DNA from: an uncultured virus (IMG/VR IMGVR_UViG_3300037249_000775)
Taxonomy: Duplodnaviria > Heunggongvirae > Uroviricota > Caudoviricetes
Reading direction: 5' to 3' (one strand)
IMG/VR virus record: IMGVR_UViG_3300037249_000775
DNA: 64,000 nt
In this document: positions 1 through 64,000 of the stretch, piece after piece
How positions within the stretch are numbered: position 1 is the first letter of the stretch
Layout of the letters: every line of letters starts with the position of its first letter
Notes under the pieces: generated by a model
What the model was told of the DNA's origin: nothing
Seen by the model: only the letters and a program-made list of their open reading frames with translations
Databases searched by the model: none
Translations under genes and position numbers: made by a program

Positions 1-3000
1 ATTTATTACCTAAATCACTAAAATTATTACCTAATTTATCAAAAAATGTAGATACCTTCTCTTTAGCATTATTCATAAATTCAGGTACTATTTCAGTAAA
101 GAATGAAGAATATTTATTACCTAAATCTGATAATTTAGTTTTTGCATTATCTAGAAATTCTGGTAATAATTCATTAAAAAATGATGAATAACTATTTTTT
201 AGTTTATCTAGTTTATCTGTAAACTTTCCCCAGTCTTCTTTTAATTTTTCTATTGTTTTACGACCGCCGCGTATAATATCAGCTAATACATTTAATGGAT
301 TAGCATAATATATAGCTTTATCTTTTATGGTAGTTGCCGCTTTTCCAACACCAGTCGCAAAATTAGAAAATCCTTGTTTCATTCCATTTACTACTGTTTT
401 AGTTCCTGAAACAATATTATTACCAAAATTAGCTATACCACGTCCAATACTTGCACCCATATTTGTATAACCAGATGCTACTTTAAATTTAACAGGACCA
501 GTTACATAACCATTATTAAACATTTCCTGTAATTCATCAGGACTTACAGAATCACCGAGTGCATAACCTAATTGATTATAATGTTTACCATCAGTCGTAT
601 AATACGTTCCATCCGAAGCCTGGAAAGCATCTTCTTCATGCCCAGCAAAGAAATGACCTACTCCTCTACCAACTTTAACATTAAAGTTTCCTATAGCTCG
701 TAATGGTTTAGTATTAGCTACTTTACCAAATATACCTAACTTTGTTGAAGTATCTGTTGTTGTATTTTCTAAACTCTCAACCAATGAACCACTTACTGTA
801 CCAATTTCTTTACCATTACTATCTTTAGCAGTATAAGTACCATCTTTATTTTTAACATATGTATTACCGTTTTGATCAGTAACCGTTATTGTTTCTTGAT
901 TCATAAATGGTGATACTATTGCGTGACCAGCTTTACTAAGACCACCCATCATTCTACTACCAATAGTTTTATGTTGTTCATCATTATAATCAGCAAACGA
1001 TTTATAATCAGAACCTTCTTTTGTATAAGTAGCTTTATATTCATCAAGAGTCATATTAGAATCAACTAAACCAAGTTGTTTAGCTGTATCTAAACTGGCT
1101 TGTGATTCTTCATTAATATAGGATTCATATTTATCTTTAAACTCTCCCTGAGAAATATCTAATGCTTCAGCTTTATCTTTATTACCAGTAAGTGCCATAA
1201 TTGCTTTATATACAATACTAGCAATCGAAGTGTAAAAGTCTATCCCCATTACAGAAACAACTAATTCATTTACCACATCACATATAGAACCAACCATAGT
1301 ACCATTAAAGAATCCTAATGCACCAGAAATTGTAGTCATCGCCCAGTCAGTATCTTCTTTATCAACTTGGAACAATCTAGCTGTACCACTAATACCATTA
1401 ATAGCTGTTAATGTACAGAATACTGCATCTTTAGCCAATAAACCTACACCAGTTGCAGCAAGTCCAGCTTCAGCACCAAATATAGCAGAAACTTTTGCAG
1501 AAATTTTTGAAAAATGTTTAGAAAGACATTGTGTAACTTTTGAAACTATTTTCCCTAGTCCTGTTTCACCGAGCTTCTTGCCTATTTTTTTCTCAATAAG
1601 TTTAACAACATCGTCAGCAAAATTACCAACAATTTTAACTACCTTATCTTTTAATGCTCCACCAGCTTTTTCGATTGTTTCACCAACTACAGTCTTTCTT
1701 GCTTTTTTAACAGCAGCTTCTCCAACATCATCGCTAGCATCTTTAAATGTGACACCTGCAATATCAACAAAGGTCTCCGCTGCATCATCACCTAAATTAG
1801 CACTAGCTTTTCCAACTTGTTTAAGAATATCATCACTACTAGTAGCAAGAAGACTTTTTCCAGCATCATCAACAACATTAACTGGAACGGCATCTAATAC
1901 TTCAACTCCAACATCATCTGCAACACTAGCTGTACCACCGTGAAGAAGTTTACTGATATTTTTTCTAAATTTTTGGTTTCCTTTCTTTATTAAAGCATTG
2001 GAACCATTTTTAGAAATCTCTTTACGACCTTTTTTTGATAGCACTTGTTTTGCTGTTTTTGCAGTACCTTTAACCCATCCTTTTTTAGCAACATTTTTAC
2101 CAAGTGTGGACTTTAATCCAGGAAGTATAGTAGCACCTTTAACACCAACCTTTGTGCCTAATTTAAGTCGTGATCCGCTTTCATTATCCCATTTACCTTG
2201 TTCATCTAAGACACCCCATTGCATTCTACCACTTTTAGTTTTATAACCGATAGCAGAAGCAATAGGATTTACTGTATCTTTTTCTGATGAATAGGATCCA
2301 ATTCCAAGTAAATTATTAGCCCAATCGGGAAGTAATGTAGATATAGTATTTCCAATAGTTTCACCGATTTTACTAAGTCCCTCTAAAAGAAGAGGTTCTA
2401 CATGTTCTTTGAAGAATGGTCCAACTTTTTCACTAAGAAATGAACCTATATTTTTAAGTCCACCACTAATGAAGTTCCATAAACCACCTTCTTTAATTTT
2501 TTTAATAGCTTTTATTATAAATGGAGCTGCTAGAATTAACGAACCTGTGATTAAACCTTTTTTACTAAATATTGAAGACCAAAGTTTAGTAAATCCTTTT
2601 TGTTCAGTAACTTGTGTTTCTGTTGATTCTCTGATAGCATTAAGAACAGAAGCTTCTTTTTCCTCTTTCATTTGCTGTTGTCTTTCCTCAGCAGTTACAC
2701 CTTTATCAATAGCTTCAGCCATTCTAGTTTTTCTATCTTCATCTATTGATGCTTGTGTTTCTTCACGTCTTTCGTTAATAGCTTCTAATTCTTTAAGTTC
2801 TTTATTATTTTCATCGTTATCTTCGTCAATTATTGTGTTTTCATTTTCTTCTAAATCATCCTGTGCTGAAAACTTTCTACCAAGTTTTCCTATACTACCA
2901 GTAATTTTTGAAAACAAACCTTTTTTCTCTTTTGAGTCTCCATCATTCTCTTCTTTTTTTCCAAAAAGAAGACCACTGAGAAAACTTCCAGCGTTTTTAC

Positions 3001-6000
3001 CTTTTTTAGCAACACTGTTTAAATTATCTTTACCTCTATTAAATAAATATTTACCAAGACCAAGAGTAGCAGTTGTTGTACCCTTTGCCACATTACCAAT
3101 ACCTCTGGCAACACCAGTGACTGTATCAATACCATGCTTTAATGCAGAACGATTCCAAGCTCTTGACATAGAACCCTTAATTGCATTTTTGGTATATGCT
3201 CGTAAACCACCAGCTTCTCTTATTCTATCGGCAACACCGTTAATATCTTCTTGAAATTTCTCAGACCGAGTTTTTTCTTTTGCTGGTTCTCCACCTTCTT
3301 CAGATGTTTCAGAGATCTCTGTATTATCTTGTGTAGATTCGGGTAATTGTGCACGATTTTCTTTTATATTTTTTTCAATATCTTTTTCATCATCTGTTCC
3401 GGGTTTACCTTTTAATATAGCAAGAATTCTAAGAAGAATTTGTACTTGCTGAGATTGTGTATCTAGTTTTTTTATATCAGCATCAATTATATGATCTTCA
3501 TCCATTCCCATTGTACCTGTTGCGTTCGCAACGGTCGACATATATGCTTGTGTCTTTGGATGAGTACTAGGATATACTTTTTCACCACCACGGAACTCAA
3601 CTAATTCAGCAGTACCACCCTCACCAACAAGAGCTAAACCTGGTTCAGCGTTATCAGTACCTTTTGCAAAACCACGACCACCATTATTTTGATTCTGATT
3701 ATTGCTTTGATTATTGAATAATCTACCGTACCAACCAATATTATTACGTAAATCATCTTCAACATTTTTAGAAAATCTATGTATTTTGGTATCTTTATAT
3801 TTATTACCCCAAAATTTAAACAATCCACCAGCAGCAGCAATTTCTGCTTGTCTATGTTCAATTTCTTTTCTAAAATCTGATTTTGATTCAGCATTTGTAT
3901 TATTTTGAGAATCGTCTGTTGATTGCTGATTGTTATTTTGATCTGTTGTATCTTGTTGTTGATTATTCTGAGTATTATTTTCAGATTGATTAGAATTATC
4001 ACCTGATTGCTGATTGTTATTTTGATCATCTGGATTTTGATTCTCATCATTATGTGTATAACCTTGAGAATCTCCTTTTCCTTTCAGAACATTTAAAATT
4101 CGAGAAAGAAGTGATACTTGTTGAGATTCAGGATCTAATTGACTTAAATTTGCATTTAATATAGCGTTTTCATTTAAACCTGCAGTACTTCTTGCATCCC
4201 GTTCTTGTTTTTCTCGTTTCCATTTCACATCAAGAGCTTCTATTCTATCAAATTTATAATCTTTATACTTATCATTCATTCGTGCTCTCTGACGATTCTC
4301 TTCAGTATCCTCTGTGTACATACCGCCAGTAGCTTTACGAATAATTTCACTGTTTTTAGTACGTATTTGTCTTTCACGACGTCTTTGTGCTAAATTTTGT
4401 TCCTCAACTTTTCTATTTTCTTTAGCAGCTTTTTTCTGCTCATAATAAGTTGGGTCTTTTTTACCTGTATGATCTTTAAATTTTTTGGGGTCTTTACCAA
4501 CATTATACCACTTATCACCAATATAACTAATAGCACCCGCTATATTAGTAGCAACATTTCTAATACCACCAAATATTTTATTAAAGAAACCTTGTACTTT
4601 TTTCTTAATAGGATCAATGATATAATCATCTACCGTTTTTTTAACGGGTGTTATAATATTATCTACGACAGCAGTTTTAAATGCCGCTATTGCATCAGTA
4701 ACTCTATTTTTTAAGAATGTACCAATACCTCCAATTAATCTAAAGGGTGCAGTAACTGCAAATTTAACACTCTTATATACAATATTGGTCACACCACTAA
4801 CCAGTTTACGTACAGGTTTAACTACAAAATTATCTACTACATCAACTATTGGTGCAAAGAATTCTTTAATATTAGTAGCCATTGTACTAAACATGTCAGA
4901 TACTTTATCACCAATGCTTTTAGCAAGACCTAATGTTTTATCCAATATAGGTTGAATACCAAAACGTATGTTGTCAAGGATATCATAGTGAATTGTAATA
5001 GCGGCATCTTCTAAATAATTAGTAATACTATCTTTCATCGGCATAAATATCGATGTTTTAATCATATTACCAAATTGAGTTATAAGACCAGCACTCTTCA
5101 TTTCACCATTTTCGTCTTTTTCACCAAATAACCACTTGTGGAAGTTTTCTTTCTGTGCAAGCATGGATACACCAAGACCAAGTAATGCACCACCAATAGG
5201 ACCAGCTGGACCCAATGCTAAACCAAATACACCAAGTTTTCCGAGTGCTGCAGCGGTAACTGCACCTGCTCCTGCACCTAAAGCTCCCATTCCAAGTACT
5301 TTTTTATTTAAATTTTTCTGACCATCTGATGCTTTACTATATTTACCAAATATATTTTTTACACTTTGAATAATTCCTACTTGTCCACGTGCTTCATCAC
5401 CGAACAAGAATTCATTAAACATATGAGATTTTTTAAGTACTGAAGTACCAACACCTAAAAGAGCACCTGCTACTGGACCACCAACTATAGTACCTAATAA
5501 TCCTGCACCAGTAATAGCACCTGCCGCAGCTCCAATAGCACCAGAACCTATAAGTTCTTTTTTATTGTCTTTTACATATTCTTGTACTTTTTTAGAAATA
5601 AGACCTTCATGTAAAGTATTACCTTCATCATCAGTTTCACCAAATACAAATTTTTGGAATTTTTCTGACTTAGATGCAAAACCTACAGCACTACCAAGAA
5701 TAGCACCACCAACAGGTCCACCAATTAATGAACCTAATAATCCTGCACCAGCAAAAGATCCTCCAACAGCACCAACCATCGACGATGGTAATCTCTCATT
5801 TATATTTTTAACTGCGGATGCTGTTAAATCTTTTCTTTCATCTTCAGTAAGAGTTTTTCCAAATATAGCTTCTTGCCATCCAGCAATTCCTTCATTTAAA
5901 GTACTTTTTATAGTAGGAATTATACCTGTATTTTCATCAGTTAATGCTGAAAATTTACTTTTAATAGAATCCTTTATTGTACTACCTATTGATTTGAACG

Positions 6001-8305
6001 TACCAACAACGGTTTCACTCTCATTCTTTGCTTCATGTCTAACACCACTCGAATCGGTGTATTCTTGACCAGTTATATGCCATTTTAAAGTTTTAGTTGC
6101 ATCACTAAATGAATTTAAAACACCCGCAAATAAACCACCGTTCCGAACACCATTCTCATCAACAGTACCAAAAAAAGAATTCCTAATTTTCTCACCAATA
6201 GGATTAAGAACTTTTCTTTTTACATAATTAAAAGCAGTATCAACTTGATTTTTAACTGTCGTTTTAATGTTTTCAAATGCTTGGGGTAATGAACCTGCAG
6301 CTAAACCAGAAACGATTCCTGATGCTGTGGAAGCAATTGAATTAGATATGTTTGTAAATACACTCGTATTTTGTCTATTATTGGTATTATTATTTGAATT
6401 GCTAGTACTATTTGATGATGTTGATATATTGGCACGACCATCATTTTGTCTATTATTGGTATTATTATTTGAATTGCTAGTACTATTTGATGATGTTGAT
6501 ATATTGGCACGACCATCACCAGTAACATTGCCATTCTTAACACCCATAAATTCATCTATAGAATTTATATTACCCATTCTATAAAGATGTTTTTCATATG
6601 GATTATCTTCATAATATTTGATACGTTCATTTCTTACCCTGCTTAATTCATATACCATTGAATGATATGTATCTTTTATAGCTTTCATTTCAGGATCAGA
6701 AATAAGATCCTGTATCATCTGTTTATATTCATTACGAATTTCATCAGTAGCTTGGGTTACCTGATCAACTAGATTATTATGAGCTTGTGAACCTAAATCA
6801 ATATATTTACCACTATTACGTTCATCTAACAATGTAAGAAATTCAAGAAATTTTTCTTTTTCCTTTTTCGTCTCATCAGTATCATCAGACTTAACAAATC
6901 TTTTTTTTATTTGTTTTCCAAGATCACTACTATTGAAAACAAAATTTAGATTACCCTGAATATCTTTCCTAAGTTCATCCTGAAGATTTTGTACGGTTGT
7001 ATAATTACCTGTTGAGAAATCAAAAACTTCTGCTTGATTTCTGACTTTATCAACATCTTTAACACGAATTTTTTGTGCTATTGCTTTTAAATATGCCGTC
7101 TGTTCACTAAGCTCTTTTGTAATAATTTCATTAATAGTATGACGAGTAATACCGTCAAAAGGAACAGCACCTTTTTCAATTTTAGCACTTTTATTTATAG
7201 TATTTTCTCTCTTTATAGATATACCAAATGTTTGACCAATGAATTTTTTTATACCAGTCTCAGTTGTACCCCAGTCTGCTAATTGATGTAACATTTTTGG
7301 TACAACCGCATTAAATGTTGCTTCAGCACCTTCAATAGTTTTTTTTAATGTTTTAGGTACCATCCATTTCATTAAGCCCTCGGTTAAAAGACCCATAGGA
7401 TTTGAAATAGCCATTTCAATCATATCATCAGTTAACATTGATGCTATCTCACCTATTTCAGTCTTTTTAAGAGCTTCTTTGAAGTTACTTTTTACGTAAT
7501 CTTTATATACTGAAAAATTAATATTTCCATGATTTCCTCTAAGCACATCATCGATAGTAACTTTTGAAGAATCATTATAATTACTATTTTCTTCTTCACT
7601 TTTACTACCCATTTTTTCATAAAACGCAATACTTGAAGTTATGAATTTAGACATAGTGGAATTATTATATTCTACTATGGAAGCTAAATTTTGATTAATG
7701 GCATTCAAACCCGAAATAATTTCTGTAGACATTTTTTGGGTCTGCATCATGGTGTTAGCGTTAAGTGCTATCATAGCATCTAAATTAGCCTGATTACTTT
7801 TTACAGATATTTCAGTTTGTGTTCTCAGTTGTTCTGATAATGCAAACATACCTGCACCAACATTATTATCTGATACATTTATATCAACATCTACATTATT
7901 ATCTGCACCATCATCACCAAATGATATATCATCGTTAAATACGTCATCAATATCATCTAAACCAAACATCTTGTTCATAGCTCGGTCAGCAGCATCTGGA
8001 TCATTTAAATTTCCAGTTGTAATTTGTTTCCAGCTAGTTTTAAACAATTGATCAGCATATTTAATATATTTATTATTTTTGATATTTCTATGAATTGTAT
8101 TCGCAGATACTTTTCCTTGTCTTAAATCTTTTACAATATCACGACTAGTTTTAGTTGCACTAGTTGTTACTTCATATAAATTAGGAGCAAAAGATTTTAA
8201 TGTATTTAATCCAGTTACACCTAAACTTTTACTAGCATTTTTTAACCATGACGCTTGTACTTTTGTATCATGTGATGATAATTGTGTACGTTGTTCTTTA
8301 GCCAT
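1..8305 (-). CDS. Giant tape-measure-like virion protein (>2768 aa, runs off left edge)
   Basis: ATG at 8305 after AAAGGAAG RBS and late promoter. Same frame spot-checked as open at ~3600 and at the left edge (not checked codon by codon). Contains RGFAKGTDNAEPGLALVGEGGTAELVEFRGGEKVYP (tape-measure C-terminal-type motif) and Gly/Ala-rich hydrophobic stretches. Absent from the ORF track, presumably because it is truncated. Confidence 0.75.
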   Translation of the reverse strand, partial: MAKEQRTQLSSHDTKVQASWLKNASKSLGVTGLNTLKSFAPNLYEVTTSATKTSRDIVKDLRQGKVSANTIHRNIKNNKYIKYADQLFKTSWKQITTGNLNDPDAADRAMNKMFGLDDIDDVFNDDISFGDDGADNNVDVDINVSDNNVGAGMFALSEQLRTQTEISVKSNQANLDAMIALNANTMMQTQKMSTEIISGLNAINQNLASIVEYNNSTMSKFITSSIAFYEKMGSKSEEENSNYNDSSKVTIDDVLRGNHGNINFSVYKDYVKSNFKEALKKTEIGEIASMLTDDMIEMAISNPMGLLTEGLMKWMVPKTLKKTIEGAEATFNAVVPKMLHQLADWGTTETGIKKFIGQTFGISIKRENTINKSAKIEKGAVPFDGITRHTINEIITKELSEQTAYLKAIAQKIRVKDVDKVRNQAEVFDFSTGNYTTVQNLQDELRKDIQGNLNFVFNSSDLGKQIKKRFVKSDDTDETKKEKEKFLEFLTLLDERNSGKYIDLGSQAHNNLVDQVTQATDEIRNEYKQMIQDLISDPEMKAIKDTYHSMVYELSRVRNERIKYYEDNPYEKHLYRMGNINSIDEFMGVKNGNVTGDGRANISTSSNSTSNSNNNTNNRQNDGRANISTSSNSTSNSNNNTNNRQNTSVFTNISNSIASTASGIVSGLAAGSLPQAFENIKTTVKNQVDTAFNYVKRKVLNPIGEKIRNSFFGTVDENGVRNGGLFAGVLNSFSDATKTLKWHITGQEYTDSSGVRHEAKNESETVVGTFKSIGSTIKDSIKSKFSALTDENTGIIPTIKSTLNEGIAGWQEAIFGKTLTEDERKDLTASAVKNINERLPSSMVGAVGGSFAGAGLLGSLIGGPVGGAILGSAVGFASKSEKFQKFVFGETDDEGNTLHEGLISKKVQEYVKDNKKELIGSGAIGAAAGAITGAGLLGTIVGGPVAGALLGVGTSVLKKSHMFNEFLFGDEARGQVGIIQSVKNIFGKYSKASDGQKNLNKKVLGMGALGAGAGAVTAAALGKLGVFGLALGPAGPIGGALLGLGVSMLAQKENFHKWLFGEKDENGEMKSAGLITQFGNMIKTSIFMPMKDSITNYLEDAAITIHYDILDNIRFGIQPILDKTLGLAKSIGDKVSDMFSTMATNIKEFFAPIVDVVDNFVVKPVRKLVSGVTNIVYKSVKFAVTAPFRLIGGIGTFLKNRVTDAIAAFKTAVVDNIITPVKKTVDDYIIDPIKKKVQGFFNKIFGGIRNVATNIAGAISYIGDKWYNVGKDPKKFKDHTGKKDPTYYEQKKAAKENRKVEEQNLAQRRRERQIRTKNSEIIRKATGGMYTEDTEENRQRARMNDKYKDYKFDRIEALDVKWKREKQERDARSTAGLNENAILNANLSQLDPESQQVSLLSRILNVLKGKGDSQGYTHNDENQNPDDQNNNQQSGDNSNQSENNTQNNQQQDTTDQNNNQQSTDDSQNNTNAESKSDFRKEIEHRQAEIAAAGGLFKFWGNKYKDTKIHRFSKNVEDDLRNNIGWYGRLFNNQSNNQNQNNGGRGFAKGTDNAEPGLALVGEGGTAELVEFRGGEKVYPSTHPKTQAYMSTVANATGTMGMDEDHIIDADIKKLDTQSQQVQILLRILAILKGKPGTDDEKDIEKNIKENRAQLPESTQDNTEISETSEEGGEPAKEKTRSEKFQEDINGVADRIREAGGLRAYTKNAIKGSMSRAWNRSALKHGIDTVTGVARGIGNVAKGTTTATLGLGKYLFNRGKDNLNSVAKKGKNAGSFLSGLLFGKKEENDGDSKEKKGLFSKITGSIGKLGRKFSAQDDLEENENTIIDEDNDENNKELKELEAINERREETQASIDEDRKTRMAEAIDKGVTAEERQQQMKEEKEASVLNAIRESTETQVTEQKGFTKLWSSIFSKKGLITGSLILAAPFIIKAIKKIKEGGLWNFISGGLKNIGSFLSEKVGPFFKEHVEPLLLEGLSKIGETIGNTISTLLPDWANNLLGIGSYSSEKDTVNPIASAIGYKTKSGRMQWGVLDEQGKWDNESGSRLKLGTKVGVKGATILPGLKSTLGKNVAKKGWVKGTAKTAKQVLSKKGRKEISKNGSNALIKKGNQKFRKNISKLLHGGTASVADDVGVEVLDAVPVNVVDDAGKSLLATSSDDILKQVGKASANLGDDAAETFVDIAGVTFKDASDDVGEAAVKKARKTVVGETIEKAGGALKDKVVKIVGNFADDVVKLIEKKIGKKLGETGLGKIVSKVTQCLSKHFSKISAKVSAIFGAEAGLAATGVGLLAKDAVFCTLTAINGISGTARLFQVDKEDTDWAMTTISGALGFFNGTMVGSICDVVNELVVSVMGIDFYTSIASIVYKAIMALTGNKDKAEALDISQGEFKDKYESYINEESQASLDTAKQLGLVDSNMTLDEYKATYTKEGSDYKSFADYNDEQHKTIGSRMMGGLSKAGHAIVSPFMNQETITVTDQNGNTYVKNKDGTYTAKDSNGKEIGTVSGSLVESLENTTTDTSTKLGIFGKVANTKPLRAIGNFNVKVGRGVGHFFAGHEEDAFQASDGTYYTTDGKHYNQLGYALGDSVSPDELQEMFNNGYVTGPVKFKVASGYTNMGASIGRGIANFGNNIVSGTKTVVNGMKQGFSNFATGVGKAATTIKDKAIYYANPLNVLADIIRGGRKTIEKLKEDWGKFTDKLDKLKNSYSSFFNELLPEFLDNAKTKLSDLGNKYSSFFTEIVPEFMNNAKEKVSTFFDKLGNNFSDLGNK
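6368..6518. repeat. Perfect 75-bp tandem duplication (2 copies) inside the tape-measure-like gene
   Basis: ATTTTGTCTATT...GCACGACCATC starts at 6368 and 6443; encodes DGRANISTSSNSTSNSNNNTNNRQN twice on the minus strand. Confidence 0.95.
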
Positions 8306-8348
8306 TTAATCACTTCCTTTCATATGTTATTAACATATTTTATCATGT

Positions 8349-8360
8349 TATACCATTGTT
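8349..8360 (-). promoter_or_regulatory. Late promoter AACA-N6-TA
   Basis: AACA-atggta-TA upstream of tape-measure-like gene; matches AR9 nvRNAP late consensus. Confidence 0.7.
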
Positions 8361-8391
8361 TTTTACATAGTTTTATCGTTTTAAACAAAAA

Positions 8392-8424
8392 AAATAAGTG
8401 AGTGTAAATTACACTCACTTATTT
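8392..8424 (-). terminator. Intrinsic terminator
   Basis: AAATAAGTGAGTGT-AAATT-ACACTCACTTATTT hairpin with A-run on its left, downstream of 8443..8730. Confidence 0.75.
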
Positions 8425-8442
8425 CTCTAAAGAGGTTGTTGA

Positions 8443-8730
8443 TTACTTTTTCTTATTATGGAAACGCTCATAGAGCTTTCCATAAAAGAAGTAATTGACA
8501 ACGACACTTACAATACTTGAAAGCATAGCAAACGCTCCAAGCAAATAAGCGAATGCCTCAGGCTCGCTGAAAATCTCCACAACAGTTTCTTTAACTGTTG
8601 TAAGAATCGATTCGTCCGAATCTGATTCAACCTCAAATCCAGCTTCTCTAAGCTTCTCCACTGAGTCTTTGAGAATGTGAGCTTCATTGCCGTCAACTTT
8701 TACATTAACTATATTTTTCATACTTGTCAC
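8443..8730 (-). CDS. Small early membrane protein
   Basis: ORF with C-terminal hydrophobic helix; own early promoter, RBS and terminator; start may be ATG 8721. Confidence 0.75.
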   Translation of the reverse strand: MTSMKNIVNVKVDGNEAHILKDSVEKLREAGFEVESDSDESILTTVKETVVEIFSEPEAFAYLLGAFAMLSSIVSVVVNYFFYGKLYERFHNKKK

Positions 8731-8812
8731 CTTTTGACCTTTCCTCCCTTAAGGGAATATAAAAATATTTAATATGTACGTGTATAAATACTATTAGTAT
8801 TTATACACAAAA

Positions 8813-8847
8813 ATAATATATATATATAAATAATATTAAAATACGGA
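8813..8847 (-). promoter_or_regulatory. Early promoter (TCCGTA box + TATATTAT)
   Basis: Minus strand TCCGTATTTT...TATATTATTTTTGTGTA, as at 10444, 21555, 32198, 39113. Confidence 0.75.
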
Positions 8848-8856
8848 TATTTTTTA

Positions 8857-9240
8857 TTATTCCATTAATAAAATTAATTGGTCTAACTCATCATTCAATA
8901 ATTTTAAATTAGATATTTCTTTATCAAGATTCATTATTACGTTCTTTTCATCATAAAATAATTCTTCCAATTTCAAAGACTTTTTAATCGTTAATTTTTT
9001 ATAAATATAGTGATTATAATTATAATATTTATCTGGAAATTTAAATATTCTATTTATCTTATCAGCATAAATTATCATATTATCATAGATTTCGATTAAT
9101 TCATCATTTAAATTATAAGCACCATATTTTCTAATTTTTTCGTCTATCTTACCAATAAGAATTAAATAATTAACAATTTTACTATAGCGTTCAACTAATT
9201 CATAGTTTTCGATCATTGTTTTATTATTATTTTTACTCAT
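8857..9240 (-). CDS. Hypothetical protein
   Basis: 127-aa ORF with GGAGGA RBS. Confidence 0.75.
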   Translation of the reverse strand: MSKNNNKTMIENYELVERYSKIVNYLILIGKIDEKIRKYGAYNLNDELIEIYDNMIIYADKINRIFKFPDKYYNYNHYIYKKLTIKKSLKLEELFYDEKNVIMNLDKEISNLKLLNDELDQLILLME

Positions 9241-9331
9241 TTTTATTCCTCCAATTAAAAATAAAAGTAGAAATGAACAGATAACAATTTATCTGTTCAT
9301 TTCTAAAAGTGATTATATAAAAGTTAAAAAG

Positions 9332-9877
9332 TTATACTTTTTTTCTGTCTTTTAACCATGCTGGACATGTAGATTTAGCCACGAGCTCCTTATGCTTTTT
9401 CTTGGTGGTTTCATAGGTACCAAGCGATGTTCTATCCTTAGGACTAAATGCCTCTGCAACAGTTGTCTTCTCAGGAACATCCTTGATAGAAATTGAACCC
9501 TTGAAATCTTCTCTTGGAAGGAACTCAAAAGTATTACCACTATTCATGTATTCATAAATAGCAGTCTCAATGAATTCATACAATCCAGAAAGATCTGCAT
9601 TTGTAAATTCAAAGGAATCTGATAATGCAATTACGGATTCATTTTTATCTACACCGCCCTTTTCGAGAATCTTCTTACAAAATTCTCTGAAACCTTTTGA
9701 AACAGCAACTTTTTCAATTACATCAATTTCACTGTTTCTTACTTTTGCAACACGAGTTACAAACTCTTGATCATTGGCAAGTGCTGTCATAAGAGCTGTA
9801 AAATTCTTCTTATTAAATCTATTCTTGCCATTCTCATTTGTCATTGTCTGAAGTGTCTCATTAACTGTCATACTCAT
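9332..9877 (-). CDS. Hypothetical protein, possibly HU/IHF-like DNA-binding
   Basis: AAGGAG RBS; biased codons; C-terminal G-x-I-x-I-K...F-S-P-K-D-R...K-K-H-K...W-L-K is reminiscent of an HU arm (weak). Confidence 0.7.
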   Translation of the reverse strand: MSMTVNETLQTMTNENGKNRFNKKNFTALMTALANDQEFVTRVAKVRNSEIDVIEKVAVSKGFREFCKKILEKGGVDKNESVIALSDSFEFTNADLSGLYEFIETAIYEYMNSGNTFEFLPREDFKGSISIKDVPEKTTVAEAFSPKDRTSLGTYETTKKKHKELVAKSTCPAWLKDRKKV

Positions 9878-10020
9878 TTTTCTGTCTCCTTTTTATTTTT
9901 CTCTTGTTTTTTAAATTTTAAAGCTTCTTTAATGGCATCATCAATAAAGAATGAATTATAATCATAATTATCTTTCATCCATTTATGAAGCTTTGTTTTT
10001 CGGGTTTTCGGTTTAATAAT
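9874..10020 (-). CDS. Putative 48-aa basic protein with ATT start
   Basis: GAAAGGGG RBS 5 nt before ATT; IIKPKTRKTKLHKWMKDNYDYNSFFIDDAIKEALKFKKQEKNKKETEK; TGA overlaps the ATG of the next gene (ATGA). Confidence 0.5.
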   Translation of the reverse strand: MIKPKTRKTKLHKWMKDNYDYNSFFIDDAIKEALKFKKQEKNKKETEK

Positions 10021-10160
10021 CCCAACCCCTTTCTTAAGTTAAAGTATTAGCCATTATAAATTATTATGAATAATAATTTATTCTATATTATGATATATAA
10101 ATAAAAAAATATAAAAAAAAATAAACTGTAAAAACCACCAGAGTTCTTACAGTTTATTTT

Positions 10161-10391
10161 TTATTCTTCGTTTTTCTTAGTAAAGAAGCCAAGATTCTTT
10201 ACCATAAATGCTGTAGTTACAGTAGCACTTGTTAAAGCTGCTGCTGTTGCCGCAACAATAACTTTCTTTGAATCAGTCGCTTTTGCGACTAAATTTACAA
10301 CTACAGATGCTGTAATAAGATTTGTTGCTGCCAATGAAGCTGTAGCGGCTACTTCTGCTGTTGTCTCACTAAATCTGTAATTCTTTTTCAT
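10161..10391 (-). CDS. Small early Ala/Thr-rich membrane protein
   Basis: Two hydrophobic segments; early promoter, RBS AGAAAGAGG, terminator at ~10121-10162. Confidence 0.75.
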   Translation of the reverse strand: MKKNYRFSETTAEVAATASLAATNLITASVVVNLVAKATDSKKVIVAATAAALTSATVTTAFMVKNLGFFTKKNEE

Positions 10392-10443
10392 AATGTTACC
10401 TCTTTCTACCTATGTATATAGGATTTATTATTAATACGCAAAA

Positions 10444-10476
10444 ATAATATATCAATTTATTATTTAAAAATACGGA
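10444..10476 (-). promoter_or_regulatory. Early promoter (TCCGTA box + TATATTAT)
   Basis: Minus strand TCCGTATTTTT...GATATATTATTTTTGCGTA; TCCGTA box lies in the arm of the RNAP-gene terminator hairpin (10469-10505). Confidence 0.75.
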
Positions 10477-10507
10477 TAAAGGATATAATATCCTTTATCC
10501 GTATTAA

Positions 10508-13500
10508 TTAACTTTCATAAATTTCTCTAAGCCTATTCTTTAATTCAATAATGCATTTATTTCCAAGTGATGTTAAGAATATACTCGGTACCATACGAGA
10601 AAGAATAGAGTTGGATGCAATTATTGTATCTACAACTTCATCAGGATGATACTCACTATATGGTTCATAACCTTCTGGAATAACTTCACCAATCGTATTT
10701 TTTAATGCTGTAAAGTTTGCAATTTTTGAACCCGTCTCCAATGGTTCTGTATGTTTAATATAGAAATTAATCAATACACCATCGTCTACATTCTTACCTT
10801 TAATAACACCATATTTATTTGGCTCAATTTGATGTGTCGGCTCTTTACACAATATACCACATTTAACAACACTGTTTTTGCTCTCAGGATCATACTTTTC
10901 AAGAATAGCTTTTTTCTTATTATATTTTTTATAATAATCTGATACAACCTTTTTTAATGACGGCGACATTTCTTCCAATGGAACTGTTGCATATATTTCT
11001 ATCTGTTCAATTACACCAGAATACTTAGACTTAATTGTATTTTTAGATTCTTCAGTAATTTGCTTTTTCATATCGTCATCACCGATATTAGCAAGCAAAA
11101 CATTCAATTCATTATCATCATATGATGTATCAAATTGAATAAGTGGTTCACCTACCATAATTTCATTACCCTTTTTAACCATATGAGTAATATTAGAGTT
11201 TTTACCAATTACAGCCTGAACCATGAAACACATTTCAGTTGCAGCAGCATCAGCTAATCTCTGACTAATCATTGTAGCATCTTCATATGTATTATAAGTT
11301 GACATAATTGCTACTTTAGCTAATGTACCCATATTCATTCTTGCATTATTAAACTTATCATTAGTAAAGAAATCTTTATGATAAGCTAAAACATCATCGG
11401 CTTTAAATTTATCTCCAACTTCCAAATCAGTAATAAGCTTATTCGAAAGGAAAAATCCGCCACCACCGTTTTTAACAATAAATTCAGATAAATTAACTGC
11501 CTTAGTTTTACCTGATTTATATTTAACTATCATAATACCAGTTTCTTCATCTTTTTCAACTACAGTTCCATCTTCATCAGCATTGACAACGAAGTCTGAA
11601 GATAATTTAAATCTTACAACTTCTTCCATACCATTTGAAATTAATACAGGAGATGAATCTTTAACTGGAACAACATGTCTTGATTGTTTAATAGCATGAC
11701 CTAAACGTGTAGGATCATCGTATGAACCAGACATAGGCATCATTAATTCAGCAGGTGAGAATACATTAACATCAGTTAATTCATCTTCTTTACCTTGCTT
11801 TATATCAACGTATCCTCTTATAGAAGTAATTGCAGGTTCGGTACTAAGAGTTTTCAGTACACCAACATTACCATCAGGAGATGACGATGGAGCTATAATA
11901 CCAACCATTGATTGGTCAAACACTCTCTTTTCAGGCGTATATGCTCTATCCAAGTTAGAACCTCTAAATCCTTTTGAGGAAATAGAATGCATCATTTCCA
12001 TCTCAAGAGCAGGATTAAGTGTCGAATAATCCTCAACTGTTTTCAATGCCAATAAGTTTTTAATAACTATATCTTGTGGAATAGAATATTTCTTTGCACC
12101 ATTAGAGTTTCTATAATTAACATAGTTCTTTGCTAATGCTTCATAAAGAATAGCAGGTACAATCTCATTGGATCTAACACGTGATAATCTCTGATTTGTC
12201 TCGGGAATAAATTGTGAGTCAGCAAGAAGACTAACTGCATAAATCATCAATTCAACAATTTCAGTTGGTAAATTAATATCAGCTAAAATTTCTTTAGTAA
12301 TAGGGTCTATTGTAAATTCATAGAAGTTGTTAAGGGCATTAATGATCGTGGCTTTACCATATACTTTCATAAAGTAGTCTAAATATGGTTGTACGTCATC
12401 CATATCAGAAAGTTTATATTTCTCAAGAGGTAATAATCTAATACCATTGATTAGAATGGAACTTCCAACATTACTATCATCGTATATAAACCAACAATCC
12501 GAAAATCTTAAATAATTTTCATTGAATTTCACATCTTTGGGTCTACCATCACTTAATCTATAATTAATATTCATTTTTTTAAGTACTCGTGAAAAACCTT
12601 CCCAGAAACAAAGTAAAGCCATAACTGCAATATCCTGACTCATGACTTTAACTTTAGTATACATCAATCGTTTTGGAATTGGAATAGATGCTAATTTATC
12701 CGACATAGTAGAATCACTATTATCTAAAATAATATCAACAATACTTCTACCATTGGACGTTTGATTATTTATATTAACAAAAATTGGTTTACTATTTTCA
12801 ATACCAATAAACATATTATTTTCAGGTACTTTAATATTATTTTCATCTAAATATTTTTTGGCTTCATCCTGGTTGAAATAAATTATACAAGTTCCGTTTT
12901 TAGATTTAAATCTAATTAATAACTTTGATAATTCATCGTACTCAATAGTTGTAAGATATTTCTCATTACCATGATACGAATTACCAAATTTAAAATATTT
13001 CTTAAATTCATCTGATTCTTTTAATAATTTTTTCATACGTTCTACAGATGAAACTGATTTAGTATCAACACGCCTTATGGTCATCTTATTATAATTGGTA
13101 ACAATCTGTACAGTATCTTCACTTGTTTTAATAACAGGAAAAAAGAAGTTTTGTTTTTTAATAACTTTCTTATTACCGCCAATATAAATAAATCTATCAT
13201 CTAAGAATTTAGGTATATCTACTTTTACAGTATGTCTTTGTCTATTAGCATCTTCAAGATAAATAGTATATGTTTCTTTATAGTTAAGCTCGTCAGATGT
13301 ATCTTCAACTTTAATGTCTCTAACATACATAGGGATAGACTTATCATTTAAAGATAAAATGGCATTAGTTATATCATGACTTAAAACTTTTTCATTATAA
13401 GTTTTATCAAAATTCTGGAAAGTCATCTTTGCCATATTCTTATTAGGAGTTCTAACTTTATTAGATACATCCTTTGTTGGAACAGATATATGATTAGCCT

Positions 13501-14818
13501 CGATTTTTTGAATATCTTTAATAGTCATGCCTTTAACTACAATATCTTTCTGCTTTTCTCTAAGCATTTTATCTCTTGGAGACGATAATGGTTTACTATT
13601 AGTTGAAATAATATTATTATTTGTTTCATTATAGATATCTTTAATTAATTCTTCATCATTATTAATTTCATTTTCAGCTTTCGTTTTTACATATTTAATC
13701 ATCTCTGCTTCAAGTGCATTGTCTGCATCTTCATCTTCTACTAAATCTTCATTAATAATTGAATCATCAATTTCATTAGCAACTTTTTCTACTTTTTCTC
13801 TTATTCGTTCATCAATGTCATTATCTTTTGTTACACTTACATTAGTAGAAGTTTCAGTTAAATTTCTGAATTTTCTAATATCAGATACGACATTATCAAC
13901 AGCATTATCTCTAATCATATCAGATATTTTTGGAACATCTTCTTCTTTAGTGTTTTTATCGGTTTCAATTATTTTGTCATTTTTAACGGTAACACTTTTT
14001 AAAATTCTATTCATAAGAATTCTAAAGTCTTTATAAAACATTTTATCTATATTAGATTTAGAAGGATTGAATTTTAATACTTTATTTTTAGTATAATAAT
14101 AAAAATCATAATCTAAATCTTTAACCAATTCATGATATCTAAAAAGTGTATAATACATTATCATCAAATGATTTAAACTATTTACATTATCAATCATTGA
14201 TTTATTTGATTTTAGATTATCTAAATTAATAAGAATAAACTTATATTCATAATTAGATAAAGAATCATATGAATGTAAAATAGATTTAACATAATCCCAA
14301 TATAAGGTAACTTTCTTCTTTAACGGAACTTTACTTGTATATTGAGAGAAAATTTCAAAGTATTCAAATAAATCTATAAACATATTATATTTTTCAGAAG
14401 GATTTATGAATAACTTTTTATAAGTTCTAACTTTTTTAAGTTTATCTATTTTCTCATAATATTCTTGACGTTCATTAAAAAACTTTTTATTATATACTTT
14501 ATTATATATTCTTCCTCTATATCTACTATTTAGATAATAAGTTTTATAAAATGTTTTTGGAAGTGCATTTTTAGGAGATTTTAAATAATCCATAGTTTCA
14601 TCAAAACTATTTGAAAAAAGAAATGCAAGATTACCCTTACCAGTAGGATTACCTTTAGGTAATGTAAAAATTCGAGGAAATACCTTTAAATAAGGGATTT
14701 TCTCAGCATACATATCTTCAGTAATAATATCACCTACAGTAATATCATCTTTTACAACTTCTTCGTTGATTATATTTTTATTATTTAACATTTGAAAAAA
14801 TATATTGGGTTCTGACAT
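10508..14818 (-). CDS. Multisubunit RNA polymerase beta subunit, large N-terminal part (virion RNAP, phiKZ gp178-like)
   Basis: Beta motifs SPDGNVG, KQSRHVVP, YNTYEDA, GSKIANFTALKNTI, SRMVPS; ends just after the SRM motif (split beta); long N-terminal extension; late promoter at 14846-14857. Confidence 0.88.
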   Translation of the reverse strand: MSEPNIFFQMLNNKNIINEEVVKDDITVGDIITEDMYAEKIPYLKVFPRIFTLPKGNPTGKGNLAFLFSNSFDETMDYLKSPKNALPKTFYKTYYLNSRYRGRIYNKVYNKKFFNERQEYYEKIDKLKKVRTYKKLFINPSEKYNMFIDLFEYFEIFSQYTSKVPLKKKVTLYWDYVKSILHSYDSLSNYEYKFILINLDNLKSNKSMIDNVNSLNHLMIMYYTLFRYHELVKDLDYDFYYYTKNKVLKFNPSKSNIDKMFYKDFRILMNRILKSVTVKNDKIIETDKNTKEEDVPKISDMIRDNAVDNVVSDIRKFRNLTETSTNVSVTKDNDIDERIREKVEKVANEIDDSIINEDLVEDEDADNALEAEMIKYVKTKAENEINNDEELIKDIYNETNNNIISTNSKPLSSPRDKMLREKQKDIVVKGMTIKDIQKIEANHISVPTKDVSNKVRTPNKNMAKMTFQNFDKTYNEKVLSHDITNAILSLNDKSIPMYVRDIKVEDTSDELNYKETYTIYLEDANRQRHTVKVDIPKFLDDRFIYIGGNKKVIKKQNFFFPVIKTSEDTVQIVTNYNKMTIRRVDTKSVSSVERMKKLLKESDEFKKYFKFGNSYHGNEKYLTTIEYDELSKLLIRFKSKNGTCIIYFNQDEAKKYLDENNIKVPENNMFIGIENSKPIFVNINNQTSNGRSIVDIILDNSDSTMSDKLASIPIPKRLMYTKVKVMSQDIAVMALLCFWEGFSRVLKKMNINYRLSDGRPKDVKFNENYLRFSDCWFIYDDSNVGSSILINGIRLLPLEKYKLSDMDDVQPYLDYFMKVYGKATIINALNNFYEFTIDPITKEILADINLPTEIVELMIYAVSLLADSQFIPETNQRLSRVRSNEIVPAILYEALAKNYVNYRNSNGAKKYSIPQDIVIKNLLALKTVEDYSTLNPALEMEMMHSISSKGFRGSNLDRAYTPEKRVFDQSMVGIIAPSSSPDGNVGVLKTLSTEPAITSIRGYVDIKQGKEDELTDVNVFSPAELMMPMSGSYDDPTRLGHAIKQSRHVVPVKDSSPVLISNGMEEVVRFKLSSDFVVNADEDGTVVEKDEETGIMIVKYKSGKTKAVNLSEFIVKNGGGGFFLSNKLITDLEVGDKFKADDVLAYHKDFFTNDKFNNARMNMGTLAKVAIMSTYNTYEDATMISQRLADAAATEMCFMVQAVIGKNSNITHMVKKGNEIMVGEPLIQFDTSYDDNELNVLLANIGDDDMKKQITEESKNTIKSKYSGVIEQIEIYATVPLEEMSPSLKKVVSDYYKKYNKKKAILEKYDPESKNSVVKCGILCKEPTHQIEPNKYGVIKGKNVDDGVLINFYIKHTEPLETGSKIANFTALKNTIGEVIPEGYEPYSEYHPDEVVDTIIASNSILSRMVPSIFLTSLGNKCIIELKNRLREIYES

Positions 14819-14908
14819 ATGTTCATCCCTTTCATATATTATACTTAATCTTATGTTTTTTGAGATAAAAATAATGAGTATTGGAAAATTCCAATACTCA
14901 TTATCAAT

Positions 14909-17305
14909 TTAATCTAAATCATCTACGAGAAAATTATTAAAGAACTCTTCATAGAAATCATCATCTTCTAATATCGGGTCATATAATACGGATTCAGCTA
15001 TTTTTCCATCTTTCATGAAAATCTTATCAGTTGTTGTTTTTTCCGGAAGGTTTTCAACCCATGTACGTAATGTTCCCATATATTCAGCTTTCCACTTTGC
15101 AAATGCTTTATCAGGATTTCCATCTTTTTCATTATAATGACGTGGTATTGGCTGTAAATAATCAACACCGTCAACATTTTTAATTTTCCAATGTTTTGGT
15201 GGTTCAGGAAATCTATAATTATCTTTAAACATAATTCGTGCATCAGTATATAACTTATCATAATATACACCATCACGATCACGATCAGTTTTTTTTCGTA
15301 ATTGTGCATGACCTGCTGATGAGTATTGAGTTTTAAATCCTTTTGCATTTAAAATGGCTATAACATTAGCAATTTCTTTATCAATATTTGCTGTTTCAGT
15401 AATAACTACGTAATCATCATTAAACATTTCAACCGATTCCTTTTTAACAGATTTTTTATTGTTATTCAATCTTTTTTGAATTGAAGAATCAAATCCATCT
15501 ATATATGAATTGACATATTCTTTTTCACTAGAATTTAAAAGTTTATATTTCAACTTAAACTGAGCATCATACAATCTGTAATCTTTACTATTTTTTATAT
15601 ATACTGAATCTTTTTTATAATCTCTATTTGTAGTTTTAATTAAATCAATATTTCCTTTTGCAATCATTTTTTTATTATGAATTGCACATATTTCTTTTAT
15701 TTTTTTATTGTTGAGTTTTTTTTCAGATGTATTATTTTTATTAAAATTAAGTAAATCATTCAGTCTTTCAAGATACATTTCAGAATGTTCTTCTAATTCA
15801 AACATACCTTCTGTAACAGATTTAGGTAGTGATTCTGTATAAGAATTAAATGTATCATCATAACCACATCCTTGAGGTAACAGGCTACCAACAACTGATG
15901 CTGAATTTTCAAAAAGACCTTTTAATACGTTAGGTTTATCCATAATATTAAATTTAATATTTTCATCATTTAAAGATTTATATAATACTGAAATAGTTTC
16001 TAATATAGTTTTATATGACATAATCGCTAAATTAATAACTTCATTAAAATTATCATATAATGGATTTGCTTGTTTATTAAATAATTTAGCATGTAATACA
16101 TCCATATTATCAGAAGCTTTCGTATTGCAAATTGTTAATGCATTATCACTAAGTTTGTCACTATACTCATTATCTGAATATACCCTAGTAAATAATGAAA
16201 AATAATAAGTTGCATCAAATGCATCTATTAGTATTTGATTACTTATTAAAGAATTTATTTCAATATCGTTTATTAATTTTATTAATTTTAAATCATGTAC
16301 CATTTCTTTAATAACGGAATCCATACAGTCTAATTCATGAACAATGATATCTTTGTTATTATTCTTAAATGCATTAAATAAACTATATAAATTCTTTTTT
16401 AATTCAAATGAAAGAGTAATATATGCAGGATAATAACTTCTAAGTTTTAATTGAGTCTTCGTCATTTTAACTAAAGAAACAGCTTCTTCATAAATATCAT
16501 CGTTTAAAGTTATTTCAGAATTATATTTCATTTCATTTACTTTTTCATTATAATAATCTAATAATGATTTTTTAATTTCACTATTTGTAATGATATCTTT
16601 ATTTTTTTCATGAATATATAAACTATCGGCAATAAAATATTTCGCATCATCATATTTTTTAGATTCCATCAAATGTTTAATAATTCCAAGATTAATATTA
16701 ACTATATTATCAATAGATGTATCCTCTATTAATACTGATTCTTTTACATTTTCGTTATTTTCTTCTTTTTTAGGTCGTGACAATTCTTTAGGACGTTTTA
16801 AAACAGAGTCATATTTTTTCGTAGTCACATTTCGCATATCAACATAACGTTTATTCTCTTCTAAAAGATTACGAATTTTTTCAAGTTTATTAGTATAATT
16901 ATTTCTCATTTTTTCATATTTATCTGCCTGCTTTGAATAACCATGGTCATCAAGTATTTTAATACATTCATTACAATTTTCCGTAATCTTATTAATATAC
17001 TTATCAATTTCAGTAACAGCATCTGACATAGCTTTTTTAGCTTCTTCAGACTTATTCCTATGATACAATTCCAAAGCTTTATTTTTTGCTGCTTTGGATT
17101 TTTGTTTACATTCTTTAAAAAGTTTTTTATTTGCAATTTTTAATGATTTAAGACTCTCTTTTTTAAGTTTCTTACCAGCGTCACCAAATTCTTCAATGAT
17201 TGTATCTTCAATATCAAAATCTGAATCTATAACATCTATTGCAGTTTCAAATATTTCAAAGATCATATCTATATCATCTATAGAAGAATAAAATTTATTA
17301 TCCAT
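14909..17305 (-). CDS. Hypothetical protein, probable head-internal protein
   Basis: 798 aa; AAAGGAG RBS; many hydrophobic-x-E(S/A) sites; C-terminal IDKEIANVIAILNAKGFKTQYSSAGH segment weakly TYW3-like. Confidence 0.7.
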   Translation of the reverse strand: MDNKFYSSIDDIDMIFEIFETAIDVIDSDFDIEDTIIEEFGDAGKKLKKESLKSLKIANKKLFKECKQKSKAAKNKALELYHRNKSEEAKKAMSDAVTEIDKYINKITENCNECIKILDDHGYSKQADKYEKMRNNYTNKLEKIRNLLEENKRYVDMRNVTTKKYDSVLKRPKELSRPKKEENNENVKESVLIEDTSIDNIVNINLGIIKHLMESKKYDDAKYFIADSLYIHEKNKDIITNSEIKKSLLDYYNEKVNEMKYNSEITLNDDIYEEAVSLVKMTKTQLKLRSYYPAYITLSFELKKNLYSLFNAFKNNNKDIIVHELDCMDSVIKEMVHDLKLIKLINDIEINSLISNQILIDAFDATYYFSLFTRVYSDNEYSDKLSDNALTICNTKASDNMDVLHAKLFNKQANPLYDNFNEVINLAIMSYKTILETISVLYKSLNDENIKFNIMDKPNVLKGLFENSASVVGSLLPQGCGYDDTFNSYTESLPKSVTEGMFELEEHSEMYLERLNDLLNFNKNNTSEKKLNNKKIKEICAIHNKKMIAKGNIDLIKTTNRDYKKDSVYIKNSKDYRLYDAQFKLKYKLLNSSEKEYVNSYIDGFDSSIQKRLNNNKKSVKKESVEMFNDDYVVITETANIDKEIANVIAILNAKGFKTQYSSAGHAQLRKKTDRDRDGVYYDKLYTDARIMFKDNYRFPEPPKHWKIKNVDGVDYLQPIPRHYNEKDGNPDKAFAKWKAEYMGTLRTWVENLPEKTTTDKIFMKDGKIAESVLYDPILEDDDFYEEFFNNFLVDDLD

Positions 17306-17366
17306 TTAGTAATCTCCTTTCATAATTTAATAAATAAATTATAGCTTATCTTATTGTCGTTAAAAA

Positions 17367-18227
17367 TCATAGATATTTCTTTATTCTATTATTATCTTTA
17401 ATATCAACTTTAGATAAATCTATATTATATAATTTTATTCTTTTTATAATATTATATGCTAATTCTTTCTCATGAAAAAAATCAACAGAATTAAAATTTT
17501 CTATACTTTTAATTGTATGATAAACGTCATATACAGGAAATCTTCTTTGAGATGGAATACCAAAATCTTTATCTGGAATAATATGTTTTATACTGGAAAA
17601 ATTATTTTTATAGATTGAATTGAATTTATTAGGATAAAATATTTCGATTGCTTTTTGATGTTCCGGTTTTAAATAAGGATAAACTTTATATAAATTATAA
17701 AATTTACCTGAAGCAATTAAACTATCTTCATCAAACTTTGCTACATTATCTGTATACTCTCCATCATAATTAGCAACATATACTTCATTATATAAACCCG
17801 TCCAATTAACTTTATTATTTATAATAGCTTTTTTTGGTGGAACTCTTTTTTCAGTATATGTTATACCTGTATATTTTACATCAGTTATATTAAAACGTGC
17901 TTCTTCATGACATTCATTTATAGCTTGTTTTATATGAGATATGTCTTTTTCATATGAACCGCCAGGAATTAAATATTTTACATTTTCAGATTGTAGTGAT
18001 TTTGGTAAAAATTTTAAATAAACGAATTTATCATATTTTATAATTAAAGTTTCTACACGACCTCTATATATTCTATTTGTATTTTCATCATATAATATTG
18101 AATTCCAATTATTATGCTTATCATAAAATCCTTTATTTTTTATTGCATCTTTCAATGCATTACATTTCTCTTGAACTGAATATTTTGAATTAGGTTCATA
18201 GTAAATTAATTTAGAATAATCTATCAT
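17367..18227 (-). CDS. Nudix hydrolase with C-terminal DUF6582-like domain
   Basis: PGGSYEKDISHIKQAINECHEEARF Nudix-box variant; C-terminal IPDKDFGIPSQRRFPVYDVYH...ELAYNI. Confidence 0.65.
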   Translation of the reverse strand: MIDYSKLIYYEPNSKYSVQEKCNALKDAIKNKGFYDKHNNWNSILYDENTNRIYRGRVETLIIKYDKFVYLKFLPKSLQSENVKYLIPGGSYEKDISHIKQAINECHEEARFNITDVKYTGITYTEKRVPPKKAIINNKVNWTGLYNEVYVANYDGEYTDNVAKFDEDSLIASGKFYNLYKVYPYLKPEHQKAIEIFYPNKFNSIYKNNFSSIKHIIPDKDFGIPSQRRFPVYDVYHTIKSIENFNSVDFFHEKELAYNIIKRIKLYNIDLSKVDIKDNNRIKKYL

Positions 18228-18329
18228 ATTTATATCACTCCCATTACTAAATTTTTCACTTAAAGAAATGTGTTAAAAACAATAAAAAAATAAGTGAGTG
18301 GTATAATTTTATACCACTCACTCAAATTA

Positions 18330-18785
18330 TTAATTTACAGTATTAATATAGGTTGAGTAATACTCTCGAAGTCCTTTCAAATCATATAACGATGGTGTAT
18401 ATAACTTATCATCTTTTATAATATTATAAAGAAAAGTTACAACATGCTCAATGTGCTTTCTATCTTTTTTAGACATTGGATAATCCGTATCTAAGAATTT
18501 TAATAACACATCAAGGGCATACTTATTATCATAAAATATTTGTTCACCACTAAGAGATAAATATTCTATATATCCTGATTGAATATATGTGTTTTCATAT
18601 CGTATTAAATATAATTCATCAAATTCTGGATCATTACGTGCTTTTTTATTTTTGATCTTAACAATTTCTAAATTTTTATCAGAATCTGAATATGTTCTCT
18701 TAATGTTATTAATATATTCTATACAAACACTGTATCTTTTATTATATGCTACAATTTCATTTTTTTCATCTATTATTACATACAT
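18330..18785 (-). CDS. Hypothetical protein
   Basis: AAGGAG RBS; followed by terminator hairpin ~18293-18323. Confidence 0.75.
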   Translation of the reverse strand: MYVIIDEKNEIVAYNKRYSVCIEYINNIKRTYSDSDKNLEIVKIKNKKARNDPEFDELYLIRYENTYIQSGYIEYLSLSGEQIFYDNKYALDVLLKFLDTDYPMSKKDRKHIEHVVTFLYNIIKDDKLYTPSLYDLKGLREYYSTYINTVN

Positions 18786-18797
18786 TTTAACTCCTTA

Positions 18798-19244
18798 TTA
18801 TATAGCCATTGCAACATCATAAACTTTTTTCATTCTTGTAAATGTCTCTGGTTTAATACAATGACAAATAGGTTCAAAAGAAAATATAGATAATATAAGT
18901 GCAGCAACTAATCTAGCAATAACGGTTACAATAGGAATTACAGATGTGAACGTTGTCTGTACTCTTTCTATTAAATCATTTTTTTCCATTTCTTCTATCA
19001 TTTCTTGTCTAATTTTTAAACGATCTTTTGAAACATAGTATGGAACGACTCCCATTTTTTGTTTCACTAATTTTTTCTTTTGTTTTTCAATTGCTTTTTT
19101 ATCATACTTATCAAGTTTCTTTTGATAGTATTCAATTTCATCAATAAGACTTTGATAATTTTTATTCATAGTCTTATCAATTGCTTTCATCATGTTGACA
19201 GATTTATCAACTTTCTTTTTATTCTTCTTTTTCTTTTTGCTCAT
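18798..19244 (-). CDS. Hypothetical Lys-rich membrane-associated protein
   Basis: AAAGGAG RBS; early TATATTAT at 19310-19317 (minus); C-terminal hydrophobic helix. Confidence 0.75.
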   Translation of the reverse strand: MSKKKKKNKKKVDKSVNMMKAIDKTMNKNYQSLIDEIEYYQKKLDKYDKKAIEKQKKKLVKQKMGVVPYYVSKDRLKIRQEMIEEMEKNDLIERVQTTFTSVIPIVTVIARLVAALILSIFSFEPICHCIKPETFTRMKKVYDVAMAI

Positions 19245-19329
19245 AACTGATCAGGTCTCCTTTAATTGATATAGGTTAATTTATAAATTATAATATAAAT
19301 TACTATTTAATAATATATAATTGATAATA

Positions 19330-19446
19330 AAAATTAATAGATAAATATTTTAAAATATTTATCTATTAATTTGATTTAAAGAAATACGGCGAAGCCGTAA
19401 TATAGTAAGTACCACTATTATATTATATTAGTAATTAGAAATAATT
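19330..19446 (-). ncRNA. Candidate late small RNA
   Basis: AACA-aaaagg-TA (19446-19457, minus) to terminator hairpin ~19332-19372; contains the GC hairpin TACGGC-TTC-GCCGTA; no ORF start inside. Confidence 0.4.
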
Positions 19447-19497
19447 ACCTTTTTGTTCTTGAAAAAATAGAAAATAATTCAGTATAAACAATAATGT

Positions 19498-19605
19498 AAA
19501 AATTCCTATTTGTTGTAGATTGTTCATAGAAAATAACCTTCTTGTAATTTTCAATGGTAAATATAAACGGTAATGAGATTAAATCTCATTACCGTTTATA
19601 TTATT
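19498..19605 (+). ncRNA. Candidate late antisense sRNA (anti-RBS/start)
   Basis: AACA-ataatg-TA at 19487-19498; CAT at 19525 and ACCTTCT at 19536; hairpin 19561-19601. Confidence 0.45.
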
Positions 19606-20824
19606 TATTTATTGTTGAGTAAGCCGCTGTAGCATATTTACGAATTTCAGATATCATTTGTAGTAATTCTGCTGTAATAAAGTTACTTGTATTACCATAT
19701 AAATTATTTTTAATATTTTCTTCCCAAGGGACTATTATATCAGAAATATTTTTTAAATTAAATTTAAGAGTAAATTGAACTCTTGTATTTAACATAGTAA
19801 GATTATATTTATCGATACTTTGACTCGTTTTTAATGATTCTTTTTCTGCAATAATTTTTTTCATAATTGTACTTAATCTATTTTGATATTTTTTCATTCC
19901 ATCAGGAATGACAACTGAATGTGATAAATAGAGAATCTTGTTATCTACATTTTCCAATATATTTTCTAACGGTAGATATAATACCGTTTCTAAGAATGAA
20001 TAAAATGTAGTATTACATGTAAGATAAATATCAGTTGTTTCTAAATTGAATGTATTGTAATTAACTTGTTTTTTAACAGTAAGTTTATTACTTGCAATAT
20101 TAGCTAAACTATTTTTATACGTATCAGCATCAATTTTTACAAAAGGAATTTCACCATATATTGAATTTACATGGTCTAATGAAACTATTTTACCAGACTC
20201 TTCAGCAGGTTTCAAATAATTAAAAGTTAATAAAGAATCTGTCAATAAATCAGTGTAAGCTAATTTAAATCCCATATACTTATAAAATTCATCAACAAAA
20301 CTTTTAATCAAAATATTATCAAAGATTTCTTTTTTTGTTTTTTCTGGTGAAGCTTGCATATTAGAATAGAGAACATTGAAAATTGAACTGGTTCTTGTTA
20401 TATCACCAATTACATTTAAAATATTAGAACCTGTAAATGTAACAACCACTGTTTTGTATACAGTCTTTGCTGGAAAATACATGATACCAGGCTTAATCTC
20501 AATATCTTCATCATTTTCTATATTAGCATTTAATGTAAATAATGATTGAGTTGCTTGAGCTGTAGATGGGTATAACTTCCTATCAAAATTATTTACGTTA
20601 ATATATGTTGATACATCTATTAGGTTTCCATTAGCAAAATATTTTAAATATACTGCTTCTAAGATTGATATATCAGTTACAATATATGAAATACTAATAT
20701 GGGATAATAAAATAGGAAAATTCTTTTCAAAATCTTTTGTAATTTCTTTTGATTCGAGAATGCCTGTTTTAAATCCATTTTCAAGTAAGTCCATATTGTT
20801 AGTTATAACATAATCGACTACCAT
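19601..20824 (-). CDS. Hypothetical protein, possibly degenerate tandem ThyX-like fold
   Basis: 407 aa; GGAGGAG RBS; weak ThyX-like segments, no RHR motif. Confidence 0.7.
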   Translation of the reverse strand: MVVDYVITNNMDLLENGFKTGILESKEITKDFEKNFPILLSHISISYIVTDISILEAVYLKYFANGNLIDVSTYINVNNFDRKLYPSTAQATQSLFTLNANIENDEDIEIKPGIMYFPAKTVYKTVVVTFTGSNILNVIGDITRTSSIFNVLYSNMQASPEKTKKEIFDNILIKSFVDEFYKYMGFKLAYTDLLTDSLLTFNYLKPAEESGKIVSLDHVNSIYGEIPFVKIDADTYKNSLANIASNKLTVKKQVNYNTFNLETTDIYLTCNTTFYSFLETVLYLPLENILENVDNKILYLSHSVVIPDGMKKYQNRLSTIMKKIIAEKESLKTSQSIDKYNLTMLNTRVQFTLKFNLKNISDIIVPWEENIKNNLYGNTSNFITAELLQMISEIRKYATAAYSTINK

Positions 20825-21004
20825 TTATTTCTCCTCCTCATCGTCAATACTATCAACAATATATTTACATGTCATAGTTCCGTTTTCATAAACGAATTTA
20901 GAACACGACTGACATGTTTTAAATTCATGATCATCAATACCGAATTTGTCATACAATTCTTCAACTGTAAAATTGTTTTGACAATTATCTAATTTTTTAC
21001 TCAT
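20825..21004 (-). CDS. 59-aa Cys-containing protein (not in ORF track)
   Basis: AAAGGGG RBS, MSKKLDNCQNNFTVEELYDKFGIDDHEFKTCQSCSKFVYENGTMTCKYIVDSIDDEEEK; stop abuts the next ATG (TAAATG). Confidence 0.75.
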   Translation of the reverse strand: MSKKLDNCQNNFTVEELYDKFGIDDHEFKTCQSCSKFVYENGTMTCKYIVDSIDDEEEK

Positions 21005-21097
21005 TTTTATTTCCCCTTTATATAAGAATTATATTAAATTTCTGTATTTAATGTGATATTTTTTTACATTAGGATAATAATATTGGAGGTGTTTTTT

Positions 21098-21502
21098 ATG
21101 AAAAACAAAGTATCAAAAATTAAAAATATTGGACGTAAATTTGTACTTTGTATCAAAAACATTGATTGGTTACATATCCCTGTACAAGTTTATGTTCGAT
21201 GGATACTTGCGGTAATATTATCAATCAACTCTATTTTAACATTTTTAGACATTAATCCTATTGCTTACAGTGAAACACAAATATACGAAGTTGTTACAGT
21301 AATTCTTAATGTTATTATTTTATTTGTAAACACATATAAAAATAATTCAACATCTAAGGAAGCCTTGGTAAGTGATATGATTATGAGGTCATTGAAATCA
21401 TCGGCTGAGGTAGATGATGAAGAAGCAATGAAAAAAGTTATTCGTGTTTTAGAAGAGCTTAATGAATCGGAACATACAAAAAATAACAATACGGTTGGTT
21501 AA
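21098..21502 (+). CDS. Holin, SPP1-family-like
   Basis: GGAGGT RBS before ATG 21098; VRWILAVILSINSIL...PI...ETQIYEVVT...YKNNSTSKEA matches the SPP1 holin pattern with two TM helices. Confidence 0.75.
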   Translation: MKNKVSKIKNIGRKFVLCIKNIDWLHIPVQVYVRWILAVILSINSILTFLDINPIAYSETQIYEVVTVILNVIILFVNTYKNNSTSKEALVSDMIMRSLKSSAEVDDEEAMKKVIRVLEELNESEHTKNNNTVG

Positions 21503-21554
21503 AAGATAATATTAATAAGAGAACTGTAAGATTATTTCTTACAGTTCTCCTTTA

Positions 21555-21587
21555 TCCGTATTTTTAATATATATATTGATATATTAT
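21555..21587 (+). promoter_or_regulatory. Early promoter (TCCGTA box + TATATTAT)
   Basis: TCCGTATTTTTAATATATATATTGATATATTATTTTT, identical at 32198 and 39113. Confidence 0.8.
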
Positions 21588-21605
21588 TTTTTTGTAAATA
21601 TTAAA

Positions 21606-21678
21606 GGGAGTTATGCTTTATCCCGAGTTTAAATCAAAGCAATGTCAACCCCCGGACGGTAACAGTGGGGAGAAAGGA
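21606..21678 (+). ncRNA. Tandem-pseudoknot 5' leader, copy A
   Basis: GGGA/TCCC + TGCTTT/AAAGCA; TGTC/GACG + CCCC/GGGG; then AGAAAGGA RBS. Confidence 0.7.
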
Positions 21679-21683
21679 CATTT

Positions 21684-22118
21684 ATGTCCAAAGCAATAAT
21701 CAATCTTCCATCAATTGACATGAGCACAGAGTTTACTGAAAACGCTTCTATTTGTGATTCTCTTGCAGTAATTGAAGAGAATCTGAAAACGGCATTGGAA
21801 TTAAATTACATCGCCGCAAAAAAATATTGTGGTAAATCAGTTGACGCGGTAGTTTCCATCTTTAAATATATAAAGGAAGCAACGGGTGATGGTTTTCATA
21901 GTGATATGAATATCATGATGTATAGAGACGGACTCTACAAGTTTCTTTCCGAGGTGTTTCAGAAAGAAACACTCGGTAATGAGCTTGAGGATATTAATGA
22001 TGAACTTGTAGAGTTCATCATCAATTATCGTTCGCAATATACATTTAATGAAGTTGGTGAAACTCTTAAGCATTATATGCTTATTGAAAAAGACGTTGAT
22101 GAGGATGAATATTTTTAA
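21684..22118 (+). CDS. Early accessory hypothetical protein
   Basis: Stand-alone cassette: early promoter, structured leader, RBS, terminator ~22153-22190. Confidence 0.8.
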   Translation: MSKAIINLPSIDMSTEFTENASICDSLAVIEENLKTALELNYIAAKKYCGKSVDAVVSIFKYIKEATGDGFHSDMNIMMYRDGLYKFLSEVFQKETLGNELEDINDELVEFIINYRSQYTFNEVGETLKHYMLIEKDVDEDEYF

Positions 22119-22255
22119 TTTCATCATCTTCATCCTTTAATTAAAAAAATGGAGCTAAGGATTCTGGTGATTCTTAGCTTTATTTTTTTTATTTTTTTAG
22201 GTGCTTATATATTATTTTTTAGAAATTAAAATACATTTAAAAAATCTTATAAAGG

Positions 22256-22828
22256 ATGTGTATTATGAGTAAAAAATATAAATATTGGTTCTTTTATATA
22301 GATAATGAATATTTAGACAGCGTTTATATAGAAGAACCAAATTCTAATCTTTATGCATATACTGATGACCATGATATCGCAGTAATGTTTAAGAAAACTA
22401 GAAATATGAAAATATTTACAATGAAAGAAAAAAATCTTAATAGGGAAGAAGTGAATGATCTAGCAGATAGATTTCAAAGAGGAAAATTATTAATAGCTCA
22501 TTGTAAAACATCTATGACACACTCTGTTTTAGATTCATTTGATTATGACTTAGCTCTAACTCAAATGGAACATACAAATATTCAGAATATAGTTCATCAA
22601 ATATTTGTTTCAAAGATATGGGATACCACATGGATTAATCCTCATATTTTTAAAGATAAGTATGTGGATATGTTATATGAGATTGGTTTTGCATATGGTT
22701 ATGAAATGATAACTGATAGAACAGATATATTATTACCACAACTTATACATCATTTATTTGTACCAGATACTCTTGGAGTATTTATTGAACAATACAATTT
22801 TTTATTAAATAAGGAGTTATTAAAATGA
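22256..22828 (+). CDS. Hypothetical protein, paralog family member 1
   Basis: LYAYT...F..TRNM motif shared with next three genes; TATATTAT at 22208. Confidence 0.8.
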   Translation: MCIMSKKYKYWFFYIDNEYLDSVYIEEPNSNLYAYTDDHDIAVMFKKTRNMKIFTMKEKNLNREEVNDLADRFQRGKLLIAHCKTSMTHSVLDSFDYDLALTQMEHTNIQNIVHQIFVSKIWDTTWINPHIFKDKYVDMLYEIGFAYGYEMITDRTDILLPQLIHHLFVPDTLGVFIEQYNFLLNKELLK

Positions 22829-23550
22829 AATTAGTTTATATTATTTATGCATCTATACCAAATAGATTGTGGGAAGCTAAGTTAAAATATATAATTAATG
22901 AATCATCATATGTTCTTAGTGGTAAAGAATATAATTATGACGGTAATAATAGAACTTTTCTATATGCATGGACAACTAAAGAAAAATATTTAAATGCATT
23001 TAAATATTTTAGAGAAAACGCATTGAAGAATATTTATAAAATTGAAAAAGTTGAAATGGATAAAATTGAATATTCTCAATTTGTAGAAAGATATAAAAAT
23101 GAACGTCTTCGTTATATTGAAATACCAACAAATGATAATGAAATGTATGGTACAAACGATTTTACCAAAATATTATGTACTTTAAATGAAGCTAATTATA
23201 CAATAGATGAAGGACACGTATATCTATATGATTATTTCTCGGATATTATTAAAGTTGATTACTCGATATTTAATAATAAATATATAAATGCATTAGATTG
23301 TTTATCTTATTGTGATGAGTTTAATATACTTAGATATGAAACTTGTTCTAGTTCATCTTATTATGATGAACGTTATACTGAAAGATATGAAATGTCAGAG
23401 TACAATCATTCATTTAATTTAACCGGGTTCGGTAATCATAAAATGATTGATCTGTATTCAAACAGATTTGCTATTTTTGTTAATTTGTTTTATGAAATGA
23501 TTGAAGGATATAATGAGAAAGAGGAAATAAAATTAGCACATGAGGTGTAA
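22825..23550 (+). CDS. Hypothetical protein, paralog family member 2
   Basis: LYAWT..KY...F..FR; overlapping start/stop. Confidence 0.8.
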   Translation: MKLVYIIYASIPNRLWEAKLKYIINESSYVLSGKEYNYDGNNRTFLYAWTTKEKYLNAFKYFRENALKNIYKIEKVEMDKIEYSQFVERYKNERLRYIEIPTNDNEMYGTNDFTKILCTLNEANYTIDEGHVYLYDYFSDIIKVDYSIFNNKYINALDCLSYCDEFNILRYETCSSSSYYDERYTERYEMSEYNHSFNLTGFGNHKMIDLYSNRFAIFVNLFYEMIEGYNEKEEIKLAHEV

Positions 23551-24139
23551 TATGAGAACTGTATATATGTTTTATTTGATAGGTAACAGTATAAATGAAA
23601 GTAAATTTCCAGCCATCAATAGTGATGAAGTCATTAAAAATGGAAATTTACAAATATATCCATATGCATGGACCGCAGACAAATCTTATCGAAAACAATT
23701 TAAAAATATTAGAGATATGAATAAGTTCTATGAAAATACAATTGATGTTGAAAATTTTGAATCTTTTGCAAATTCTAATAGTGACACATTATTGGAATTT
23801 AGAAGATTTAATACAAAAACTATTAAAAATAAGATAATAAACGAATCATCAATTAGAATATTATCAACTCTTAGAGAAGTAAACTATGTTTCTATGAATA
23901 TAAATGATATATTATATTCAATAATATCAGAAAATTTATATAATGATTGTGTAGATTTTATTCAACCTCATTTATATAAAAAAGAATTTAAAAGTAGTTT
24001 AAAATCTCTTAGTATTGATGATATTAGTTTTGAAATTAAAACTATGAATGATGATTATGAATCTTTGCCATTTAGTCTGAAGACTATGGATTCATTAAAT
24101 ATTTATATTACAGCCTTTGCAAACACTTATAAGAAATGA
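23540..24139 (+). CDS. Hypothetical protein, paralog family member 3
   Basis: PYAWT.DK.Y...F..IRDM. Confidence 0.8.
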   Translation: MRCNMRTVYMFYLIGNSINESKFPAINSDEVIKNGNLQIYPYAWTADKSYRKQFKNIRDMNKFYENTIDVENFESFANSNSDTLLEFRRFNTKTIKNKIINESSIRILSTLREVNYVSMNINDILYSIISENLYNDCVDFIQPHLYKKEFKSSLKSLSIDDISFEIKTMNDDYESLPFSLKTMDSLNIYITAFANTYKK

Positions 24140-24148
24140 GGAATTAAT

Positions 24149-24703
24149 ATGAAAGTATATTTATTTTATAAAGATAAAAGTAATGATGAAATTCTTTATG
24201 CTGTTACTAATAACAAAAAATATGCTAAAAAATTTATGAGTGAACGTAATATGAAAAACTTTCGTATAGAAATTGAGGATATGGATAAAGATGAATATGC
24301 TAGTTATTGTAATAGTAATGAACATCGATCCGCCGTATTATCAACGTATAAATTAGCTACAGTAAAAGAAGGCGATCATACATCTTCAAATTTTTATTTT
24401 AAGAAAGTTATTATGAGCTACTGGGAACATCAAATAATTGATGATTTTAGTACATCAGCTTTTAACGAAACATATGAATTTCTTGGTATGCCAATACCAA
24501 TAATATTTAAAGATAAATATATTCAATGTTTAAAAAAGCTCGAATATAATACTCACTTTATTTTATATGCATTACCATATTTACCTGATGAAGTAGAAAA
24601 TTGGGTAGCTGAGAAATTACATGTTGAAGATGAATATAATACAGTTGATATTGAAAATGACGAACTAGCGATATTTATAAATACGTGTCGTGAATCATTT
24701 TAA
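24149..24703 (+). CDS. Hypothetical protein, paralog family member 4
   Basis: LYAVT.NKKYA..F..ERNM. Confidence 0.8.
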   Translation: MKVYLFYKDKSNDEILYAVTNNKKYAKKFMSERNMKNFRIEIEDMDKDEYASYCNSNEHRSAVLSTYKLATVKEGDHTSSNFYFKKVIMSYWEHQIIDDFSTSAFNETYEFLGMPIPIIFKDKYIQCLKKLEYNTHFILYALPYLPDEVENWVAEKLHVEDEYNTVDIENDELAIFINTCRESF

Positions 24704-24751
24704 AAATAGATTCTTTTGACAATGGTTTAATACTAAAAGGAAGTGATTAAT

Positions 24752-25435
24752 ATGTCAAAAGAATCTAGTTTTATTCGTACTATAAAAACAGTTATTCCTG
24801 AAGAAATGGAATATTCTGTTTTTATTAATACTGATAAGGATAGAGTAAAATTTATTAAAAGATGCGAAAAAGTTATTCGTTCATCAAATGAATATAGAGA
24901 TTATATTGCATTTTTAAAAGAGAATGTAGATATGGATAAATGTGCATTTTATCAAAATGTATCATCAGAAAATTCAAAAAGAGTAAAAATTGAAATACAT
25001 CACGAACCTTTTACTCTTTTTGATATTGTCTCTGTTGTAGTAGATAGATTTATAGACCAAGGATATCCATTAAATGATTTACTTATAGCAGATGAAGTCA
25101 TGGAACTCCATTATGCTAATATGGTTGGTTTAATACCGTTATCAAAAACCATTCATCAGATAGTTCATAATTCTACTAAAATTACTATACCATTAAATAT
25201 GGTTTATGGTGATTATACTAGTTTTCTTACATCTGAAAAATACGAACCATATGTTGATGAATTATTTGAAAAATTGGAAACTAAAATCAATGAAACAAAA
25301 AATCTAACGGAATCTAATTTTGATGATTTGAAGAAAGAATTTACATATTTAGAAATGAAAGATGTTCCTGTTGTAAATAAACAACTTACATCAAAAGAAT
25401 TAGAAGAAGTTATGAATTTACAAAAATCAGCATAA
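24752..25435 (+). CDS. HNH/His-Me-finger-like protein
   Basis: IEIHH...LSKTIHQIVHN; paralog of 34164..34793. Confidence 0.6.
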   Translation: MSKESSFIRTIKTVIPEEMEYSVFINTDKDRVKFIKRCEKVIRSSNEYRDYIAFLKENVDMDKCAFYQNVSSENSKRVKIEIHHEPFTLFDIVSVVVDRFIDQGYPLNDLLIADEVMELHYANMVGLIPLSKTIHQIVHNSTKITIPLNMVYGDYTSFLTSEKYEPYVDELFEKLETKINETKNLTESNFDDLKKEFTYLEMKDVPVVNKQLTSKELEEVMNLQKSA

Positions 25436-25453
25436 AAACGAGGAGAGAATAAA

Positions 25454-26215
25454 ATGGCAATACTTACAGCAAAAAAGATTAAGGAAGAAATAAATAATAA
25501 TCATATAAAAATTGATTTATATGATAATGACAGACTTGGACCTAATTCATACGATTTAACTCTTTTTAATAAAATTTCATGGTATCGAGATGATAAATAC
25601 TTGGATACAAGAAATCCCTGTAACGAATTGGAAACATGTGAAATTCCTGAAAATGGAATGTATTTATTTCCAAATCGTCTATATTTATGTAAAACTAATG
25701 AAACGGTTTGGTCAGATAAATATGTAATGGAATTATCAGGTCTTTCATCATTAGCTCGACTTGGTATTGTGATTCATCAGACAGCTGGTTATGCTAATAT
25801 TGGTCATGAGTTTCAATGGGTATTAGAAATAACAGTTACACGAGCTGTTAAAATATATCCTGATATGAGGATAGCTCAACAATATTTTCATACAGTAGAA
25901 GGTGATGTTGAGTTATATAATGGTCGATATAAATATAAGCAATTAGGTGATGAAATTTGTCCGTCAGTATCTGAAGAAGAATATAAAGATGATCAAAATT
26001 TATATGATAAAATGAATAACTTTGCAAAAGTATTTACAGATGCAGTTAATAATTTATCAGATATTTTTAATATGAAAGAAACTAGTGCAGATGATATTGG
26101 TACTGGTTTTATATATGAAGATATTTCAATACCATATAATGGAGAGTCAGTTTATCAATTATTTGACAAAGATAGAATTATCGATATAACAGATATTAAT
26201 AATGAAGAGGAATAA
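25454..26215 (+). CDS. dcd: dCTP deaminase
   Basis: PNSYDLTL, SSLARLGI, AGY, LEI, RIAQ, YNGRY motifs; acidic C-terminal extension. Confidence 0.85.
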   Translation: MAILTAKKIKEEINNNHIKIDLYDNDRLGPNSYDLTLFNKISWYRDDKYLDTRNPCNELETCEIPENGMYLFPNRLYLCKTNETVWSDKYVMELSGLSSLARLGIVIHQTAGYANIGHEFQWVLEITVTRAVKIYPDMRIAQQYFHTVEGDVELYNGRYKYKQLGDEICPSVSEEEYKDDQNLYDKMNNFAKVFTDAVNNLSDIFNMKETSADDIGTGFIYEDISIPYNGESVYQLFDKDRIIDITDINNEEE

Positions 26216-26405
26216 AAATATATAGACGTTGTATATTTATATACAACGTCTATATTAGAAGTGTGACTTGAAAATCAGTAGGACTCTTAATAATTTGTTT
26301 TTATTACTTTGTTTAAGTATTGGAATTAAATATAATTTATACAAAAGTTATATATTATTTTTTCGTAAGACTATCAAATATTTTTACAAGAAAGGGGCAG
26401 ATTCA

Positions 26406-27890
26406 ATGTTAGAAATTGATATTGGATACGTTGGACGTGAACGAACCGATGAAGAACGTGAAGAAATGCGAGAAGAATTAGAATATGAATCGCATGAATC
26501 CAACCACGTAAAGAAAGATAAACTTGGAGAATTTGTTGAGGAGTTTCAGAAACGTCAGAAGCAGTACGACAATTATAGAGCTAAGCGAAATAAAAAGTTT
26601 CCTTGGGAAGAATTATATTCATCAGTTGTAAATGATTTTAACGATGATTATAATTTGAGTAATGAGGAAAAAGCTAAACGAAATCGTTACTATTCTTATC
26701 AGAAAGAATTTATTAAAGGGGGATATAAGTGTCGTGATGTAATATCATATGTTAAGAAAGCAAGAATATCTATTAAATGGCTTTATGAAATTTATAATAA
26801 TATTCCAAGAATTATGGTAAACGAATATACTATGGATTTTATAGAATTTCTTGAAAAAGCTAAATCTGATGCTGATAAAATCAAAGAGTATAATAAGAAA
26901 CTCGAAGATGGAAAGCATGTAAAGTTTCCTGATTTATCTCTTAATATAAATTTGGGTGCTTGGAGTTATCCTAAATATAAACCTAGAAAGAATGCTCTTC
27001 GTTATGATGAAGATTATCTTGAAGAATTTATATTAACTGATAGAGACCCATCTGAATTAATTCCTGAGAATAATGAACCTGAAGAAATAGAGATTACAAA
27101 AGATAATCTCGACGAAGTAGGAGAGAAATTATTTGGTAAAGAAAGATGGGAAGAATTACAGAAATCGCTGCCAGAAGATGATATTTATGCTCGTCAGTAT
27201 GATCCTGATGAAGATGATATCGACGAGCATCCCACATTAGCTATAGTAGGAACTGAAGATGATGCTAAAGCATTATTGAAGTTTGATGACTTAAAAGGTG
27301 TTCTTGGTGATATTGCTCGTAAAGAACGTGGACGTAGTAGACTAAGTAGATGTATTACAGATATTCATCAAGATACTGAAATGACATATTTCGATGACCA
27401 TAAATTCTCAAAGAAATATCAGAAGAAGAATGATAGATTTGAAATTCCATCATTTAAAGGTGATATTAATGATGATAAAGCTTTTGAAAAGTTTATGAAT
27501 CAGATTGAAAATATCGAAGACCAAACCTATTATGAAACTGCTAAAGGTAAGATGATGACAGGTGAAGAAATCGATATGTTAGAACTTAAAGAATTTCTTT
27601 CTGAGAATGGTTGGAAGATAAATGCTTTAAGAGGTCTTGGTGGTAAAAAAGATGAAAAGAAAAAGAAGAAAAAGAAAACAGACTATGACAAAGTTCGTGA
27701 AGTCAAACGTAAGTTGACTAAAGGTAAAATTAAGAAAAAGGTTGGTGTTAATACTAAAAAGAAAAAGAAGAAAAAGGAAAATAAAGCCAAGAAAGAACAG
27801 AATAATGATTTAGAAACTGCTATTTTAAGTGCTGCAGGTAATGAGCAATATAGTAGTTTCGATGAATGGAAAGCTTCATTAGAGGATTAA
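26406..27890 (+). CDS. Hypothetical charged protein
   Basis: True start probably ATG 26406 (AGAAAGGGG RBS, TATATTAT at 26351); poly-Lys C-terminus. Confidence 0.75.
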   Translation: MLEIDIGYVGRERTDEEREEMREELEYESHESNHVKKDKLGEFVEEFQKRQKQYDNYRAKRNKKFPWEELYSSVVNDFNDDYNLSNEEKAKRNRYYSYQKEFIKGGYKCRDVISYVKKARISIKWLYEIYNNIPRIMVNEYTMDFIEFLEKAKSDADKIKEYNKKLEDGKHVKFPDLSLNINLGAWSYPKYKPRKNALRYDEDYLEEFILTDRDPSELIPENNEPEEIEITKDNLDEVGEKLFGKERWEELQKSLPEDDIYARQYDPDEDDIDEHPTLAIVGTEDDAKALLKFDDLKGVLGDIARKERGRSRLSRCITDIHQDTEMTYFDDHKFSKKYQKKNDRFEIPSFKGDINDDKAFEKFMNQIENIEDQTYYETAKGKMMTGEEIDMLELKEFLSENGWKINALRGLGGKKDEKKKKKKKTDYDKVREVKRKLTKGKIKKKVGVNTKKKKKKKENKAKKEQNNDLETAILSAAGNEQYSSFDEWKASLED

Positions 27891-27902
27891 GGAGTATATG
27901 CT

Positions 27903-28790
27903 ATGTTAAAGACAATCAAATCATTATTAATGGAGTTCATTCCATATGAACTCTATTCAGATCTTAACACCGTTGTTGATATGCATGTTGACAACAGTGT
28001 TAAAGAAATAGGTATAAAATATTTATTAACTAAGTATAATATACCTTACACATCATTAGGTTCTGGTACGAATAGATTGGGAATACTTATTGGTGGCTAT
28101 GCATTTAAATTTGCATATGATAAAGCTGGGTGTATAGATAACAGGAGAGAGTTTAAATACTCAAAGCTATTGTATCCATATGCTATCAAAGTCTATGAGT
28201 GTTTTCCCAATGGTTTGATTTCAGTAAGTGAATATATTGAAGTATTTACAGAAGAAGATTTCTGGACTTATAGAGAGCCAATGAAAAATATTTTGACTGA
28301 ATTATCATCGAAATATTTAATCGGCGACGTCGGTATCATTAAAAAGAATCTTACTAACTGGGGAGTTAGACATTCAGAATACGGTGACCAAATTTGTATT
28401 TTGGACTTTGCATATATTTATGATACATCTTTTGGTACATTCGTATGCAGTTGTGATAATATTACAATGTTGGAATATGATAAAACCTTTTCAAAATTTA
28501 TATGTCCACGATGTAGTAAAGTACACACGTTTGAAGATTTACGTTCACGTATTACTAGGAAACTTGAAAGTGATGAAATTGGTGATATAAGGGATCTATC
28601 ATATAACGTAACTTCAGCTATGCAGGACGTAGAATATGTTTCTCAATATTCTGATATCGATGATGACGATGATGATATCATTGAAAATATTGAAAAGATA
28701 AAGGAATATGAGGAATATGAAAAAGAGATGGAAGAACAAAAAGATTTGTTTGACTATCATCCTATGTATGAAAATGAGGATGTAGAATGA
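27903..28790 (+). CDS. Protein kinase-like protein with C-terminal Zn ribbon
   Basis: LGSGTNR (Gly loop), AFK, E helix, GDV..NWG, ILDFA; CSC...CPRC. Confidence 0.7.
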   Translation: MLKTIKSLLMEFIPYELYSDLNTVVDMHVDNSVKEIGIKYLLTKYNIPYTSLGSGTNRLGILIGGYAFKFAYDKAGCIDNRREFKYSKLLYPYAIKVYECFPNGLISVSEYIEVFTEEDFWTYREPMKNILTELSSKYLIGDVGIIKKNLTNWGVRHSEYGDQICILDFAYIYDTSFGTFVCSCDNITMLEYDKTFSKFICPRCSKVHTFEDLRSRITRKLESDEIGDIRDLSYNVTSAMQDVEYVSQYSDIDDDDDDIIENIEKIKEYEEYEKEMEEQKDLFDYHPMYENEDVE

Positions 28791-28856
28791 TTACATTCTA
28801 CATCCCATTAAACAATAATTTATATTTACTATTTATTTACTAAAGGAGAGATAAGT

Positions 28857-30119
28857 ATGTCTAAAAAGAACAAAATAAACAATGATCCATTTAATATGTC
28901 GGTTGAAGAAGCAACTAAAACAGCAGACCTTATCAATGAACTTGTTAAAGGTAATAAAAATATTACAATTGACGATATTGTTGATAATGAAACTCTTGAT
29001 ATTAATGGAAAGATAAGTAGCTTTACTCAACAGATTGAAGATTTCATTAATGTAAATATTAGTGACGAAGAGTATTTTCATTATGAATCAGAAACTTCTG
29101 ATACACCTGTAATATCGGTAGAATCGAAAAGTGATGAAAGTACAATTTCAATTGATAATGGTTTTGAAAATAAAACCAAAAGACTTTATCCAGTAATAGA
29201 AAATAATGAAGATATTTCTAGTGGTCAAGAAATGCCTGCTGTCATTGATGAAAGAATAGAACCAAAGTTCAATGAAATTACCGTTGGTTGGAATCCATTA
29301 TTTAATACAATGGAAATTGATGATGGTGAAATTAAACATTACTTTGATTTAGATGAAATGAGAACATTTAATCCGTTTATAGACGGTAATTGTGAACTTT
29401 CAAATCTTGTCAGTGGTGAATTAGATGATGATGAAGCAGGTAGTATATATAGTGAGTTATTTTACTATATAATCACTAGAAAAGTACCGACAATGATTAT
29501 TCCTGCTGATGAGTTTGAAGTTAGTTTTGGGATATTTTCAAAAATAGATAGAAAATATGTGTTCTTTAAAAAAGATGCATATGTATTAGTCTATACAATT
29601 GGTTCGCATGTTTATGATGACTTTTATAATTTAATGGGACTAGATTCAGATTTTATTCCATTAGAAGTTGTAAAGTCAATGGTGAATGTTATCAGAGAGC
29701 TCAATAAATCACCAGTAAAGTTTAGTTTTGAAAATATTCATCTGATTGATAGCTTAATTGATTACTCAAAAAGGAATCTTAAATCTTTTGTTGAAGAAGT
29801 TAGTTTGACCGCAACATTTGCTGGTCACAATAGCTTTAATAAAACAGTATGGCAGAATCTCAAAGTTCTTAGTTATGATACTTTTGTTTCAGATATTGAA
29901 GAGAAACTCAGTATTTCAAATAATATAGATGATGATGAACTTGAAGATTTAGAAGAAACAATTTCAACTGAATCGGATTTTGATGAGTATCCTGATTTAT
30001 CTGATGTAGTTGGTGATGACGAATCTTTGTTGGCAACGGAACCACCGAAGGTTATTGAACCGGTTAAACCAAGTAATACGGGAAGTATGACTATTCCAGT
30101 ATTTAGAAAAAAGAAGTGA
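28857..30119 (+). CDS. Hypothetical acidic protein
   Basis: AAAGGAG RBS; late promoter at 28811-28822. Confidence 0.75.
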   Translation: MSKKNKINNDPFNMSVEEATKTADLINELVKGNKNITIDDIVDNETLDINGKISSFTQQIEDFINVNISDEEYFHYESETSDTPVISVESKSDESTISIDNGFENKTKRLYPVIENNEDISSGQEMPAVIDERIEPKFNEITVGWNPLFNTMEIDDGEIKHYFDLDEMRTFNPFIDGNCELSNLVSGELDDDEAGSIYSELFYYIITRKVPTMIIPADEFEVSFGIFSKIDRKYVFFKKDAYVLVYTIGSHVYDDFYNLMGLDSDFIPLEVVKSMVNVIRELNKSPVKFSFENIHLIDSLIDYSKRNLKSFVEEVSLTATFAGHNSFNKTVWQNLKVLSYDTFVSDIEEKLSISNNIDDDELEDLEETISTESDFDEYPDLSDVVGDDESLLATEPPKVIEPVKPSNTGSMTIPVFRKKK

Positions 30120-30123
30120 TACT

Positions 30124-30807
30124 ATGTTATTCGTAATGCATTCTGAAATGTTCTTTGAGTACTTTCTAGTTAATGAAGATTATAAAATAATCAAAGATGC
30201 ACAGATTATAGTTGTTTCAAATAGTATTAGAAAGCGTAGACCGAAAGAGGATAATATCATATGTTTAAATCATATGATATATCCTAATTCGGAAGTACTT
30301 TCAAAAGGTACATTTGATGATATGCATGAAGCATATGAAGAACAATTAAAACAAGAGGCATTACCATTTCTTTCTACAGTGATAAAAGGCGTTATAAATA
30401 AAAATTATAACGTCTTTTTCATTTGTAGTAAAAAGGAATGGAAATTGAAATACTTGAAGTGGTTAGAAGAATTTATAGATGATTTCTTTGGATTTCCAGT
30501 TTATAATTATTTAGACTACATTTGTGATAACTATTATAAGTCATATGATAAATATGATAAAAAAATGGTATTGAAAAGATGTAATAAAATAATCGAAGTT
30601 CAAAATAATAGAGATTTTGATCAATATCTTGAAACAAGTCATGGAAAGAAACAATTGTTAAAACAGTATAAAGGCATGAGTAGAAAAGAACTACGTAAAG
30701 AATGTAAACTACGTGGTTGTTCATTTATGCCAGATGCGTCTAAATCTGATTTATTAACAGTTTTGGTTGATGAGTTTGATTTAGAGAATGAATATTCTCG
30801 TATATAA
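30124..30807 (+). CDS. Hypothetical protein with possible C-terminal SAP/HeH-like helix pair
   Basis: MSRKELRKECKLRGC...SKSDLL. Confidence 0.7.
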   Translation: MLFVMHSEMFFEYFLVNEDYKIIKDAQIIVVSNSIRKRRPKEDNIICLNHMIYPNSEVLSKGTFDDMHEAYEEQLKQEALPFLSTVIKGVINKNYNVFFICSKKEWKLKYLKWLEEFIDDFFGFPVYNYLDYICDNYYKSYDKYDKKMVLKRCNKIIEVQNNRDFDQYLETSHGKKQLLKQYKGMSRKELRKECKLRGCSFMPDASKSDLLTVLVDEFDLENEYSRI

Positions 30808-30860
30808 AAAATTACATCACCAGTAAATAAATTTTACTGGTGATGTACGGTGGTGTAAAA

Positions 30861-31619
30861 ATGTTTAATATATATGAAAAAGATATATTGATGAATGATA
30901 ATATCTTGTATCTTTTTAATAAATCAATATATGAATATGATATGAAAAATGCAGGATATAGTTTATCTAAAGCATATAATCTTTTACCAGAAGAAACATT
31001 GGGTAAATTAGGCAAATATAAAAAAGATAGACGTACTGTTGAAATCGGTAAGCTTCAACGGTCTAATTCAGAGTTTAAAAATAATTTACAGCAAGCGTTT
31101 AAAGATGCACGTAAATTATTTTTTGAAGCGAACGAGTTAGATATTAATGATGTAATATCAATTAAAAAAGATGCAATATTTACAACTAAATATTGTAAAT
31201 ATCAAAATTTTTTAGACTTTATAGAATTTCGACCAAAAAATACTTATTCGTCTTATATTCGATTGAATAAAAAGGTTGAGTTGTACTATTCACCAATTCA
31301 ACTTGATATAAAAGGATTGGGAGATGAAAGTATTGAATATCATAGAGATTATATGATAAAATTTATTAATACTTTCTTTAGTAAGATGGAGACAGATAGT
31401 GAAGTAAATACGCTCCGTTTTCTACGTTCCTTTGTCGATAAATATAAGAATAGAGAGTTAGATATTGAGTATTATAGACGATTTGACCGAGATTCTTATT
31501 TTGATATTGTAGGAGATACTTTACAATATAAAGATTATTGGCAAGAAAATATAGATGATATAGACATAAGTTTTAATTATTTTGAGGTGTTAATGAAATT
31601 AGTAAAGATACCTTTGTGA
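30861..31619 (+). CDS. Small family-B DNA polymerase palm-like protein
   Basis: YEYDMKNAGYS (motif A-like) and SIKKDAIF (motif C-like); GGTGGTG RBS before ATG 30861. Confidence 0.55.
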   Translation: MFNIYEKDILMNDNILYLFNKSIYEYDMKNAGYSLSKAYNLLPEETLGKLGKYKKDRRTVEIGKLQRSNSEFKNNLQQAFKDARKLFFEANELDINDVISIKKDAIFTTKYCKYQNFLDFIEFRPKNTYSSYIRLNKKVELYYSPIQLDIKGLGDESIEYHRDYMIKFINTFFSKMETDSEVNTLRFLRSFVDKYKNRELDIEYYRRFDRDSYFDIVGDTLQYKDYWQENIDDIDISFNYFEVLMKLVKIPL

Positions 31620-31695
31620 TTAACAAAGGTATCTTTACCTGTATTTTTATTTTTTTTATATTTATATATAATTTAAGTATACATATTGAATATCT

Positions 31696-31764
31696 GGAGT
31701 TATGCTTCTCCTACGTCTAATGAAAAAGCGGTGTCATCCCAAGACAGTAACATTGGGAGAAAGG
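31696..31764 (+). ncRNA. Tandem-pseudoknot 5' leader, copy B
   Basis: GGAG/CTCC + TGCTT/AAGCG; TGTC/GACA + TCCCAA/TTGGGA; then GAAAGG RBS. Confidence 0.7.
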
Positions 31765-31770
31765 CTATTT

Positions 31771-32145
31771 ATGGCTAGATATGATAGATACAATAAAATC
31801 GTCAGCATTGTTGATAAGGAGACTGTTATTAATGGTTTCATTTGTAAACCTAATATGATTGTTATTAGTAATGATGAAGGTGGTCTTGCTGTTATTACGC
31901 GGCGAGAAATGAAATTTTTCGACGCAGATGGTTATCCGGAGTTGTATAAGCTATTTGCGTATGAATTAGTACGCACATCATATGGAGATGCATGGTCTAC
32001 TGGTCGTTATTTGAAGATCACAGATCTTCAGTATGGTATAGGAGACCTGACGAAAAGTCTATTTAATGAGATAACATTGGATACGTGGACGTTCGGTGAG
32101 AGAAACCGATGGCGTTCCGTGGCTGGAATAAGTTTCGTGGATTAA
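31771..32145 (+). CDS. Early accessory hypothetical protein
   Basis: True start ATG 31771 after RBS; N-terminal domain shared with 32310..32909. Confidence 0.8.
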   Translation: MARYDRYNKIVSIVDKETVINGFICKPNMIVISNDEGGLAVITRREMKFFDADGYPELYKLFAYELVRTSYGDAWSTGRYLKITDLQYGIGDLTKSLFNEITLDTWTFGERNRWRSVAGISFVD

Positions 32146-32197
32146 AAAAATAAAGAATGAGATTTGACCAATAGACATGATCCATCTCATTTTTTTA

Positions 32198-32302
32198 TCC
32201 GTATTTTTAATATATATATTGATATATTATTTTTGTGTAATTAGGTTATGCTTAATCCAGTAAAAAGCAGAACTATTCTTCTTATGAAGATAGTAGAAAG
32301 GA
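32198..32302 (+). promoter_or_regulatory. Early promoter plus degenerate leader (copy E)
   Basis: TCCGTA/TATATTAT promoter; GTTATGCTT...AAAAAGCA remnant of first pseudoknot; hairpin ACTATTCTTC-TTAT-GAAGATAGT replaces the second, abutting AGAAAGGAG. Confidence 0.65.
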
Positions 32303-32309
32303 GTCAATT

Positions 32310-32909
32310 ATGACTTACACAAATATTATCAACGTAATCGATACAAAGACAATCATTAAGGGTTTCGTTTGTAAACCGGGTATGATTGTCATCGGTGGAG
32401 AAAATATTCCACTGACAATTTGTACTCGTACGTATACCGATTGTGATCATGACAATGAACTATACGCATTGTATGCGTATCAGTTCATTAAGAATGAATG
32501 GAAAGGCGGTTACTTAGATTTCAGTAGAGTGAGTGACAATCTCATTGAAGAGATTGAAAATCTCATTCAAGAAGAAATTAAGAAAGCCGATGATCAAGCT
32601 TTTAAAAAGGTTTGTGATGAGGCTCTTCAATTTGAGGAGGAAATGCTTGTCAGTTGTGATGATGACGAATATTTCAAATTTGTCACAGTTGTAGGTGGCA
32701 ATAAATGTAATAATGGTGGGGAGTACTGGTTCTATGATGAACTGTACCCAACCATTAAGAAGGGAGTGTTTAAACACTTCACAACTACAAGCTGCGATTT
32801 CGATAATTGTGGCTGTGGATTTGAGGGCTATGTAGTCCTCACAAATGAAATTCTTCAGAAACTTATAGTTGCTGAAGAAGAGGTTCTCGAAAGAGGATGC
32901 CTCTATTAA
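32310..32909 (+). CDS. Early accessory hypothetical protein
   Basis: RBS, own promoter and terminator; Cys-containing C-terminal domain. Confidence 0.8.
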   Translation: MTYTNIINVIDTKTIIKGFVCKPGMIVIGGENIPLTICTRTYTDCDHDNELYALYAYQFIKNEWKGGYLDFSRVSDNLIEEIENLIQEEIKKADDQAFKKVCDEALQFEEEMLVSCDDDEYFKFVTVVGGNKCNNGGEYWFYDELYPTIKKGVFKHFTTTSCDFDNCGCGFEGYVVLTNEILQKLIVAEEEVLERGCLY

Positions 32910-32971
32910 GATAAATGTGGGGTAGGTTACTAGACTGATTGACTAGATTAACCTACCCCATGATTATTTTT

Positions 32972-33493
32972 TTATTCTGTATCATTAGTTAATTTTTTTA
33001 AATTTTCGTTGTGGGTCAACGTATTAACTAATAATGCATATGATGTTTTTTTTGTTATGTATGACATCATATACTCTTTATTTAATAATAAATTTGGATC
33101 AGTAAATAAGTCCTTATTAAATGCATTATAAATATTAGTACTTATTTCACCCACATCTGTATCCAAATTTAGTACATTATATTTCTCTCTTAGTGCGATC
33201 CGATCTTTCATGAATGATAATATTTCATCTTCTATCATACTATCTATTAAGTCAAAAATTGAATTAGTAAGGTCTATTCGTTCTGGTAGTTGCATAGTTA
33301 CCATATCTAAATGGTCAGTTCTTTTTATTTTATATTTAATAATTTTTTCATCTAAAAGTTTATTTATAGAAGAAATAAATTCAAACAAATCTAAAAGTAA
33401 TGTAAGAGCTACAACACTTGTTATAACAAATACTATAACAGAAAGCCATGTGTGCTCGTTAATAAAATCTAAAACTTGATTAAAAAATATCAT
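32972..33493 (-). CDS. Hypothetical membrane protein
   Basis: N-terminal TM helix; AGAAAGAGGG RBS. Confidence 0.75.
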   Translation of the reverse strand: MIFFNQVLDFINEHTWLSVIVFVITSVVALTLLLDLFEFISSINKLLDEKIIKYKIKRTDHLDMVTMQLPERIDLTNSIFDLIDSMIEDEILSFMKDRIALREKYNVLNLDTDVGEISTNIYNAFNKDLFTDPNLLLNKEYMMSYITKKTSYALLVNTLTHNENLKKLTNDTE

Positions 33494-33624
33494 AAATTAA
33501 CCCTCTTTCTAAAGTATTAAAAAAATGTAATTATGATGAAAACGAATTTTTAATTTTGTTGTTTATATATTATTTTAAGGTGTATATGAATATTCGTTTA
33601 AATTACAAAGGAGTGTGATAAAAA

Positions 33625-34095
33625 ATGACGAATATTGTAGAATATAGAAATGAACTCTGTAAAGAGTTCATTAAGAACGAAGAAGATTGGCTTCTTCGGT
33701 CAGAAAATATTGCGAGCCTTAAAAAAGCTCGCAAAGAAAAAGAAAGAAAGGAGGAACTTCATAAGAGGAATGTTGAGTTCCTCCTTTCTTTAGCTGTTGC
33801 TTTTATGATGATAGCAACAGCTATCGGTATGGTGATCGGTGCTTTTAGCATCGCATTACCAAAAGATATTGACTATTATGAATCGAAGTATACAACTGTA
33901 TACTACGAGAGTCATATAGTTGAAGAGGGTGAGACTCTTACGGATATTTCTAAAGATATCCTCAAAGCTCACCCAAAATTAGAAGATAAGGTAGGAGGTC
34001 GTTGGAATTACGACGATCTTCTTGTCGAGGTCAATCACCTGGATAATCCTAATATGATTTATCCAGGTGATGAGATTATTTACCCTGTATTTTAA
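33625..34095 (+). CDS. Membrane-anchored LysM-domain protein
   Basis: TM helix then HIVEEGETLTDIS...VNHLDNPNMIYPGDEI; TATATTAT at 33566. Confidence 0.85.
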   Translation: MTNIVEYRNELCKEFIKNEEDWLLRSENIASLKKARKEKERKEELHKRNVEFLLSLAVAFMMIATAIGMVIGAFSIALPKDIDYYESKYTTVYYESHIVEEGETLTDISKDILKAHPKLEDKVGGRWNYDDLLVEVNHLDNPNMIYPGDEIIYPVF

Positions 34096-34163
34096 CAGGG
34101 TAAATATTCATAAAAAGAATTAAACTCACGTACGGCTATTTTGTGCGTGAGTTTATTTTTTTT

Positions 34164-34793
34164 TTATGAATATAAGTTTTTGTTTAAATCTAATATTCCA
34201 AAATCCGACGAGTCAAACATTAAACTTCTATCGATATATCTATTAAGTTTTTCTTTATATTCATCAGGCATCGTTGGACCATAAATACTTAAGAACTCCG
34301 GTAAATTTCCATACGCTTGATTCATATTAATAAATATATTTCTTTCATGAACTTCTTGATGAATTGTTGTGCTTAACATAACAATTTGTATTCTATTTTT
34401 TTGATGTTCTGTTAAAACCATATCAGCAATTCTCATTGAAGTAATTTTCCATTTTTTTGATATAAAGTATTCTAATACAATTGCACAATAGTCGTATAAA
34501 GTAAATACTGGACCATGATGCATTTCTATATCACAATCAAGGTCATCTATATTTTTTAATACCTGACATCTATTAAGTTTAACTTCTTTTTTTAAATAGT
34601 TTATATATTTAGAATATCTATCATTTTGTCTAACTAATCTTTCACAACCTTTAATAAAAGCTGTATACGAATCTATAGAAGAAAAATAATCCTCATTTTT
34701 AAAAAAAGGAATTTGATAAAATGAAGATTGAGCATCAATTATATTATTATGCTTACTTTTATCATAAATAATATTAGGTAAATTTTTTGGCAT
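34164..34793 (-). CDS. HNH/His-Me-finger-like protein
   Basis: IEMHH...LSTTIHQEVHE; AAGGGGG RBS before ATG 34793; paralog of 24752..25435. Confidence 0.6.
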   Translation of the reverse strand: MPKNLPNIIYDKSKHNNIIDAQSSFYQIPFFKNEDYFSSIDSYTAFIKGCERLVRQNDRYSKYINYLKKEVKLNRCQVLKNIDDLDCDIEMHHGPVFTLYDYCAIVLEYFISKKWKITSMRIADMVLTEHQKNRIQIVMLSTTIHQEVHERNIFINMNQAYGNLPEFLSIYGPTMPDEYKEKLNRYIDRSLMFDSSDFGILDLNKNLYS

Positions 34794-34873
34794 ATAAATC
34801 CCCCTTATCTTAATATTATTGTCTTCATAATAATAAAGAAATTCTAGCACAATATCTTAATTAAATTAATAAG

Positions 34874-37800
34874 GTGGTGAATATTTTGACGATAGATAAT
34901 AATTTTAATCTTATGAATCCTCTTCATAATATTCATAATGAGTTTAAAATATTATTAGATAATATGGTTATTAAATATTCATATTTAGCTGAAGAAGCTG
35001 AAACATTCGAATCTAAACGAAATGCTGACGAATATTTAGCAGCCTTAGATGAAAAAGATACATATCTCACATACAGAGATTATACAGTTGAAGAATTAAC
35101 ACAAGCTGTTATTGAAGTTGATAATAGAATAGATGACATAGAATTAACTGATAAAGAAATTGATATAATTGCTCGTTGTAGTGTTCCTGGTGGATATTTG
35201 GATGTTCCCCAAAGATATAGAGAGAGATTATTATTAAATAGACGTAATAAAATTGTGACTGAGTATAATGAAATGAATGAGTATTATAGATTATTAAATG
35301 GGTTACCACCACTATCAACTGATGAAGAAAATTTTCATTATTTACCAGATTATTATGTAAATCTTTTTGGTATTGATAAGTCTATTCCTATACATAAAAT
35401 CCAAGATTATTATAATAATATTGAGGATAATAAAGGAGACTATATTTTATCTAACTTAGATGCTTATGGTTATATTAGAAGATTAATTGGTGCTTATCCT
35501 AAACATGAATATCTTAATTATCTAGGAACTCATAGAATTAGTATTAAACAAGCAAGAGAAGCTAAAAATTTTCAAATATTATATATTAAACAAAAAACCG
35601 TAAAAGATAATTTATTTAATGAATTTATTAATATATACGAGCAATGTAGAGATTATTTTATGACGGTTATATTTGTTAGAGATTTTCGTTCATTTATTGA
35701 AAATTATGATAACTTTATTGCATTATGTATAATGGTTATGACAATTAATACTACATTAAATAGACAGTTTCCATTAAGTATTAGTCGAGAATACTATAAT
35801 GATTATACATTAAAAATGTTGTATGAAGCATATGGTATTCCATATGATATGAGCATCGATCAATATACTCAAAAAAGAATAGCTCAATCATTAAATCTAT
35901 TAATACAGAAAAAAGCTACTGATAAAGTAATATACGATATTGCTGATATTCTTGGTTTTAATAATCTTGAAGTTTATAAATATTTTTTAACTAAAGAACG
36001 TAAATTTGATGTTTATGGGTTCCCAATTGTTAAATATAAAAATGAATTTAATAACGAAACTGGTAAATTTGAAATGGTTCCTGATTATGAAGCAATGTAC
36101 GATCTATATTTTCAGAAAGCCGAGCTAAGAGATCATAACATACTCGGTATTTATCAAAATAGTGCAAATAAAGTAAGTTATGAAGAAGTAACATCAGGAG
36201 ATCCATTTTGGTGGGAAGATACTGATTTATATAATGCTGTATGGGAAACAGAGTATAATATGGTTGAATCAAAATATCTTGGTCTTGCTGTAAGCTATAG
36301 AATGTCTGAAGTATTATATGAAAATATAATACTTATGAAAATGCTTATAGATAAAAAAGATGAAATATCTTCAATTAAATTAACTATTCCTAAAATAGCA
36401 CCTGGAGTTAATGTTACAATATTTGAAGTTATAATGCTTTTATTTGCATTAACCTCATATAAGCATCATATTAAAGGAGAAATTATAGCTATACCAACAC
36501 AAGTTTTATCGGTATTAGATTATCTTCATAATACTGATGGTAGTGACGAGTATCTTGTTGATAGTTTTGGATTTAATTTTAAATTATTTTTACCAGATAA
36601 CGAAGATGGTCAGGATTTAATATCAAGATTATCACAATTACTATCTGAAGAAGATGAAGAAGACGATGATTCAGTTGCTCAATTAATTAGTTATATAGAT
36701 CAATTAACAATTGATCCGACATTACCTAATACTGAAAAGATTAGATTAATAAATGAGATGTATGAAGATATAAAAGGATTATCTAGATTCATTCAATTTA
36801 AAATGTCTGAAACGAGAGATAGAGAAACTTATGAAACATTAAAAGAATTTTATCGTGCCGCATTTTATGCAAGAGAAGTAAAAGATATTTTTACTATTAT
36901 GGAAACAGAACCAGAACATAAAAGAACGGCTAAAACATATATTGAGTTTTTATATTTCAATTATCCTAGTCTTTATAATTTATTATTCACTCCAGATTTC
37001 TCAACTCAGTATCAAGAGTATATTAGTAAAAATAATATAGCATCTTCCGAGTATACAATGGATGATTTTATAGAAGACATAAGAATGGGAGATTATGGAA
37101 CAGAAGATAGTAAGATTCCTAATTTTACATTTGCAAATTTAAAAACTTATAGTGAAGATTTAGTAATAAATGATAATTTAGTTTATTACTATATAGATCA
37201 TTTAATATCTCGTCTAGAAACAGTTATTGATAATTTAAAATATATTTATATGATGAATGATAGTGCAACACCTATAGAAGATCTTTTACTTAAAATGGTT
37301 AGATATTTTAAGTCATTTACTGTGGATTGCTTAGGTTTAGATATTATTTATATATATGATATGAAGTCTGAAAACATTATGAGACTTTTTGGAGAAATCG
37401 CTAAAATAAAAAAAGAAATCGAAGCTGAAGAACACATTCATCTGTCATATTCAGATGTCATAACTCGTATGTATAACAAAGCTGAATTACGTGATAGTAT
37501 GTTATTGCACGATAGATTACTATATAATGTGTGTTTACATTTATCAGAATATGAAAACGATAAAATGTTTAATGATACAATTGAGTATATGGATAAGACA
37601 ATTCAATCTGATGAAAATTATAGAATGCATGATATCTTACCACAAATTAATGGATTTTCTTTAAATGGACATGATGATGATACAAGTATTATATTAAATA
37701 ATAAACAAATCAATATTGGATTATCAGACCGTGTTACAGTATTTAAGGATAAGGATGAGAGAACGAAAGAACTTGAAAAAATGACAATAACTGAAATTCG

Positions 37801-37948
37801 TAATATTGTAGGAACTCTTAAAGAGAATCCAAATTTATCAGAATATGAAAGTAGTTTATTAGATTCTGCTTCAACTATTAGAGATGATGAAATTAATATT
37901 GGAATTTCAATTATTTTAGCTGTAGAAGCATTACTTGCTAACGATTAA
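34874..37948 (+). CDS. Large probable virion structural protein
   Basis: 1024-aa ORF upstream of a baseplate-like gene; function inferred from context only. Confidence 0.6.
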   Translation: MVNILTIDNNFNLMNPLHNIHNEFKILLDNMVIKYSYLAEEAETFESKRNADEYLAALDEKDTYLTYRDYTVEELTQAVIEVDNRIDDIELTDKEIDIIARCSVPGGYLDVPQRYRERLLLNRRNKIVTEYNEMNEYYRLLNGLPPLSTDEENFHYLPDYYVNLFGIDKSIPIHKIQDYYNNIEDNKGDYILSNLDAYGYIRRLIGAYPKHEYLNYLGTHRISIKQAREAKNFQILYIKQKTVKDNLFNEFINIYEQCRDYFMTVIFVRDFRSFIENYDNFIALCIMVMTINTTLNRQFPLSISREYYNDYTLKMLYEAYGIPYDMSIDQYTQKRIAQSLNLLIQKKATDKVIYDIADILGFNNLEVYKYFLTKERKFDVYGFPIVKYKNEFNNETGKFEMVPDYEAMYDLYFQKAELRDHNILGIYQNSANKVSYEEVTSGDPFWWEDTDLYNAVWETEYNMVESKYLGLAVSYRMSEVLYENIILMKMLIDKKDEISSIKLTIPKIAPGVNVTIFEVIMLLFALTSYKHHIKGEIIAIPTQVLSVLDYLHNTDGSDEYLVDSFGFNFKLFLPDNEDGQDLISRLSQLLSEEDEEDDDSVAQLISYIDQLTIDPTLPNTEKIRLINEMYEDIKGLSRFIQFKMSETRDRETYETLKEFYRAAFYAREVKDIFTIMETEPEHKRTAKTYIEFLYFNYPSLYNLLFTPDFSTQYQEYISKNNIASSEYTMDDFIEDIRMGDYGTEDSKIPNFTFANLKTYSEDLVINDNLVYYYIDHLISRLETVIDNLKYIYMMNDSATPIEDLLLKMVRYFKSFTVDCLGLDIIYIYDMKSENIMRLFGEIAKIKKEIEAEEHIHLSYSDVITRMYNKAELRDSMLLHDRLLYNVCLHLSEYENDKMFNDTIEYMDKTIQSDENYRMHDILPQINGFSLNGHDDDTSIILNNKQINIGLSDRVTVFKDKDERTKELEKMTITEIRNIVGTLKENPNLSEYESSLLDSASTIRDDEINIGISIILAVEALLAND

Positions 37949-38012
37949 TACTTATATTAAAAACAAAAAAATAATGTATTATTAAAAAAAAATGAAAAGT
38001 AGGTGCAAATAA

Positions 38013-39065
38013 ATGGCTGATAGAGTTTTAAAAGTAAAAGATAAAGTATCTTTAATTGATAAACATAATTCAACTGTATCAACACCATCTCAAGAGTCTC
38101 ATGGATTATGGGCTAAGACTAAAATTATGGGATCGTACGATGATGTTATGTATGATAAAAACGGTATTCCTTTTTTTGGTAAAAAAATACCAACTGGAAA
38201 AAATAAATTAGGAGAAACTATTTTTAGAACTGAAAGGACGAAGCCAATATTTAGTGAAGAAAATATGGTTACATTAGGTGGTTGTCAATATGCAATGGAA
38301 AAACTCTTCGGAGTTAAGAATGACTATATTGATGTACCAACAATGTATTCCAAACATGGAATTGGCTATGAAGATTCTACCCCACCGTCTGGTGATGGTT
38401 ACACTTATACAACTCCTGACGGTGTTAAGAATACAATTTATCGTTATGGTCATTTTGTTCAGTTGTTTGGCGTTGGTATTACTGGTACTGCTGAAAATGA
38501 TATTACAGTACATCCAGTTGATTATAGAGAAAACGATATTGATATTTCTAAAGTAACTACTGATGGTTTAACATTAGAAGGAAAAATGGTTCCATTTAGA
38601 TATACTGCCGAGGATCTTTCTTCTATTGATAGACGAAAATATTTTGGTAAAAAAAGTGACGAAACGGGTGTTATTTCATATTATCTTAAAAGATTTGAGA
38701 ATACTCCATCTATTAAACATATTTGGAAAACTGGAGATGATTATGAAGCTGAAATAATGGTTTCATCCCAGGAAATATGGGAAGATAGTGTTCATCATAA
38801 TGCAGTTGAATCATTTACTGATGTAGTTTTAAAAATTACAAAAAAAGATGTAAAAGAATGGTTTACATATCTTGAACAAGAAGACAGATCAAGAATTAAT
38901 ACAATTGCTTTGTTTACTGGCGAATATGTTGATCCGCCAGCAGGTTCTACATCAGACGTCGGTGATTATCGAGATGTGAGATTATTCTCTAAACTTAATA
39001 TTCCTACAGAATATCTTGTATTAAATAAAGATTTGAATATTATTTACAGAGTGTATACAAGCTAA
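38013..39065 (+). CDS. Probable baseplate/tail-collar-fold structural protein
   Basis: ENMVTLGG, FGVGITG, INTIALF, LFSKLN...LNIIYRVY pattern typical of tail-fibre attachment folds; late promoter 37962-37973. Confidence 0.55.
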   Translation: MADRVLKVKDKVSLIDKHNSTVSTPSQESHGLWAKTKIMGSYDDVMYDKNGIPFFGKKIPTGKNKLGETIFRTERTKPIFSEENMVTLGGCQYAMEKLFGVKNDYIDVPTMYSKHGIGYEDSTPPSGDGYTYTTPDGVKNTIYRYGHFVQLFGVGITGTAENDITVHPVDYRENDIDISKVTTDGLTLEGKMVPFRYTAEDLSSIDRRKYFGKKSDETGVISYYLKRFENTPSIKHIWKTGDDYEAEIMVSSQEIWEDSVHHNAVESFTDVVLKITKKDVKEWFTYLEQEDRSRINTIALFTGEYVDPPAGSTSDVGDYRDVRLFSKLNIPTEYLVLNKDLNIIYRVYTS

Positions 39066-39112
39066 TAATTAAGAATAGATTAGGAAAATCCTAATCTATT
39101 CTTTTTTATTTA

Positions 39113-39145
39113 TCCGTATTTTTAATATATATATTGATATATTAT
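39113..39145 (+). promoter_or_regulatory. Early promoter (TCCGTA box + TATATTAT)
   Basis: Identical to 21555 and 32198 copies; follows terminator 39071-39107. Confidence 0.8.
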
Positions 39146-39165
39146 TTTTGTGTAATAAAATATCT

Positions 39166-39237
39166 GGAGTTATGCTTCTCCTATGTCTAATTAAAAAGCG
39201 GTGTCATCCCCAAGACGGTAACAATGGGGAGAAAGGA
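39166..39237 (+). ncRNA. Tandem-pseudoknot 5' leader, copy C
   Basis: GGAG/CTCC + TGCTT/AAGCG; TGTC/GACG + TCCCCA/TGGGGA; then GAAAGGA RBS. Confidence 0.7.
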
Positions 39238-39242
39238 CATTT

Positions 39243-39632
39243 ATGTCTAACAGTTATTATTTTATAAATATTACAAATCATCCTGCTGCAAAATGGTCAG
39301 CGGAACAGCTTGATTCCGCTAAGAGATATGGAAATGTCGTGGACATACCGTTTCCACAAATTTCACCAACAGCAACTCAAGATGAGATTAAAAAGATGGC
39401 AAAAAGCCTCGCTGCAGACATTTGCGGCACATATCAGATTGGGGATGGTGCACTGGTGCAGGGTGAAATGACTTTCACTTATGTGCTTGTACATGAGCTG
39501 CAAGCACGTGGAATTGTATGCTTTGCTGCTTGTAGCGAGCGTGTAACTGAAGAGGTTGTTAATCCTGACGGAACGACTACCAAAAGAAGTACATTCAAAT
39601 TCGTGCAGTTTAGGGAGTATCCTACTTTCTAA
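39243..39632 (+). CDS. Csx20-like ring nuclease (candidate type III anti-CRISPR)
   Basis: NHP..W..EQ, LVQGEMTFTY.LV, AACSER..EE...DG...K.S.FKFVQFREY resembles recalled Csx20-family consensus (LIQGDF..TY..V...ATT.R...E...DG...K.S.FKHVRFR.Y). Confidence 0.7.
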   Translation: MSNSYYFINITNHPAAKWSAEQLDSAKRYGNVVDIPFPQISPTATQDEIKKMAKSLAADICGTYQIGDGALVQGEMTFTYVLVHELQARGIVCFAACSERVTEEVVNPDGTTTKRSTFKFVQFREYPTF

Positions 39633-39754
39633 TCTGTACATAAAAAAGAGAGATGTTAAAGGAGGTGATTCATAAACCTCTCTTTTTTTTTGATTAATTA
39701 ATTATCATACAGATTTATAAGGGTTAAATAAGAAGAGAGAAAGGAGATGTTAAT

Positions 39755-40906
39755 ATGCTTAATGTTGGCGTAATTGGTTTAGGTAATACAGGTAACCAAA
39801 TTGCATCACTTGCGTATGAACAACTTAAAATCCCTGTAATGGCAGTTAATAGTAGTGAGAAAGATTTAGAGACTATTAATAATAATATTCCTAAAAAACT
39901 TATTACTGATGCTGATGGAGAATCTAAAGGAGCAGGAAAGAATAGACAACTTGCAAAGAAATATCTTAAAGATTCTATTATGACTTTTCTAAGTTCCGAG
40001 GATGTACAAGATTTCATTGGAGATTTAGACGTTCTTTTTGTTGTATCATCAACTGGTGGTGGAACTGGTTCTGGTACAAGTTTAATTATGTCATCTATTA
40101 TTGCAAGTATGTTTGTTGATGTTCATGTAATTACAATTGGTGTATTACCTGTAATGAATGAAGCTCTTTCAGCTCATGTAAATACACTTGAGTATCTTAA
40201 CGAGCTTTATAGTACTCTTGATGGACAGACATATATGCTTTATGATAATGATAAGTATTCAGGTATGCCGTCATACAAGATGATGAATCTTGTAAATGAG
40301 GAAGTAGTAAAAGATATTGATGTACTTAGATGTACTTATAATTATACAACGAAATATGATTCTATTGATGAGGAAGATATGAGAAGACTTATTTCTTTCC
40401 CCGGTAGAATTTTAGTTGCACGTCTTGAAGATATTAAAGAAAGAGATTTGGATAAAGATAGTATTGAGGATTTACTTATTAAAAAGATTAAGAGTAATGC
40501 TCATACAGAAATTCAGAGAGACCAGAAAGTTATTGCTACAGGTATTATTGCAAATCTTTCTGAAGCAGTATTTTCTGAATTTGATAATCATATTGAGAAG
40601 GTTAGAGATTTTATTGGTGATCCCGATCACGATTTTAATCATCTCTATGTTAATGAGGAAAGAAAAATGCCTAATAATGTATTTTTAATTATTGGTGGTC
40701 TTTCTGTAATTAATGACCGAATTGCTAAAATCTCCGATAGAATTGAAGAAATTGAGCAAAAGCAGAAAACACGAGAAGAGGAAAATTCATTAAACGATTT
40801 AGGTGTTAGCGAACTTTCTCAAAAGGTTTCTTCAAAAGATAAGAGTAAGAAGACAAGTGCTAGCAATGTTGATATTGCTGGTATTTTTAGTAAGTTTGGA
40901 ATTTAA
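39755..40906 (+). CDS. Tubulin/FtsZ-family GTPase (PhuZ/TubZ-like)
   Basis: GLGNTGNQIA, GAGKNR, GGGTGSG signature. Confidence 0.9.
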   Translation: MLNVGVIGLGNTGNQIASLAYEQLKIPVMAVNSSEKDLETINNNIPKKLITDADGESKGAGKNRQLAKKYLKDSIMTFLSSEDVQDFIGDLDVLFVVSSTGGGTGSGTSLIMSSIIASMFVDVHVITIGVLPVMNEALSAHVNTLEYLNELYSTLDGQTYMLYDNDKYSGMPSYKMMNLVNEEVVKDIDVLRCTYNYTTKYDSIDEEDMRRLISFPGRILVARLEDIKERDLDKDSIEDLLIKKIKSNAHTEIQRDQKVIATGIIANLSEAVFSEFDNHIEKVRDFIGDPDHDFNHLYVNEERKMPNNVFLIIGGLSVINDRIAKISDRIEEIEQKQKTREEENSLNDLGVSELSQKVSSKDKSKKTSASNVDIAGIFSKFGI

Positions 40907-40929
40907 AAATAATTTACTAACATATAAAT

Positions 40930-41053
40930 AAATCCAGAATGATTTGTAGAATATATTTTCATTTTTAACGTCCTTTAAAATTTTATTTTCAGACACAAAA
41001 AATTCCTTATTAAAAACTAGATACATTTAACTATGTATCTAGTTTTTAATTTT
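40930..41053 (+). ncRNA. Candidate late antisense sRNA (anti-RBS/start)
   Basis: AACA-tataaa-TA 40919-40930; CAT 40960, CGTCCTTT 40969-40976; hairpin 41010-41049. Confidence 0.5.
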
Positions 41054-41067
41054 ACTAACAATAAAGT

Positions 41068-41157
41068 AAGGTTGGATTTTGGTTTTTGCAATATCATGAT
41101 GATTGAGCGTCCTTTAATATATCGTATGCATCCGGTATGCATACGATATATTTTTTT
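41068..41157 (+). ncRNA. Candidate late antisense sRNA (anti-RBS/start)
   Basis: AACA-ataaag-TA 41057-41068; CAT 41095, CGTCCTTT 41108-41115; hairpin 41116-41152 then T-run. Confidence 0.55.
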
Positions 41158-41285
41158 ATTTTTACTTAAACTATAATTTAGCTTTAAATTATATATTATT
41201 TTTTGGACTTTGAACGATAATAATTTATAATGTTATCGACATTAGTCTAATTCTAAATTTTATAAAAAAGAAAGGGGTTATAGTT

Positions 41286-42254
41286 ATGAGTAAAAATAGT
41301 CATGACAATAACAAAAACAACGTAAGAATCCATGAAGACGCAAAAGAATTTTCGAAACTTAGTTTCAAAAAGTACAAGAAAAAGTACGGTAGTGACTATG
41401 ACCGAAAGAAAGAATGTCAAACAGGATTTTATTTATATCTGTTTGACCTTTTGCCAAGAACTATTGAATTTTGTGTAAAATACGGTTATATTAATGATCC
41501 TGAAATCCAGGAAGTTAAGAATGGTATTTATGCAAAAATAGTTGATGAGGATTTTGTAAAATACCTCAATAAAGAAATCAAAGGCGGAAATAAGATAGAA
41601 AATATCAAATGGATGCCGATTATTATTTCTGATATTCTTAAGCAGACTAATAAGCAGAATACAGAAATGCTTGCACAAGACCCGAATGCAAAGATTTATG
41701 ATATGTCTGATCTTGTTGAACTTTCTCAAATTATATTGAAGAAGAAGCTTAAGAAGTTTAACAAGTTTGCAATTGAAAATAATCTTGCATTTGATATTCT
41801 GTCAGTTATTCCTACTGACAATGTTCTGAATTCATCTCAGAATTATAGAATTGCTACATTTATGAGTGTGCTTTATGAACATGCAAAAACAGAGGCTATT
41901 CCATTTAAGAGTATCATGGAAGTACTTGTAGGGGATGAATATTATCCAATATTTATTATATTTACTCTCCTCGAGAGAAAAGAGAAATTTGGACAGTTGA
42001 ATGATTCTCAGAAAGCATTTTATCTCGAGGTAACAAATTGGATTTTCGATACAATGGAAAATCAGTTATCCAAAGAACAGCTTAATGAAATTATCCGTGT
42101 ATACATCAACGCAAGAAAACGTGATGATTCAAAGGGTACAGATACAAATCGTCGTTATCAGTTGTCTTCACTTGTTGAAACAGATTTCCCAAAGATTACA
42201 TCTGTTGTAAAGAAATTTATTTCAAATGATGCTGGAGTAGCAAAATATCTTTAA
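41286..42254 (+). CDS. Hypothetical protein
   Basis: AGAAAGGGG RBS; TATATTAT at 41192; hairpin leader. Confidence 0.8.
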   Translation: MSKNSHDNNKNNVRIHEDAKEFSKLSFKKYKKKYGSDYDRKKECQTGFYLYLFDLLPRTIEFCVKYGYINDPEIQEVKNGIYAKIVDEDFVKYLNKEIKGGNKIENIKWMPIIISDILKQTNKQNTEMLAQDPNAKIYDMSDLVELSQIILKKKLKKFNKFAIENNLAFDILSVIPTDNVLNSSQNYRIATFMSVLYEHAKTEAIPFKSIMEVLVGDEYYPIFIIFTLLERKEKFGQLNDSQKAFYLEVTNWIFDTMENQLSKEQLNEIIRVYINARKRDDSKGTDTNRRYQLSSLVETDFPKITSVVKKFISNDAGVAKYL

Positions 42255-42340
42255 TTAATAAATGTACAAATCATGTATAGATGATGGAGATCCATCATCT
42301 ATACATCAAAAAAAAAATAAAAAATGAGAGGATTATAAAA

Positions 42341-43336
42341 ATGAAAATTTATGAACTTACGATTGGAAACATTACAGATGAGTCAAGAAAACCTGCTGTT
42401 TCATTTGTAAAAAATGATAATAATGATTTACTGAAAAACTTTATTGAGTTTAATAGTACAAGAGATAGAATTTATATCGATTATAATATAGTCGATGATC
42501 TCGATATATTTTATCTTTATGAAACTGATAGTAATTCTAAAATTGAAAATCAATATGGTAATAATACAGATTTTCAATTACAGGTTTCTGATTTAAAATT
42601 GAGAAATTCAAATATTAGTAATATTTTTGTTGATAGAAGTAGTATGACAACATTACCAAATATTACTTCTTGTAATAGTAATATTGTTGCTGGAGATGAT
42701 ATGTTAATATCTATTGCATTTGATACAAGAAGATTTTCTCTTGTAAAAACATATAATGATGGAGGCGAAACCATTCTCACTCGTTATAGCAAATTTGATG
42801 AATCGTGTTCGGCTGTTATGAAATTCAATAGCGTTTACAATAGTCTAATGCGTACAGTTACAATTTATCTTTTTGATAAGGTCCTAGGTAATTTTGTTAA
42901 ATTTCTTGCGACATTTAAAAAAGGTAATGATTATTCATTTGGTTTATTTAATTATGATGAAACTGAAGCTGGTTATTTTAAAGTTGCTTCATCATATAAA
43001 CCTGAACGACTTACATCGTTTAAACTAAAGTTTGATACCATACCTACAAGGTATGTTATTTATAATCCAGATAAAATAGATAAAGGCGTACTACTCAATA
43101 AAATTGAAAATCAATCTGGTTTTACTCCCATTCTTGTTAGTTGGAGAAAAATAAAAGCTGATGAAAATCTTGAGAATTTAATTAAATTTCTTGATGATTC
43201 ACTGGTATCAAAACATGTACGTTCTATTACACTCTATGGTATAGAAGAAAGTATACCATTCAGTGTATTTAAGAATATGAAAAATGTCTTTTTCGTAGAT
43301 GTTTCCGGAAAAGTCATATGCGTTAAATCTAGTTAA
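42341..43336 (+). CDS. Hypothetical protein (paralog of next gene)
   Basis: GAGAGG RBS before ATG 42341; FKLKF..IPT.YVI and ..SITL...NVF...ICVKSS shared with 43353. Confidence 0.75.
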   Translation: MKIYELTIGNITDESRKPAVSFVKNDNNDLLKNFIEFNSTRDRIYIDYNIVDDLDIFYLYETDSNSKIENQYGNNTDFQLQVSDLKLRNSNISNIFVDRSSMTTLPNITSCNSNIVAGDDMLISIAFDTRRFSLVKTYNDGGETILTRYSKFDESCSAVMKFNSVYNSLMRTVTIYLFDKVLGNFVKFLATFKKGNDYSFGLFNYDETEAGYFKVASSYKPERLTSFKLKFDTIPTRYVIYNPDKIDKGVLLNKIENQSGFTPILVSWRKIKADENLENLIKFLDDSLVSKHVRSITLYGIEESIPFSVFKNMKNVFFVDVSGKVICVKSS

Positions 43337-43352
43337 AAGGAGATAAAAGAAA

Positions 43353-44324
43353 ATGAGATTATTTAACGTATTAATTGCTCCTGAGGGAGAAAATCCTATC
43401 AAAGATAAATTCAATAAAAATGAATTTACATTTGTTAAGGATAGTGTAAAAATCAATAATAAGTATATTGGTGATACTTTAATTAACCAAAGACTTAGAA
43501 TTGATAAATTTATTGATACAGATGCCGTAACACCGATTACTAATATCGGTAGTGAAGAGCATACATTGTATAGTTATAAGACATACGACGTGGTTAGCGG
43601 AGTTGATACAGACGTAGTTCTTAATGATAAGACTCTTAATCCGTTGCTGTTGAAAACTAAGAATCCTAATAATTATGGACTCGCTTATATTACATTTGAT
43701 CCTAAATATATGCTAGTTGATTATTCTGTAGAATCTTATGATAAGATTATTTCAACATTTCATAGAAGAGATTTCTACGGTTGCGTAGTATATTTTGATA
43801 AAAAGAAACATGCTAATGATGTATCTAGTATATTGTCAATAACTGCTATAGATACAACTAAGACAAAGAAGCCTGTTGTTAATATTGAAGTTACAATTGA
43901 TCCTGATTCAGACTCATCTATCGTAGTTTCTTATTATATAAAACCTGATTCAGATGTAGAAAATAAATCTCATAAGCAGAAACCAAATAGATTTAAGCTT
44001 AAGTTAAATCCGCATAAAATTCCAACAGCATTTGTTATTGTTGATGGGCATGATGACAACGAGCTTGGTGATGTAACAGCTTCTACAAGACTCGATGAAA
44101 TCTGTATTTCTAAGCAAGTAGTATATGTTGAACTTGGAGATCACAAGATTGATGACCCTGAATTTATTCAATATTTACAGGATATTATTAATGAAAGTCA
44201 TTACAAGTCAGTAACACTTGCTGATGTATATATGCCAAATGCTATTATTAAGAAGCTTGGTCTTATTAATGTATTCACATATGATTCAGCTAAGAAAATT
44301 TGTAAATGTATTAGATCTTCATAA
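43353..44324 (+). CDS. Hypothetical protein (paralog of previous gene)
   Basis: AAGGAG RBS; FKLKL...IPTAFVI, KSVTL...NVF...CIRSS. Confidence 0.75.
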   Translation: MRLFNVLIAPEGENPIKDKFNKNEFTFVKDSVKINNKYIGDTLINQRLRIDKFIDTDAVTPITNIGSEEHTLYSYKTYDVVSGVDTDVVLNDKTLNPLLLKTKNPNNYGLAYITFDPKYMLVDYSVESYDKIISTFHRRDFYGCVVYFDKKKHANDVSSILSITAIDTTKTKKPVVNIEVTIDPDSDSSIVVSYYIKPDSDVENKSHKQKPNRFKLKLNPHKIPTAFVIVDGHDDNELGDVTASTRLDEICISKQVVYVELGDHKIDDPEFIQYLQDIINESHYKSVTLADVYMPNAIIKKLGLINVFTYDSAKKICKCIRSS

Positions 44325-44440
44325 TTAAATTAGCTGTATAGTTATATATTATTTAAAAGATAAAATGTAGTTCTTGTAATTTTATATTTACAAGAACTAC
44401 ATTATAAAATAAAAAAATAAAATTTGAAAGGACGGTTACT

Positions 44441-44944
44441 ATGAGTAACAAAAACAAAAATGATAAGAGTAAGAGAATTGAATATGTGGTTTATTGCGAC
44501 AAGCATACTGGTAAATCAGGAAAATTCAAAGGAAACAAAAAAGAAGTAAAAGCGTTAAAACGAGGATGCCCTCATTATAGTTATAATAAAAAAGGGAATC
44601 TTAAACCTATCTTCTTTAATGACGGACATGGTATGTGCTTCTGCAAAAGATGTAGTAATACTTTCCCAGCAAAACTGATCGAAGGTAAAACATTTGAAGA
44701 CGGTTGCAATACGGTCATTGGTTATCTTGACCAAGCAATCGTTGGTGCAATAGCAATTGGGGCAAATAATAAAACTATTGAAAGTTTGTCTCAAACAAAA
44801 GTTACGTTACACACATTCAAAAAGAAAACATATCCGAGAATTATGAAAAGCGTGACAGCAACGGATAACATTAAAAATAAGAAGAAGAAAAATCGCAATA
44901 GCGGTAATACGGCTTATGGTTCATGGGGATCAGGCAGAAGATAA
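44441..44944 (+). CDS. Basic Zn-finger-like hypothetical protein
   Basis: CPH...CFCKRC; TATATTAT at 44345; hairpin leader. Confidence 0.75.
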   Translation: MSNKNKNDKSKRIEYVVYCDKHTGKSGKFKGNKKEVKALKRGCPHYSYNKKGNLKPIFFNDGHGMCFCKRCSNTFPAKLIEGKTFEDGCNTVIGYLDQAIVGAIAIGANNKTIESLSQTKVTLHTFKKKTYPRIMKSVTATDNIKNKKKKNRNSGNTAYGSWGSGRR

Positions 44945-45151
44945 GAATATAATATAAATAAATTTAATTAGTGAGAGATAAGCACGGGAATTTCCCGTGC
45001 TTATCTTATTTTTTGTTAAGTTTTTAATATAGTATTCGAGGGAGTATTCGTGTAAGTTTCTATGTTCCAAACAACAAAAAATTAAGGAGAAAAATATCTT
45101 ATAATTTATAGAGATATTTTTCATAATTTTTCTGAAAGAGAGGATTTAATA

Positions 45152-47638
45152 ATGTCTAATACAAAAGATGTTAAAATGTATTATGTTGAATCCGACATAG
45201 AGAAGATTCAAACAAAAACAAATTTATATTTAACTTCTTATGGTTCAGATGGAGCTTTCCATTTAACTAGAGAAGTTATTCAGAATAGTATAGATGAGTG
45301 TATTGACCCAGATTCACCGGGTAGTAAAATATATATCATGTATGATATCGATAATGATACAATGACTGTTGAAGATGATGGACGTGGATTTCCTGAAGCA
45401 GATTATCCTATGGATATATTTTGTACTAAAATTCAATCAGGTTCTAAATTTTTTAGAACACAATCTGGCGGTACATCTGGAGAATTTGGTTTGGGTTTAA
45501 CAGCAGTAAACGCATTGTCTTCAATGTTTATGCTCGATAGTTATAGAGAAAAAGAAAACTATAGACATAGGATTATATTTGAAGACGGTAAGAAAATTGA
45601 AGATACAAAAGAAAAGAGGTCAAATAAAGACCATGGTTGTATTGTAAAATTTTCACCGTCCAAAAGATTCCTTGGACCTAAAACAGTTATTCCATATCAA
45701 GATGTAGTAACTTGGGTTGAGAAAATGAGTTATTTTATTCCTAAAGGAATTGAAATAAAAATAGAGATACTTAAAGGTTTTAAAATTAAAGAAAAATATA
45801 AATTTAAAGCACAACCTTTTATATCTTTATTAGATACCATTTGCCCCGATAAGAATTATTCACCTAAATGCGAATTTTCAGGTGAGAGTGAAATTGAAGA
45901 AAATGTTAAGATGCTTGGAAAAAATTCAAAAGTCGTAGAAAAGACTTTGAAGAAGAGTATTCATCTTGATGTTGCTTTAAGATATTCACCCGAATCAATA
46001 ACTATGTATGATAGTTATTGTAACTTTACAAATACAACTGAGGGTGGTGTCCATCAGAATGCTCTCGAAAATTGTTTTTGTAGATATATGCTTTCAAAAG
46101 CAAGAGCTACACAAACCGATGCTCAAAAAGAAAAGTATCCTATTAAATGGGAAGATATTAAAATGGGTTTGTGTGTGATTATAAATCTTACAACTGGTGC
46201 TCAAGTTGGATTTGTTGGTAATGCTAAACAAAAAATCGGTAATGAAGAATTAACACCATATCTTGTAGAAATTATTAATACTAATATGGATAAGTTCTTT
46301 ACTGATAATCCAAAAGTTCTTGATGAGTATATTAAGATTATTAAACTTAATACAAAAGCACGTGTTGAGATGCAGAAAGTAAAAAATGCAACGCAAAGAG
46401 AAAGAATGAACTCATTTAAAGAGTATGAAATTAAGAACTATATAAGATGCAATAATACTGGTAAGAAGTTTAAAGAACTCTTTTTAACAGAGGGTGATTC
46501 TGCTGGTGGTAGTGCGTCTAATGGTTCTAATAAAGATACACAAGCTTTTTTATTATTTAGAGGAGTTGTTGCTAATCCGTTAAAATGTTCATTGTCTGAT
46601 ATCATGGAGAATGAAGAATGGAGAACATTTGTAACGGTTCTTCGTTGTGGTATTGGTAAAAACTTTGATATCAATAAGTTATATTTTGATAGAATTAATA
46701 TCTTTACAGACTCAGATTCTGATGGATATGGAATTAGTTCAGGTATGATTGTATTTATTTACACATATCTTAGACCGCTTATTGAAGCTGGTAAAGTATA
46801 TAAAGTATTTTCACCACTTTATCGAATTGATGATAAAGAACATCCATTTGTAGTTAATAAAGCCGAAATGGTTGAACTCTTTCAAAAGAAGGTTGCTAAG
46901 CATTATAAAATAGAAAGAGTTGATAATGGATATAAGTTTAGTAAAGATGATATGATTGAGTTTCTTCAAGATACCTATGATTACTCAAGTAATTTGATTA
47001 GAATGTCAGATAACTTGGGACATGTTAATAAGTTCTTGGTAGAACGTATTATAGCTCTATTGGTTATTTCAGATGTTATTCATAGTAGTAATGGAAAATT
47101 TGATAATGATAAAGTTAATGATGGACTTAAGTCTATTTTAAGTAAACAAAAATTCATTAAAGAATTTATGTCATTAATTCAAGAAAAATATCCTGAGATT
47201 AAATTAAATTCAGATACACAAACATTGAGTGGTGTAGTTGACGGTAAATTCTGTTCTATCAAGATTAATCATAGATTTGTTAAACAGGCGGAAGATTTAA
47301 TTCCTATTATTGAAAAATATCATTATCTTTTAAATGTAAAAGAAAAAGGTAAAGATGAAACTGTTATTTTAACAATAGGAGAATTTCTTGACCAAACAGT
47401 TAAGCTTTCAAGTAAAATCTTAACAAGATACAAAGGACTTGGTGAACTTAATGCAGACCAAATGTTTAATACTGCGTTAGATATTAATAATAGAGTTTCT
47501 ATTCAGTATACAGTTGAAGATGCAGAACGTGAAGTAGAAACTTTTAAGAAACTTTTTGGTCAAGGTAAAAATGATTTGAAACAACGAAAAGATATGATGG
47601 CTAATTATAAAATTAGTCGTGATGATCTCGATAACTAA
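45152..47638 (+). CDS. gyrB: DNA gyrase / type IIA topoisomerase subunit B
   Basis: EVIQNSIDE, DDGRGFP, SGEFGLGLTAVNALS, TEGDSAGG, TDSDSDG, RYKGLGE. Confidence 0.95.
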   Translation: MSNTKDVKMYYVESDIEKIQTKTNLYLTSYGSDGAFHLTREVIQNSIDECIDPDSPGSKIYIMYDIDNDTMTVEDDGRGFPEADYPMDIFCTKIQSGSKFFRTQSGGTSGEFGLGLTAVNALSSMFMLDSYREKENYRHRIIFEDGKKIEDTKEKRSNKDHGCIVKFSPSKRFLGPKTVIPYQDVVTWVEKMSYFIPKGIEIKIEILKGFKIKEKYKFKAQPFISLLDTICPDKNYSPKCEFSGESEIEENVKMLGKNSKVVEKTLKKSIHLDVALRYSPESITMYDSYCNFTNTTEGGVHQNALENCFCRYMLSKARATQTDAQKEKYPIKWEDIKMGLCVIINLTTGAQVGFVGNAKQKIGNEELTPYLVEIINTNMDKFFTDNPKVLDEYIKIIKLNTKARVEMQKVKNATQRERMNSFKEYEIKNYIRCNNTGKKFKELFLTEGDSAGGSASNGSNKDTQAFLLFRGVVANPLKCSLSDIMENEEWRTFVTVLRCGIGKNFDINKLYFDRINIFTDSDSDGYGISSGMIVFIYTYLRPLIEAGKVYKVFSPLYRIDDKEHPFVVNKAEMVELFQKKVAKHYKIERVDNGYKFSKDDMIEFLQDTYDYSSNLIRMSDNLGHVNKFLVERIIALLVISDVIHSSNGKFDNDKVNDGLKSILSKQKFIKEFMSLIQEKYPEIKLNSDTQTLSGVVDGKFCSIKINHRFVKQAEDLIPIIEKYHYLLNVKEKGKDETVILTIGEFLDQTVKLSSKILTRYKGLGELNADQMFNTALDINNRVSIQYTVEDAEREVETFKKLFGQGKNDLKQRKDMMANYKISRDDLDN

Positions 47639-47650
47639 GGAGGTCTAAAA

Positions 47651-50470
47651 ATGGCAGAAAAAATTATAAAAGAAAATGTTGCAGATGCAGCCGAAAGATA
47701 TTCGTGTATTTTCGGTGCAAATAAAAATTTGTATAGAACAATTCCGTCTATGCAAGATGGATTGACTTAAAAGGTTTAGTCCATGTAAAACCTCTCTAAT
47801 TGCGGGGAAGTTACGTAAGTATCAATTACTAAACTATAAGTGATATTATAGTGGCAATGGGTAACTCCAAAGGTATAGTAACAAGATTGATAATGTAACA
47901 ATCGACGCAGCGAAGTATCTCAAAGTATGAGATATAAGTTCAACGACTATCGAAAGCTATATAATCATATAGAAATATATGGTTTGAAAATAAGGTAGAG
48001 TGAAATATCTACACGAAGTGAGTAGAGTAACGCCCAAGTGTTTGGGGTTGGTAGTTAGATGAGATTAGTCTAACGTAAATCCATTAAAGTGAAACGGGAG
48101 GCTCTAATATATTTGGTAATAGAATATATTAGATGAAGATATAGTCTAGTAATAAATATTACTGTAAAACCTGGAAAAAGACGTTTGTTTTATGCTTGGT
48201 GGGAAAATGCAGGAAAACCAACTAATACAAAAAAAGAAACTTTAAATAAGTTAAAGTTCCAAAAAGTTCATAATATCGCATCATGGTCAATGATCTATCA
48301 TCCGCACTCGGTCGATTCTAATGAGGAAATTGTTGCTAATGAAGGTCAAGATTGGAATAATAATGTATTAACAGTAGTTCCTCAAGGTAACTTTGGTTCT
48401 ATTCGTGGAGATAGACCAGCATCTGGAAGATATACTGAAGCAAAAATGAGTGAATATCTTATTGATTGCTTCTTTGATGATTTTTATAAGTATTCTATAC
48501 CTATGAAAGAATCATATGATGGTGAACGAGTTGAACCTGAATTTCTCCCAGCAAAATATCCACACGCTTTATTTAATCCACAACTTTCTGGTATTGGTTA
48601 TGGATTAGCATCAAATATTATATCGTTTAATGTAGCTGAAGTTCTTAAAGCAACTATTAAGTTGATTAGAGACCATCATGCTAAAATTATGCTTATACCA
48701 GATATTCCGACAGGTGCAGAAGTTGTTGATACTGGTTTATTTAAAGAAATAAATAAAACTGGTGTAGGAAAAATAACAATGAGAGCATCTGCAGAGATTG
48801 ACCATAATAAAAATATTATTAGGATTACATCTCTTCCATTACAGATGTCATCAATGCAAGTTATCAAAAAGATTATTGAAAAGAAAAAGAAAAATGAATT
48901 TCAAGAAATTATTGAGATACTCGATTATACAAAATTAGGTAAAACAGATATTCGTATTCAGTTAAAGAACGATGTTAATCCTGATAAAGTATTAAAGAAG
49001 CTTTATAACAAAGGAACTGGATTGAAAGATACATTTCCTGTTTGTATAAAGCTTATTGATGATTACCGTGAGTTTGATTATGGTATTAAGTCATTCTTAA
49101 AAGAATGGATAGAATATCGTAGAGATGTTGTGCGTTCCATGTTCTCTAACGATCTAATTCAAACTATGGAGAAACAACATATGAATGAAGTTCTTCTCTT
49201 TGTATTTAATGAAGATAATGCGGAGAAGACTTTGAAGATATGTAAAAAATCTAATAGTAGAAAAGAGACCATTGAGAAACTTCAGAAAACTTATGATATT
49301 ACATCTCTTCAAGCTTCTACTATTGCTGATATGCGATTGTATAATTTTAATAAAGATTCATATCAGAGATATAAAGAAGAGAAAAAAGCTCTGGCAGAAA
49401 ATGTTGATAGAATTATGAATATTCTTGATAATGAGAATTTGATTGATGATTTTATCATTGAGCAGTTAGAATCAGGTATAAAGAAGTATGGTCAGCCAAG
49501 ACGTTCTAAAATAGTAAAAGAAGATTCTGAATTGGATATTGAACAAATTCCTGATACAGAACATTTGATTGCTATTACTGAAACAGGAATTATTAAGAAG
49601 ATTAATCTTGATAAGTTTGATACTATTGGAGTTGTTGGTAAGAAATCAGATAATTTCTCTGTTATAAGAATTAAGAATAGAGAAGATATTTTAATAATTG
49701 ATTCTCAAGGTGAAGGAATCCGTATTCCCGTATCATCACTTCCTGATATGGATATTAATGATACTGGTGTTGAGTTATCAAGATATTTTAAATGTACTGG
49801 TAAAATTGTGAGTATGTTAAAACTCAGTGATACAAGTATGTTAAAAGATAAACATATCACGATAACATTAGTAACAAAATGGGGACTTTGTAAAAGAGTC
49901 AAGATGTCTGAATTTAAAGGATTATCTGGAACACGAAGTCTAATAACTCTTAATGATAGTGATGAACTTGTAGCAGCATTATTCACATTAGATGATGACA
50001 ATAGTGATATTATCATTTATACTAATGGTGGTTATGGTGTAAGAATACCTGTTAAAGATATAAAAATATCTGGTAAAGCAGCTAAAGGTACAAAACAAAT
50101 TAATTTATATAGTGATGCAAATATAATTGAGAATGTAATTAATGCAAATATAATTGATTCCTCTAAGAAAACATTACTCTATGTTACAACAAGTGGTAAA
50201 ATGAAAGTAACACAAGAGAAATATTTTCCAAGACAGAAAAGAGGAGACGATTCGTTACAATTGATTACATTGGATATAGGGAAGAATGAACAACTATTAT
50301 ATGTAGCATCAGTAAGTCATAAGAAAGATACTGTACGAGTTTATTTTAAGAATAAAGAACCGGTTGAATATAAGTTAAACAATCTTAAATTAACAACACG
50401 AATAGCTAAAGGTGAAAAAGTAGTTAAAGTTCCTAGAGGAGAATCAGTTGTTAGTATAAAGATTATATAA
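47651..50470 (+). CDS. gyrA: DNA gyrase / type IIA topoisomerase subunit A, spliced: exon 1 47651..47762, exon 2 48165..50470 (805 aa)
   Basis: AAGGAGG RBS at start; splicing restores DGLKPGKRR; QGNFGS, catalytic RYTE, GIGYG; C-terminal beta-pinwheel repeats. Confidence 0.92.
47763..48164 (+). mobile_element. Group I intron (402 nt, no homing endonuclease ORF)
   Basis: 5' splice U47762 pairs with G47779 in P1 (exon ATGGAT / IGS GTCCAT); core elements AATTGCGGGGAA (P), AATCGACGCAGC (Q), GTTCAACGACTA (R), AAGATATAGTCT (S); terminal G48164; IGS GGTTTA can pair with exon 2 TAAAACC (P10). Confidence 0.92.
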
Positions 50471-50552
50471 TAATTAATGCAGATAAAGAATATATTCTTT
50501 ATCTGCATTTTTAATAAATTTATATATATATTATTTTAGTGTAAATATTAAA

Positions 50553-50624
50553 GGGAGTTATGCTTTATCCCGAGTTTAAATCAAAGCATTGTCATCCCAA
50601 GACAGTAACAGTGGGAGAAAGGAG
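50553..50624 (+). ncRNA. Tandem-pseudoknot 5' leader, copy D
   Basis: GGGA/TCCC + TGCTTT/AAAGCA; TGTC/GACA + TCCCA/TGGGA; then GAAAGGAG RBS; TATATTAT at 50527. Confidence 0.7.
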
Positions 50625-50628
50625 CCTT

Positions 50629-51174
50629 ATGGCTAACGTACATTATAAAGGAATTCTTGGAGAATTTGATTACAACGATAGTGAGTTTAAAATAACATAT
50701 GCAACCGATCCATACACTAAAGATGTAATTCGTTATATAGGAGATTCACCTAATCCTGTTATTCCTGAAGGGATTCGACGTTGTGATAGACTATTTGTAA
50801 ATTGTACCCTTATTGAAGTTGCTCCGGTTATTCCGGAAAGCGTACGATATTGTAATAGGATGTTTGCAAACTGCACGAATCTTAGAACTGTGTATAATCT
50901 TCCGAAGAAATTATTTGAATGTCGTGGAATGTTTGAAAATTGTACATCTCTTGAAACATCGCCACAGCTCGGATGTATAAGAGATTGTAGTTACATGTTC
51001 AATGGGTGTAGTTCTCTTAAAATTGCACCAGAAATCCCAAACAATGCAAATGATTGTAGAGGGATGTTCAAGAACTGTGTCAATATTAATAATGCTCCAA
51101 AGATTCCAAAATATGCGTCTTATGGAGATATTTTTTACGGCACAAAGTTCTATGGAACATGTGTTAGAAAATAA
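50629..51174 (+). CDS. Early BspA/DUF285-like leucine-rich repeat protein
   Basis: Repeats C..MF.NC.SL..AP.IP; true start ATG 50629 after RBS. Confidence 0.8.
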   Translation: MANVHYKGILGEFDYNDSEFKITYATDPYTKDVIRYIGDSPNPVIPEGIRRCDRLFVNCTLIEVAPVIPESVRYCNRMFANCTNLRTVYNLPKKLFECRGMFENCTSLETSPQLGCIRDCSYMFNGCSSLKIAPEIPNNANDCRGMFKNCVNINNAPKIPKYASYGDIFYGTKFYGTCVRK

Positions 51175-51391
51175 ATTATTATCTACAATAATAGTATTGA
51201 TACAGATATGTTTAAGAATTGTACATCCCTTAAAAACCGACCAATATTGATGATTATAAAACAATCATCAATATAACCAACACAATTAAAGAATAAGCGT
51301 GTGATAATATTATCGCACGCTTATTTTTTTATTTTTCCCTTAAAAAACAAATAGTTAATATATGACTTTAAAATAAAGGAGGAATATATAA

Positions 51392-53179
51392 ATGCATGTT
51401 TCTATTAATACGGATGCTGTATTAAATAGTAATCCTACAAAAAGGTTAATCATTGCTTTTGAAAATCTTAAAAAAGATTATACAGAAGAAAATGCAAAAG
51501 AATATATGAATTTATATAAAGACCGATCTCTCGGTTTTATTATTGAAAATTCAAGATATATTTTTTCAGAACCTTTTTTTGGTTATGAATTTTATAAAGA
51601 TGTAATTAATAATCCATATGCAATATTAATTACTGAATATGGAAATGAATGTGATAAAGTTTCTGACTTTGTAGAAGAATATGGTAAACAAATGGGTCTT
51701 ACACAAAGAACTATGTATGAATCATTATCTACAATTTTGGAATCTAAAAGTCATGATTATTCAAATACGATTACTGTTTTAAATCATGCATTCTTAAATG
51801 AATCTGTTAAAACTGCATATGATAATTTGATTCAACTTGTTTATGAACATGATAATTATGTAATAAATGATAAAACTAGTAGAGAATGGAATAATCTAAT
51901 TACTGAATCATTATCAGATATTGATAGTGCTGATATATTCTATACACTTACTCCTTATTTAAATAAGGTTGCCAATGTCAATGGATATTTATCATCAAAT
52001 CTTGATAATTATTTTTCCGAATGTAGTATTGAGAATGATAGAATCGATCATGATGAGTGGAAGAAATTTATCGAAAGCACTATTATTGTTTCAAAGTTAT
52101 ATCATGATGATGTTTATGTTGAAGCAGTAAATGGTTTAACTGGTCATGATAAATTATTACTATCATCAATGGCAGTCGAATCAATAAAAGACCAAATTAA
52201 TGATTTGAACATTAGATATGTTGGTGAATCATCAAATGATACATTTGACTGTTATTATTCTACACCTATGAATGCTGTTAATAAAGTTTTTGAAGATAGT
52301 AATTTTTATAGTATTTTCAAAGAAGATAATGAAGCAATTAAAGAGGAACGTACAAAATTGAGAGAATTTTCATTAGATTTAATCAGAGAGTACGTTGAAA
52401 TTGATTTCTATAATTCTAATGATATTGAAGATACTATTGAAGGTTATAATTTTTTTGAAGACGGAACAAGTATTGAAGATGCATATATGATGATTAGCGA
52501 ACGTGTATCAGGCGAACCATCTAAAACAATGAAGAATTTTACATCAGATTATAATGAAAAGAGTGAAGAAAAAAAGAAAAAATCTTTTAATCCTTTTCAT
52601 AACGATGATGAAGATGAGGATGATTCACCAAAAAAAGGTTCCGCCCCTAAAGCGAGTTTAGCTAGAAAAATTCAACATTCAGCAATGGATGAAGAATCAA
52701 ATAAATATAAAAAAATGGCTGATAATGAGCAGAAGGGGCAAGAAATAAAGAATGCAGTAAAAGCAGTTTATAAAACTGCTACTACAATACCAAGTAATGT
52801 TAGTGGTAAAATTAAAAGTACCATTAAAGAATGGGATGAAGCTGATGATGAGAAGAGAAAGAAATATATGGCTGAACCTGGATTTAGAAAAAAATATTTT
52901 AGAAATCTAAAGTTAGCTTTAATGTATGGTGCAACAGCATCGGTTAATCCGCTTTTATTACCTATAGCATTTATGGGTAGACATATGTCAAAAGAAAAAA
53001 ATAAAAGAATTAGAAATGAATATGTAAAAGAACTTACAACAGAAATTAAAGTATGTGAAGAAAAAATTCAAGATGCTCAATATAATGGAGATAAAGCAGA
53101 AAAATATAAATTAATGCGAATTAAAGGTCAACTTGAACAACAATTGTATCGTGTTAAGATGAATAGTAAATATGCATAA
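51392..53179 (+). CDS. Probable head-associated protein
   Basis: Late promoter 51346-51357; AAGGAGG RBS; many hydrophobic-x-E(S/A) sites; located in capsid cluster. Confidence 0.6.
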   Translation: MHVSINTDAVLNSNPTKRLIIAFENLKKDYTEENAKEYMNLYKDRSLGFIIENSRYIFSEPFFGYEFYKDVINNPYAILITEYGNECDKVSDFVEEYGKQMGLTQRTMYESLSTILESKSHDYSNTITVLNHAFLNESVKTAYDNLIQLVYEHDNYVINDKTSREWNNLITESLSDIDSADIFYTLTPYLNKVANVNGYLSSNLDNYFSECSIENDRIDHDEWKKFIESTIIVSKLYHDDVYVEAVNGLTGHDKLLLSSMAVESIKDQINDLNIRYVGESSNDTFDCYYSTPMNAVNKVFEDSNFYSIFKEDNEAIKEERTKLREFSLDLIREYVEIDFYNSNDIEDTIEGYNFFEDGTSIEDAYMMISERVSGEPSKTMKNFTSDYNEKSEEKKKKSFNPFHNDDEDEDDSPKKGSAPKASLARKIQHSAMDEESNKYKKMADNEQKGQEIKNAVKAVYKTATTIPSNVSGKIKSTIKEWDEADDEKRKKYMAEPGFRKKYFRNLKLALMYGATASVNPLLLPIAFMGRHMSKEKNKRIRNEYVKELTTEIKVCEEKIQDAQYNGDKAEKYKLMRIKGQLEQQLYRVKMNSKYA

Positions 53180-53190
53180 GGGGTGATATT

Positions 53191-54072
53191 ATGATTATTA
53201 AAATTAAAAATATTAATCCCTATGGTAAATATTTTCTTGCTACTGAAGCAGACAATGATGATGGTACTGAGGAAGAAGCAACACCTAAAAAAAGAAATGT
53301 TAAAGTAGTTTCTGCTGGACCCGATAAACGTCGTAAAGATTTTACTAAACTTCCCGATGACGATACCGCCGATGCACCAGATGAACCTGAAACCTCAGAT
53401 GATGATACAGATTTTTCTGATACAAGCGATGGCAATTCAGAAGATACAACTACCGATGATACTCCCGATGAACCTGAAACTGATGAAGATGAACAAGATT
53501 TTACAGATACTGATGATGGTGATACGGGTGATGATTCTGAAGGTGGAGAAGAATCATCAGATGAACCTGCTGTTGACAATGGTGATGATGGTGGGGGAGC
53601 TGAAGATGATAGTGGAGAAGATGATGGACCTGCAATAGATGAAGATGATGACACCGATTTCACTGATGCTGGAGAAGATGGTGAAGGCGATGACGAATCT
53701 GGTGGAGATGAAGATGGCGACGGTGATGGTGGAAGTGATAACGATAAAAAAGTCGGTGTTGATCTAAGTTCTACTAGAAAGTATAATCTTTATAAAGAAT
53801 ATATGTCATTATATAATTCTTGTAATAACTATATCAATAAACTAGAGAATGTAATAAAAGATGATGCTGAAGTAAACCAAATTATTCGTTTATCTGTTGT
53901 TAATTTAAGAAAAATTAAAGATTTAGTCTATGATTATATGACAATTAGATTTACATTAAATACATATGTGCAATCTTTATTATTCTATCAAAAAATGGTT
54001 GTATCTGTTCAATTAGTATTTAAGATGCTAGCATCTATAAAGAAAAATAAACCTGATAAGACAAAACATTAG
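53191..54072 (+). CDS. Very acidic protein, possible scaffold/prohead core
   Basis: Long D/E/G-rich central region; directly upstream of the major capsid gene. Confidence 0.55.
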   Translation: MIIKIKNINPYGKYFLATEADNDDGTEEEATPKKRNVKVVSAGPDKRRKDFTKLPDDDTADAPDEPETSDDDTDFSDTSDGNSEDTTTDDTPDEPETDEDEQDFTDTDDGDTGDDSEGGEESSDEPAVDNGDDGGGAEDDSGEDDGPAIDEDDDTDFTDAGEDGEGDDESGGDEDGDGDGGSDNDKKVGVDLSSTRKYNLYKEYMSLYNSCNNYINKLENVIKDDAEVNQIIRLSVVNLRKIKDLVYDYMTIRFTLNTYVQSLLFYQKMVVSVQLVFKMLASIKKNKPDKTKH

Positions 54073-54203
54073 AATAAAAGTAATGAAAAAATAATATTAT
54101 AATTTTCATTATTAAACAGATATATAAATTCAATTTATTAATAATCCAAAGAAAGGAGATAGTTATTAAGTTTATAAAAATTTAATAACGATGTAATTAT
54201 ATT

Positions 54204-55991
54204 ATGTTAAATTTTTTAACGGAATCTTCTAAAGATTTCAAAGAGACTGAAACTATTGGTGCATTCAGTAATGGCGTAGATAGAAACTCCTTTGATCATA
54301 TTTTTACAGAGGCTTATGAGAATCTTCTTGGTAAGAATGTAGATCTTTTGAGAGATGTAAATACTGTAATTAATAACAAGGCTATTCTTGCTAGCTTTAA
54401 GGATCAGTTACTTGGTGAGTTAATGACAGAGTGTGCTGAGATGGAGCAGGATCCTATGCAGTATGGTACACACGCTAATCGTTATAGCCAGGTATCTGAT
54501 ATGTTTGACAACTGTGTTGATGATTTCCTTGTTGAGTCTACAAGAGTTGGTAACCTTCTTCCGATTAAGGCTATTGATTTCCCTGTACTTGTAAAGCAGG
54601 CTCTTAAGCTTACATCTAATGATATTATCCAGACAGAGGTTACAAGAACACCTGTTATTAAGAAGCACCTTGAGCAGACATATATCGTTGATAGCAACGA
54701 CAAGACAAAGAGATGGAAGTATCCTCAGTGTTTCTTCACTGGTGAGTTTATGGAAGCATTTAATGCTGGTAAGGGTCTTCCGATTAGTACTACACCTGTA
54801 GCCGTTTCGGCTATCAAGAATTACGATATCGTTCGCAATCTTACGACAGCAGTTAATCCTGCTCGTGAGTTTATCACATTTAATCTTCAGATTACAAAGG
54901 CTATTGTAGAGGATACACATGGTGAGGAAGTTGAGATTGTTCTTAATCCTCCGATGAGAATCAATATGTCCGATAATACATGGCTTGGTGGTAAGATTAA
55001 GAAGACAGTTAAGGATTCTGTTGGTGATGATCTTGAAGTTGATGATCTTATCATGGGTATGATTGACTTCACAACAAATAGCACAAGTATTTCTACCGTT
55101 ACAGGTCAGGTTAAGAAAGTTGTATTTGGTGGTTATCTTTCTAATGAGCTCAACGAGAGAAGCGTAACATTTGATTACTCACGTGAAGAGAGAGAGTGGA
55201 AGATTGAAGATGGTACAAGAGTAGACGTTCCGTATAGCCTTGAGGAGCTTGAGGATACAAAGGCACTCATGGATATTGATCTTTACAAGAAGACATACAA
55301 TAACCTTTCAGATTATCTTATCCAGATGGAGGATAGTCAGGTATTGACATGGCTCGATGAGCAGTTTAAATTTTATAAGGGTGTAGAGATTCCTGAGGAT
55401 GATATTCTTGGTTTCGGTGGTTGGATTTCTGAGAGAATCTTCGATGCTGACTCCACATCTATTACAACAGCTCTTCCGGTTGAGTATATTCAGAAGATGC
55501 TTAAGTTCAAGATTGATGGTATCATTACAGATATTTGTGATACAGCAAAGCTTGAGAACATGACATTCGTTATTTATGGTAACCCGAGATATGTTCGTTT
55601 CCTTGATCCTGAGGTTAAGTGGGTTACAAGACCTGGTTCTTCTTCGAATGGTGTAAAGCTTGATTACAGCTATGGTATCATGACATCTGGTGATGTTAAG
55701 GTACAGGTTGTATCTACAAAGAAGGTTAATGCTAAGTATGATGCAGATGAGAAGCTTCATAAGGGTCTTAGAATTATCCCGTTCCCGCTTTCGAATGAGC
55801 AGATGACATTTAAGCATTATAAGTATACAACTCATATTCTTACAGCTCAGAACTCTGCATACAGAGCAGCAGATCGTCCGGGTGGTTCTATGACTAACCT
55901 CATGGGTGTATCTCGTTATACAAACGCATCCGTTCAGGCTATTCAGACGGAGCTCGACTTCATGAATCTTGAGCCATGGGTTAAACTTTAA
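54204..55991 (+). CDS. Major capsid protein (probable)
   Basis: Strongest codon bias in the window (AAG/GAG/CAG/CTT); own late promoter 54115-54126 and terminator ~56023-56061; N-terminal propeptide-like region ending FLVES; near terminase. Confidence 0.72.
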   Translation: MLNFLTESSKDFKETETIGAFSNGVDRNSFDHIFTEAYENLLGKNVDLLRDVNTVINNKAILASFKDQLLGELMTECAEMEQDPMQYGTHANRYSQVSDMFDNCVDDFLVESTRVGNLLPIKAIDFPVLVKQALKLTSNDIIQTEVTRTPVIKKHLEQTYIVDSNDKTKRWKYPQCFFTGEFMEAFNAGKGLPISTTPVAVSAIKNYDIVRNLTTAVNPAREFITFNLQITKAIVEDTHGEEVEIVLNPPMRINMSDNTWLGGKIKKTVKDSVGDDLEVDDLIMGMIDFTTNSTSISTVTGQVKKVVFGGYLSNELNERSVTFDYSREEREWKIEDGTRVDVPYSLEELEDTKALMDIDLYKKTYNNLSDYLIQMEDSQVLTWLDEQFKFYKGVEIPEDDILGFGGWISERIFDADSTSITTALPVEYIQKMLKFKIDGIITDICDTAKLENMTFVIYGNPRYVRFLDPEVKWVTRPGSSSNGVKLDYSYGIMTSGDVKVQVVSTKKVNAKYDADEKLHKGLRIIPFPLSNEQMTFKHYKYTTHILTAQNSAYRAADRPGGSMTNLMGVSRYTNASVQAIQTELDFMNLEPWVKL

Positions 55992-56092
55992 TTATATTTA
56001 ATATTTTAATTAGTATATATTTAAAGCATCGTAAGATTTTATTCTTACGATGCTTTTTTTTAAATTAAAAACTATTTTTATAACAATATAGT

Positions 56093-56176
56093 AAGCATCT
56101 ATGTTTTGTTTTATCGACAAGCAAACCATAAATAAATTAAAGAGATAACATCTATTTGTTATCTCTTAATTTTTTT
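56093..56176 (+). ncRNA. Candidate late small RNA
   Basis: AACA-atatag-TA 56082-56093; CAT 56127 but no clear anti-SD; hairpin ~56135-56171 then T-run. Confidence 0.45.
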
Positions 56177-56187
56177 AACATTATAGT

Positions 56188-56287
56188 AATAATTAGAATT
56201 TTCTGTTAATTTTTGACACATTTTTTCTCTCCTTATTTATATATGCAATATTGAATAGAGTAACACTACTCTATTCAATATTTTTTT
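56188..56287 (+). ncRNA. Candidate late antisense sRNA (anti-RBS/start)
   Basis: AACA-ttatag-TA 56177-56188; CAT 56219, CTCTCCTT 56227-56234; hairpin 56247-56282 then T-run. Confidence 0.55.
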
Positions 56288-56351
56288 AAACATAGTTGAT
56301 ACAATAATATAAGTTAGTGTAATATTTAAAGATAAGAAAGGAGAAAAATAA

Positions 56352-57605
56352 ATGATTTCAAATCGTAAAACTAATCCACAATTAGTTAGTATTGAAAATG
56401 GCTTTAAGGTATTAAAAGAAAATCCTTCTAGTGAAGTTGGACTTGAGTTAATACGTTCTAGCACAGAAAATATTTTTCCGTATACATTTCATGTAAATAT
56501 TATTAATGTTAAAGATAGTAGTCCGTTATTTGTAATGAGTGTATTTCCTGATAAAAGTACGCTTGATAAAGTAATTGATGCTATTGTTTCTAATGATAAT
56601 AAAGCGATTTCAAAGATATGGTCACAAGCTAAAGATTGGACAATAGAGATAGATGGTAGAATTTTAAATCCTGCTATTATTGATTTAACTGAAAAAGAGT
56701 TGGCTGCAATTTATTGTCATGAAATTGGTCATATTATTTATTCTAATAGTATACCAAATAAAATCTCGATGGTATTACAATATGAAATTGCAGTATCAAG
56801 TAATAAATTCTTAATAAGAGATAAATTCTTTAAAAAATTTCTTTCTTTACCAATTCTTAATTCTTGTAGAGTTAATAAGAATGAGTCTATGAAAGAAGAA
56901 ATAAAAGCAGATAAATTTGCTAAGAAATTGGGTTATCAAACTGATTTAATTTCTGTAATGAGAAAATTTCAAATGTGCCCTGCTTATTCTGAGGAAGATA
57001 ATCCTACTGAGGGAATGAAAAAGATGGCTTATTTTTCTCTTAATTCGATGGAACAATTTAAACAGAGAGAAACTAAATTAGTTGAAGCAACTATCGAAAG
57101 AATGGCAGCTGAATGTAATAGTATATATATTGAAAGTGTTTTAAATGAAATACTTGATAATTGTTTTAGAGATACAGAAGGAACCTCTATGACAAGATAT
57201 AAAAAACTTGATATGTTATATAATAGAGCTGCATTATATGATGAAAATGTTTGTTTGGATTTAAATAAATATCCTGAACTAACTCTTGAATTTGGTAAGC
57301 AACCAGAAATCAATGAATATACACTAGATTATATTTTAATAAAAATTAAATCTATAAAAACTAATGATGATAAAATGATGATTGTATCGTATATTCATTC
57401 TAAATTAGATATAATAGATTATTATTTACAAATAATTAATAAAAAAAAGAAATTATTTGTTCGATGCCCTTATACGGCAGAAGAACTTGAACGATATAAA
57501 ACAAAACTGTTATCTTTACTCGAAGATGCTATAGATACCCCAGTTATTGATGGTAAAACTAATACTAGTATTTTCGTAGCATACCCAAAAGGGTATGAAG
57601 GCTAA
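56352..57605 (+). CDS. Zn-metalloprotease-like (HEXXH) protein
   Basis: ELAAIYCHEIGH and EIKADKFA (M48-like pattern). Confidence 0.7.
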   Translation: MISNRKTNPQLVSIENGFKVLKENPSSEVGLELIRSSTENIFPYTFHVNIINVKDSSPLFVMSVFPDKSTLDKVIDAIVSNDNKAISKIWSQAKDWTIEIDGRILNPAIIDLTEKELAAIYCHEIGHIIYSNSIPNKISMVLQYEIAVSSNKFLIRDKFFKKFLSLPILNSCRVNKNESMKEEIKADKFAKKLGYQTDLISVMRKFQMCPAYSEEDNPTEGMKKMAYFSLNSMEQFKQRETKLVEATIERMAAECNSIYIESVLNEILDNCFRDTEGTSMTRYKKLDMLYNRAALYDENVCLDLNKYPELTLEFGKQPEINEYTLDYILIKIKSIKTNDDKMMIVSYIHSKLDIIDYYLQIINKKKKLFVRCPYTAEELERYKTKLLSLLEDAIDTPVIDGKTNTSIFVAYPKGYEG

Positions 57606-57852
57606 GATACTAGTTTACAAAAAAAGAGACTTACTTGAATTATAATTCAAGTAAGTCTCTCATTATTAACTGGTTAGATGCAATACCAAAAGGTATTATC
57701 TAACCAGTTAATAATAATTTTTTTGATTGTCCATCTAATAGTCTTACGACCGAGGAACTCCTCGTTGATAAAATCAATAACAGTATTTTTTCTTTTCATA
57801 TATATTAAATTAATCAAAATACGTTTTAATAATACTGAAAGGTGGTATTTAT

Positions 57853-58686
57853 ATGAAGTACGATAGAAAAACAGAAAATAAATCATTTATTGATATGTGG
57901 CATCATCTTCAGCGTTATAATATTGAAAATAATATTTTTATGCTTGGAACTAGAGATAGTATGTTATTAGAATTTTCTATGGATAAATGGAATTCTTTTC
58001 CTCGTGCCACTGATGGTGATTATAAAGTTCTTGAGGGTTTTAGATATAGACTTATTGATGAAATTAGAGAAAATATATGGTTTTACTTTAGAGAAATTGT
58101 ATTTGTACCTGATAAAGAAAATCCTGGTAAGTTTAAACACTTTAATTTAACTCCACAAACAATGATGATGATTTATTTATACATTAATAATAGTTCATAC
58201 ATCACAACAGAAATAAATGATGATATTTTAATGACTCAATATTTTTTGTGGGCATATAATAGACATTTTAAAAATAATGATATGATTATTACTAATAGTG
58301 TAAGTAACACAAATAATATTATCAAAGATATTGATTGCTCAATATTAAATTCAAAAACTCCAGTTCCATTAGGAACTAATGAAATGATAAGTGATAGTTT
58401 TAGACGTTGTATTTTTATTAATGAAAAAACTTTTACTGATTCTTTTGATTTATTCACATACGTAAATAAAGAATATAAAAAATTTATTAGTATTAATTAT
58501 TGGATGGATAAAAATAAAGTATTATTTACATTAGATAATGGAAGTATTAATTTATATAATAGAGTAGTTCAATTAAATAAAGAATATAAATTATATCTTT
58601 TAGGAAATAACGATAATAGTGAACTTGACAAAGCAGGAGTCCTTCTTTACGATAAAGATAAACTAAAAGATATATATTTAATTTAA
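57853..58686 (+). CDS. Degenerate paralog of the terminase N-terminal region
   Basis: NKSFIDM..HL....I.N..FML and NIWFYFREIVFVPD align to terminase NTTFLQV..DL...GIKN.FFML and NPWYYLREISRIPD; no Walker A. Confidence 0.65.
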   Translation: MKYDRKTENKSFIDMWHHLQRYNIENNIFMLGTRDSMLLEFSMDKWNSFPRATDGDYKVLEGFRYRLIDEIRENIWFYFREIVFVPDKENPGKFKHFNLTPQTMMMIYLYINNSSYITTEINDDILMTQYFLWAYNRHFKNNDMIITNSVSNTNNIIKDIDCSILNSKTPVPLGTNEMISDSFRRCIFINEKTFTDSFDLFTYVNKEYKKFISINYWMDKNKVLFTLDNGSINLYNRVVQLNKEYKLYLLGNNDNSELDKAGVLLYDKDKLKDIYLI

Positions 58687-58697
58687 GAGGTGATATA

Positions 58698-60824
58698 ATG
58701 AAAGCACGACTTGCTAGAGTAGGAAATAATTTATATGACCTAGGAACTAGTAATACAACATTCTTACAAGTAGCGGAAGATTTAAAAACTTTAGGAATAA
58801 AAAACTGGTTTTTTATGCTTCAATTGTATGATCCAACATTGGTTACTGTAGACCCATTTGCAGTTGATCCTAAAACAAAACACACATCATTAACACAAGA
58901 CCAGATTGCACGTATAGTGAATGAGTGTGTTAGAAATCCATGGTATTATTTACGTGAAATATCAAGAATACCTGACCAGGGTGGTACAGCAGTTCCATAT
59001 AAAGCTAATAGAGGAAATATTGCACAAGCTTACTGTATTTTACGTGGATTAGATTCATGGCTAGAACTTGTTAGACAGAAAGGTAAAACACAATCAGCTC
59101 TTGCTATACAAGCTTGGGCTTATAATTTTGGTACAACAAATTCTGAATTTATTTTTGTGAATAAAGATGGTGATAATGCTAAAACTAATTTAAGACGTTT
59201 AACTGACCAAATTAATTTATTACCTGAATATTTACAATTTAAATCTGTTGTAGATGAAGAGGGTGTACGAACCAAAGCAAGAAATAATGCTACAATGATT
59301 AGACACCCGATTAATAATAATTCAATTATTACTAAACCTAAAGCAACATCATATGATAAGGCGTTGTCATTAGCTAGAGGTCTTACAGCACCTATTTTAC
59401 ATTTTGATGAGCCTGAATTTACCGAGCATATTGGAACGATTGTAGCAAACTCGGTATCTACATATGAACAAGCTGCATCAAATGCTAAAAAGAATAATGC
59501 TATGTATGCAAGAATATTTACATGTACACCCGGTGATCAAGATACAAAATCAGCACAGGAAGCTCAAAAAATATTAGACCGCACATGTCCATGGACAGAA
59601 CGTATTTATGATTGGACAGATGAACAAATAGAGAATTATATAGCATCACAAGGTAAAGAATGTAATAGAATATTTTATATTAAATATTATTATTATCAAA
59701 TTGGTTTAACACAAGAATGGCTACAAGAGATTAGTGCTAAAATTGGTGACCCATTAACAGTAAGAAGAGAAATACTTTTACAACGATTACATGGTTCATC
59801 ATTATCTCCGTTTGACCAAGAAGATATTGAATATATAGTTGAAACAGAACATAAACCTATTGATGAACTATGGTTATTAGATTATTTTAAATTTGATATT
59901 TATCAGCCATTAAATAAATATACAGCATATATTATTGGAGTTGACTGTTCAACAGGTACTAATGGTGATAATAATGCTATAACTATTTTAGACCCATATA
60001 CAGTAGAACCTGTCGCTGAGTTTGAATGTTCATTCATAGGAGAAACTAAATTCTGCAAATTATTAATTGAATTAATTTGTAAGCATTTACCTAAATCAGT
60101 TTTATGTATTGAACGTAATAGTGTGGGCGATGCAATTATTGATTTCTTATTAAATTCTTCTATTAGGTCTAATCTTTATTTTGATAAGGCAAAAGATTTA
60201 CAGGAAGAAAAAATGAAACAAAATGAAACGATAGAATCTATATTAAAAAAGCAAGCTCAAGTAAAAACATATTATGGTGTTTATACAAGTGGTAATTCTA
60301 GAGAAACTATGATGAGTATATTAGCTAGACATGTAAATGAATATAAAGAAAAATTTATTACACATAATATTATTAGAGATTTATCAAGACTAAAAAGAAC
60401 TGGTTCAGGTAAAGTTCAAGCTATTGGTGATGATCACGATGACTCTATAATGTCGTATTTAATAGCACTATATGTTTTATATCATGGCAATAATTTAATT
60501 TCATTTGGTATAATTAGAGGATTGCGTAATGAAGAAGTAATAGAAAAAAAACATAAAACTGCTGATGAAATTGATCCATCATTAGTATCTCAAGAATTGA
60601 TAGATAGTGTTAAAAAACAAGAGGCATTAGAACGACAAAGAACTTATGATGATATTATGCGTGAAGCAATAACTAATAGTCAAAAGAAAAGTTATAGCAT
60701 GTATCAATCTGGTATGATATCTAATAATATTTTTGGAAATACTCCTGAAGCAAAAATTATTAATGATATAGATAATAATGGTAGTATAGATTTAAATTTC
60801 TTTAATGAGTTAAATGGATTTTAA
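58698..60824 (+). CDS. Terminase large subunit
   Basis: Walker A RQKGKT, Walker B LHFDE, TCTPG coupling motif, nuclease GVDCSTG, IERNSVG, HDDSIMS. Confidence 0.9.
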   Translation: MKARLARVGNNLYDLGTSNTTFLQVAEDLKTLGIKNWFFMLQLYDPTLVTVDPFAVDPKTKHTSLTQDQIARIVNECVRNPWYYLREISRIPDQGGTAVPYKANRGNIAQAYCILRGLDSWLELVRQKGKTQSALAIQAWAYNFGTTNSEFIFVNKDGDNAKTNLRRLTDQINLLPEYLQFKSVVDEEGVRTKARNNATMIRHPINNNSIITKPKATSYDKALSLARGLTAPILHFDEPEFTEHIGTIVANSVSTYEQAASNAKKNNAMYARIFTCTPGDQDTKSAQEAQKILDRTCPWTERIYDWTDEQIENYIASQGKECNRIFYIKYYYYQIGLTQEWLQEISAKIGDPLTVRREILLQRLHGSSLSPFDQEDIEYIVETEHKPIDELWLLDYFKFDIYQPLNKYTAYIIGVDCSTGTNGDNNAITILDPYTVEPVAEFECSFIGETKFCKLLIELICKHLPKSVLCIERNSVGDAIIDFLLNSSIRSNLYFDKAKDLQEEKMKQNETIESILKKQAQVKTYYGVYTSGNSRETMMSILARHVNEYKEKFITHNIIRDLSRLKRTGSGKVQAIGDDHDDSIMSYLIALYVLYHGNNLISFGIIRGLRNEEVIEKKHKTADEIDPSLVSQELIDSVKKQEALERQRTYDDIMREAITNSQKKSYSMYQSGMISNNIFGNTPEAKIINDIDNNGSIDLNFFNELNGF

Positions 60825-60889
60825 AAAATAATTACTACGAAAACCTTTATCTAATATCCTAATTTATAAAATTGAAAGGAGAGAATGAT

Positions 60890-62233
60890 ATGAGTGATGT
60901 ATCATTAGAAAATGAAATTGAAGTTAAAGAAGAGGTAGTTAATGACACTGAAGAGAAAAAAGACGTAGTTACCCCAGAAGATTACAAACTAATTCGTGAT
61001 ATGATGAAAGACATGGATGAATGGAACGAAACACTTAACAAATATTCTATCAATAGTCTTCATTATGATTACGGTTTAAGTACAGATATCTTTGTTACTA
61101 TTGGAATGATTAGTGAAGAAAAGATTAAAGAAATGACTCTTGATGAAATTAAAGAATTCTTTAATAAGAATGCTGATCCTAAGTATACTAATAATATTCC
61201 TGAAATGAATACTCTTGAAGATGCTGTTAAATATATGCTGGAAGTAAAAGAAATCCAGACAAATAAATATAATACGGAAATGGATGCTAAACAGTTAAAG
61301 GCTGATACAGAGAGTATTACAAATGATTATCTTAATTATCTTTCTTCAAATAAAGTTACAGAAGCAAGAAAAAAACGTCTTAATCAGATGAAAGAAATAA
61401 CTGAAAAAGAAACAGATATTGGTAAGAAGAGAGAAATGGAGAAATTAATCAAAGCAACAGAATCTATGGATAGCTTTGATTTTGTATTTGATAGATTTGA
61501 GAAATTTACTTCCGAGAAAGAACTTAGAATTACATATGAACAGTTCTTTGATTCTAGAAGAAGTAATTATATTATGGGAAGATTTGAACGTAAAATTAGT
61601 AAATTTGGATTTGAGTATCCTATTTATAAATATTTTCTTAATTTGGAAGAGAATTTCCTTGAAGAGAAATATCATCCATTTAATAATCTTTTCCTTTTCT
61701 ATTATATGAGATATGTCGGATATGCAGATCCATATGATAAAACTCAGAATAGTTTTGTTAAGGTATTTACAAGTACACTTGCTAATCTTGTGTATCATAA
61801 ATTTCCATCTAATGATTCTGAAAAGAAATTTTTGGAAATAGTTAGAAAATTTGAAGATATGTTTATGGATAAGCGTGATTACTTTATTGAACATAATACT
61901 ACACATCCAACACATCCTGTTAGAATTGAAAAATCTCAAAAAGCAGAGGTTGACAAAAAGAATAGTGTGATTGCTAAAATGGATGAACTAGGTATTACAG
62001 GATATGATTTAAATCAAACGTCAGAAGAACTTACAAATTATATGAAATCTGAATTAGATAGAATTATTTCTGAAAATACTAAAAGGGTAGAAAAGAAATC
62101 TAATGAAGAAAATGATGAAACATCTGATAGTGATTTAATACCTGTAGAATGTATTGATGATGTAACAACTAGTGATACAGACGATGTAAATAATTCTAAT
62201 CAGGAAGAAAGTAGTGATGAAAATGATAAATAA
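60890..62233 (+). CDS. Hypothetical protein
   Basis: GAAAGGAGAG RBS before ATG 60890. Confidence 0.75.
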   Translation: MSDVSLENEIEVKEEVVNDTEEKKDVVTPEDYKLIRDMMKDMDEWNETLNKYSINSLHYDYGLSTDIFVTIGMISEEKIKEMTLDEIKEFFNKNADPKYTNNIPEMNTLEDAVKYMLEVKEIQTNKYNTEMDAKQLKADTESITNDYLNYLSSNKVTEARKKRLNQMKEITEKETDIGKKREMEKLIKATESMDSFDFVFDRFEKFTSEKELRITYEQFFDSRRSNYIMGRFERKISKFGFEYPIYKYFLNLEENFLEEKYHPFNNLFLFYYMRYVGYADPYDKTQNSFVKVFTSTLANLVYHKFPSNDSEKKFLEIVRKFEDMFMDKRDYFIEHNTTHPTHPVRIEKSQKAEVDKKNSVIAKMDELGITGYDLNQTSEELTNYMKSELDRIISENTKRVEKKSNEENDETSDSDLIPVECIDDVTTSDTDDVNNSNQEESSDENDK

Positions 62234-62624
62234 CTTTAAACTAATATTAAATAGTATTAGTCACAAATTATATGAACAGCATAGAAAATATATTTTTGAT
62301 ATTTATAGTAATTATAAACAAATTTTAGATATTCGTTCTAAATATGATGGTAATGATATATTAAGAGAAACAAAATTATTTTTACACAGATTATCAATTG
62401 AAGAACGAATGAATGATTTAAATTATTATTGTGAATATGATAATGATAATCAAATAATTAATGACGCACCATTTTTTAGCAATATTGATGATATTAGAGT
62501 TGTTAGGCATGTCGCAAGATGTAAAACTAAAGCATGGCTTGAGAAATTACTTAATGATATTCTTGAATACGAAAACGATTTAATTATTCGTTTAAATGTT
62601 GATGTAAATGATTTTGAGGGTTAA
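62214..62624 (+). CDS. Hypothetical protein
   Basis: ORF overlapping the upstream stop. Confidence 0.65.
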   Translation: MMKMINNFKLILNSISHKLYEQHRKYIFDIYSNYKQILDIRSKYDGNDILRETKLFLHRLSIEERMNDLNYYCEYDNDNQIINDAPFFSNIDDIRVVRHVARCKTKAWLEKLLNDILEYENDLIIRLNVDVNDFEG

Positions 62625-62703
62625 TTTTATTAAATAAAAACAATGCTATAAGTATGGGATAACCATACTTATAGCATTTTATTTTTATGAAAGGAGGAGG
62701 AAA

Positions 62704-63441
62704 ATGGCTGAAAACAATTATTTTAAAAAAGAGGGAGATTATATCTATTTAAATGCTCCTGAATGTAGATTTTATATACCAGAAGATTATTTCGAATCTA
62801 CTGCTGGGTTTGCCCAAGATAGAGGTGAAATGATTTATGGTATAGGTTTATTTGATATAGGATTTTTTTCTGATGATAAACTTATTGAAATGAAGATTTT
62901 AAATATACCTACATGGATTGAAATGTTTGTATATGAATCGGAAACAAAAAGTGTTTTATTACCAAGGTCAGATGAACCAACGTTATGTAGAGTACTTACA
63001 TTTTATAAAGGTTCTAAAATTATGAAATCTACAATAATCCAAGATTCAGAAAATGCTGTTACATTTTTATATTTAGTTTGTTCTGGTAAAATTCCACAAT
63101 CGGTTCCTTATAGTAAAGCATCTCAGATATGGAAGAAAAATCAATCTTTAAATGGTGTTCATTTGGGTGTTCCTGCTGTTATAGAAGAAATGGTTTTATC
63201 AGTAACTTATAGAAATAAAAATAATCTTGGAGAAAAGTTTTGTTTGGTTGCTGGTAAAGATGATAATGTTTCTGATTATGATTATAAGATGGCAAGTATT
63301 AGACAAATTTGTCAGTACTCCTCAACATTTACAGCATTAACATTTGAAGACTTTGATTCAATGGTTACTACATCTCTTAATAGAACAGCCGAACATAAAT
63401 CTGAACAAGAATCTCCTCTGGAGAAAATAATTAAAATGTAA
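62704..63441 (+). CDS. Probable RNA polymerase beta' C-terminal fragment (virion RNAP)
   Basis: GVHLGVPAVIEEMVLS and SSTFTALTFEDFDSMVTTSL...PLEKII resemble beta' GVKINDKHIEVIVRQM and [21 protein letters not shown]...LKENVI; late promoter 62639-62650. Confidence 0.5.
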   Translation: MAENNYFKKEGDYIYLNAPECRFYIPEDYFESTAGFAQDRGEMIYGIGLFDIGFFSDDKLIEMKILNIPTWIEMFVYESETKSVLLPRSDEPTLCRVLTFYKGSKIMKSTIIQDSENAVTFLYLVCSGKIPQSVPYSKASQIWKKNQSLNGVHLGVPAVIEEMVLSVTYRNKNNLGEKFCLVAGKDDNVSDYDYKMASIRQICQYSSTFTALTFEDFDSMVTTSLNRTAEHKSEQESPLEKIIKM

Positions 63442-63526
63442 AAAATTCATTCATCAATGAATAAAACAAATATATAAAATCTATTAGATAAATTAATAAT
63501 AGAAATAATAAAGGAGGTTTTGAAAC

Positions 63527-64000
63527 ATGGCACAAACAACACAGATTGTACCTAAGTTTTCGTTCCCTTATGTGGAAACACATATCAATGACTATACAAC
63601 AGTAACTAATACTGACGTTGATTATGGTGTAATGAACCCTGTTGTTAGTTATATTTTTCCGTTTGTTAGTTCAAAAGGTATTGATAATAAATTTATTAAA
63701 TATCATGGAAAAGCTAGTATCATAAAAGCTTATGGTAATAGTAACTGGAAAAAATATGGTCAGCCTCTCATGCAGGTATTAAATATTGCTAATAGTCTTA
63801 ATAGTGAAATTTGGTGTATGAGAGTAATGCCTGAAAACGCAACATATGCTCATAATATTGTTTCAGTACACTATAGAGGTGATACTGCAGATAATGTTAC
63901 TGAAGCACATAAGCGTAGATTTAGAATTAAATTTGTTAAAAGCCCTGCTCAGACTAAAAAAGTAGTAACTACTGATGACATCACAACATCAGAGGAATAT
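63527..64000 (+). CDS. Tail sheath protein (partial, runs off right edge)
   Basis: AAGGAGG RBS, late promoter 63465-63476; PYVETHIND, FVSSKG, YG...KKYGQP, WCMRVMPENATYA typical of jumbo-phage sheath N-termini. Confidence 0.7.
   Translation, partial: MAQTTQIVPKFSFPYVETHINDYTTVTNTDVDYGVMNPVVSYIFPFVSSKGIDNKFIKYHGKASIIKAYGNSNWKKYGQPLMQVLNIANSLNSEIWCMRVMPENATYAHNIVSVHYRGDTADNVTEAHKRRFRIKFVKSPAQTKKVVTTDDITTSEEY

Follow-up and report, generated by a model that had tools for sequence, protein, structure and literature searches.

Why would early genes that have little in common with one another begin with the same leader, and what might that leader do for them? Within a 64,000-nt stretch of an uncultured virus (IMG/VR record IMGVR_UViG_3300037249_000775; the whole stretch is hereafter called the window), four leaders of about 90 nt (copies A, B, C and D, beginning at 21594, 31679, 39152 and 50541, respectively) and a degenerate fifth (copy E, 32237) precede five genes that are mutually unrelated, except for those behind B and E (38% identity over 65 aa). 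A preliminary description of this DNA had presented four copies of an unrecognised 5' leader, each able to fold as two consecutive H-type pseudoknots (PK1 and PK2), and a degenerate copy around 32240. The four copies were found at these positions with the described stems, and copy E aligns with them.

That the virus is a jumbo phage is indicated by its PHROG matches (major head protein, terminase, PhuZ-like tubulin, topoisomerase II and dCTP deaminase). Its head protein matched 20 phage records, every one at less than 60% identity, with matches at 23-24.5% to Bacillus AR9/PBS1 (24% for the AR9 major head protein), Staphylococcus jumbo phages and Yersinia phages. Taken together, the PHROG and head protein matches mark the window phage as a distant relative of the uracil-DNA jumbo phages. 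This AR9-like phage is from the cattle rumen. Neither the region nor the leader had a related match among phage records by megablast or blastn. Window words were found in bovine and goat gut runs from about 18 studies, and three metatranscriptome runs contained 38-45% of them. The Bacillus setting assumed in the preliminary description is thus wrong for the habitat, as the phage occurs in bovine and goat gut runs. A relative with 54% head protein identity sits in a sheep MAG labelled Lachnospiraceae, which is a weak hint at the host.

AR9/PBS1-type jumbo phages have their early genes transcribed by a polymerase that is injected from the virion, and to our knowledge the fate of these early transcripts after synthesis is almost unstudied. 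The available part of the AR9 report (PMC5312081) maps early starts to the G of the consensus AAATATATATTAT-(6N)-G+1, and gives long 5' UTRs (26-491 nt) as well as an unexplained motif in early UTRs. In the window, TATATTAT-N6-G, which fits this early (virion RNA polymerase) promoter consensus, was found upstream of copies A, C, D and E and at eight further sites; copy B has TATATAAT-N6-A. About 13 such promoter sites lie in the window, each 35-92 nt ahead of an SD and ATG, and the leader is present at five only. The starts of the window copies, predicted by analogy with AR9, lie 12-17 nt ahead of the first stem. The leaders lie between an early-type promoter, with a variant in B, and the ribosome-binding site, as had been proposed, and the SD AGAAAGGA directly follows the last stem. 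The features are as follows.

21554..21594, plus strand: promoter cassette of copy A, TTTATCCGTATTTTTAATATATATATTGA-TATATTAT-N6-G, predicted start G21594
21606..21641, plus strand: PK1 of copy A; stem 1 GGGA 21606-21609 / UCCC 21621-21624, stem 2 UGCUUU 21614-21619 / AAAGCA 21636-21641
21643..21670, plus strand: PK2 or hairpin 2 of copy A; stem 1 UGUC 21643-21646 / GACG 21655-21658 (unproven), C-run/G-run stem to 21670 (plausible as a hairpin)
21671-21678, plus strand: SD AGAAAGGA of copy A, followed by AUG 21684; start-codon hairpin GGACA(UUUA)UGUCC at 21676-21689
31679..31776, plus strand: copy B; promoter TATATAAT at 31665-31672, predicted start A31679, PK1 31696-31730 (GGAG/CUCC and UGCUU/AAGCG), PK2 31732-31758, AUG 31771, start-codon hairpin
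32237..32315, plus strand: copy E, reduced form; predicted start G32237, hairpin 1 UGCUU 32249-32253 / AAGCA 32265-32269, AUG 32310 within a hairpin
39152..39248, plus strand: copy C; predicted start G39152, PK1 39166-39200, PK2 39202-39230, AUG 39243
50541..50634, plus strand: copy D; predicted start G50541, PK1 50553-50589, PK2 50590-50616, AUG 50629
8770-8850 and 10400-10480, minus strand, and 21550-21572, 32193-32215 and 39108-39130: sites of the block TTTATCCGTATTTTTAA

A 38-nt promoter block is identical at three places in the window, with 0 mismatches, against 0 such occurrences expected. At several early promoters, also in contig G016 (see below), the conserved block TTTATCCGTATTTTTAA precedes TATATTAT by 25-45 nt and may serve the virion polymerase as an upstream promoter element.

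All H-type pseudoknots with stems of at least 4 bp and loops of 1-8, 0-3 and 2-16 nt were enumerated, and the best non-overlapping pair was taken. This unbiased enumeration returned the two consecutive pseudoknots of the preliminary description, PK1 and PK2, as the top tandem pair in 4/4 copies. In tests devised after the model had been seen, as were the other shuffle tests below, the observed stacking sum was matched by 0, 2, 1 and 0 of 500 dinucleotide shuffles for the four copies. The score of the weakest copy was reached by 158 of 12782 natural 90-nt segments of the same 64 kb (1.2%) and by 35 of 1416 GC-matched segments (~2.5%), and the nested minimum free energies of the copies were ordinary (z -0.2 to -0.6). 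The tandem score is uncommon, not extreme, and alone is suggestive only, the four copies being one family. A comparison with Rfam gave no match at gathering score over the 64-kb window; at E<=10, copy A had two minus-strand matches with E values of 8-10, which are noise, and copy B had none. The leader is therefore unrecognised by Rfam, as had been supposed, and represents a new RNA motif.

A covariance model, R1, was built from the four window copies. The search with this model that had been suggested earlier recovered, within the window, only the four copies and copy E. R1 found zero true members in 15 IMG/VR records whose head proteins are 56-69% identical, nor in a sixteenth record, G017; two weak matches in record G014 and one in G017 were rejected as coding-like sequence. 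Inspection by eye of the early leaders of G001, the closest complete relative, revealed short and unrelated sequences. AR9 shares the motif TATATTAT-N6-G with the window, as far as the available part of its report goes, but differs in that 30 of its early leaders, extracted and inspected by eye, show no comparable repeated leader, and in its distant head protein. Because R1 found no member in the 16 related records and none was seen by eye in AR9, the element appears to be young and dispensable for this phage group.

Other scans extended the family. A metagenome scan gave two matches, one of which lies in coding sequence; the other, L048, is a true homologue that precedes a diverged version of gene A. 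A scan for the promoter together with GGAGTT led to G016, an IMG/VR contig of 139.5 kb with five members: F resembles D, G and H are of a new type, I is a minimal form, and J is the counterpart of E. Six loci were returned by a scan of the HP1 pattern, two of them being members I and J; L174 and L177 (GC-rich context) and L176 (coding-like sequence) were rejected, and L179, in which an HP1-like hairpin precedes an SD but without such a promoter, is ambiguous and was excluded from the family. Pattern scans of IMG/VR with the 3' half of PK2 (31 loci) and with a goat-gut variant (4 loci) yielded chance matches only. Among 58 loci carrying GGAGAGCAACACTCC, the only leaders were two sites in G016; GTTGC follows within 40 nt at 11 of these loci, and the other nine of these belong to an unrelated terminator-like repeat. 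The family thus comprises 11 members from three sources: A-E in the window, L048 in the metagenome, and F, G, H, I and J in G016. It is confined to one narrow phage lineage.

Pairs were counted per sequence by a script, and a MAFFT alignment had no common columns for the shifted arms. The crossing order S1a-S2a-S1b-S2b of PK1 is the top-scoring H-type arrangement in A, L048, D, F, B, C, G and H; in member I it comes second by 0.2 kcal/mol, and in E and J stem 1 is weak. The geometry comprises a stem 1 of 4-6 bp, a stem 2 of 5-8 bp, and loops L1, L2 and A-rich L3 of 1-4, 0-3 and 2-14 nt, respectively. Loops of these lengths are compatible with both helices forming together, and we infer that the two PK1 stems may form simultaneously.

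Stem 2 reads UGCUU(U)/(A)AAGCR in 9/11 members and GCAAC/GUUGC in G and H, in which 5/5 pairs are altered on both sides and all remain Watson-Crick, within flanks (GGAG, CUCC and a 14-nt loop 3) that are still alignable with copy B. With stem 1 fixed and the loop and downstream letters shuffled, p values for stem 2 were 0.004-0.006 for G and H and 0.01-0.09 for the remaining members. For stem 1, three pairs of complementary arms are seen, GGGA/UCCC (A, L048, D and F), GGAG/CUCC (B, C, G and H) and UAAUAG/CUAUUA (I). With hairpin 1 fixed, the p values for stem 1 were 0.010-0.034 in these 9/11 members, and 0.24-0.25 in E and J, where the stem consists only of GGUU/AAUC (copy E) or GAUC. Furthermore, two variable stem-end positions carry A or G opposite U (U-A or U.G; e.g., 39200 G>A), which pair on the plus strand only, and a goat-gut variant has UUUGCACUU where others have UUAUGCUU.

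For PK1, the earlier claim that pairing is kept while sequence varies was upheld: G and H have all five stem-2 pairs swapped, and stem 1 comes in three complementary forms. On these same grounds, PK1 is probably a selected RNA fold, with comparative support that is good, though thin: the covariation amounts to few events, one stem-2 helix swap and three stem-1 versions, among 11 sequences from three sources. The strong conservation could owe much to recombination between cassettes.

These stems are inverted repeats at the DNA level as well, and an AUG, that of GUUAUGCUU, is present in 9/11 members; in B and D it shares the reading frame of the gene. That the element is a repressor-bound DNA repeat, or else an upstream ORF encoding a leader peptide, is nonetheless extremely improbable. 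Both stem-2 versions are present in one genome, G016, so that one DNA-binding protein cannot read both half-sites, and U.G pairs work on one strand only; a DNA operator was rejected on these grounds. G, H and the goat-gut variant (X4) of copy B lack the AUG, which lies 2 nt behind GGAG and stands in a different frame in A and C (71 vs 69 nt); the leader peptide was rejected for its absence in some members, this 2-nt spacing and the frame not being kept. A reading of the 5' GGAG arm as a ribosome-binding STAB-SD was also rejected, since member I has AAUAG there.

Behind the PK1 fold, all eight long-form members carry a C-run/G-run hairpin that ends at the SD and whose run lengths vary roughly together (5/4, 5/4, 4/4, 3/3, 3/3, 3/4, 3/3 and 3/3 in A, L048, C, B, D, F, G and H, respectively). 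At this place, copy E has an unrelated 9-bp hairpin (32273-32293) and J has none. Stem 1 of PK2, UGUC/GACR, exists in one sequence version, without covariation, and its p values of 0.017-0.10 are not beyond chance; it is only 3 bp long (GUC/GAC) in G and H, where the end pair is lost (U-A to A/G), and the sole compatible change is U-A to U.G or the reverse. The claim of pairing kept despite sequence change therefore fails for this stem. Loop 3 of PK2 is GUAACA in the seven long-form members with a UGCUU-type stem 2 and UUAAAA in G and H. PK2 is thus half supported: the hairpin beside the SD is plausible, and the crossing stem 1 is weak.

The stems given for this module in the preliminary description stand in the main, except that copy A has five Cs facing four Gs rather than CCCC/GGGG, and that the sixth stem-2 pair of copy B (A-U) is replaced by A/G in 4/4 other runs (31753 T>G). 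The likeness that had been seen to the gene 32 pseudoknot is weakened, as it rests on this sixth pair, which other strains lack. The T2/T4 pseudoknot is dedicated to gene 32 alone, is bound by the product of that gene, and has a long open AU-rich stretch behind it; the present leaders precede unrelated genes, their fold adjoins the SD, and the 6-bp stem of copy B is strain-specific. Common to both are the H-type fold within a phage 5' leader (36 nt in T2/T4, PDB 2TPK, in the available part of PMC5684407) and a single-base loop 1, which here is found in PK2 of B, C, D, F, G and H.

The element adjoins the SD with a gap of 0-5 nt in 11/11 members. At the leader-gene junction in the window, the spacer behind the SD pairs with the UG of the AUG and with codon 2 across a four-base loop, forming start-codon hairpins with GGACA/UGUCC in A, GGCUA/UGGCU in B, GGACA/UGUCU in C, AGCC/GGCU in D and AGUCA/UGACU in E; L048 has the same arms as C. 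The hairpin arm covaries with codon 2 in the five window copies. The energies of -6.0, -5.9, -5.4, -3.8 and -3.6 kcal/mol correspond to ranks 1, 2, 3, 5 and 6 among 51 window gene starts, copy A having the most stable hairpin (-6.0 kcal/mol). The hairpin is absent in 5/5 G016 members, and is therefore not a family trait.

A second class of early leaders was observed, whose initial 8-10 nt are perfectly complementary to the start codon region together with codon 2. G016 has seven of them (L158-L164; e.g., predicted transcription starts at 78243+, 104001-, 99047-, 138389- and 107653-), with 5' ends such as GUCAUAAU, AACAUAAUAA and AGCAUAAUAA facing start regions AUUAUGAC, UUAUUAUGUU and UUAUUAUGCU. 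Among the early leaders of the window and G016, 7/39 reach -8 kcal/mol or lower, compared with 2.9% for mismatched pairs. A window leader at 33580 (33580-33650) pairs GAAUAUUCGU with codons 2-4.

Several observations show that the element moves with its promoter as a mobile cassette among unrelated genes. The copies are mosaic, A and D sharing one type of PK1 and B and C another, while PK2 groups A with C and B with D. Hairpins are present upstream, each with a sequence of its own; what is conserved among the copies is the promoter together with the leader. In L048, these two and the terminator are 88-95% identical to the window, around a protein of which about one third of the residues are identical (own count from the alignment). 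In G016, leader G, which has a B-type promoter and the swapped stem 2, precedes the homologue of gene D (43% identity). Contigs from other strains depart from the window at 21577, 31693, 39151 and 39155, that is, at promoters or starts; these departures would reflect cassette-bounded gene replacement, or may in part be assembly breaks at repeats. Divergence at promoter cassettes was also seen at 22201 and over 31642-31693 and 39102-39155, and at 39151 one run continues with a second-class leader (AGCAUAAUAAG...). The genes behind B (31771-32145) and E (32310-32909) are adjacent paralogues and appear to be a tandem duplication in which one leader came to be without PK2 by loss.

This arrangement recalls PeSL of T4-type phages, in which, according to the available part of the report (PMC2839356), a short conserved early-promoter cassette is repeated before small genes of unknown function and the genes between cassettes are swapped among close relatives. 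PeSL differs in combining, as that part describes it, a sigma-70-like promoter with a terminator stem-loop; in the present case, the promoter belongs to the AR9 virion-polymerase type, terminators vary per copy, and a folded leader of 40-80 nt with covarying stems follows. The repeat could in principle be a recombination or promoter cassette only, kept alike by exchange, with pairings that are functionless by-products. The mosaic copies, the nearly identical flanks of L048 around a far more diverged gene, the contigs that leave the window at promoters, and the modular shuffling mediated by PeSL cassettes (again in the available part of PMC2839356) all fit this explanation. We consider it unlikely, as the two-sided stem-2 swap in G and H and the three stem-1 versions are unexpected without selection for pairing, and as the leader-gene junction adapts to codon 2 in the five window copies.

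The preliminary description had the leaders coordinating anti-defence genes, which applies to at most one of the five products. The product of gene C (39243-39632, 129 aa) is Csx20-like (PADLOC PDLC01397, E 8e-34; NCBIfam NF040559, 53 bits, below the cut-off of 70), and no family was found for the other four. As an early phage gene product with the fold of a type III CRISPR accessory protein, this Csx20-like protein is a candidate anti-CRISPR and could counter type III CRISPR.

With slightly more confidence than doubt, we propose that the element is a cis-acting structured leader that would set the initiation context of whichever gene it is joined to, and would probably also slow 5' decay. The virion RNA polymerase would start at a G or A six bases behind TATATTAT; after an AU-rich tail of 6-17 nt, the RNA would fold into PK1. 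In the long form, the second module would add the C-run/G-run hairpin, possibly closed to a second pseudoknot, with its 3' arm ending at the SD AGAAAGGA. Acting in cis, the fold would fix the structural context of the ribosome-binding site whatever gene lies behind, thereby setting translation initiation, and would probably slow decay from the mRNA 5' end. A structural role in cis at the ribosome-binding site or the 5' end is suggested because the position beside the SD is constant (11/11), the stem sequences change freely and the loops vary. The same three features disfavour a ligand pocket or a site for a sequence-specific protein.

A known parallel for this position is the activator pseudoknot of IncI-alpha/IncB repZ/repA, whose 3' arm lies directly 5' of the ribosome-binding site and promotes translation; it forms only when a leader peptide is translated, and an antisense RNA counteracts it. 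The likeness lies in the pseudoknot 3' arm beside the ribosome-binding site, and neither a leader peptide nor an antisense RNA was seen here. The preQ1-I, SAM-II and guanidine-III riboswitches of Rfam are similar in size, topology and SD position; by contrast, these leaders have no Rfam match, and the letters of a ligand-pocket loop are not conserved. A ligand-gated switch, one of the functions floated earlier, is therefore unlikely, as loop sequences are not conserved among types.

Free stem change and variable loops also mean that a conserved recognition surface is missing for an RNA-binding protein of the phage or host, to which the element might serve as an operator in the manner of RegA or gp32; in a variant of this idea, it would be a put-like RNA acting on the polymerase. 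Only 4-5 of the ~13 early promoters of the window carry the element, which would thus mark a subset, and some loop letters are shared (the GUAACA of the seven UGCUU-type long-form members, the UUAAAA of G and H). We nevertheless give either version little credence: a candidate protein is lacking, and an element acting on the polymerase would not need a constant place beside the SD.

The same SD-proximal position raises a two-state translational switch, in which the pyrimidine tract of PK1 (CUUUAUCCC, UUCUCC or UCUAUU) would alternatively pair with the purine run at or in the SD (GGGAGAAAG or AAUAGG), and loss or occupation of the 5' arm would turn translation off. The minimum free energy fold of copy D pairs exactly these two tracts, and the CUAUU tract of member I fits both the upstream AAUAG and the AAUAG that overlaps the SD. 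However, the tract-RBS duplex was no better than that of shuffled tracts of the same composition (p 0.05-0.78, 11 members), the extended complementarity is gone in G and H (4 bp only), and in the long form the purine run is already occupied by the arm of hairpin 2. Such a switch therefore seems quite improbable.

Compared with the initiation-setting leader that we favour, a narrower reading would have the element act as a block to 5'-to-3' exonucleolytic decay of the RNase J type ahead of the coding region. It lies near the 5' end in every member, and the second-class leaders of G016 also bury their 5' ends, with the first 8-10 nt paired to the start codon region in seven leaders. We regard this reading as unlikely, given the free tail of 6-17 nt ahead of PK1; moreover, the only pointer to the host and its nucleases is the Lachnospiraceae MAG relative, which is weak evidence. 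Unlikely too is a portable 5' guard of virion polymerase transcripts, a phage counterpart of xrRNAs that would halt RNase J-type decay just before the SD and move with the promoter; in a variant, loss of the 5' arm would free the anti-RBS tract and so time early shut-off.

The leader is compact, supported by covariation, modular (PK1 alone or with a second module), placed beside the ribosome-binding site and exchanged with its promoter among unrelated genes. Should it control translation or stability irrespective of which gene follows, it would be a natural portable 5'-UTR part; it would also make a new Rfam family. These claims extend to one narrow lineage and 11 sequences, from which the function is inferred.

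Two other features of the window were observed. A group I intron at 47738-48164 (Rfam RF00028, 40 bits against a gathering score of 50, E 7.9e-9) interrupts the topoisomerase II (GyrA/ParC-like) gene between '...IPSMQDGL' and 'KPGKRRLFYAW', and its sequence recurs at 3-4 places in contig G016 with 87-92% identity. Furthermore, the summed contig depth at 27670-28336 reaches 307 and 612 in two metatranscriptome runs, compared with ~10 elsewhere and in DNA runs; many loose contig ends lie at 27758 and 27785, in A-rich sequence, and the high depth is probably low-complexity cross-matching.

Follow-up and report, generated by a model that had tools for sequence, protein, structure and literature searches.

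A short non-coding leader at positions 31,691–31,777 of a 64,000-nucleotide DNA stretch from an uncultured Caudoviricetes virus (the window) raises the question of how the region in front of a small gene came to be assembled from parts that recur elsewhere in the same genome. In the sequence-only reading, this leader was one of four copies (A–D), whose first half (PK1) has two alleles, alpha and beta, and whose second half (PK2/RBS) has two alleles, gamma and delta, shuffled in all four combinations. It was proposed that recombination at a shared TGTCA junction exchanges promoter-side modules with gene-side modules, and that the leaders may act as exchange points for a mobile accessory-gene cassette system. 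We thus asked whether the leaders are mosaics, what is exchanged, and whether a dedicated system is needed for the exchange.

The gene content of the window bears on the identity of the phage. PHROGs matches included an RNA polymerase beta subunit, a PhuZ-type tubulin and topoisomerase II subunits, and genes for a dCTP deaminase, a holin, a major head protein, a terminase and a tail sheath were also found. The 1436-aa ORF, which matched phrog_3148 at E 3e-158, is the single RNA polymerase subunit gene inside the window, and its nearest proteins by tblastn were those of Listeria phage LPJP1, Bacillus phage vB_BsuM-Goe21, PBS1 and AR9, at 29–30% identity over at least 91% of the length. By these sequence comparisons, we take the window to be a portion of an AR9/PBS1-like jumbo phage of ruminant gut metagenomes, with a probable Firmicute host. 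Near-identical DNA was detected in 20 of 24 public runs among those listed (18 studies), and at least half of the sampled words were found in 14 runs among those listed; the runs with phage DNA were mostly bovine or goat gut metagenomes, with metatranscriptome libraries among them. The blastn searches gave no nucleotide match to the leader in 50,697 cultured phage records, and no match to an 8-kb stretch of the window among cultured phages.

The leader under study belongs to a small single-gene unit, and the units with a full leader share one layout, consisting of a terminator, a promoter, the leader, an ORF of 124–181 aa and a terminator, in which each promoter adjoins the terminator of the preceding gene. 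Putative terminator hairpins adjoin the promoters at 21517–21551, 31602–31638, 39071–39103 and 50476–50509, and in unit F (by eye). The units, with unit B given part by part, are as follows:

8393–8853, minus strand: unit G, with a promoter of the leader-unit family (8853–8806), a different long leader, a 95-aa gene (8730..8443), and a hairpin with a T-run near 8420–8393
10161–10510, minus strand: unit F, with a hairpin, a promoter of the leader-unit family (10482–10437), a short leader lacking the structured type, and a 76-aa gene (10391..10161)
21517–22189, plus strand: unit A, with a terminator (21517–21551), promoter (21549–21593), predicted start (21594), alpha + gamma1 leader (to 21683), gene (21684–22118, 144 aa) and terminator (22143–22189)
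31602–31638, plus strand: terminator before unit B, ending the upstream operon; 16-bp stem and a T-run that overlaps the unit B promoter
31640–31679, plus strand: predicted early promoter of unit B, with a degenerate AR9-type core TATATAAT, 6 nt and A; predicted start at 31679
31679–31770, plus strand: 5′ UTR of unit B, containing the leader part of the 31,691–31,777 stretch; ribosome site AAAGG at 31760–31764
31771–32145, plus strand: cargo gene B, 124 aa
32157–32236, plus strand: terminator of unit B (hairpin and T-run, by eye) fused to the promoter of unit E; predicted start at 32237
32237–32909, plus strand: unit E, with a first-half-only leader (TTATGCTT ... AAAAGCA) without the second hairpin, and a 199-aa gene (ATG at 32310)
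39071–39692, plus strand: unit C, with a terminator (39071–39103), promoter (39109–39151), predicted start (39152), beta + gamma2 leader (to 39242), gene (39243–39632, 129 aa, PF27247, MJ1673 family) and a terminator-like hairpin with a T-run (about 39646–39692, by eye, uncalled by the terminator scan)
50476–51329, plus strand: unit D, with a terminator-like hairpin (50476–50509, called by the scan on the minus strand only, and on the plus strand by eye), promoter (50496–50540), predicted start (50541), alpha + delta leader (to 50628), gene (50629–51174, 181 aa) and terminator (51288–51329)

The terminator upstream of unit B recurs as an 89% identical copy beside unrelated genes in a related viral contig of 139.5 kb.

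Upstream of the leaders lies a block consisting of CCGTATT, about 20 AT-rich bases, ATATATTAT, six bases and a G, with CCGTATT standing about 38 nt upstream. Over about 45 nt this block shows no difference between A, C and E, and it can be recognised in D, B and two minus-strand sites. The composite CCGTATT-N14-24-TATATTAT-N6-G was found at five places in the window (0.00 expected) and in none of 100 shuffles, whereas the short core alone was not enriched (31 matches versus 26 expected, with 18 of 100 shuffles reaching 31). A promoter profile at E ≤ 0.2 detected 21 sites, 7 of them within the window and the other 14 in the related contig, 11 of the 21 being its own seeds; the promoter of unit B was a weak match (E 0.17), of a subtype that is also present in two relatives. 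The related contig carries at least 12 such promoters at E < 0.01, mostly followed by short unstructured leaders, with three full leaders and two first-half-only ones.

The early promoters and 5′ UTRs of phage AR9 were described by Lavysh et al. 2017 (PMC5312081), where the mapped early consensus for the virion RNA polymerase is given as AAATATATATTAT-(6N)-G, with the G as the start, and where at least 7 of the 39 rows of Table S2 have, by our own reading, CCGTAT near −39. The promoters of the window are alike in their core ATATATTAT, the six bases and the G start, as well as in the CCGTAT near −39 seen in several: A, C, D, E, F and G match the AR9 consensus, and B has the variant TATATAAT-(6N)-A. 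By this analogy, we infer that the promoters are of the AR9 type, that they would be read early by an injected virion RNA polymerase, and that transcription would start at 21594, 31679, 32237, 39152 and 50541. RNA contigs were found to break at the repeats.

The full leader is present in exactly four copies in the window, in front of the genes starting at 21684, 31771, 39243 and 50629:

21596–21686, plus strand: leader copy A, alpha + gamma, gene ATG at 21684
31685–31773, plus strand: leader copy B (the element under study), beta + delta, gene ATG at 31771
39155–39245, plus strand: leader copy C, beta + gamma, gene ATG at 39243
50543–50631, plus strand: leader copy D, alpha + delta, gene ATG at 50629

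All of the allele strings quoted in the sequence-only reading are present as described, and the alignments agree with its four combinations: A and D have the alpha first half, B and C the beta one, while the gamma second half belongs to A and C and the delta one to B and D. Counted from the predicted starts, the leaders of this subset are 88–92 nt long and are built of separable parts, namely a 5′ tail with the first hairpin, a second hairpin with a conserved loop by the ribosome site, and the ribosome site with the first codons. The gamma/delta half is itself not a single module, as its hairpin core can be separated from the ribosome site and first codons. Moreover, gamma is not one allele, since it reads GTCAACCCCCGGACGG in A and GTCATCCCCAAGACGG in C (gamma1 and gamma2), with four differing positions within the hairpin core; the changes that define gamma are one extra C, one extra G and an A to G in GACRG. 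Unit E is a fifth unit, with a promoter as in the leader units and a leader resembling the first half only.

Additional copies were collected outside the window. A covariance model made from nine leader copies gave 12 matches at E ≤ 1 in 207,909 bases, comprising the 4 of the window, 3 in the related viral contig, 3 in metagenome contigs and 2 marginal ones (E 0.24 and 0.29). Pattern scans of viral contigs yielded the one related contig only, with the other inspected loci being chance matches in coding DNA, and at one viral-contig locus (L044) the PK2 pattern was absent when the pattern and the base composition were checked. The scan of genome contigs for the leader pattern gave no locus, and that of metagenomes gave five, two of which were dropped as chance matches in GC-rich contigs.

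We then examined how the differences are distributed along the copies. The four-copy alignment has 23 gap-free informative columns, of which 15 support AD|BC, 6 AC|BD and 2 AB|CD. With these groupings numbered 1 to 3 in that order, the columns run 222-1111111111111-222-3-1-3 along the sequence, with only 5 switches, and as few were obtained in 0.07% of 100,000 permutations (p = 0.0007, four copies). The columns thus form blocks, in which the promoter groups A with C, the first half A with D, and the second half with the ribosome site A with C again; the promoters of A and C are 87% identical to each other and 65–75% identical to those of the other window copies. For the nine full copies (4 from the window, 3 from the related viral contig and 2 complete ones from metagenome contigs), a PHI-like compatibility statistic was 0.231, the mean under permutation being 0.378, and none of 5000 permutations gave so low a value. 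In segment-wise identity matrices, too, the copies grouped differently depending on whether the promoter, the 5′ tail with the first half, the hairpin core, or the ribosome site together with the first codons was compared. At the level of sequence, these results confirm that the four-combination pattern is clustered beyond chance and that the leaders are true patchworks of exchangeable parts; the proposed exchange of modules by recombination is supported by both statistics. The first half of A (or of C) is a swapped patch within a backbone in which A otherwise equals C.

The comparison with close relatives revealed that the genes behind the leaders turn over as well. At the locus downstream of the holin gene, where unit A was compared with metagenome contig L045, the flanking proteins are 93.5% and 100% identical and the leader gene is 39% identical, and L045 has an extra unit of a promoter, an 80-aa ORF and a terminator, flanked by repeats of the promoter and of one terminator. 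At the locus upstream of the tubulin gene (unit C versus contig L049), the leader genes share 60% identity and the tubulins 99.4%, and the leader in L049 has a ribosome site and first codons of another type. The third locus is common to contig L046 and the related viral contig, which are 94.8% identical upstream and have a like promoter and similar terminators with unrelated ORFs of 72 and 73 aa, one with a short leader and the other with a full structured leader; L046 then adds a leucine-rich-repeat gene with a beta + gamma2 leader. The leaders of this leucine-rich-repeat family are alpha + delta in the window, beta + gamma2 in L046 and of a third type in the viral contig. The relatives also add the combination of beta + gamma2 with a D-type ribosome site. 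Furthermore, L046 and L049 share an identical leader run of 73 nt, including private substitutions and the first 10 coding bases, after which unrelated genes follow; such an identical run before unrelated genes reads as a signature of gene conversion (concerted evolution).

In close relatives, the core genes are 93–100% identical, whereas the leader genes are 39–60% identical, are replaced by unrelated ORFs, or are accompanied by an extra unit. The check proposed in the sequence-only reading, different cargo at one locus, thus had a positive outcome among close relatives at the three loci compared, and the relatives exhibit the opposite of what it had named as refuting, that is, fixed cargo with a phylogeny of simple duplication. 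Units without the full leader turn over too. In addition, the contigs of three further DNA runs carry the core genes at about 97–99% identity in long pieces with few differences, and these contigs end at promoters or run into 471–505 unlike letters at genes A and C; altogether, breaks or unlike continuations were seen at units A, C and E. Uncovered parts were excluded as evidence of absence in this comparison, and the bin with gene E had a depth of 1.5–4 in all four runs compared.

The related viral contig matches only 1 of 50 window proteins and is probably another part of a similar genome. Its terminator–promoter composites are 88–94% identical to those of the window, and its terminator–promoter–leader stretches 84–94% identical; since the two sequences may be different parts of similar genomes, the different contexts of these repeats would represent paralogous copies rather than transfer between phages. 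One metagenome holds both L045 and L049, which match the window, and L046, which matches the viral contig.

The observed mosaic structure, unit architecture and gene turnover at conserved loci are, with a probability of about 0.72 in our estimate, explained by the following reading. The leader would be most of the 5′ UTR of small single-gene early units of an AR9/PBS1-like jumbo phage, whose dispersed terminator–promoter–leader repeats recombine or convert. The units, dispersed as direct and inverted repeats of about 100–150 nt, would recombine within the genome and between co-infecting relatives; short conversion patches would shuffle the leader parts and give rise to the four-combination pattern, and exchanges ending in the promoter or terminator repeats would insert, delete or replace whole cargo genes. 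A very unlikely alternative is plain duplication with point mutation and no recombination, in which the second-half states arose in parallel, selected for a stronger hairpin. This would fit the four hairpin-core differences between the gammas of A and C and the few, structurally linked changes that define gamma, and parallel change, comprising the C/G insertion pair and the A-to-G, could explain part of the gamma/delta pattern. However, A and C are alike in the promoter and in the ribosome-site block, which flank a first half that differs at 15 informative sites, the incompatibilities are clustered in both permutation analyses, and the relatives provide both an extra combination and the 73-nt identical run joined to unrelated genes. 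We regard as highly improbable an integron-like site-specific cassette system with TGTCA as the core crossover for a phage recombinase, despite the fact that TGTC is common to all four window copies, and GTC to all nine full copies, where one half gives way to the other. Among the 49 ORFs of the 64-kb window, none matched an integrase or recombinase family, the GTC is equally well explained as one strand of a candidate helix GTC/GAC, and the turnover extends to the units that lack the full leader. Besides, TGTCA is only one of several breakpoints, the others being located at the predicted transcription start, at the border of the hairpin core and the ribosome site, at the first codons and in the terminator–promoter composites, so that its role as the specific junction does not hold.

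The wording of promoter-side and gene-side modules likewise proved too simple, because the promoter, the 5′ tail with the first hairpin, the second hairpin and the ribosome site assort separately. The idea of an exchange system for accessory genes stands in so far as modules have recombined and small accessory-type genes turn over, but not as a dedicated mobile system, for which there was no recombinase hit among the 49 ORFs. Among the 15 joints listed from contigs, with sides of 20–47 letters, there was no convincing one linking leader copies. Ordinary homologous recombination between repeats of about 100–150 nt suffices, and neither a special junction nor a new mobile system is needed. The least probable of the explanations is an assembly artefact, in which metagenome assemblers joined reads of different copies or strains at the repeats. 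Such an artefact would fit the probable origin of the window as a metagenome contig and the fact that exactly these repeats are where contigs from other runs break; on the other hand, the module switches all fall inside a span of about 90 nt, less than the length of a read, and the combinations recur, alpha + gamma1 with a like gene family in the independent contig L045, beta + gamma2 at the tubulin locus in L049, and alpha + delta in the viral contig.

Apart from serving as a recombining repeat, the leader could act as an RNA. The following candidate pairings were located in copy B:

31696–31699 with 31708–31711, plus strand: P1, candidate helix GGAG with CTCC (minimum-energy fold)
31704–31707 with 31726–31729, plus strand: P2, candidate pseudoknot pairing GCTT with AAGC
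31732–31735 with 31743–31746, plus strand: P3, candidate pseudoknot pairing TGTC with GACA
31737–31741 with 31754–31758, plus strand: P4, candidate helix TCCCA with TGGGA (minimum-energy fold)

In minimum-energy folds, the first hairpin (GGGA/TCCC or GGAG/CTCC) was formed in 6 of 6 leaders and the second, CCC(C)/GGG(G) with flanking pairs, in 5 of 6 (all except D), with its loop holding the conserved GACRGTAACA. The consensus fold has 7 pairs, 2 of them with double-sided changes, and includes P1 and P4. The extra C and the extra G of gamma compensate each other, turning CCC/GGG into CCCC/GGGG. The loop of the first hairpin can pair with the downstream AAAGC (P2), and two viral-contig copies have GCAAC/GTTGC in place of this pairing, GCTT(T)/(A)AAGC (shuffle p 0.033 and 0.059), whereas in the beta copies the pairing is at chance level (shuffle p 0.45–0.97). 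In P3, the GTC would pair with the GAC of the second loop over 3–4 bp, with a U-A to U-G as the sole change, and in A and C the TGTC could alternatively pair with GACAT at the ribosome site. Two pseudoknots in the leader are therefore plausible as candidates. The stability of the folds gave no signal relative to shuffles (z-scores of −0.48 to +0.48, six leaders), and the helices are of 3–7 bp with few independent supporting changes. Many alternative 5-bp pairings exist in such AU-rich RNA, so that a best-helix search cannot decide the fold, and the covarying strands fall in different columns of the automatic and the model-fitted alignments. The search of the whole window against Rfam 15 gave no match at the gathering score, and the leader copies remained without a match even when hits up to E ≤ 1 were admitted.

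These observations bear on a further explanation, in which the leader is mainly a regulatory RNA, a switch for a ligand or a protein, whose module variants are selected functional alleles, with recombination as only the means. We consider this unlikely, although less far-fetched than the alternatives above. The conserved GACRGTAACA loop, the P4 helix by the ribosome site with its compensated change, the swapped strands of P2, and the alternative TGTC/GACAT pairing argue for it, and the early UTRs of AR9, as reported in PMC5312081, share a motif of unknown function. Against it stand the lack of Rfam matches at E ≤ 1, folds no stabler than shuffles, the short helices with few independent changes, and the fact that most units with this promoter lack the full leader; moreover, the cargo genes are mutually unrelated, which argues against a metabolite sensor. 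Within the reading based on recombining repeats, the leader RNA may fold and tune the stability or translation of early messages, and it could serve in 5′-end protection, in translation control or as a protein-binding operator. More speculatively, and doubtful in our view, the leader might represent a new modular class of cis-RNA of jumbo-phage early messages, in which a 5′ hairpin or pseudoknot would protect or mark the transcript, the second hairpin with its invariant GACRGUAACA-type loop would be an operator for timed translation, and the parts would be plugged in and spread by recombination among anti-defence and other early genes.

The cargo ORFs are of 57–216 aa, apart from a single ORF of 357 aa, and most bear no relation to one another. 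None of the 7 window cargo proteins had a Pfam match above the cut-off. Cargo B (124 aa) showed no recognisable family in Pfam or PHROGs, and is a paralogue of the unit E gene (38% over 65 aa). Cargo D has BspA-type leucine-rich repeats, below the Pfam cut-off. Cargo C was placed in PF27247 (MJ1673), which is carried by 73 of 73 homologues found, graded from 86% down to 38% identity. Its structure model has a pLDDT of 93.9, and the fold matches, which were weak (best E 1.4e-3, TM about 0.4), were enriched in CARF-domain proteins and ring nucleases; a PDB sequence search gave no match at E ≤ 1, and no link between PF27247 and Crn4 was found when sought. From the model, cargo C is possibly CARF-like, and might be a cyclic-nucleotide ring nuclease or sponge with an anti-defence role.

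The morons of lambdoid phages are independent insertions of a promoter, a gene and a terminator. The present units are similar in being single accessory genes with their own promoter and terminator between core genes, whereas morons are not known to have a shared repeated regulatory module that would give homology for exchange. The candidate topology of the second half of the leader is comparable to the H-type pseudoknot of preQ1-I riboswitches, in that the loop would pair with a 3′ strand by the ribosome site across an A-rich linker; unlike preQ1-I, however, the leader has no Rfam match at E ≤ 1, its cargo is tied to no single pathway, and the pairing is a candidate only.

A closer parallel is provided by the PeSL cassettes described for the T4-type phages RB49/phi1, T4/PST and KVP40/nt-1 (Arbiol et al. 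2010, PMC2839356; Comeau et al. 2014, PMC4122927), for which homologous recombination between the repeats was proposed and, according to these reports, partly shown via mini-circles. As in the PeSL system described there, composite repeats of a terminator and an early promoter, about 100 bp in length, are dispersed in the genome and precede small ORFs of unknown function; the units carry their own promoter, ribosome site and terminator, and the repeats mark the limits of the insertions, deletions and replacements that distinguish close relatives. The extra ORF of L045, flanked by two units in place of the one unit in the window, resembles the reported ORF192 case. The PeSL cassettes described in these reports belong to phages of Gram-negative hosts and have sigma-70-type promoters with the stem-loop inside the promoter. 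The present units, in contrast, have AR9-type promoters preceded by the stem-loop and belong to a jumbo phage that has a probable Firmicute host and multisubunit RNA polymerases of its own; a subset of them also has a long modular leader that is itself mosaic. Also, mini-circles were shown for T4-type phages, whereas the present units are known from contigs alone. With regard to AR9, the phage is alike in its homologous RNA polymerase beta subunit and in having some long early UTRs, and differs in that the polymerase is only 29–30% identical and the leader is without match in cultured phage records. Taken as an analogy, the mechanism is best read as being of the known PeSL type, and the units as the jumbo-phage analogue of the T4-type PeSL cassettes. 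What is new is the AR9-like rumen lineage, the promoter type, and a modular leader, possibly structured, whose own parts have been shuffled.

The rumen commonly harbours jumbo phages that encode their own RNA polymerases, and in the lineage studied here the conserved core is kept while small early genes, a class that often holds anti-defence functions, would be exchanged rapidly, with portable terminator–promoter–leader units as the vehicle of exchange. The PeSL principle, described for T4-like phages that infect Gram-negative hosts, would thereby also hold for an AR9-like lineage whose transcription machinery is different. The analysis also provides a predicted promoter consensus and predicted start sites for an uncultured phage group, and a leader RNA absent from Rfam as a candidate regulatory part.

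The gene for the topoisomerase II A subunit is, as judged from its sequence, split by a group I intron, which was recognised by its match to the Rfam family RF00028:

47738-48164, group I intron (RF00028 match, 40 bits)

This score lies under the gathering score of 50, with an E-value of 1e-8 in a search over 651 bases. Exon 1 extends from the ATG at 47653 to near ...CAAGATGGATTGACT, and exon 2 is the 761-aa ORF listed from 48185. In addition, three stretches of the related viral contig, probably from a similar phage, match the intron region at 87-92% identity.

Two pairs of ORFs in the window each match a common PHROG family:

24743-25435, plus strand, phrog_12252 paralogue 1 (unknown function)
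34164-34850, minus strand, phrog_12252 paralogue 2 (unknown function)
57853-58686, ORF matching phrog_32359 (terminase large subunit family, N-terminal part)
58698-60824, ORF matching phrog_32359 (terminase large subunit family, N-terminal part)

The phrog_12252 paralogues lie on opposite strands with ~9 kb between them. The phrog_32359 ORFs adjoin and both match the same N-terminal part; the terminase gene may have been duplicated, or it may be split or contain an intron. Unit F (gene at 10161-10391, minus strand) and units at ~31.3k, 38.8k and 138.4k of the related contig share the early promoter family and encode small Ala/Thr/Val-rich proteins. These proteins, which are probably membrane-associated, form a paralogous early-gene family, and the unit F protein shares 37% identity with one of those from the related contig.

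The related contig also shares a short stretch with the window:

19395-19481, non-coding stretch of 87 nt between two minus-strand genes

It is 97.7% identical to positions 72929-73015 of that contig, and the genes on either side are not common to both; searches of the stretch turned up neither a tRNA nor a convincing match in Rfam. In a metatranscriptome run, the summed contig depth reached 337 in the bin 27671-28337 versus 1-38 elsewhere. Loose ends flank the positions 27758/27785 on both sides, and a skipped repeat at 27646-27683 is where reads are "cut". The signal around 27646-27785 could come from a short sequence, abundant or widely shared, with which the 540-aa gene ends.

Regarding the leader RNAs, the ~90-nt 5′ UTRs of units A-D, the TGTC that precedes the second hairpin can pair with a complementary GACAT, which follows the ribosome site and lies ahead of the start codon, in copies A (21639-21644 with 21676-21681, 6 pairs) and C (39200-39204 with 39235-39239, 5 pairs). 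This pairing occurs in the minimum-energy folds of A and C and is possibly an alternative, translation-blocking one; B and D lack it. Separately, a contig from the goat-gut run X4, with a loose end at 31693, runs from the early promoter of unit B into another variant of the first half of the leader, in which GGAG ... CTCC is kept and the loop differs (TTTGCACTT; 30 letters visible).

Finally, the gene behind leader C encodes a member of a family annotated as CRISPR-associated:

39243-39632, cargo gene of unit C, PF27247 (MJ1673, "CRISPR-associated") protein

N9, N12, H13, W18, Q22, G74, E75, R100 and R124 are invariant among 35 sequences. A link to Crn4 was sought and none was established; the fold matches, which are weak, fall among CARF domains and ring nucleases. 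The cargo protein may possibly be a viral cyclic-oligoadenylate nuclease or sponge.

Follow-up and report, generated by a model that had tools for sequence, protein, structure and literature searches.

The best explanation that we can offer for a series of short promoter-to-terminator modules in the DNA of an uncultured rumen virus, which we hold at a probability of about 0.4, is that they are compact late units of an AR9-like giant phage yielding short RNAs that pair with translation starts. One of the modules, unit 1, forms a concrete candidate pair with a gene starting at position 44441, and another, unit 2, would have a second role as a leader. The window, i.e., the whole stretch of 64,000 nucleotides analyzed here (IMG/VR record IMGVR_UViG_3300037249_000775), comes from a rumen giant phage that is kin to Bacillus phage AR9. 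It is AT-rich (G+C ~28%) and codes for a PhuZ-like tubulin (39755-40906), topoisomerase II subunits, the major head protein (54204-55991), a terminase, and the beta subunit of a multisubunit-type RNA polymerase (10508-14818). The N-terminal part of the large terminase is matched by each of two adjacent ORFs (57853-58686 and 58698-60824), which may represent a gene that is split or interrupted; in AR9, the terminase annotation joins five pieces. No near match was recovered among deposited phages, where a search with the tubulin protein retrieved Bacillus phage G alone, at 27% identity. Tubulins with 43-74% identity are found in 60 metagenome contigs and in a complete 254-kb IMG/VR record (G001). 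A 2-kb contig (L002) is 96.6% identical to the window at the DNA level, the other metagenome relatives reaching at most 74% in tubulin. A search of the entire window against Rfam 15 gave no match at the gathering score.

Short late-type units and their promoters

The sequence-only reading of this DNA had described two tandem mini transcription units directly behind the tubulin gene, with the same design recurring at 19487, 56082, and 56177. At all five positions we recovered what it had seen, namely a late-type promoter motif, a CAT triplet 27-34 nt further on, and a hairpin with a T-run. We refer to these plus-strand sites as units A (19487), 1 (40919), 2 or U2 (41057), D (56082), and E (56177), and regard them as probably being real short late transcription units. 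Their parts, including the CAT triplets and the stretches complementary to a Shine-Dalgarno sequence (anti-SD), are as follows:

40919..40930, plus strand: unit 1 late-type promoter AACATATAAATA, with the predicted +1 at 40930
40930..41011, plus strand: unit 1 RNA body, with CAT at 40960-40962 and anti-SD CGTCCTTT at 40969-40976, mostly unpaired in the predicted fold
41012..41047, plus strand: hairpin 1, preceded by an A-run and followed by a T-run, predicted terminator of unit 1
41057..41068, plus strand: unit 2 late-type promoter AACAATAAAGTA, with the predicted +1 at 41068
41068..41115, plus strand: unit 2 RNA body, with CAT at 41095-41097 and anti-SD at 41108-41115
41116..41159, plus strand: hairpin 2 plus T-run, from the predicted fold, with one arm common to the relative L003
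19487..19606, plus strand: unit A, with promoter 19487-19498, CAT 19525-19527, anti-SD within 19535-19544, and hairpin 19560-19602
56082..56177, plus strand: unit D, with promoter 56082-56093, CAT 56127-56129, and hairpin 56138-56169, lacking an anti-SD
56177..56289, plus strand: unit E, with promoter 56177-56188, CAT 56219-56221, anti-SD CTCTCCTT at 56227-56234, and hairpin 56248-56281

Unit A is oriented against its flanking minus-strand genes, and units D and E sit between the terminator of the capsid gene and gene 56352. The distance from the last A of the promoter motif to the first relevant CAT is 27 (A), 30 (1), 27 (2), 34 (D), and 31 (E) nt, and in four of the five, with unit D as the exception, an anti-SD follows 5-12 nt beyond it, as had been described. 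Every unit closes with a strong stem-loop containing G+C and a subsequent T-run, the form of an intrinsic terminator, and the predicted RNAs fold as an open body followed by this hairpin (fold z-scores of -7.3, -4.8, -2.8, -5.5, and -5.1 for the five). Hairpin 1 probably also terminates the tubulin mRNA. The composite pattern motif-N26-34-CAT-N4-12-antiSD has four matches in the window, all of them in units, and 0-2 at each of ten other offset bins; by this measure, the resemblance of the reverse complements to ribosome-binding sites goes beyond chance.

The motif at the head of the units can be read against AR9, for which a dRNA-seq study gives a late promoter consensus AACA-(6N)-TA/G, whose last base is the transcription start, and an early consensus AAATATATATTAT-(6N)-G (PMC5312081). 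AACA-N6-TA, which is present in all five units, equals the AR9 late consensus, and nine intergenic copies lie 28-77 nt upstream of genes, including the capsid gene; both the consensus and this placement agree with the late-promoter interpretation that had been proposed. The TTTACT element said to precede the motif is found in units 1 and 2 but not in the other three. In its loose form, AACA-N6-TA occurs 19 times in intergenic DNA against an expectation of 6.8 ± 2.6, a count reached in 0 of 500 shuffles. There is no overall enrichment in the window (48 observed versus 92 expected), the motif being depleted in coding DNA (29 copies in 59 kb). The strict form AACAWTAWWGTA has four copies where 0.4 would be expected, and all four are inside units. 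For the early class, at least ten gene-proximal TATATTAT octamers are found in the window, each with a G after six bases.

The scan for further units composed of the motif and a terminator, which had been suggested together with the original observation, returned two more, both on the minus strand:

19331..19457, minus strand: unit A', with a late-type motif at 19457-19446, 74 nt, and a hairpin at 19371-19332
26220..26313, minus strand: unit F, with late-type motifs at 26313 and 26299 reading into a two-way hairpin at 26255-26220

Unit A' has no ribosome-site mirror and diverges from unit A, their predicted starts being 52 nt apart. Near unit F, the ORF list places a gene start at TTG 26268; ATG 26406, supported by an SD and by an early-type promoter at 26351, is the start favored by the sequence (26268-26405). 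A further late-type motif, at 51400 on the minus strand, lies over the start codon of gene 51392, a real late gene (stretch 51292-51400). The RNA predicted from it would run antisense across the SD of that gene and end at the upstream hairpin; this motif may be a chance occurrence.

According to the mechanism that we propose, the AACA-N6-TA promoter would be read by the phage's own non-virion RNA polymerase, followed by 45-80 nt of mostly unpaired RNA and an intrinsic terminator, giving a non-coding product of ~85-120 nt. Four of the five unpaired bodies mirror a translation start, with counterparts of the start codon, spacer, Shine-Dalgarno sequence, and upstream leader. Our inference is that such short RNAs build up and, by pairing with translation initiation regions, would block ribosome access late in infection and repress translation. 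Such an antisense action on translation starts is a plausible proposal.

Complementarity to gene starts

The sequence-only reading had found no exact target in the window; it had missed a near-exact match between unit 1 and the start region of a gene 3.4 kb downstream (44441-44944). The unit 1 segment 40969..40989 (plus strand) is complementary at 20 of 21 positions to 44414-44434:

44414..44434, plus strand: candidate target of unit 1, comprising 5'UTR and SD, at -27 to -7 of gene 44441-44944
44345..44352, plus strand: early-type promoter octamer upstream of gene 44441

A match of 21 nt with at most one mismatch was obtained in none of 5000 full shuffles and in none of 5000 that preserved the anti-SD, and a 19-nt match in 6/5000 and 9/5000, respectively. 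When all 49 gene starts are compared with the window, no other non-local antisense match is as good, and its 18-mer occurs with zero mismatches at these two places only. The predicted interaction would comprise a 12-bp and an 8-bp duplex separated by one mismatch, over the SD of a gene with an early-type promoter. The alignment is in register to the ATG and partly reaches +4; it leaves out the first codons of 44441, to which the 30 nt at the 5' end of unit 1 show no match. Duplex energies barely separate 44441 (-25.4 kcal/mol) from the next gene start (-24.0 kcal/mol).

This genome also holds near-identical (96-97%) cassettes of early promoter, leader, and ribosome site, 33-54 nt long and in direct orientation before different genes, several of which we detected:

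21579-21632 and 50527-50580: cassette duplicates
21655-21688 and 39214-39247: cassette duplicates
39159-39191 and the start of 31702: cassette duplicates

These duplicates suggest that regulatory cassettes are copied around the genome; because of them, the match between unit 1 and 44441 proves common descent and not function.

The trans-acting family that had been postulated is supported for unit 1, whose match is not equaled by shuffling, and within the window it finds no such backing in the others. For units A, U2, D, and E, none of the 49 gene starts of the window was a better-than-shuffled target, the observed best match being equaled in 300/300 (A), 46/300 (U2), 210/300 (D), and 143/300 (E) shuffles. 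Exact-match scans of host genomes with the mirrored start regions of E and U2, a narrow test, gave 0 matches each. Across the 254 kb of G001, eleven promoter-to-terminator candidates yielded no convincing antisense match; the one G001 unit of similar design, at 82556 on the minus strand, matches a real gene start at 18 of 20 positions, which is not significant (130/2000 shuffles).

The tubulin locus in relatives and in RNA contigs

In about 50 relatives, the tubulin gene adjoins the same following gene without units between them. Wherever both genes could be placed, the one comes directly after the other, with a spacer of ~110-200 nt, allowing for the start of the protein match to the following gene, versus 379 nt in the window. 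No units were found in the tubulin spacers of seven of these relatives or in that of L001, nor after the capsid gene of G001; at these two loci, the units are accordingly not conserved. Furthermore, the composite pattern is not enriched in the DNA of the relatives (3 matches in 746 kb, one being unit 1 of L002). In L003 (74% tubulin identity), a hairpin sharing an arm with hairpin 2 lies directly after the tubulin stop, which indicates that hairpin 2 is the ancestral tubulin terminator. By this comparison of sequences, ~205 nt, holding unit 1 together with the unit 2 promoter and body, form a recent, lineage-specific insertion before hairpin 2. The close relative L002 (1880-1999) keeps unit 1 and has a rearranged unit 2, whose 5' part continues into a duplicate of the 3' half of unit 1, with the loss of the CAT and half of the anti-SD; the contig ends at this point, and an assembly effect is possible.

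Thirteen rumen runs recorded as RNA contain part of the window, and four runs were compared. A 402-nt intron (47763-48164) is spliced out in three of three RNA runs (junction of 47762 with 48165), and the junction is absent from run X15; hence, the RNA runs contain real RNA. The spliced gene is gyrase-A-like (47651-50470), and its intron has no Rfam match at the gathering score. The RNA evidence consists of assembled contigs, from which strand, true ends, and level cannot be read, and no discrete small RNA is seen among them. Tubulin contigs (depth ~16 and 9) end at 40993 and 40992 in two runs, ~20 nt before hairpin 1. In two of the three RNA runs, contigs of depth 222 (X1) and 95 (X3) have their first positions at 41076 and 41077, 8-9 nt past the predicted unit 2 start, contigs being unable to show true ends. 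Both cross hairpin 2, reaching 44904 and 44886, respectively. None among the listed contigs covers 40994-41075 or 56063-56301, which says nothing on absence.

As the RNA contigs are continuous from the body of unit 2 into the operon, hairpin 2 leaks, and unit 2 is at least partly an mRNA leader; it may be simply a leader. The same operon has an early-type promoter of its own:

41192..41206, plus strand: early-type promoter TATATTAT-N6-G of operon 41286-44944

An early and a late promoter thus stand together before 41286, the arrangement that the AR9 study describes upstream of genes expressed throughout infection (PMC5312081). In our proposal, the promoter of unit 2, and perhaps that of unit E, would also feed read-through transcripts into the downstream operon, so that one promoter would yield both the short RNA and the mRNA leader, like the lambda-type PR'-tR' RNAs. 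Sequestration in cis by the unit 2 leader was considered and rejected: its anti-SD does not pair with the SD of gene 41286 in the fold. A degenerate third copy of TTTTACT is found at 41160 (41157-41180), and folding of the unit 2 leader is predicted to pair it with the stretch around the start codon of gene 41286 (41275-41295).

Known systems and competing explanations

Short phage RNAs that pair with ribosome-binding regions or mRNA ends include sar of P22, OOP of lambda, and the prophage RNA DicF; of these, sar and OOP are always cis-encoded, facing a transcribed gene, and the target of DicF is a host gene. We know of none among these three that forms a multi-copy family with one promoter type. 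The c4 antisense RNA of P1/P7 is credited to Citron and Schuster (1990, cited in PMC8198154). It is reportedly encoded upstream of its target operon on the same strand and blocks downstream expression via short complementarity at the ribosome-binding region; it is said to be cut from the operon transcript, in the immunity region of a temperate phage. In the window, by contrast, every RNA would start from a late promoter and stop at a terminator of its own, and the phage is a giant one that encodes its own polymerases. The PeSLs of T4-type phages are small modules of promoter and hairpin at variable insertion points between conserved genes, which flank inserted ORFs and carry early promoters, whereas the units described here carry late promoters, with their own strand offering no plausible ORF. 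StxS and the lambda-type PR'-tR' RNAs share with the units a late promoter closely followed by a terminator upstream of an operon; the terminated RNA base-pairs, including with a gene of the same late transcript, and read-through gives the mRNA (PMC7547250). That source describes Q antitermination of the host polymerase, a temperate phage, and Hfq binding (PMC7547250), unlike the window, with the phage's own polymerase, no known antiterminator, and several tandem units.

The closest likeness comes from AR9 itself. Table S3 of the AR9 study lists seven antisense late starts, among them 75478 on the minus strand at g090 (step height 3757, the second highest in the table) and 115851 on the plus strand at g142 (step height 278) (PMC5312081). 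These are the two strongest antisense starts of that table, and by sequence both belong to intergenic promoter-to-terminator units of ~80 nt. They have the same promoter consensus as the window units, are intergenic, opposite to or between the flanking genes, and run for ~80 nt to a strong hairpin that doubles as the terminator of a neighboring gene, with a C-rich, anti-SD-like stretch in the body. They differ in that this stretch lies 5-11 nt from the start versus about 40 nt in the window units; in addition, the transcripts are filed in that study as antisense to neighboring genes and not as sRNA genes (PMC5312081). Opposite the two RNAs lie a 21-codon ORF with a strong SD and an ORF of 5 codons. 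Against 528 AR9 gene starts, the longest matches that they reached, each with one mismatch, were of 16 and 13 nt, and we saw no significant target among them. Further, unit 1 shares its 12-mer, letter for letter, with the promoter of the strong AR9 late start 208874 (step height 2101), listed in Table S3 under g244 with a 146-nt UTR (PMC5312081), behind which ARAGORN detects a tRNA-Asn. This tRNA lies at 208904-208977 (8904-8977 of L082), where the AR9 record consulted has no feature. Units running from a late promoter to a terminator hold both this tRNA-Asn and the sole tRNA of G001. Short late RNA units thus genuinely occur in this phage group.

The opposite strand of the units offers a quite different interpretation, which we consider rather improbable: the ORFs of 30 (A), 19 (1), 26 (2), 39 (D), and 20 (E) codons, of which the 19- and 26-codon ones had already been pointed out, could be real small genes, possibly for type I toxin-like membrane peptides, with the plus-strand RNAs as cis-antisense regulators covering the SD and start. 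Four of them have a good SD at normal spacing, tandem pairs are typical of type I loci, and in AR9 itself the strong short late RNA faces a 21-codon ORF that has a strong SD, although the second AR9 example faces an ORF of just 5 codons. The best case is unit A, whose ORF (30 aa, with a hydrophobic core) is on the strand of both flanking genes and just behind a hairpin that lacks a T-run on that strand, so that co-transcription could occur; such co-transcription with neighbors is possible for unit A only, and this unit may act in cis on the opposite strand. Yet the ORF lengths are within chance, with 30%, 19%, 15%, 12%, and 28% of 126 intergenic ATGs yielding ORFs as long or longer (p ~0.09 by Fisher combination of the five fractions, our own calculation). 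The peptides are mutually unrelated, that of unit A alone being membrane-like, and a comparison of their N-termini with 8988 ORF starts from the window and relatives gave chance-level 6/10 matches only. Near units 1, 2, D, and E, the minus strand has no late-type or consensus early promoter; the sole TATATTAT, at 56311 on the minus strand, lacks the start-position G found in all gene-proximal copies. From 38136 to 49831, the minus strand shows neither a late-type motif nor a consensus early promoter, which leaves the mini-ORFs of units 1 and 2 without a visible promoter, and in L002 the start of the unit 2 ORF is lost. That a late motif rare in coding DNA is tightly coupled to a mirrored ribosome site, with a terminator behind it, argues for the plus-strand RNA as the product.

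Somewhat more credit, though it too is unlikely in our estimate, goes to the idea that we are looking at ordinary fittings of gene boundaries, in which the motifs are late promoters of the downstream operons, which have early promoters as well, the hairpins are terminators of upstream genes, the short RNAs have no role, and the mirrors are incidental. Unit 2 speaks for it most directly: RNA contigs starting just past its predicted start continue into the operon at depths of 222 and 95 versus ~16 for tubulin, its hairpin is the ancestral tubulin terminator, and the paired early and late promoters before 41286 are those of AR9 genes expressed throughout infection in the published data (PMC5312081). 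The position of units D and E between the capsid terminator and gene 56352 fits as well. This account leaves the CAT and anti-SD at fixed distance and the match of unit 1 to 44441 unexplained; units A, A', and F face away from genes, straight into a terminator, and unit 1 lies upstream of hairpin 1, so that serving the operon would mean passing two terminators. That the genome shuffles cassettes of promoters, leaders, ribosome sites, and terminators could also make the units recent junk insertions, including inverted copies of orphan ribosome sites. Their lineage-specific occurrence, the near-identical duplicates of 33-54 nt, the rearranged unit 2 of L002, and the degenerate TTTTACT copy at 41160 are all in keeping with such debris. 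However, decay would not be expected to leave four independent units in which a late motif rare in coding DNA is coupled to a mirrored ribosome site (27-31 nt) and a terminator, and AR9 transcribes units of the same build very strongly; we deem this origin as improbable as small genes on the opposite strand.

Returning to short late RNAs that pair with translation starts, a wider version of this explanation can be put forward as tentative and, on balance, doubtful: AR9-like giant phages would carry a modular, fast-evolving set of late sRNAs that act after the takeover by the phage's second RNA polymerase, silencing chosen phage genes that are transcribed early or continuously, such as 44441, and perhaps genes of the host. 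The units would arise by inverted copying of the start regions of their targets, and the AR9 RNA from 75478 would be a member. To our knowledge, two promoter classes are so far the only explanation offered for when genes are expressed in giant phages that encode RNA polymerases of their own; early transcripts persist, which raises the question of how early proteins are shut off late. Even if the units should prove to be no more than leaky leaders or debris, they show the AR9 promoter grammar reaching into uncultured rumen phages, with cassettes of promoters and terminators marking variable gene boundaries. If the antisense reading is true, late antisense RNAs at ribosome-binding sites would add a post-transcriptional layer, and a function would be assigned to the strong short late transcripts of AR9, a culturable phage in which the idea is directly testable.
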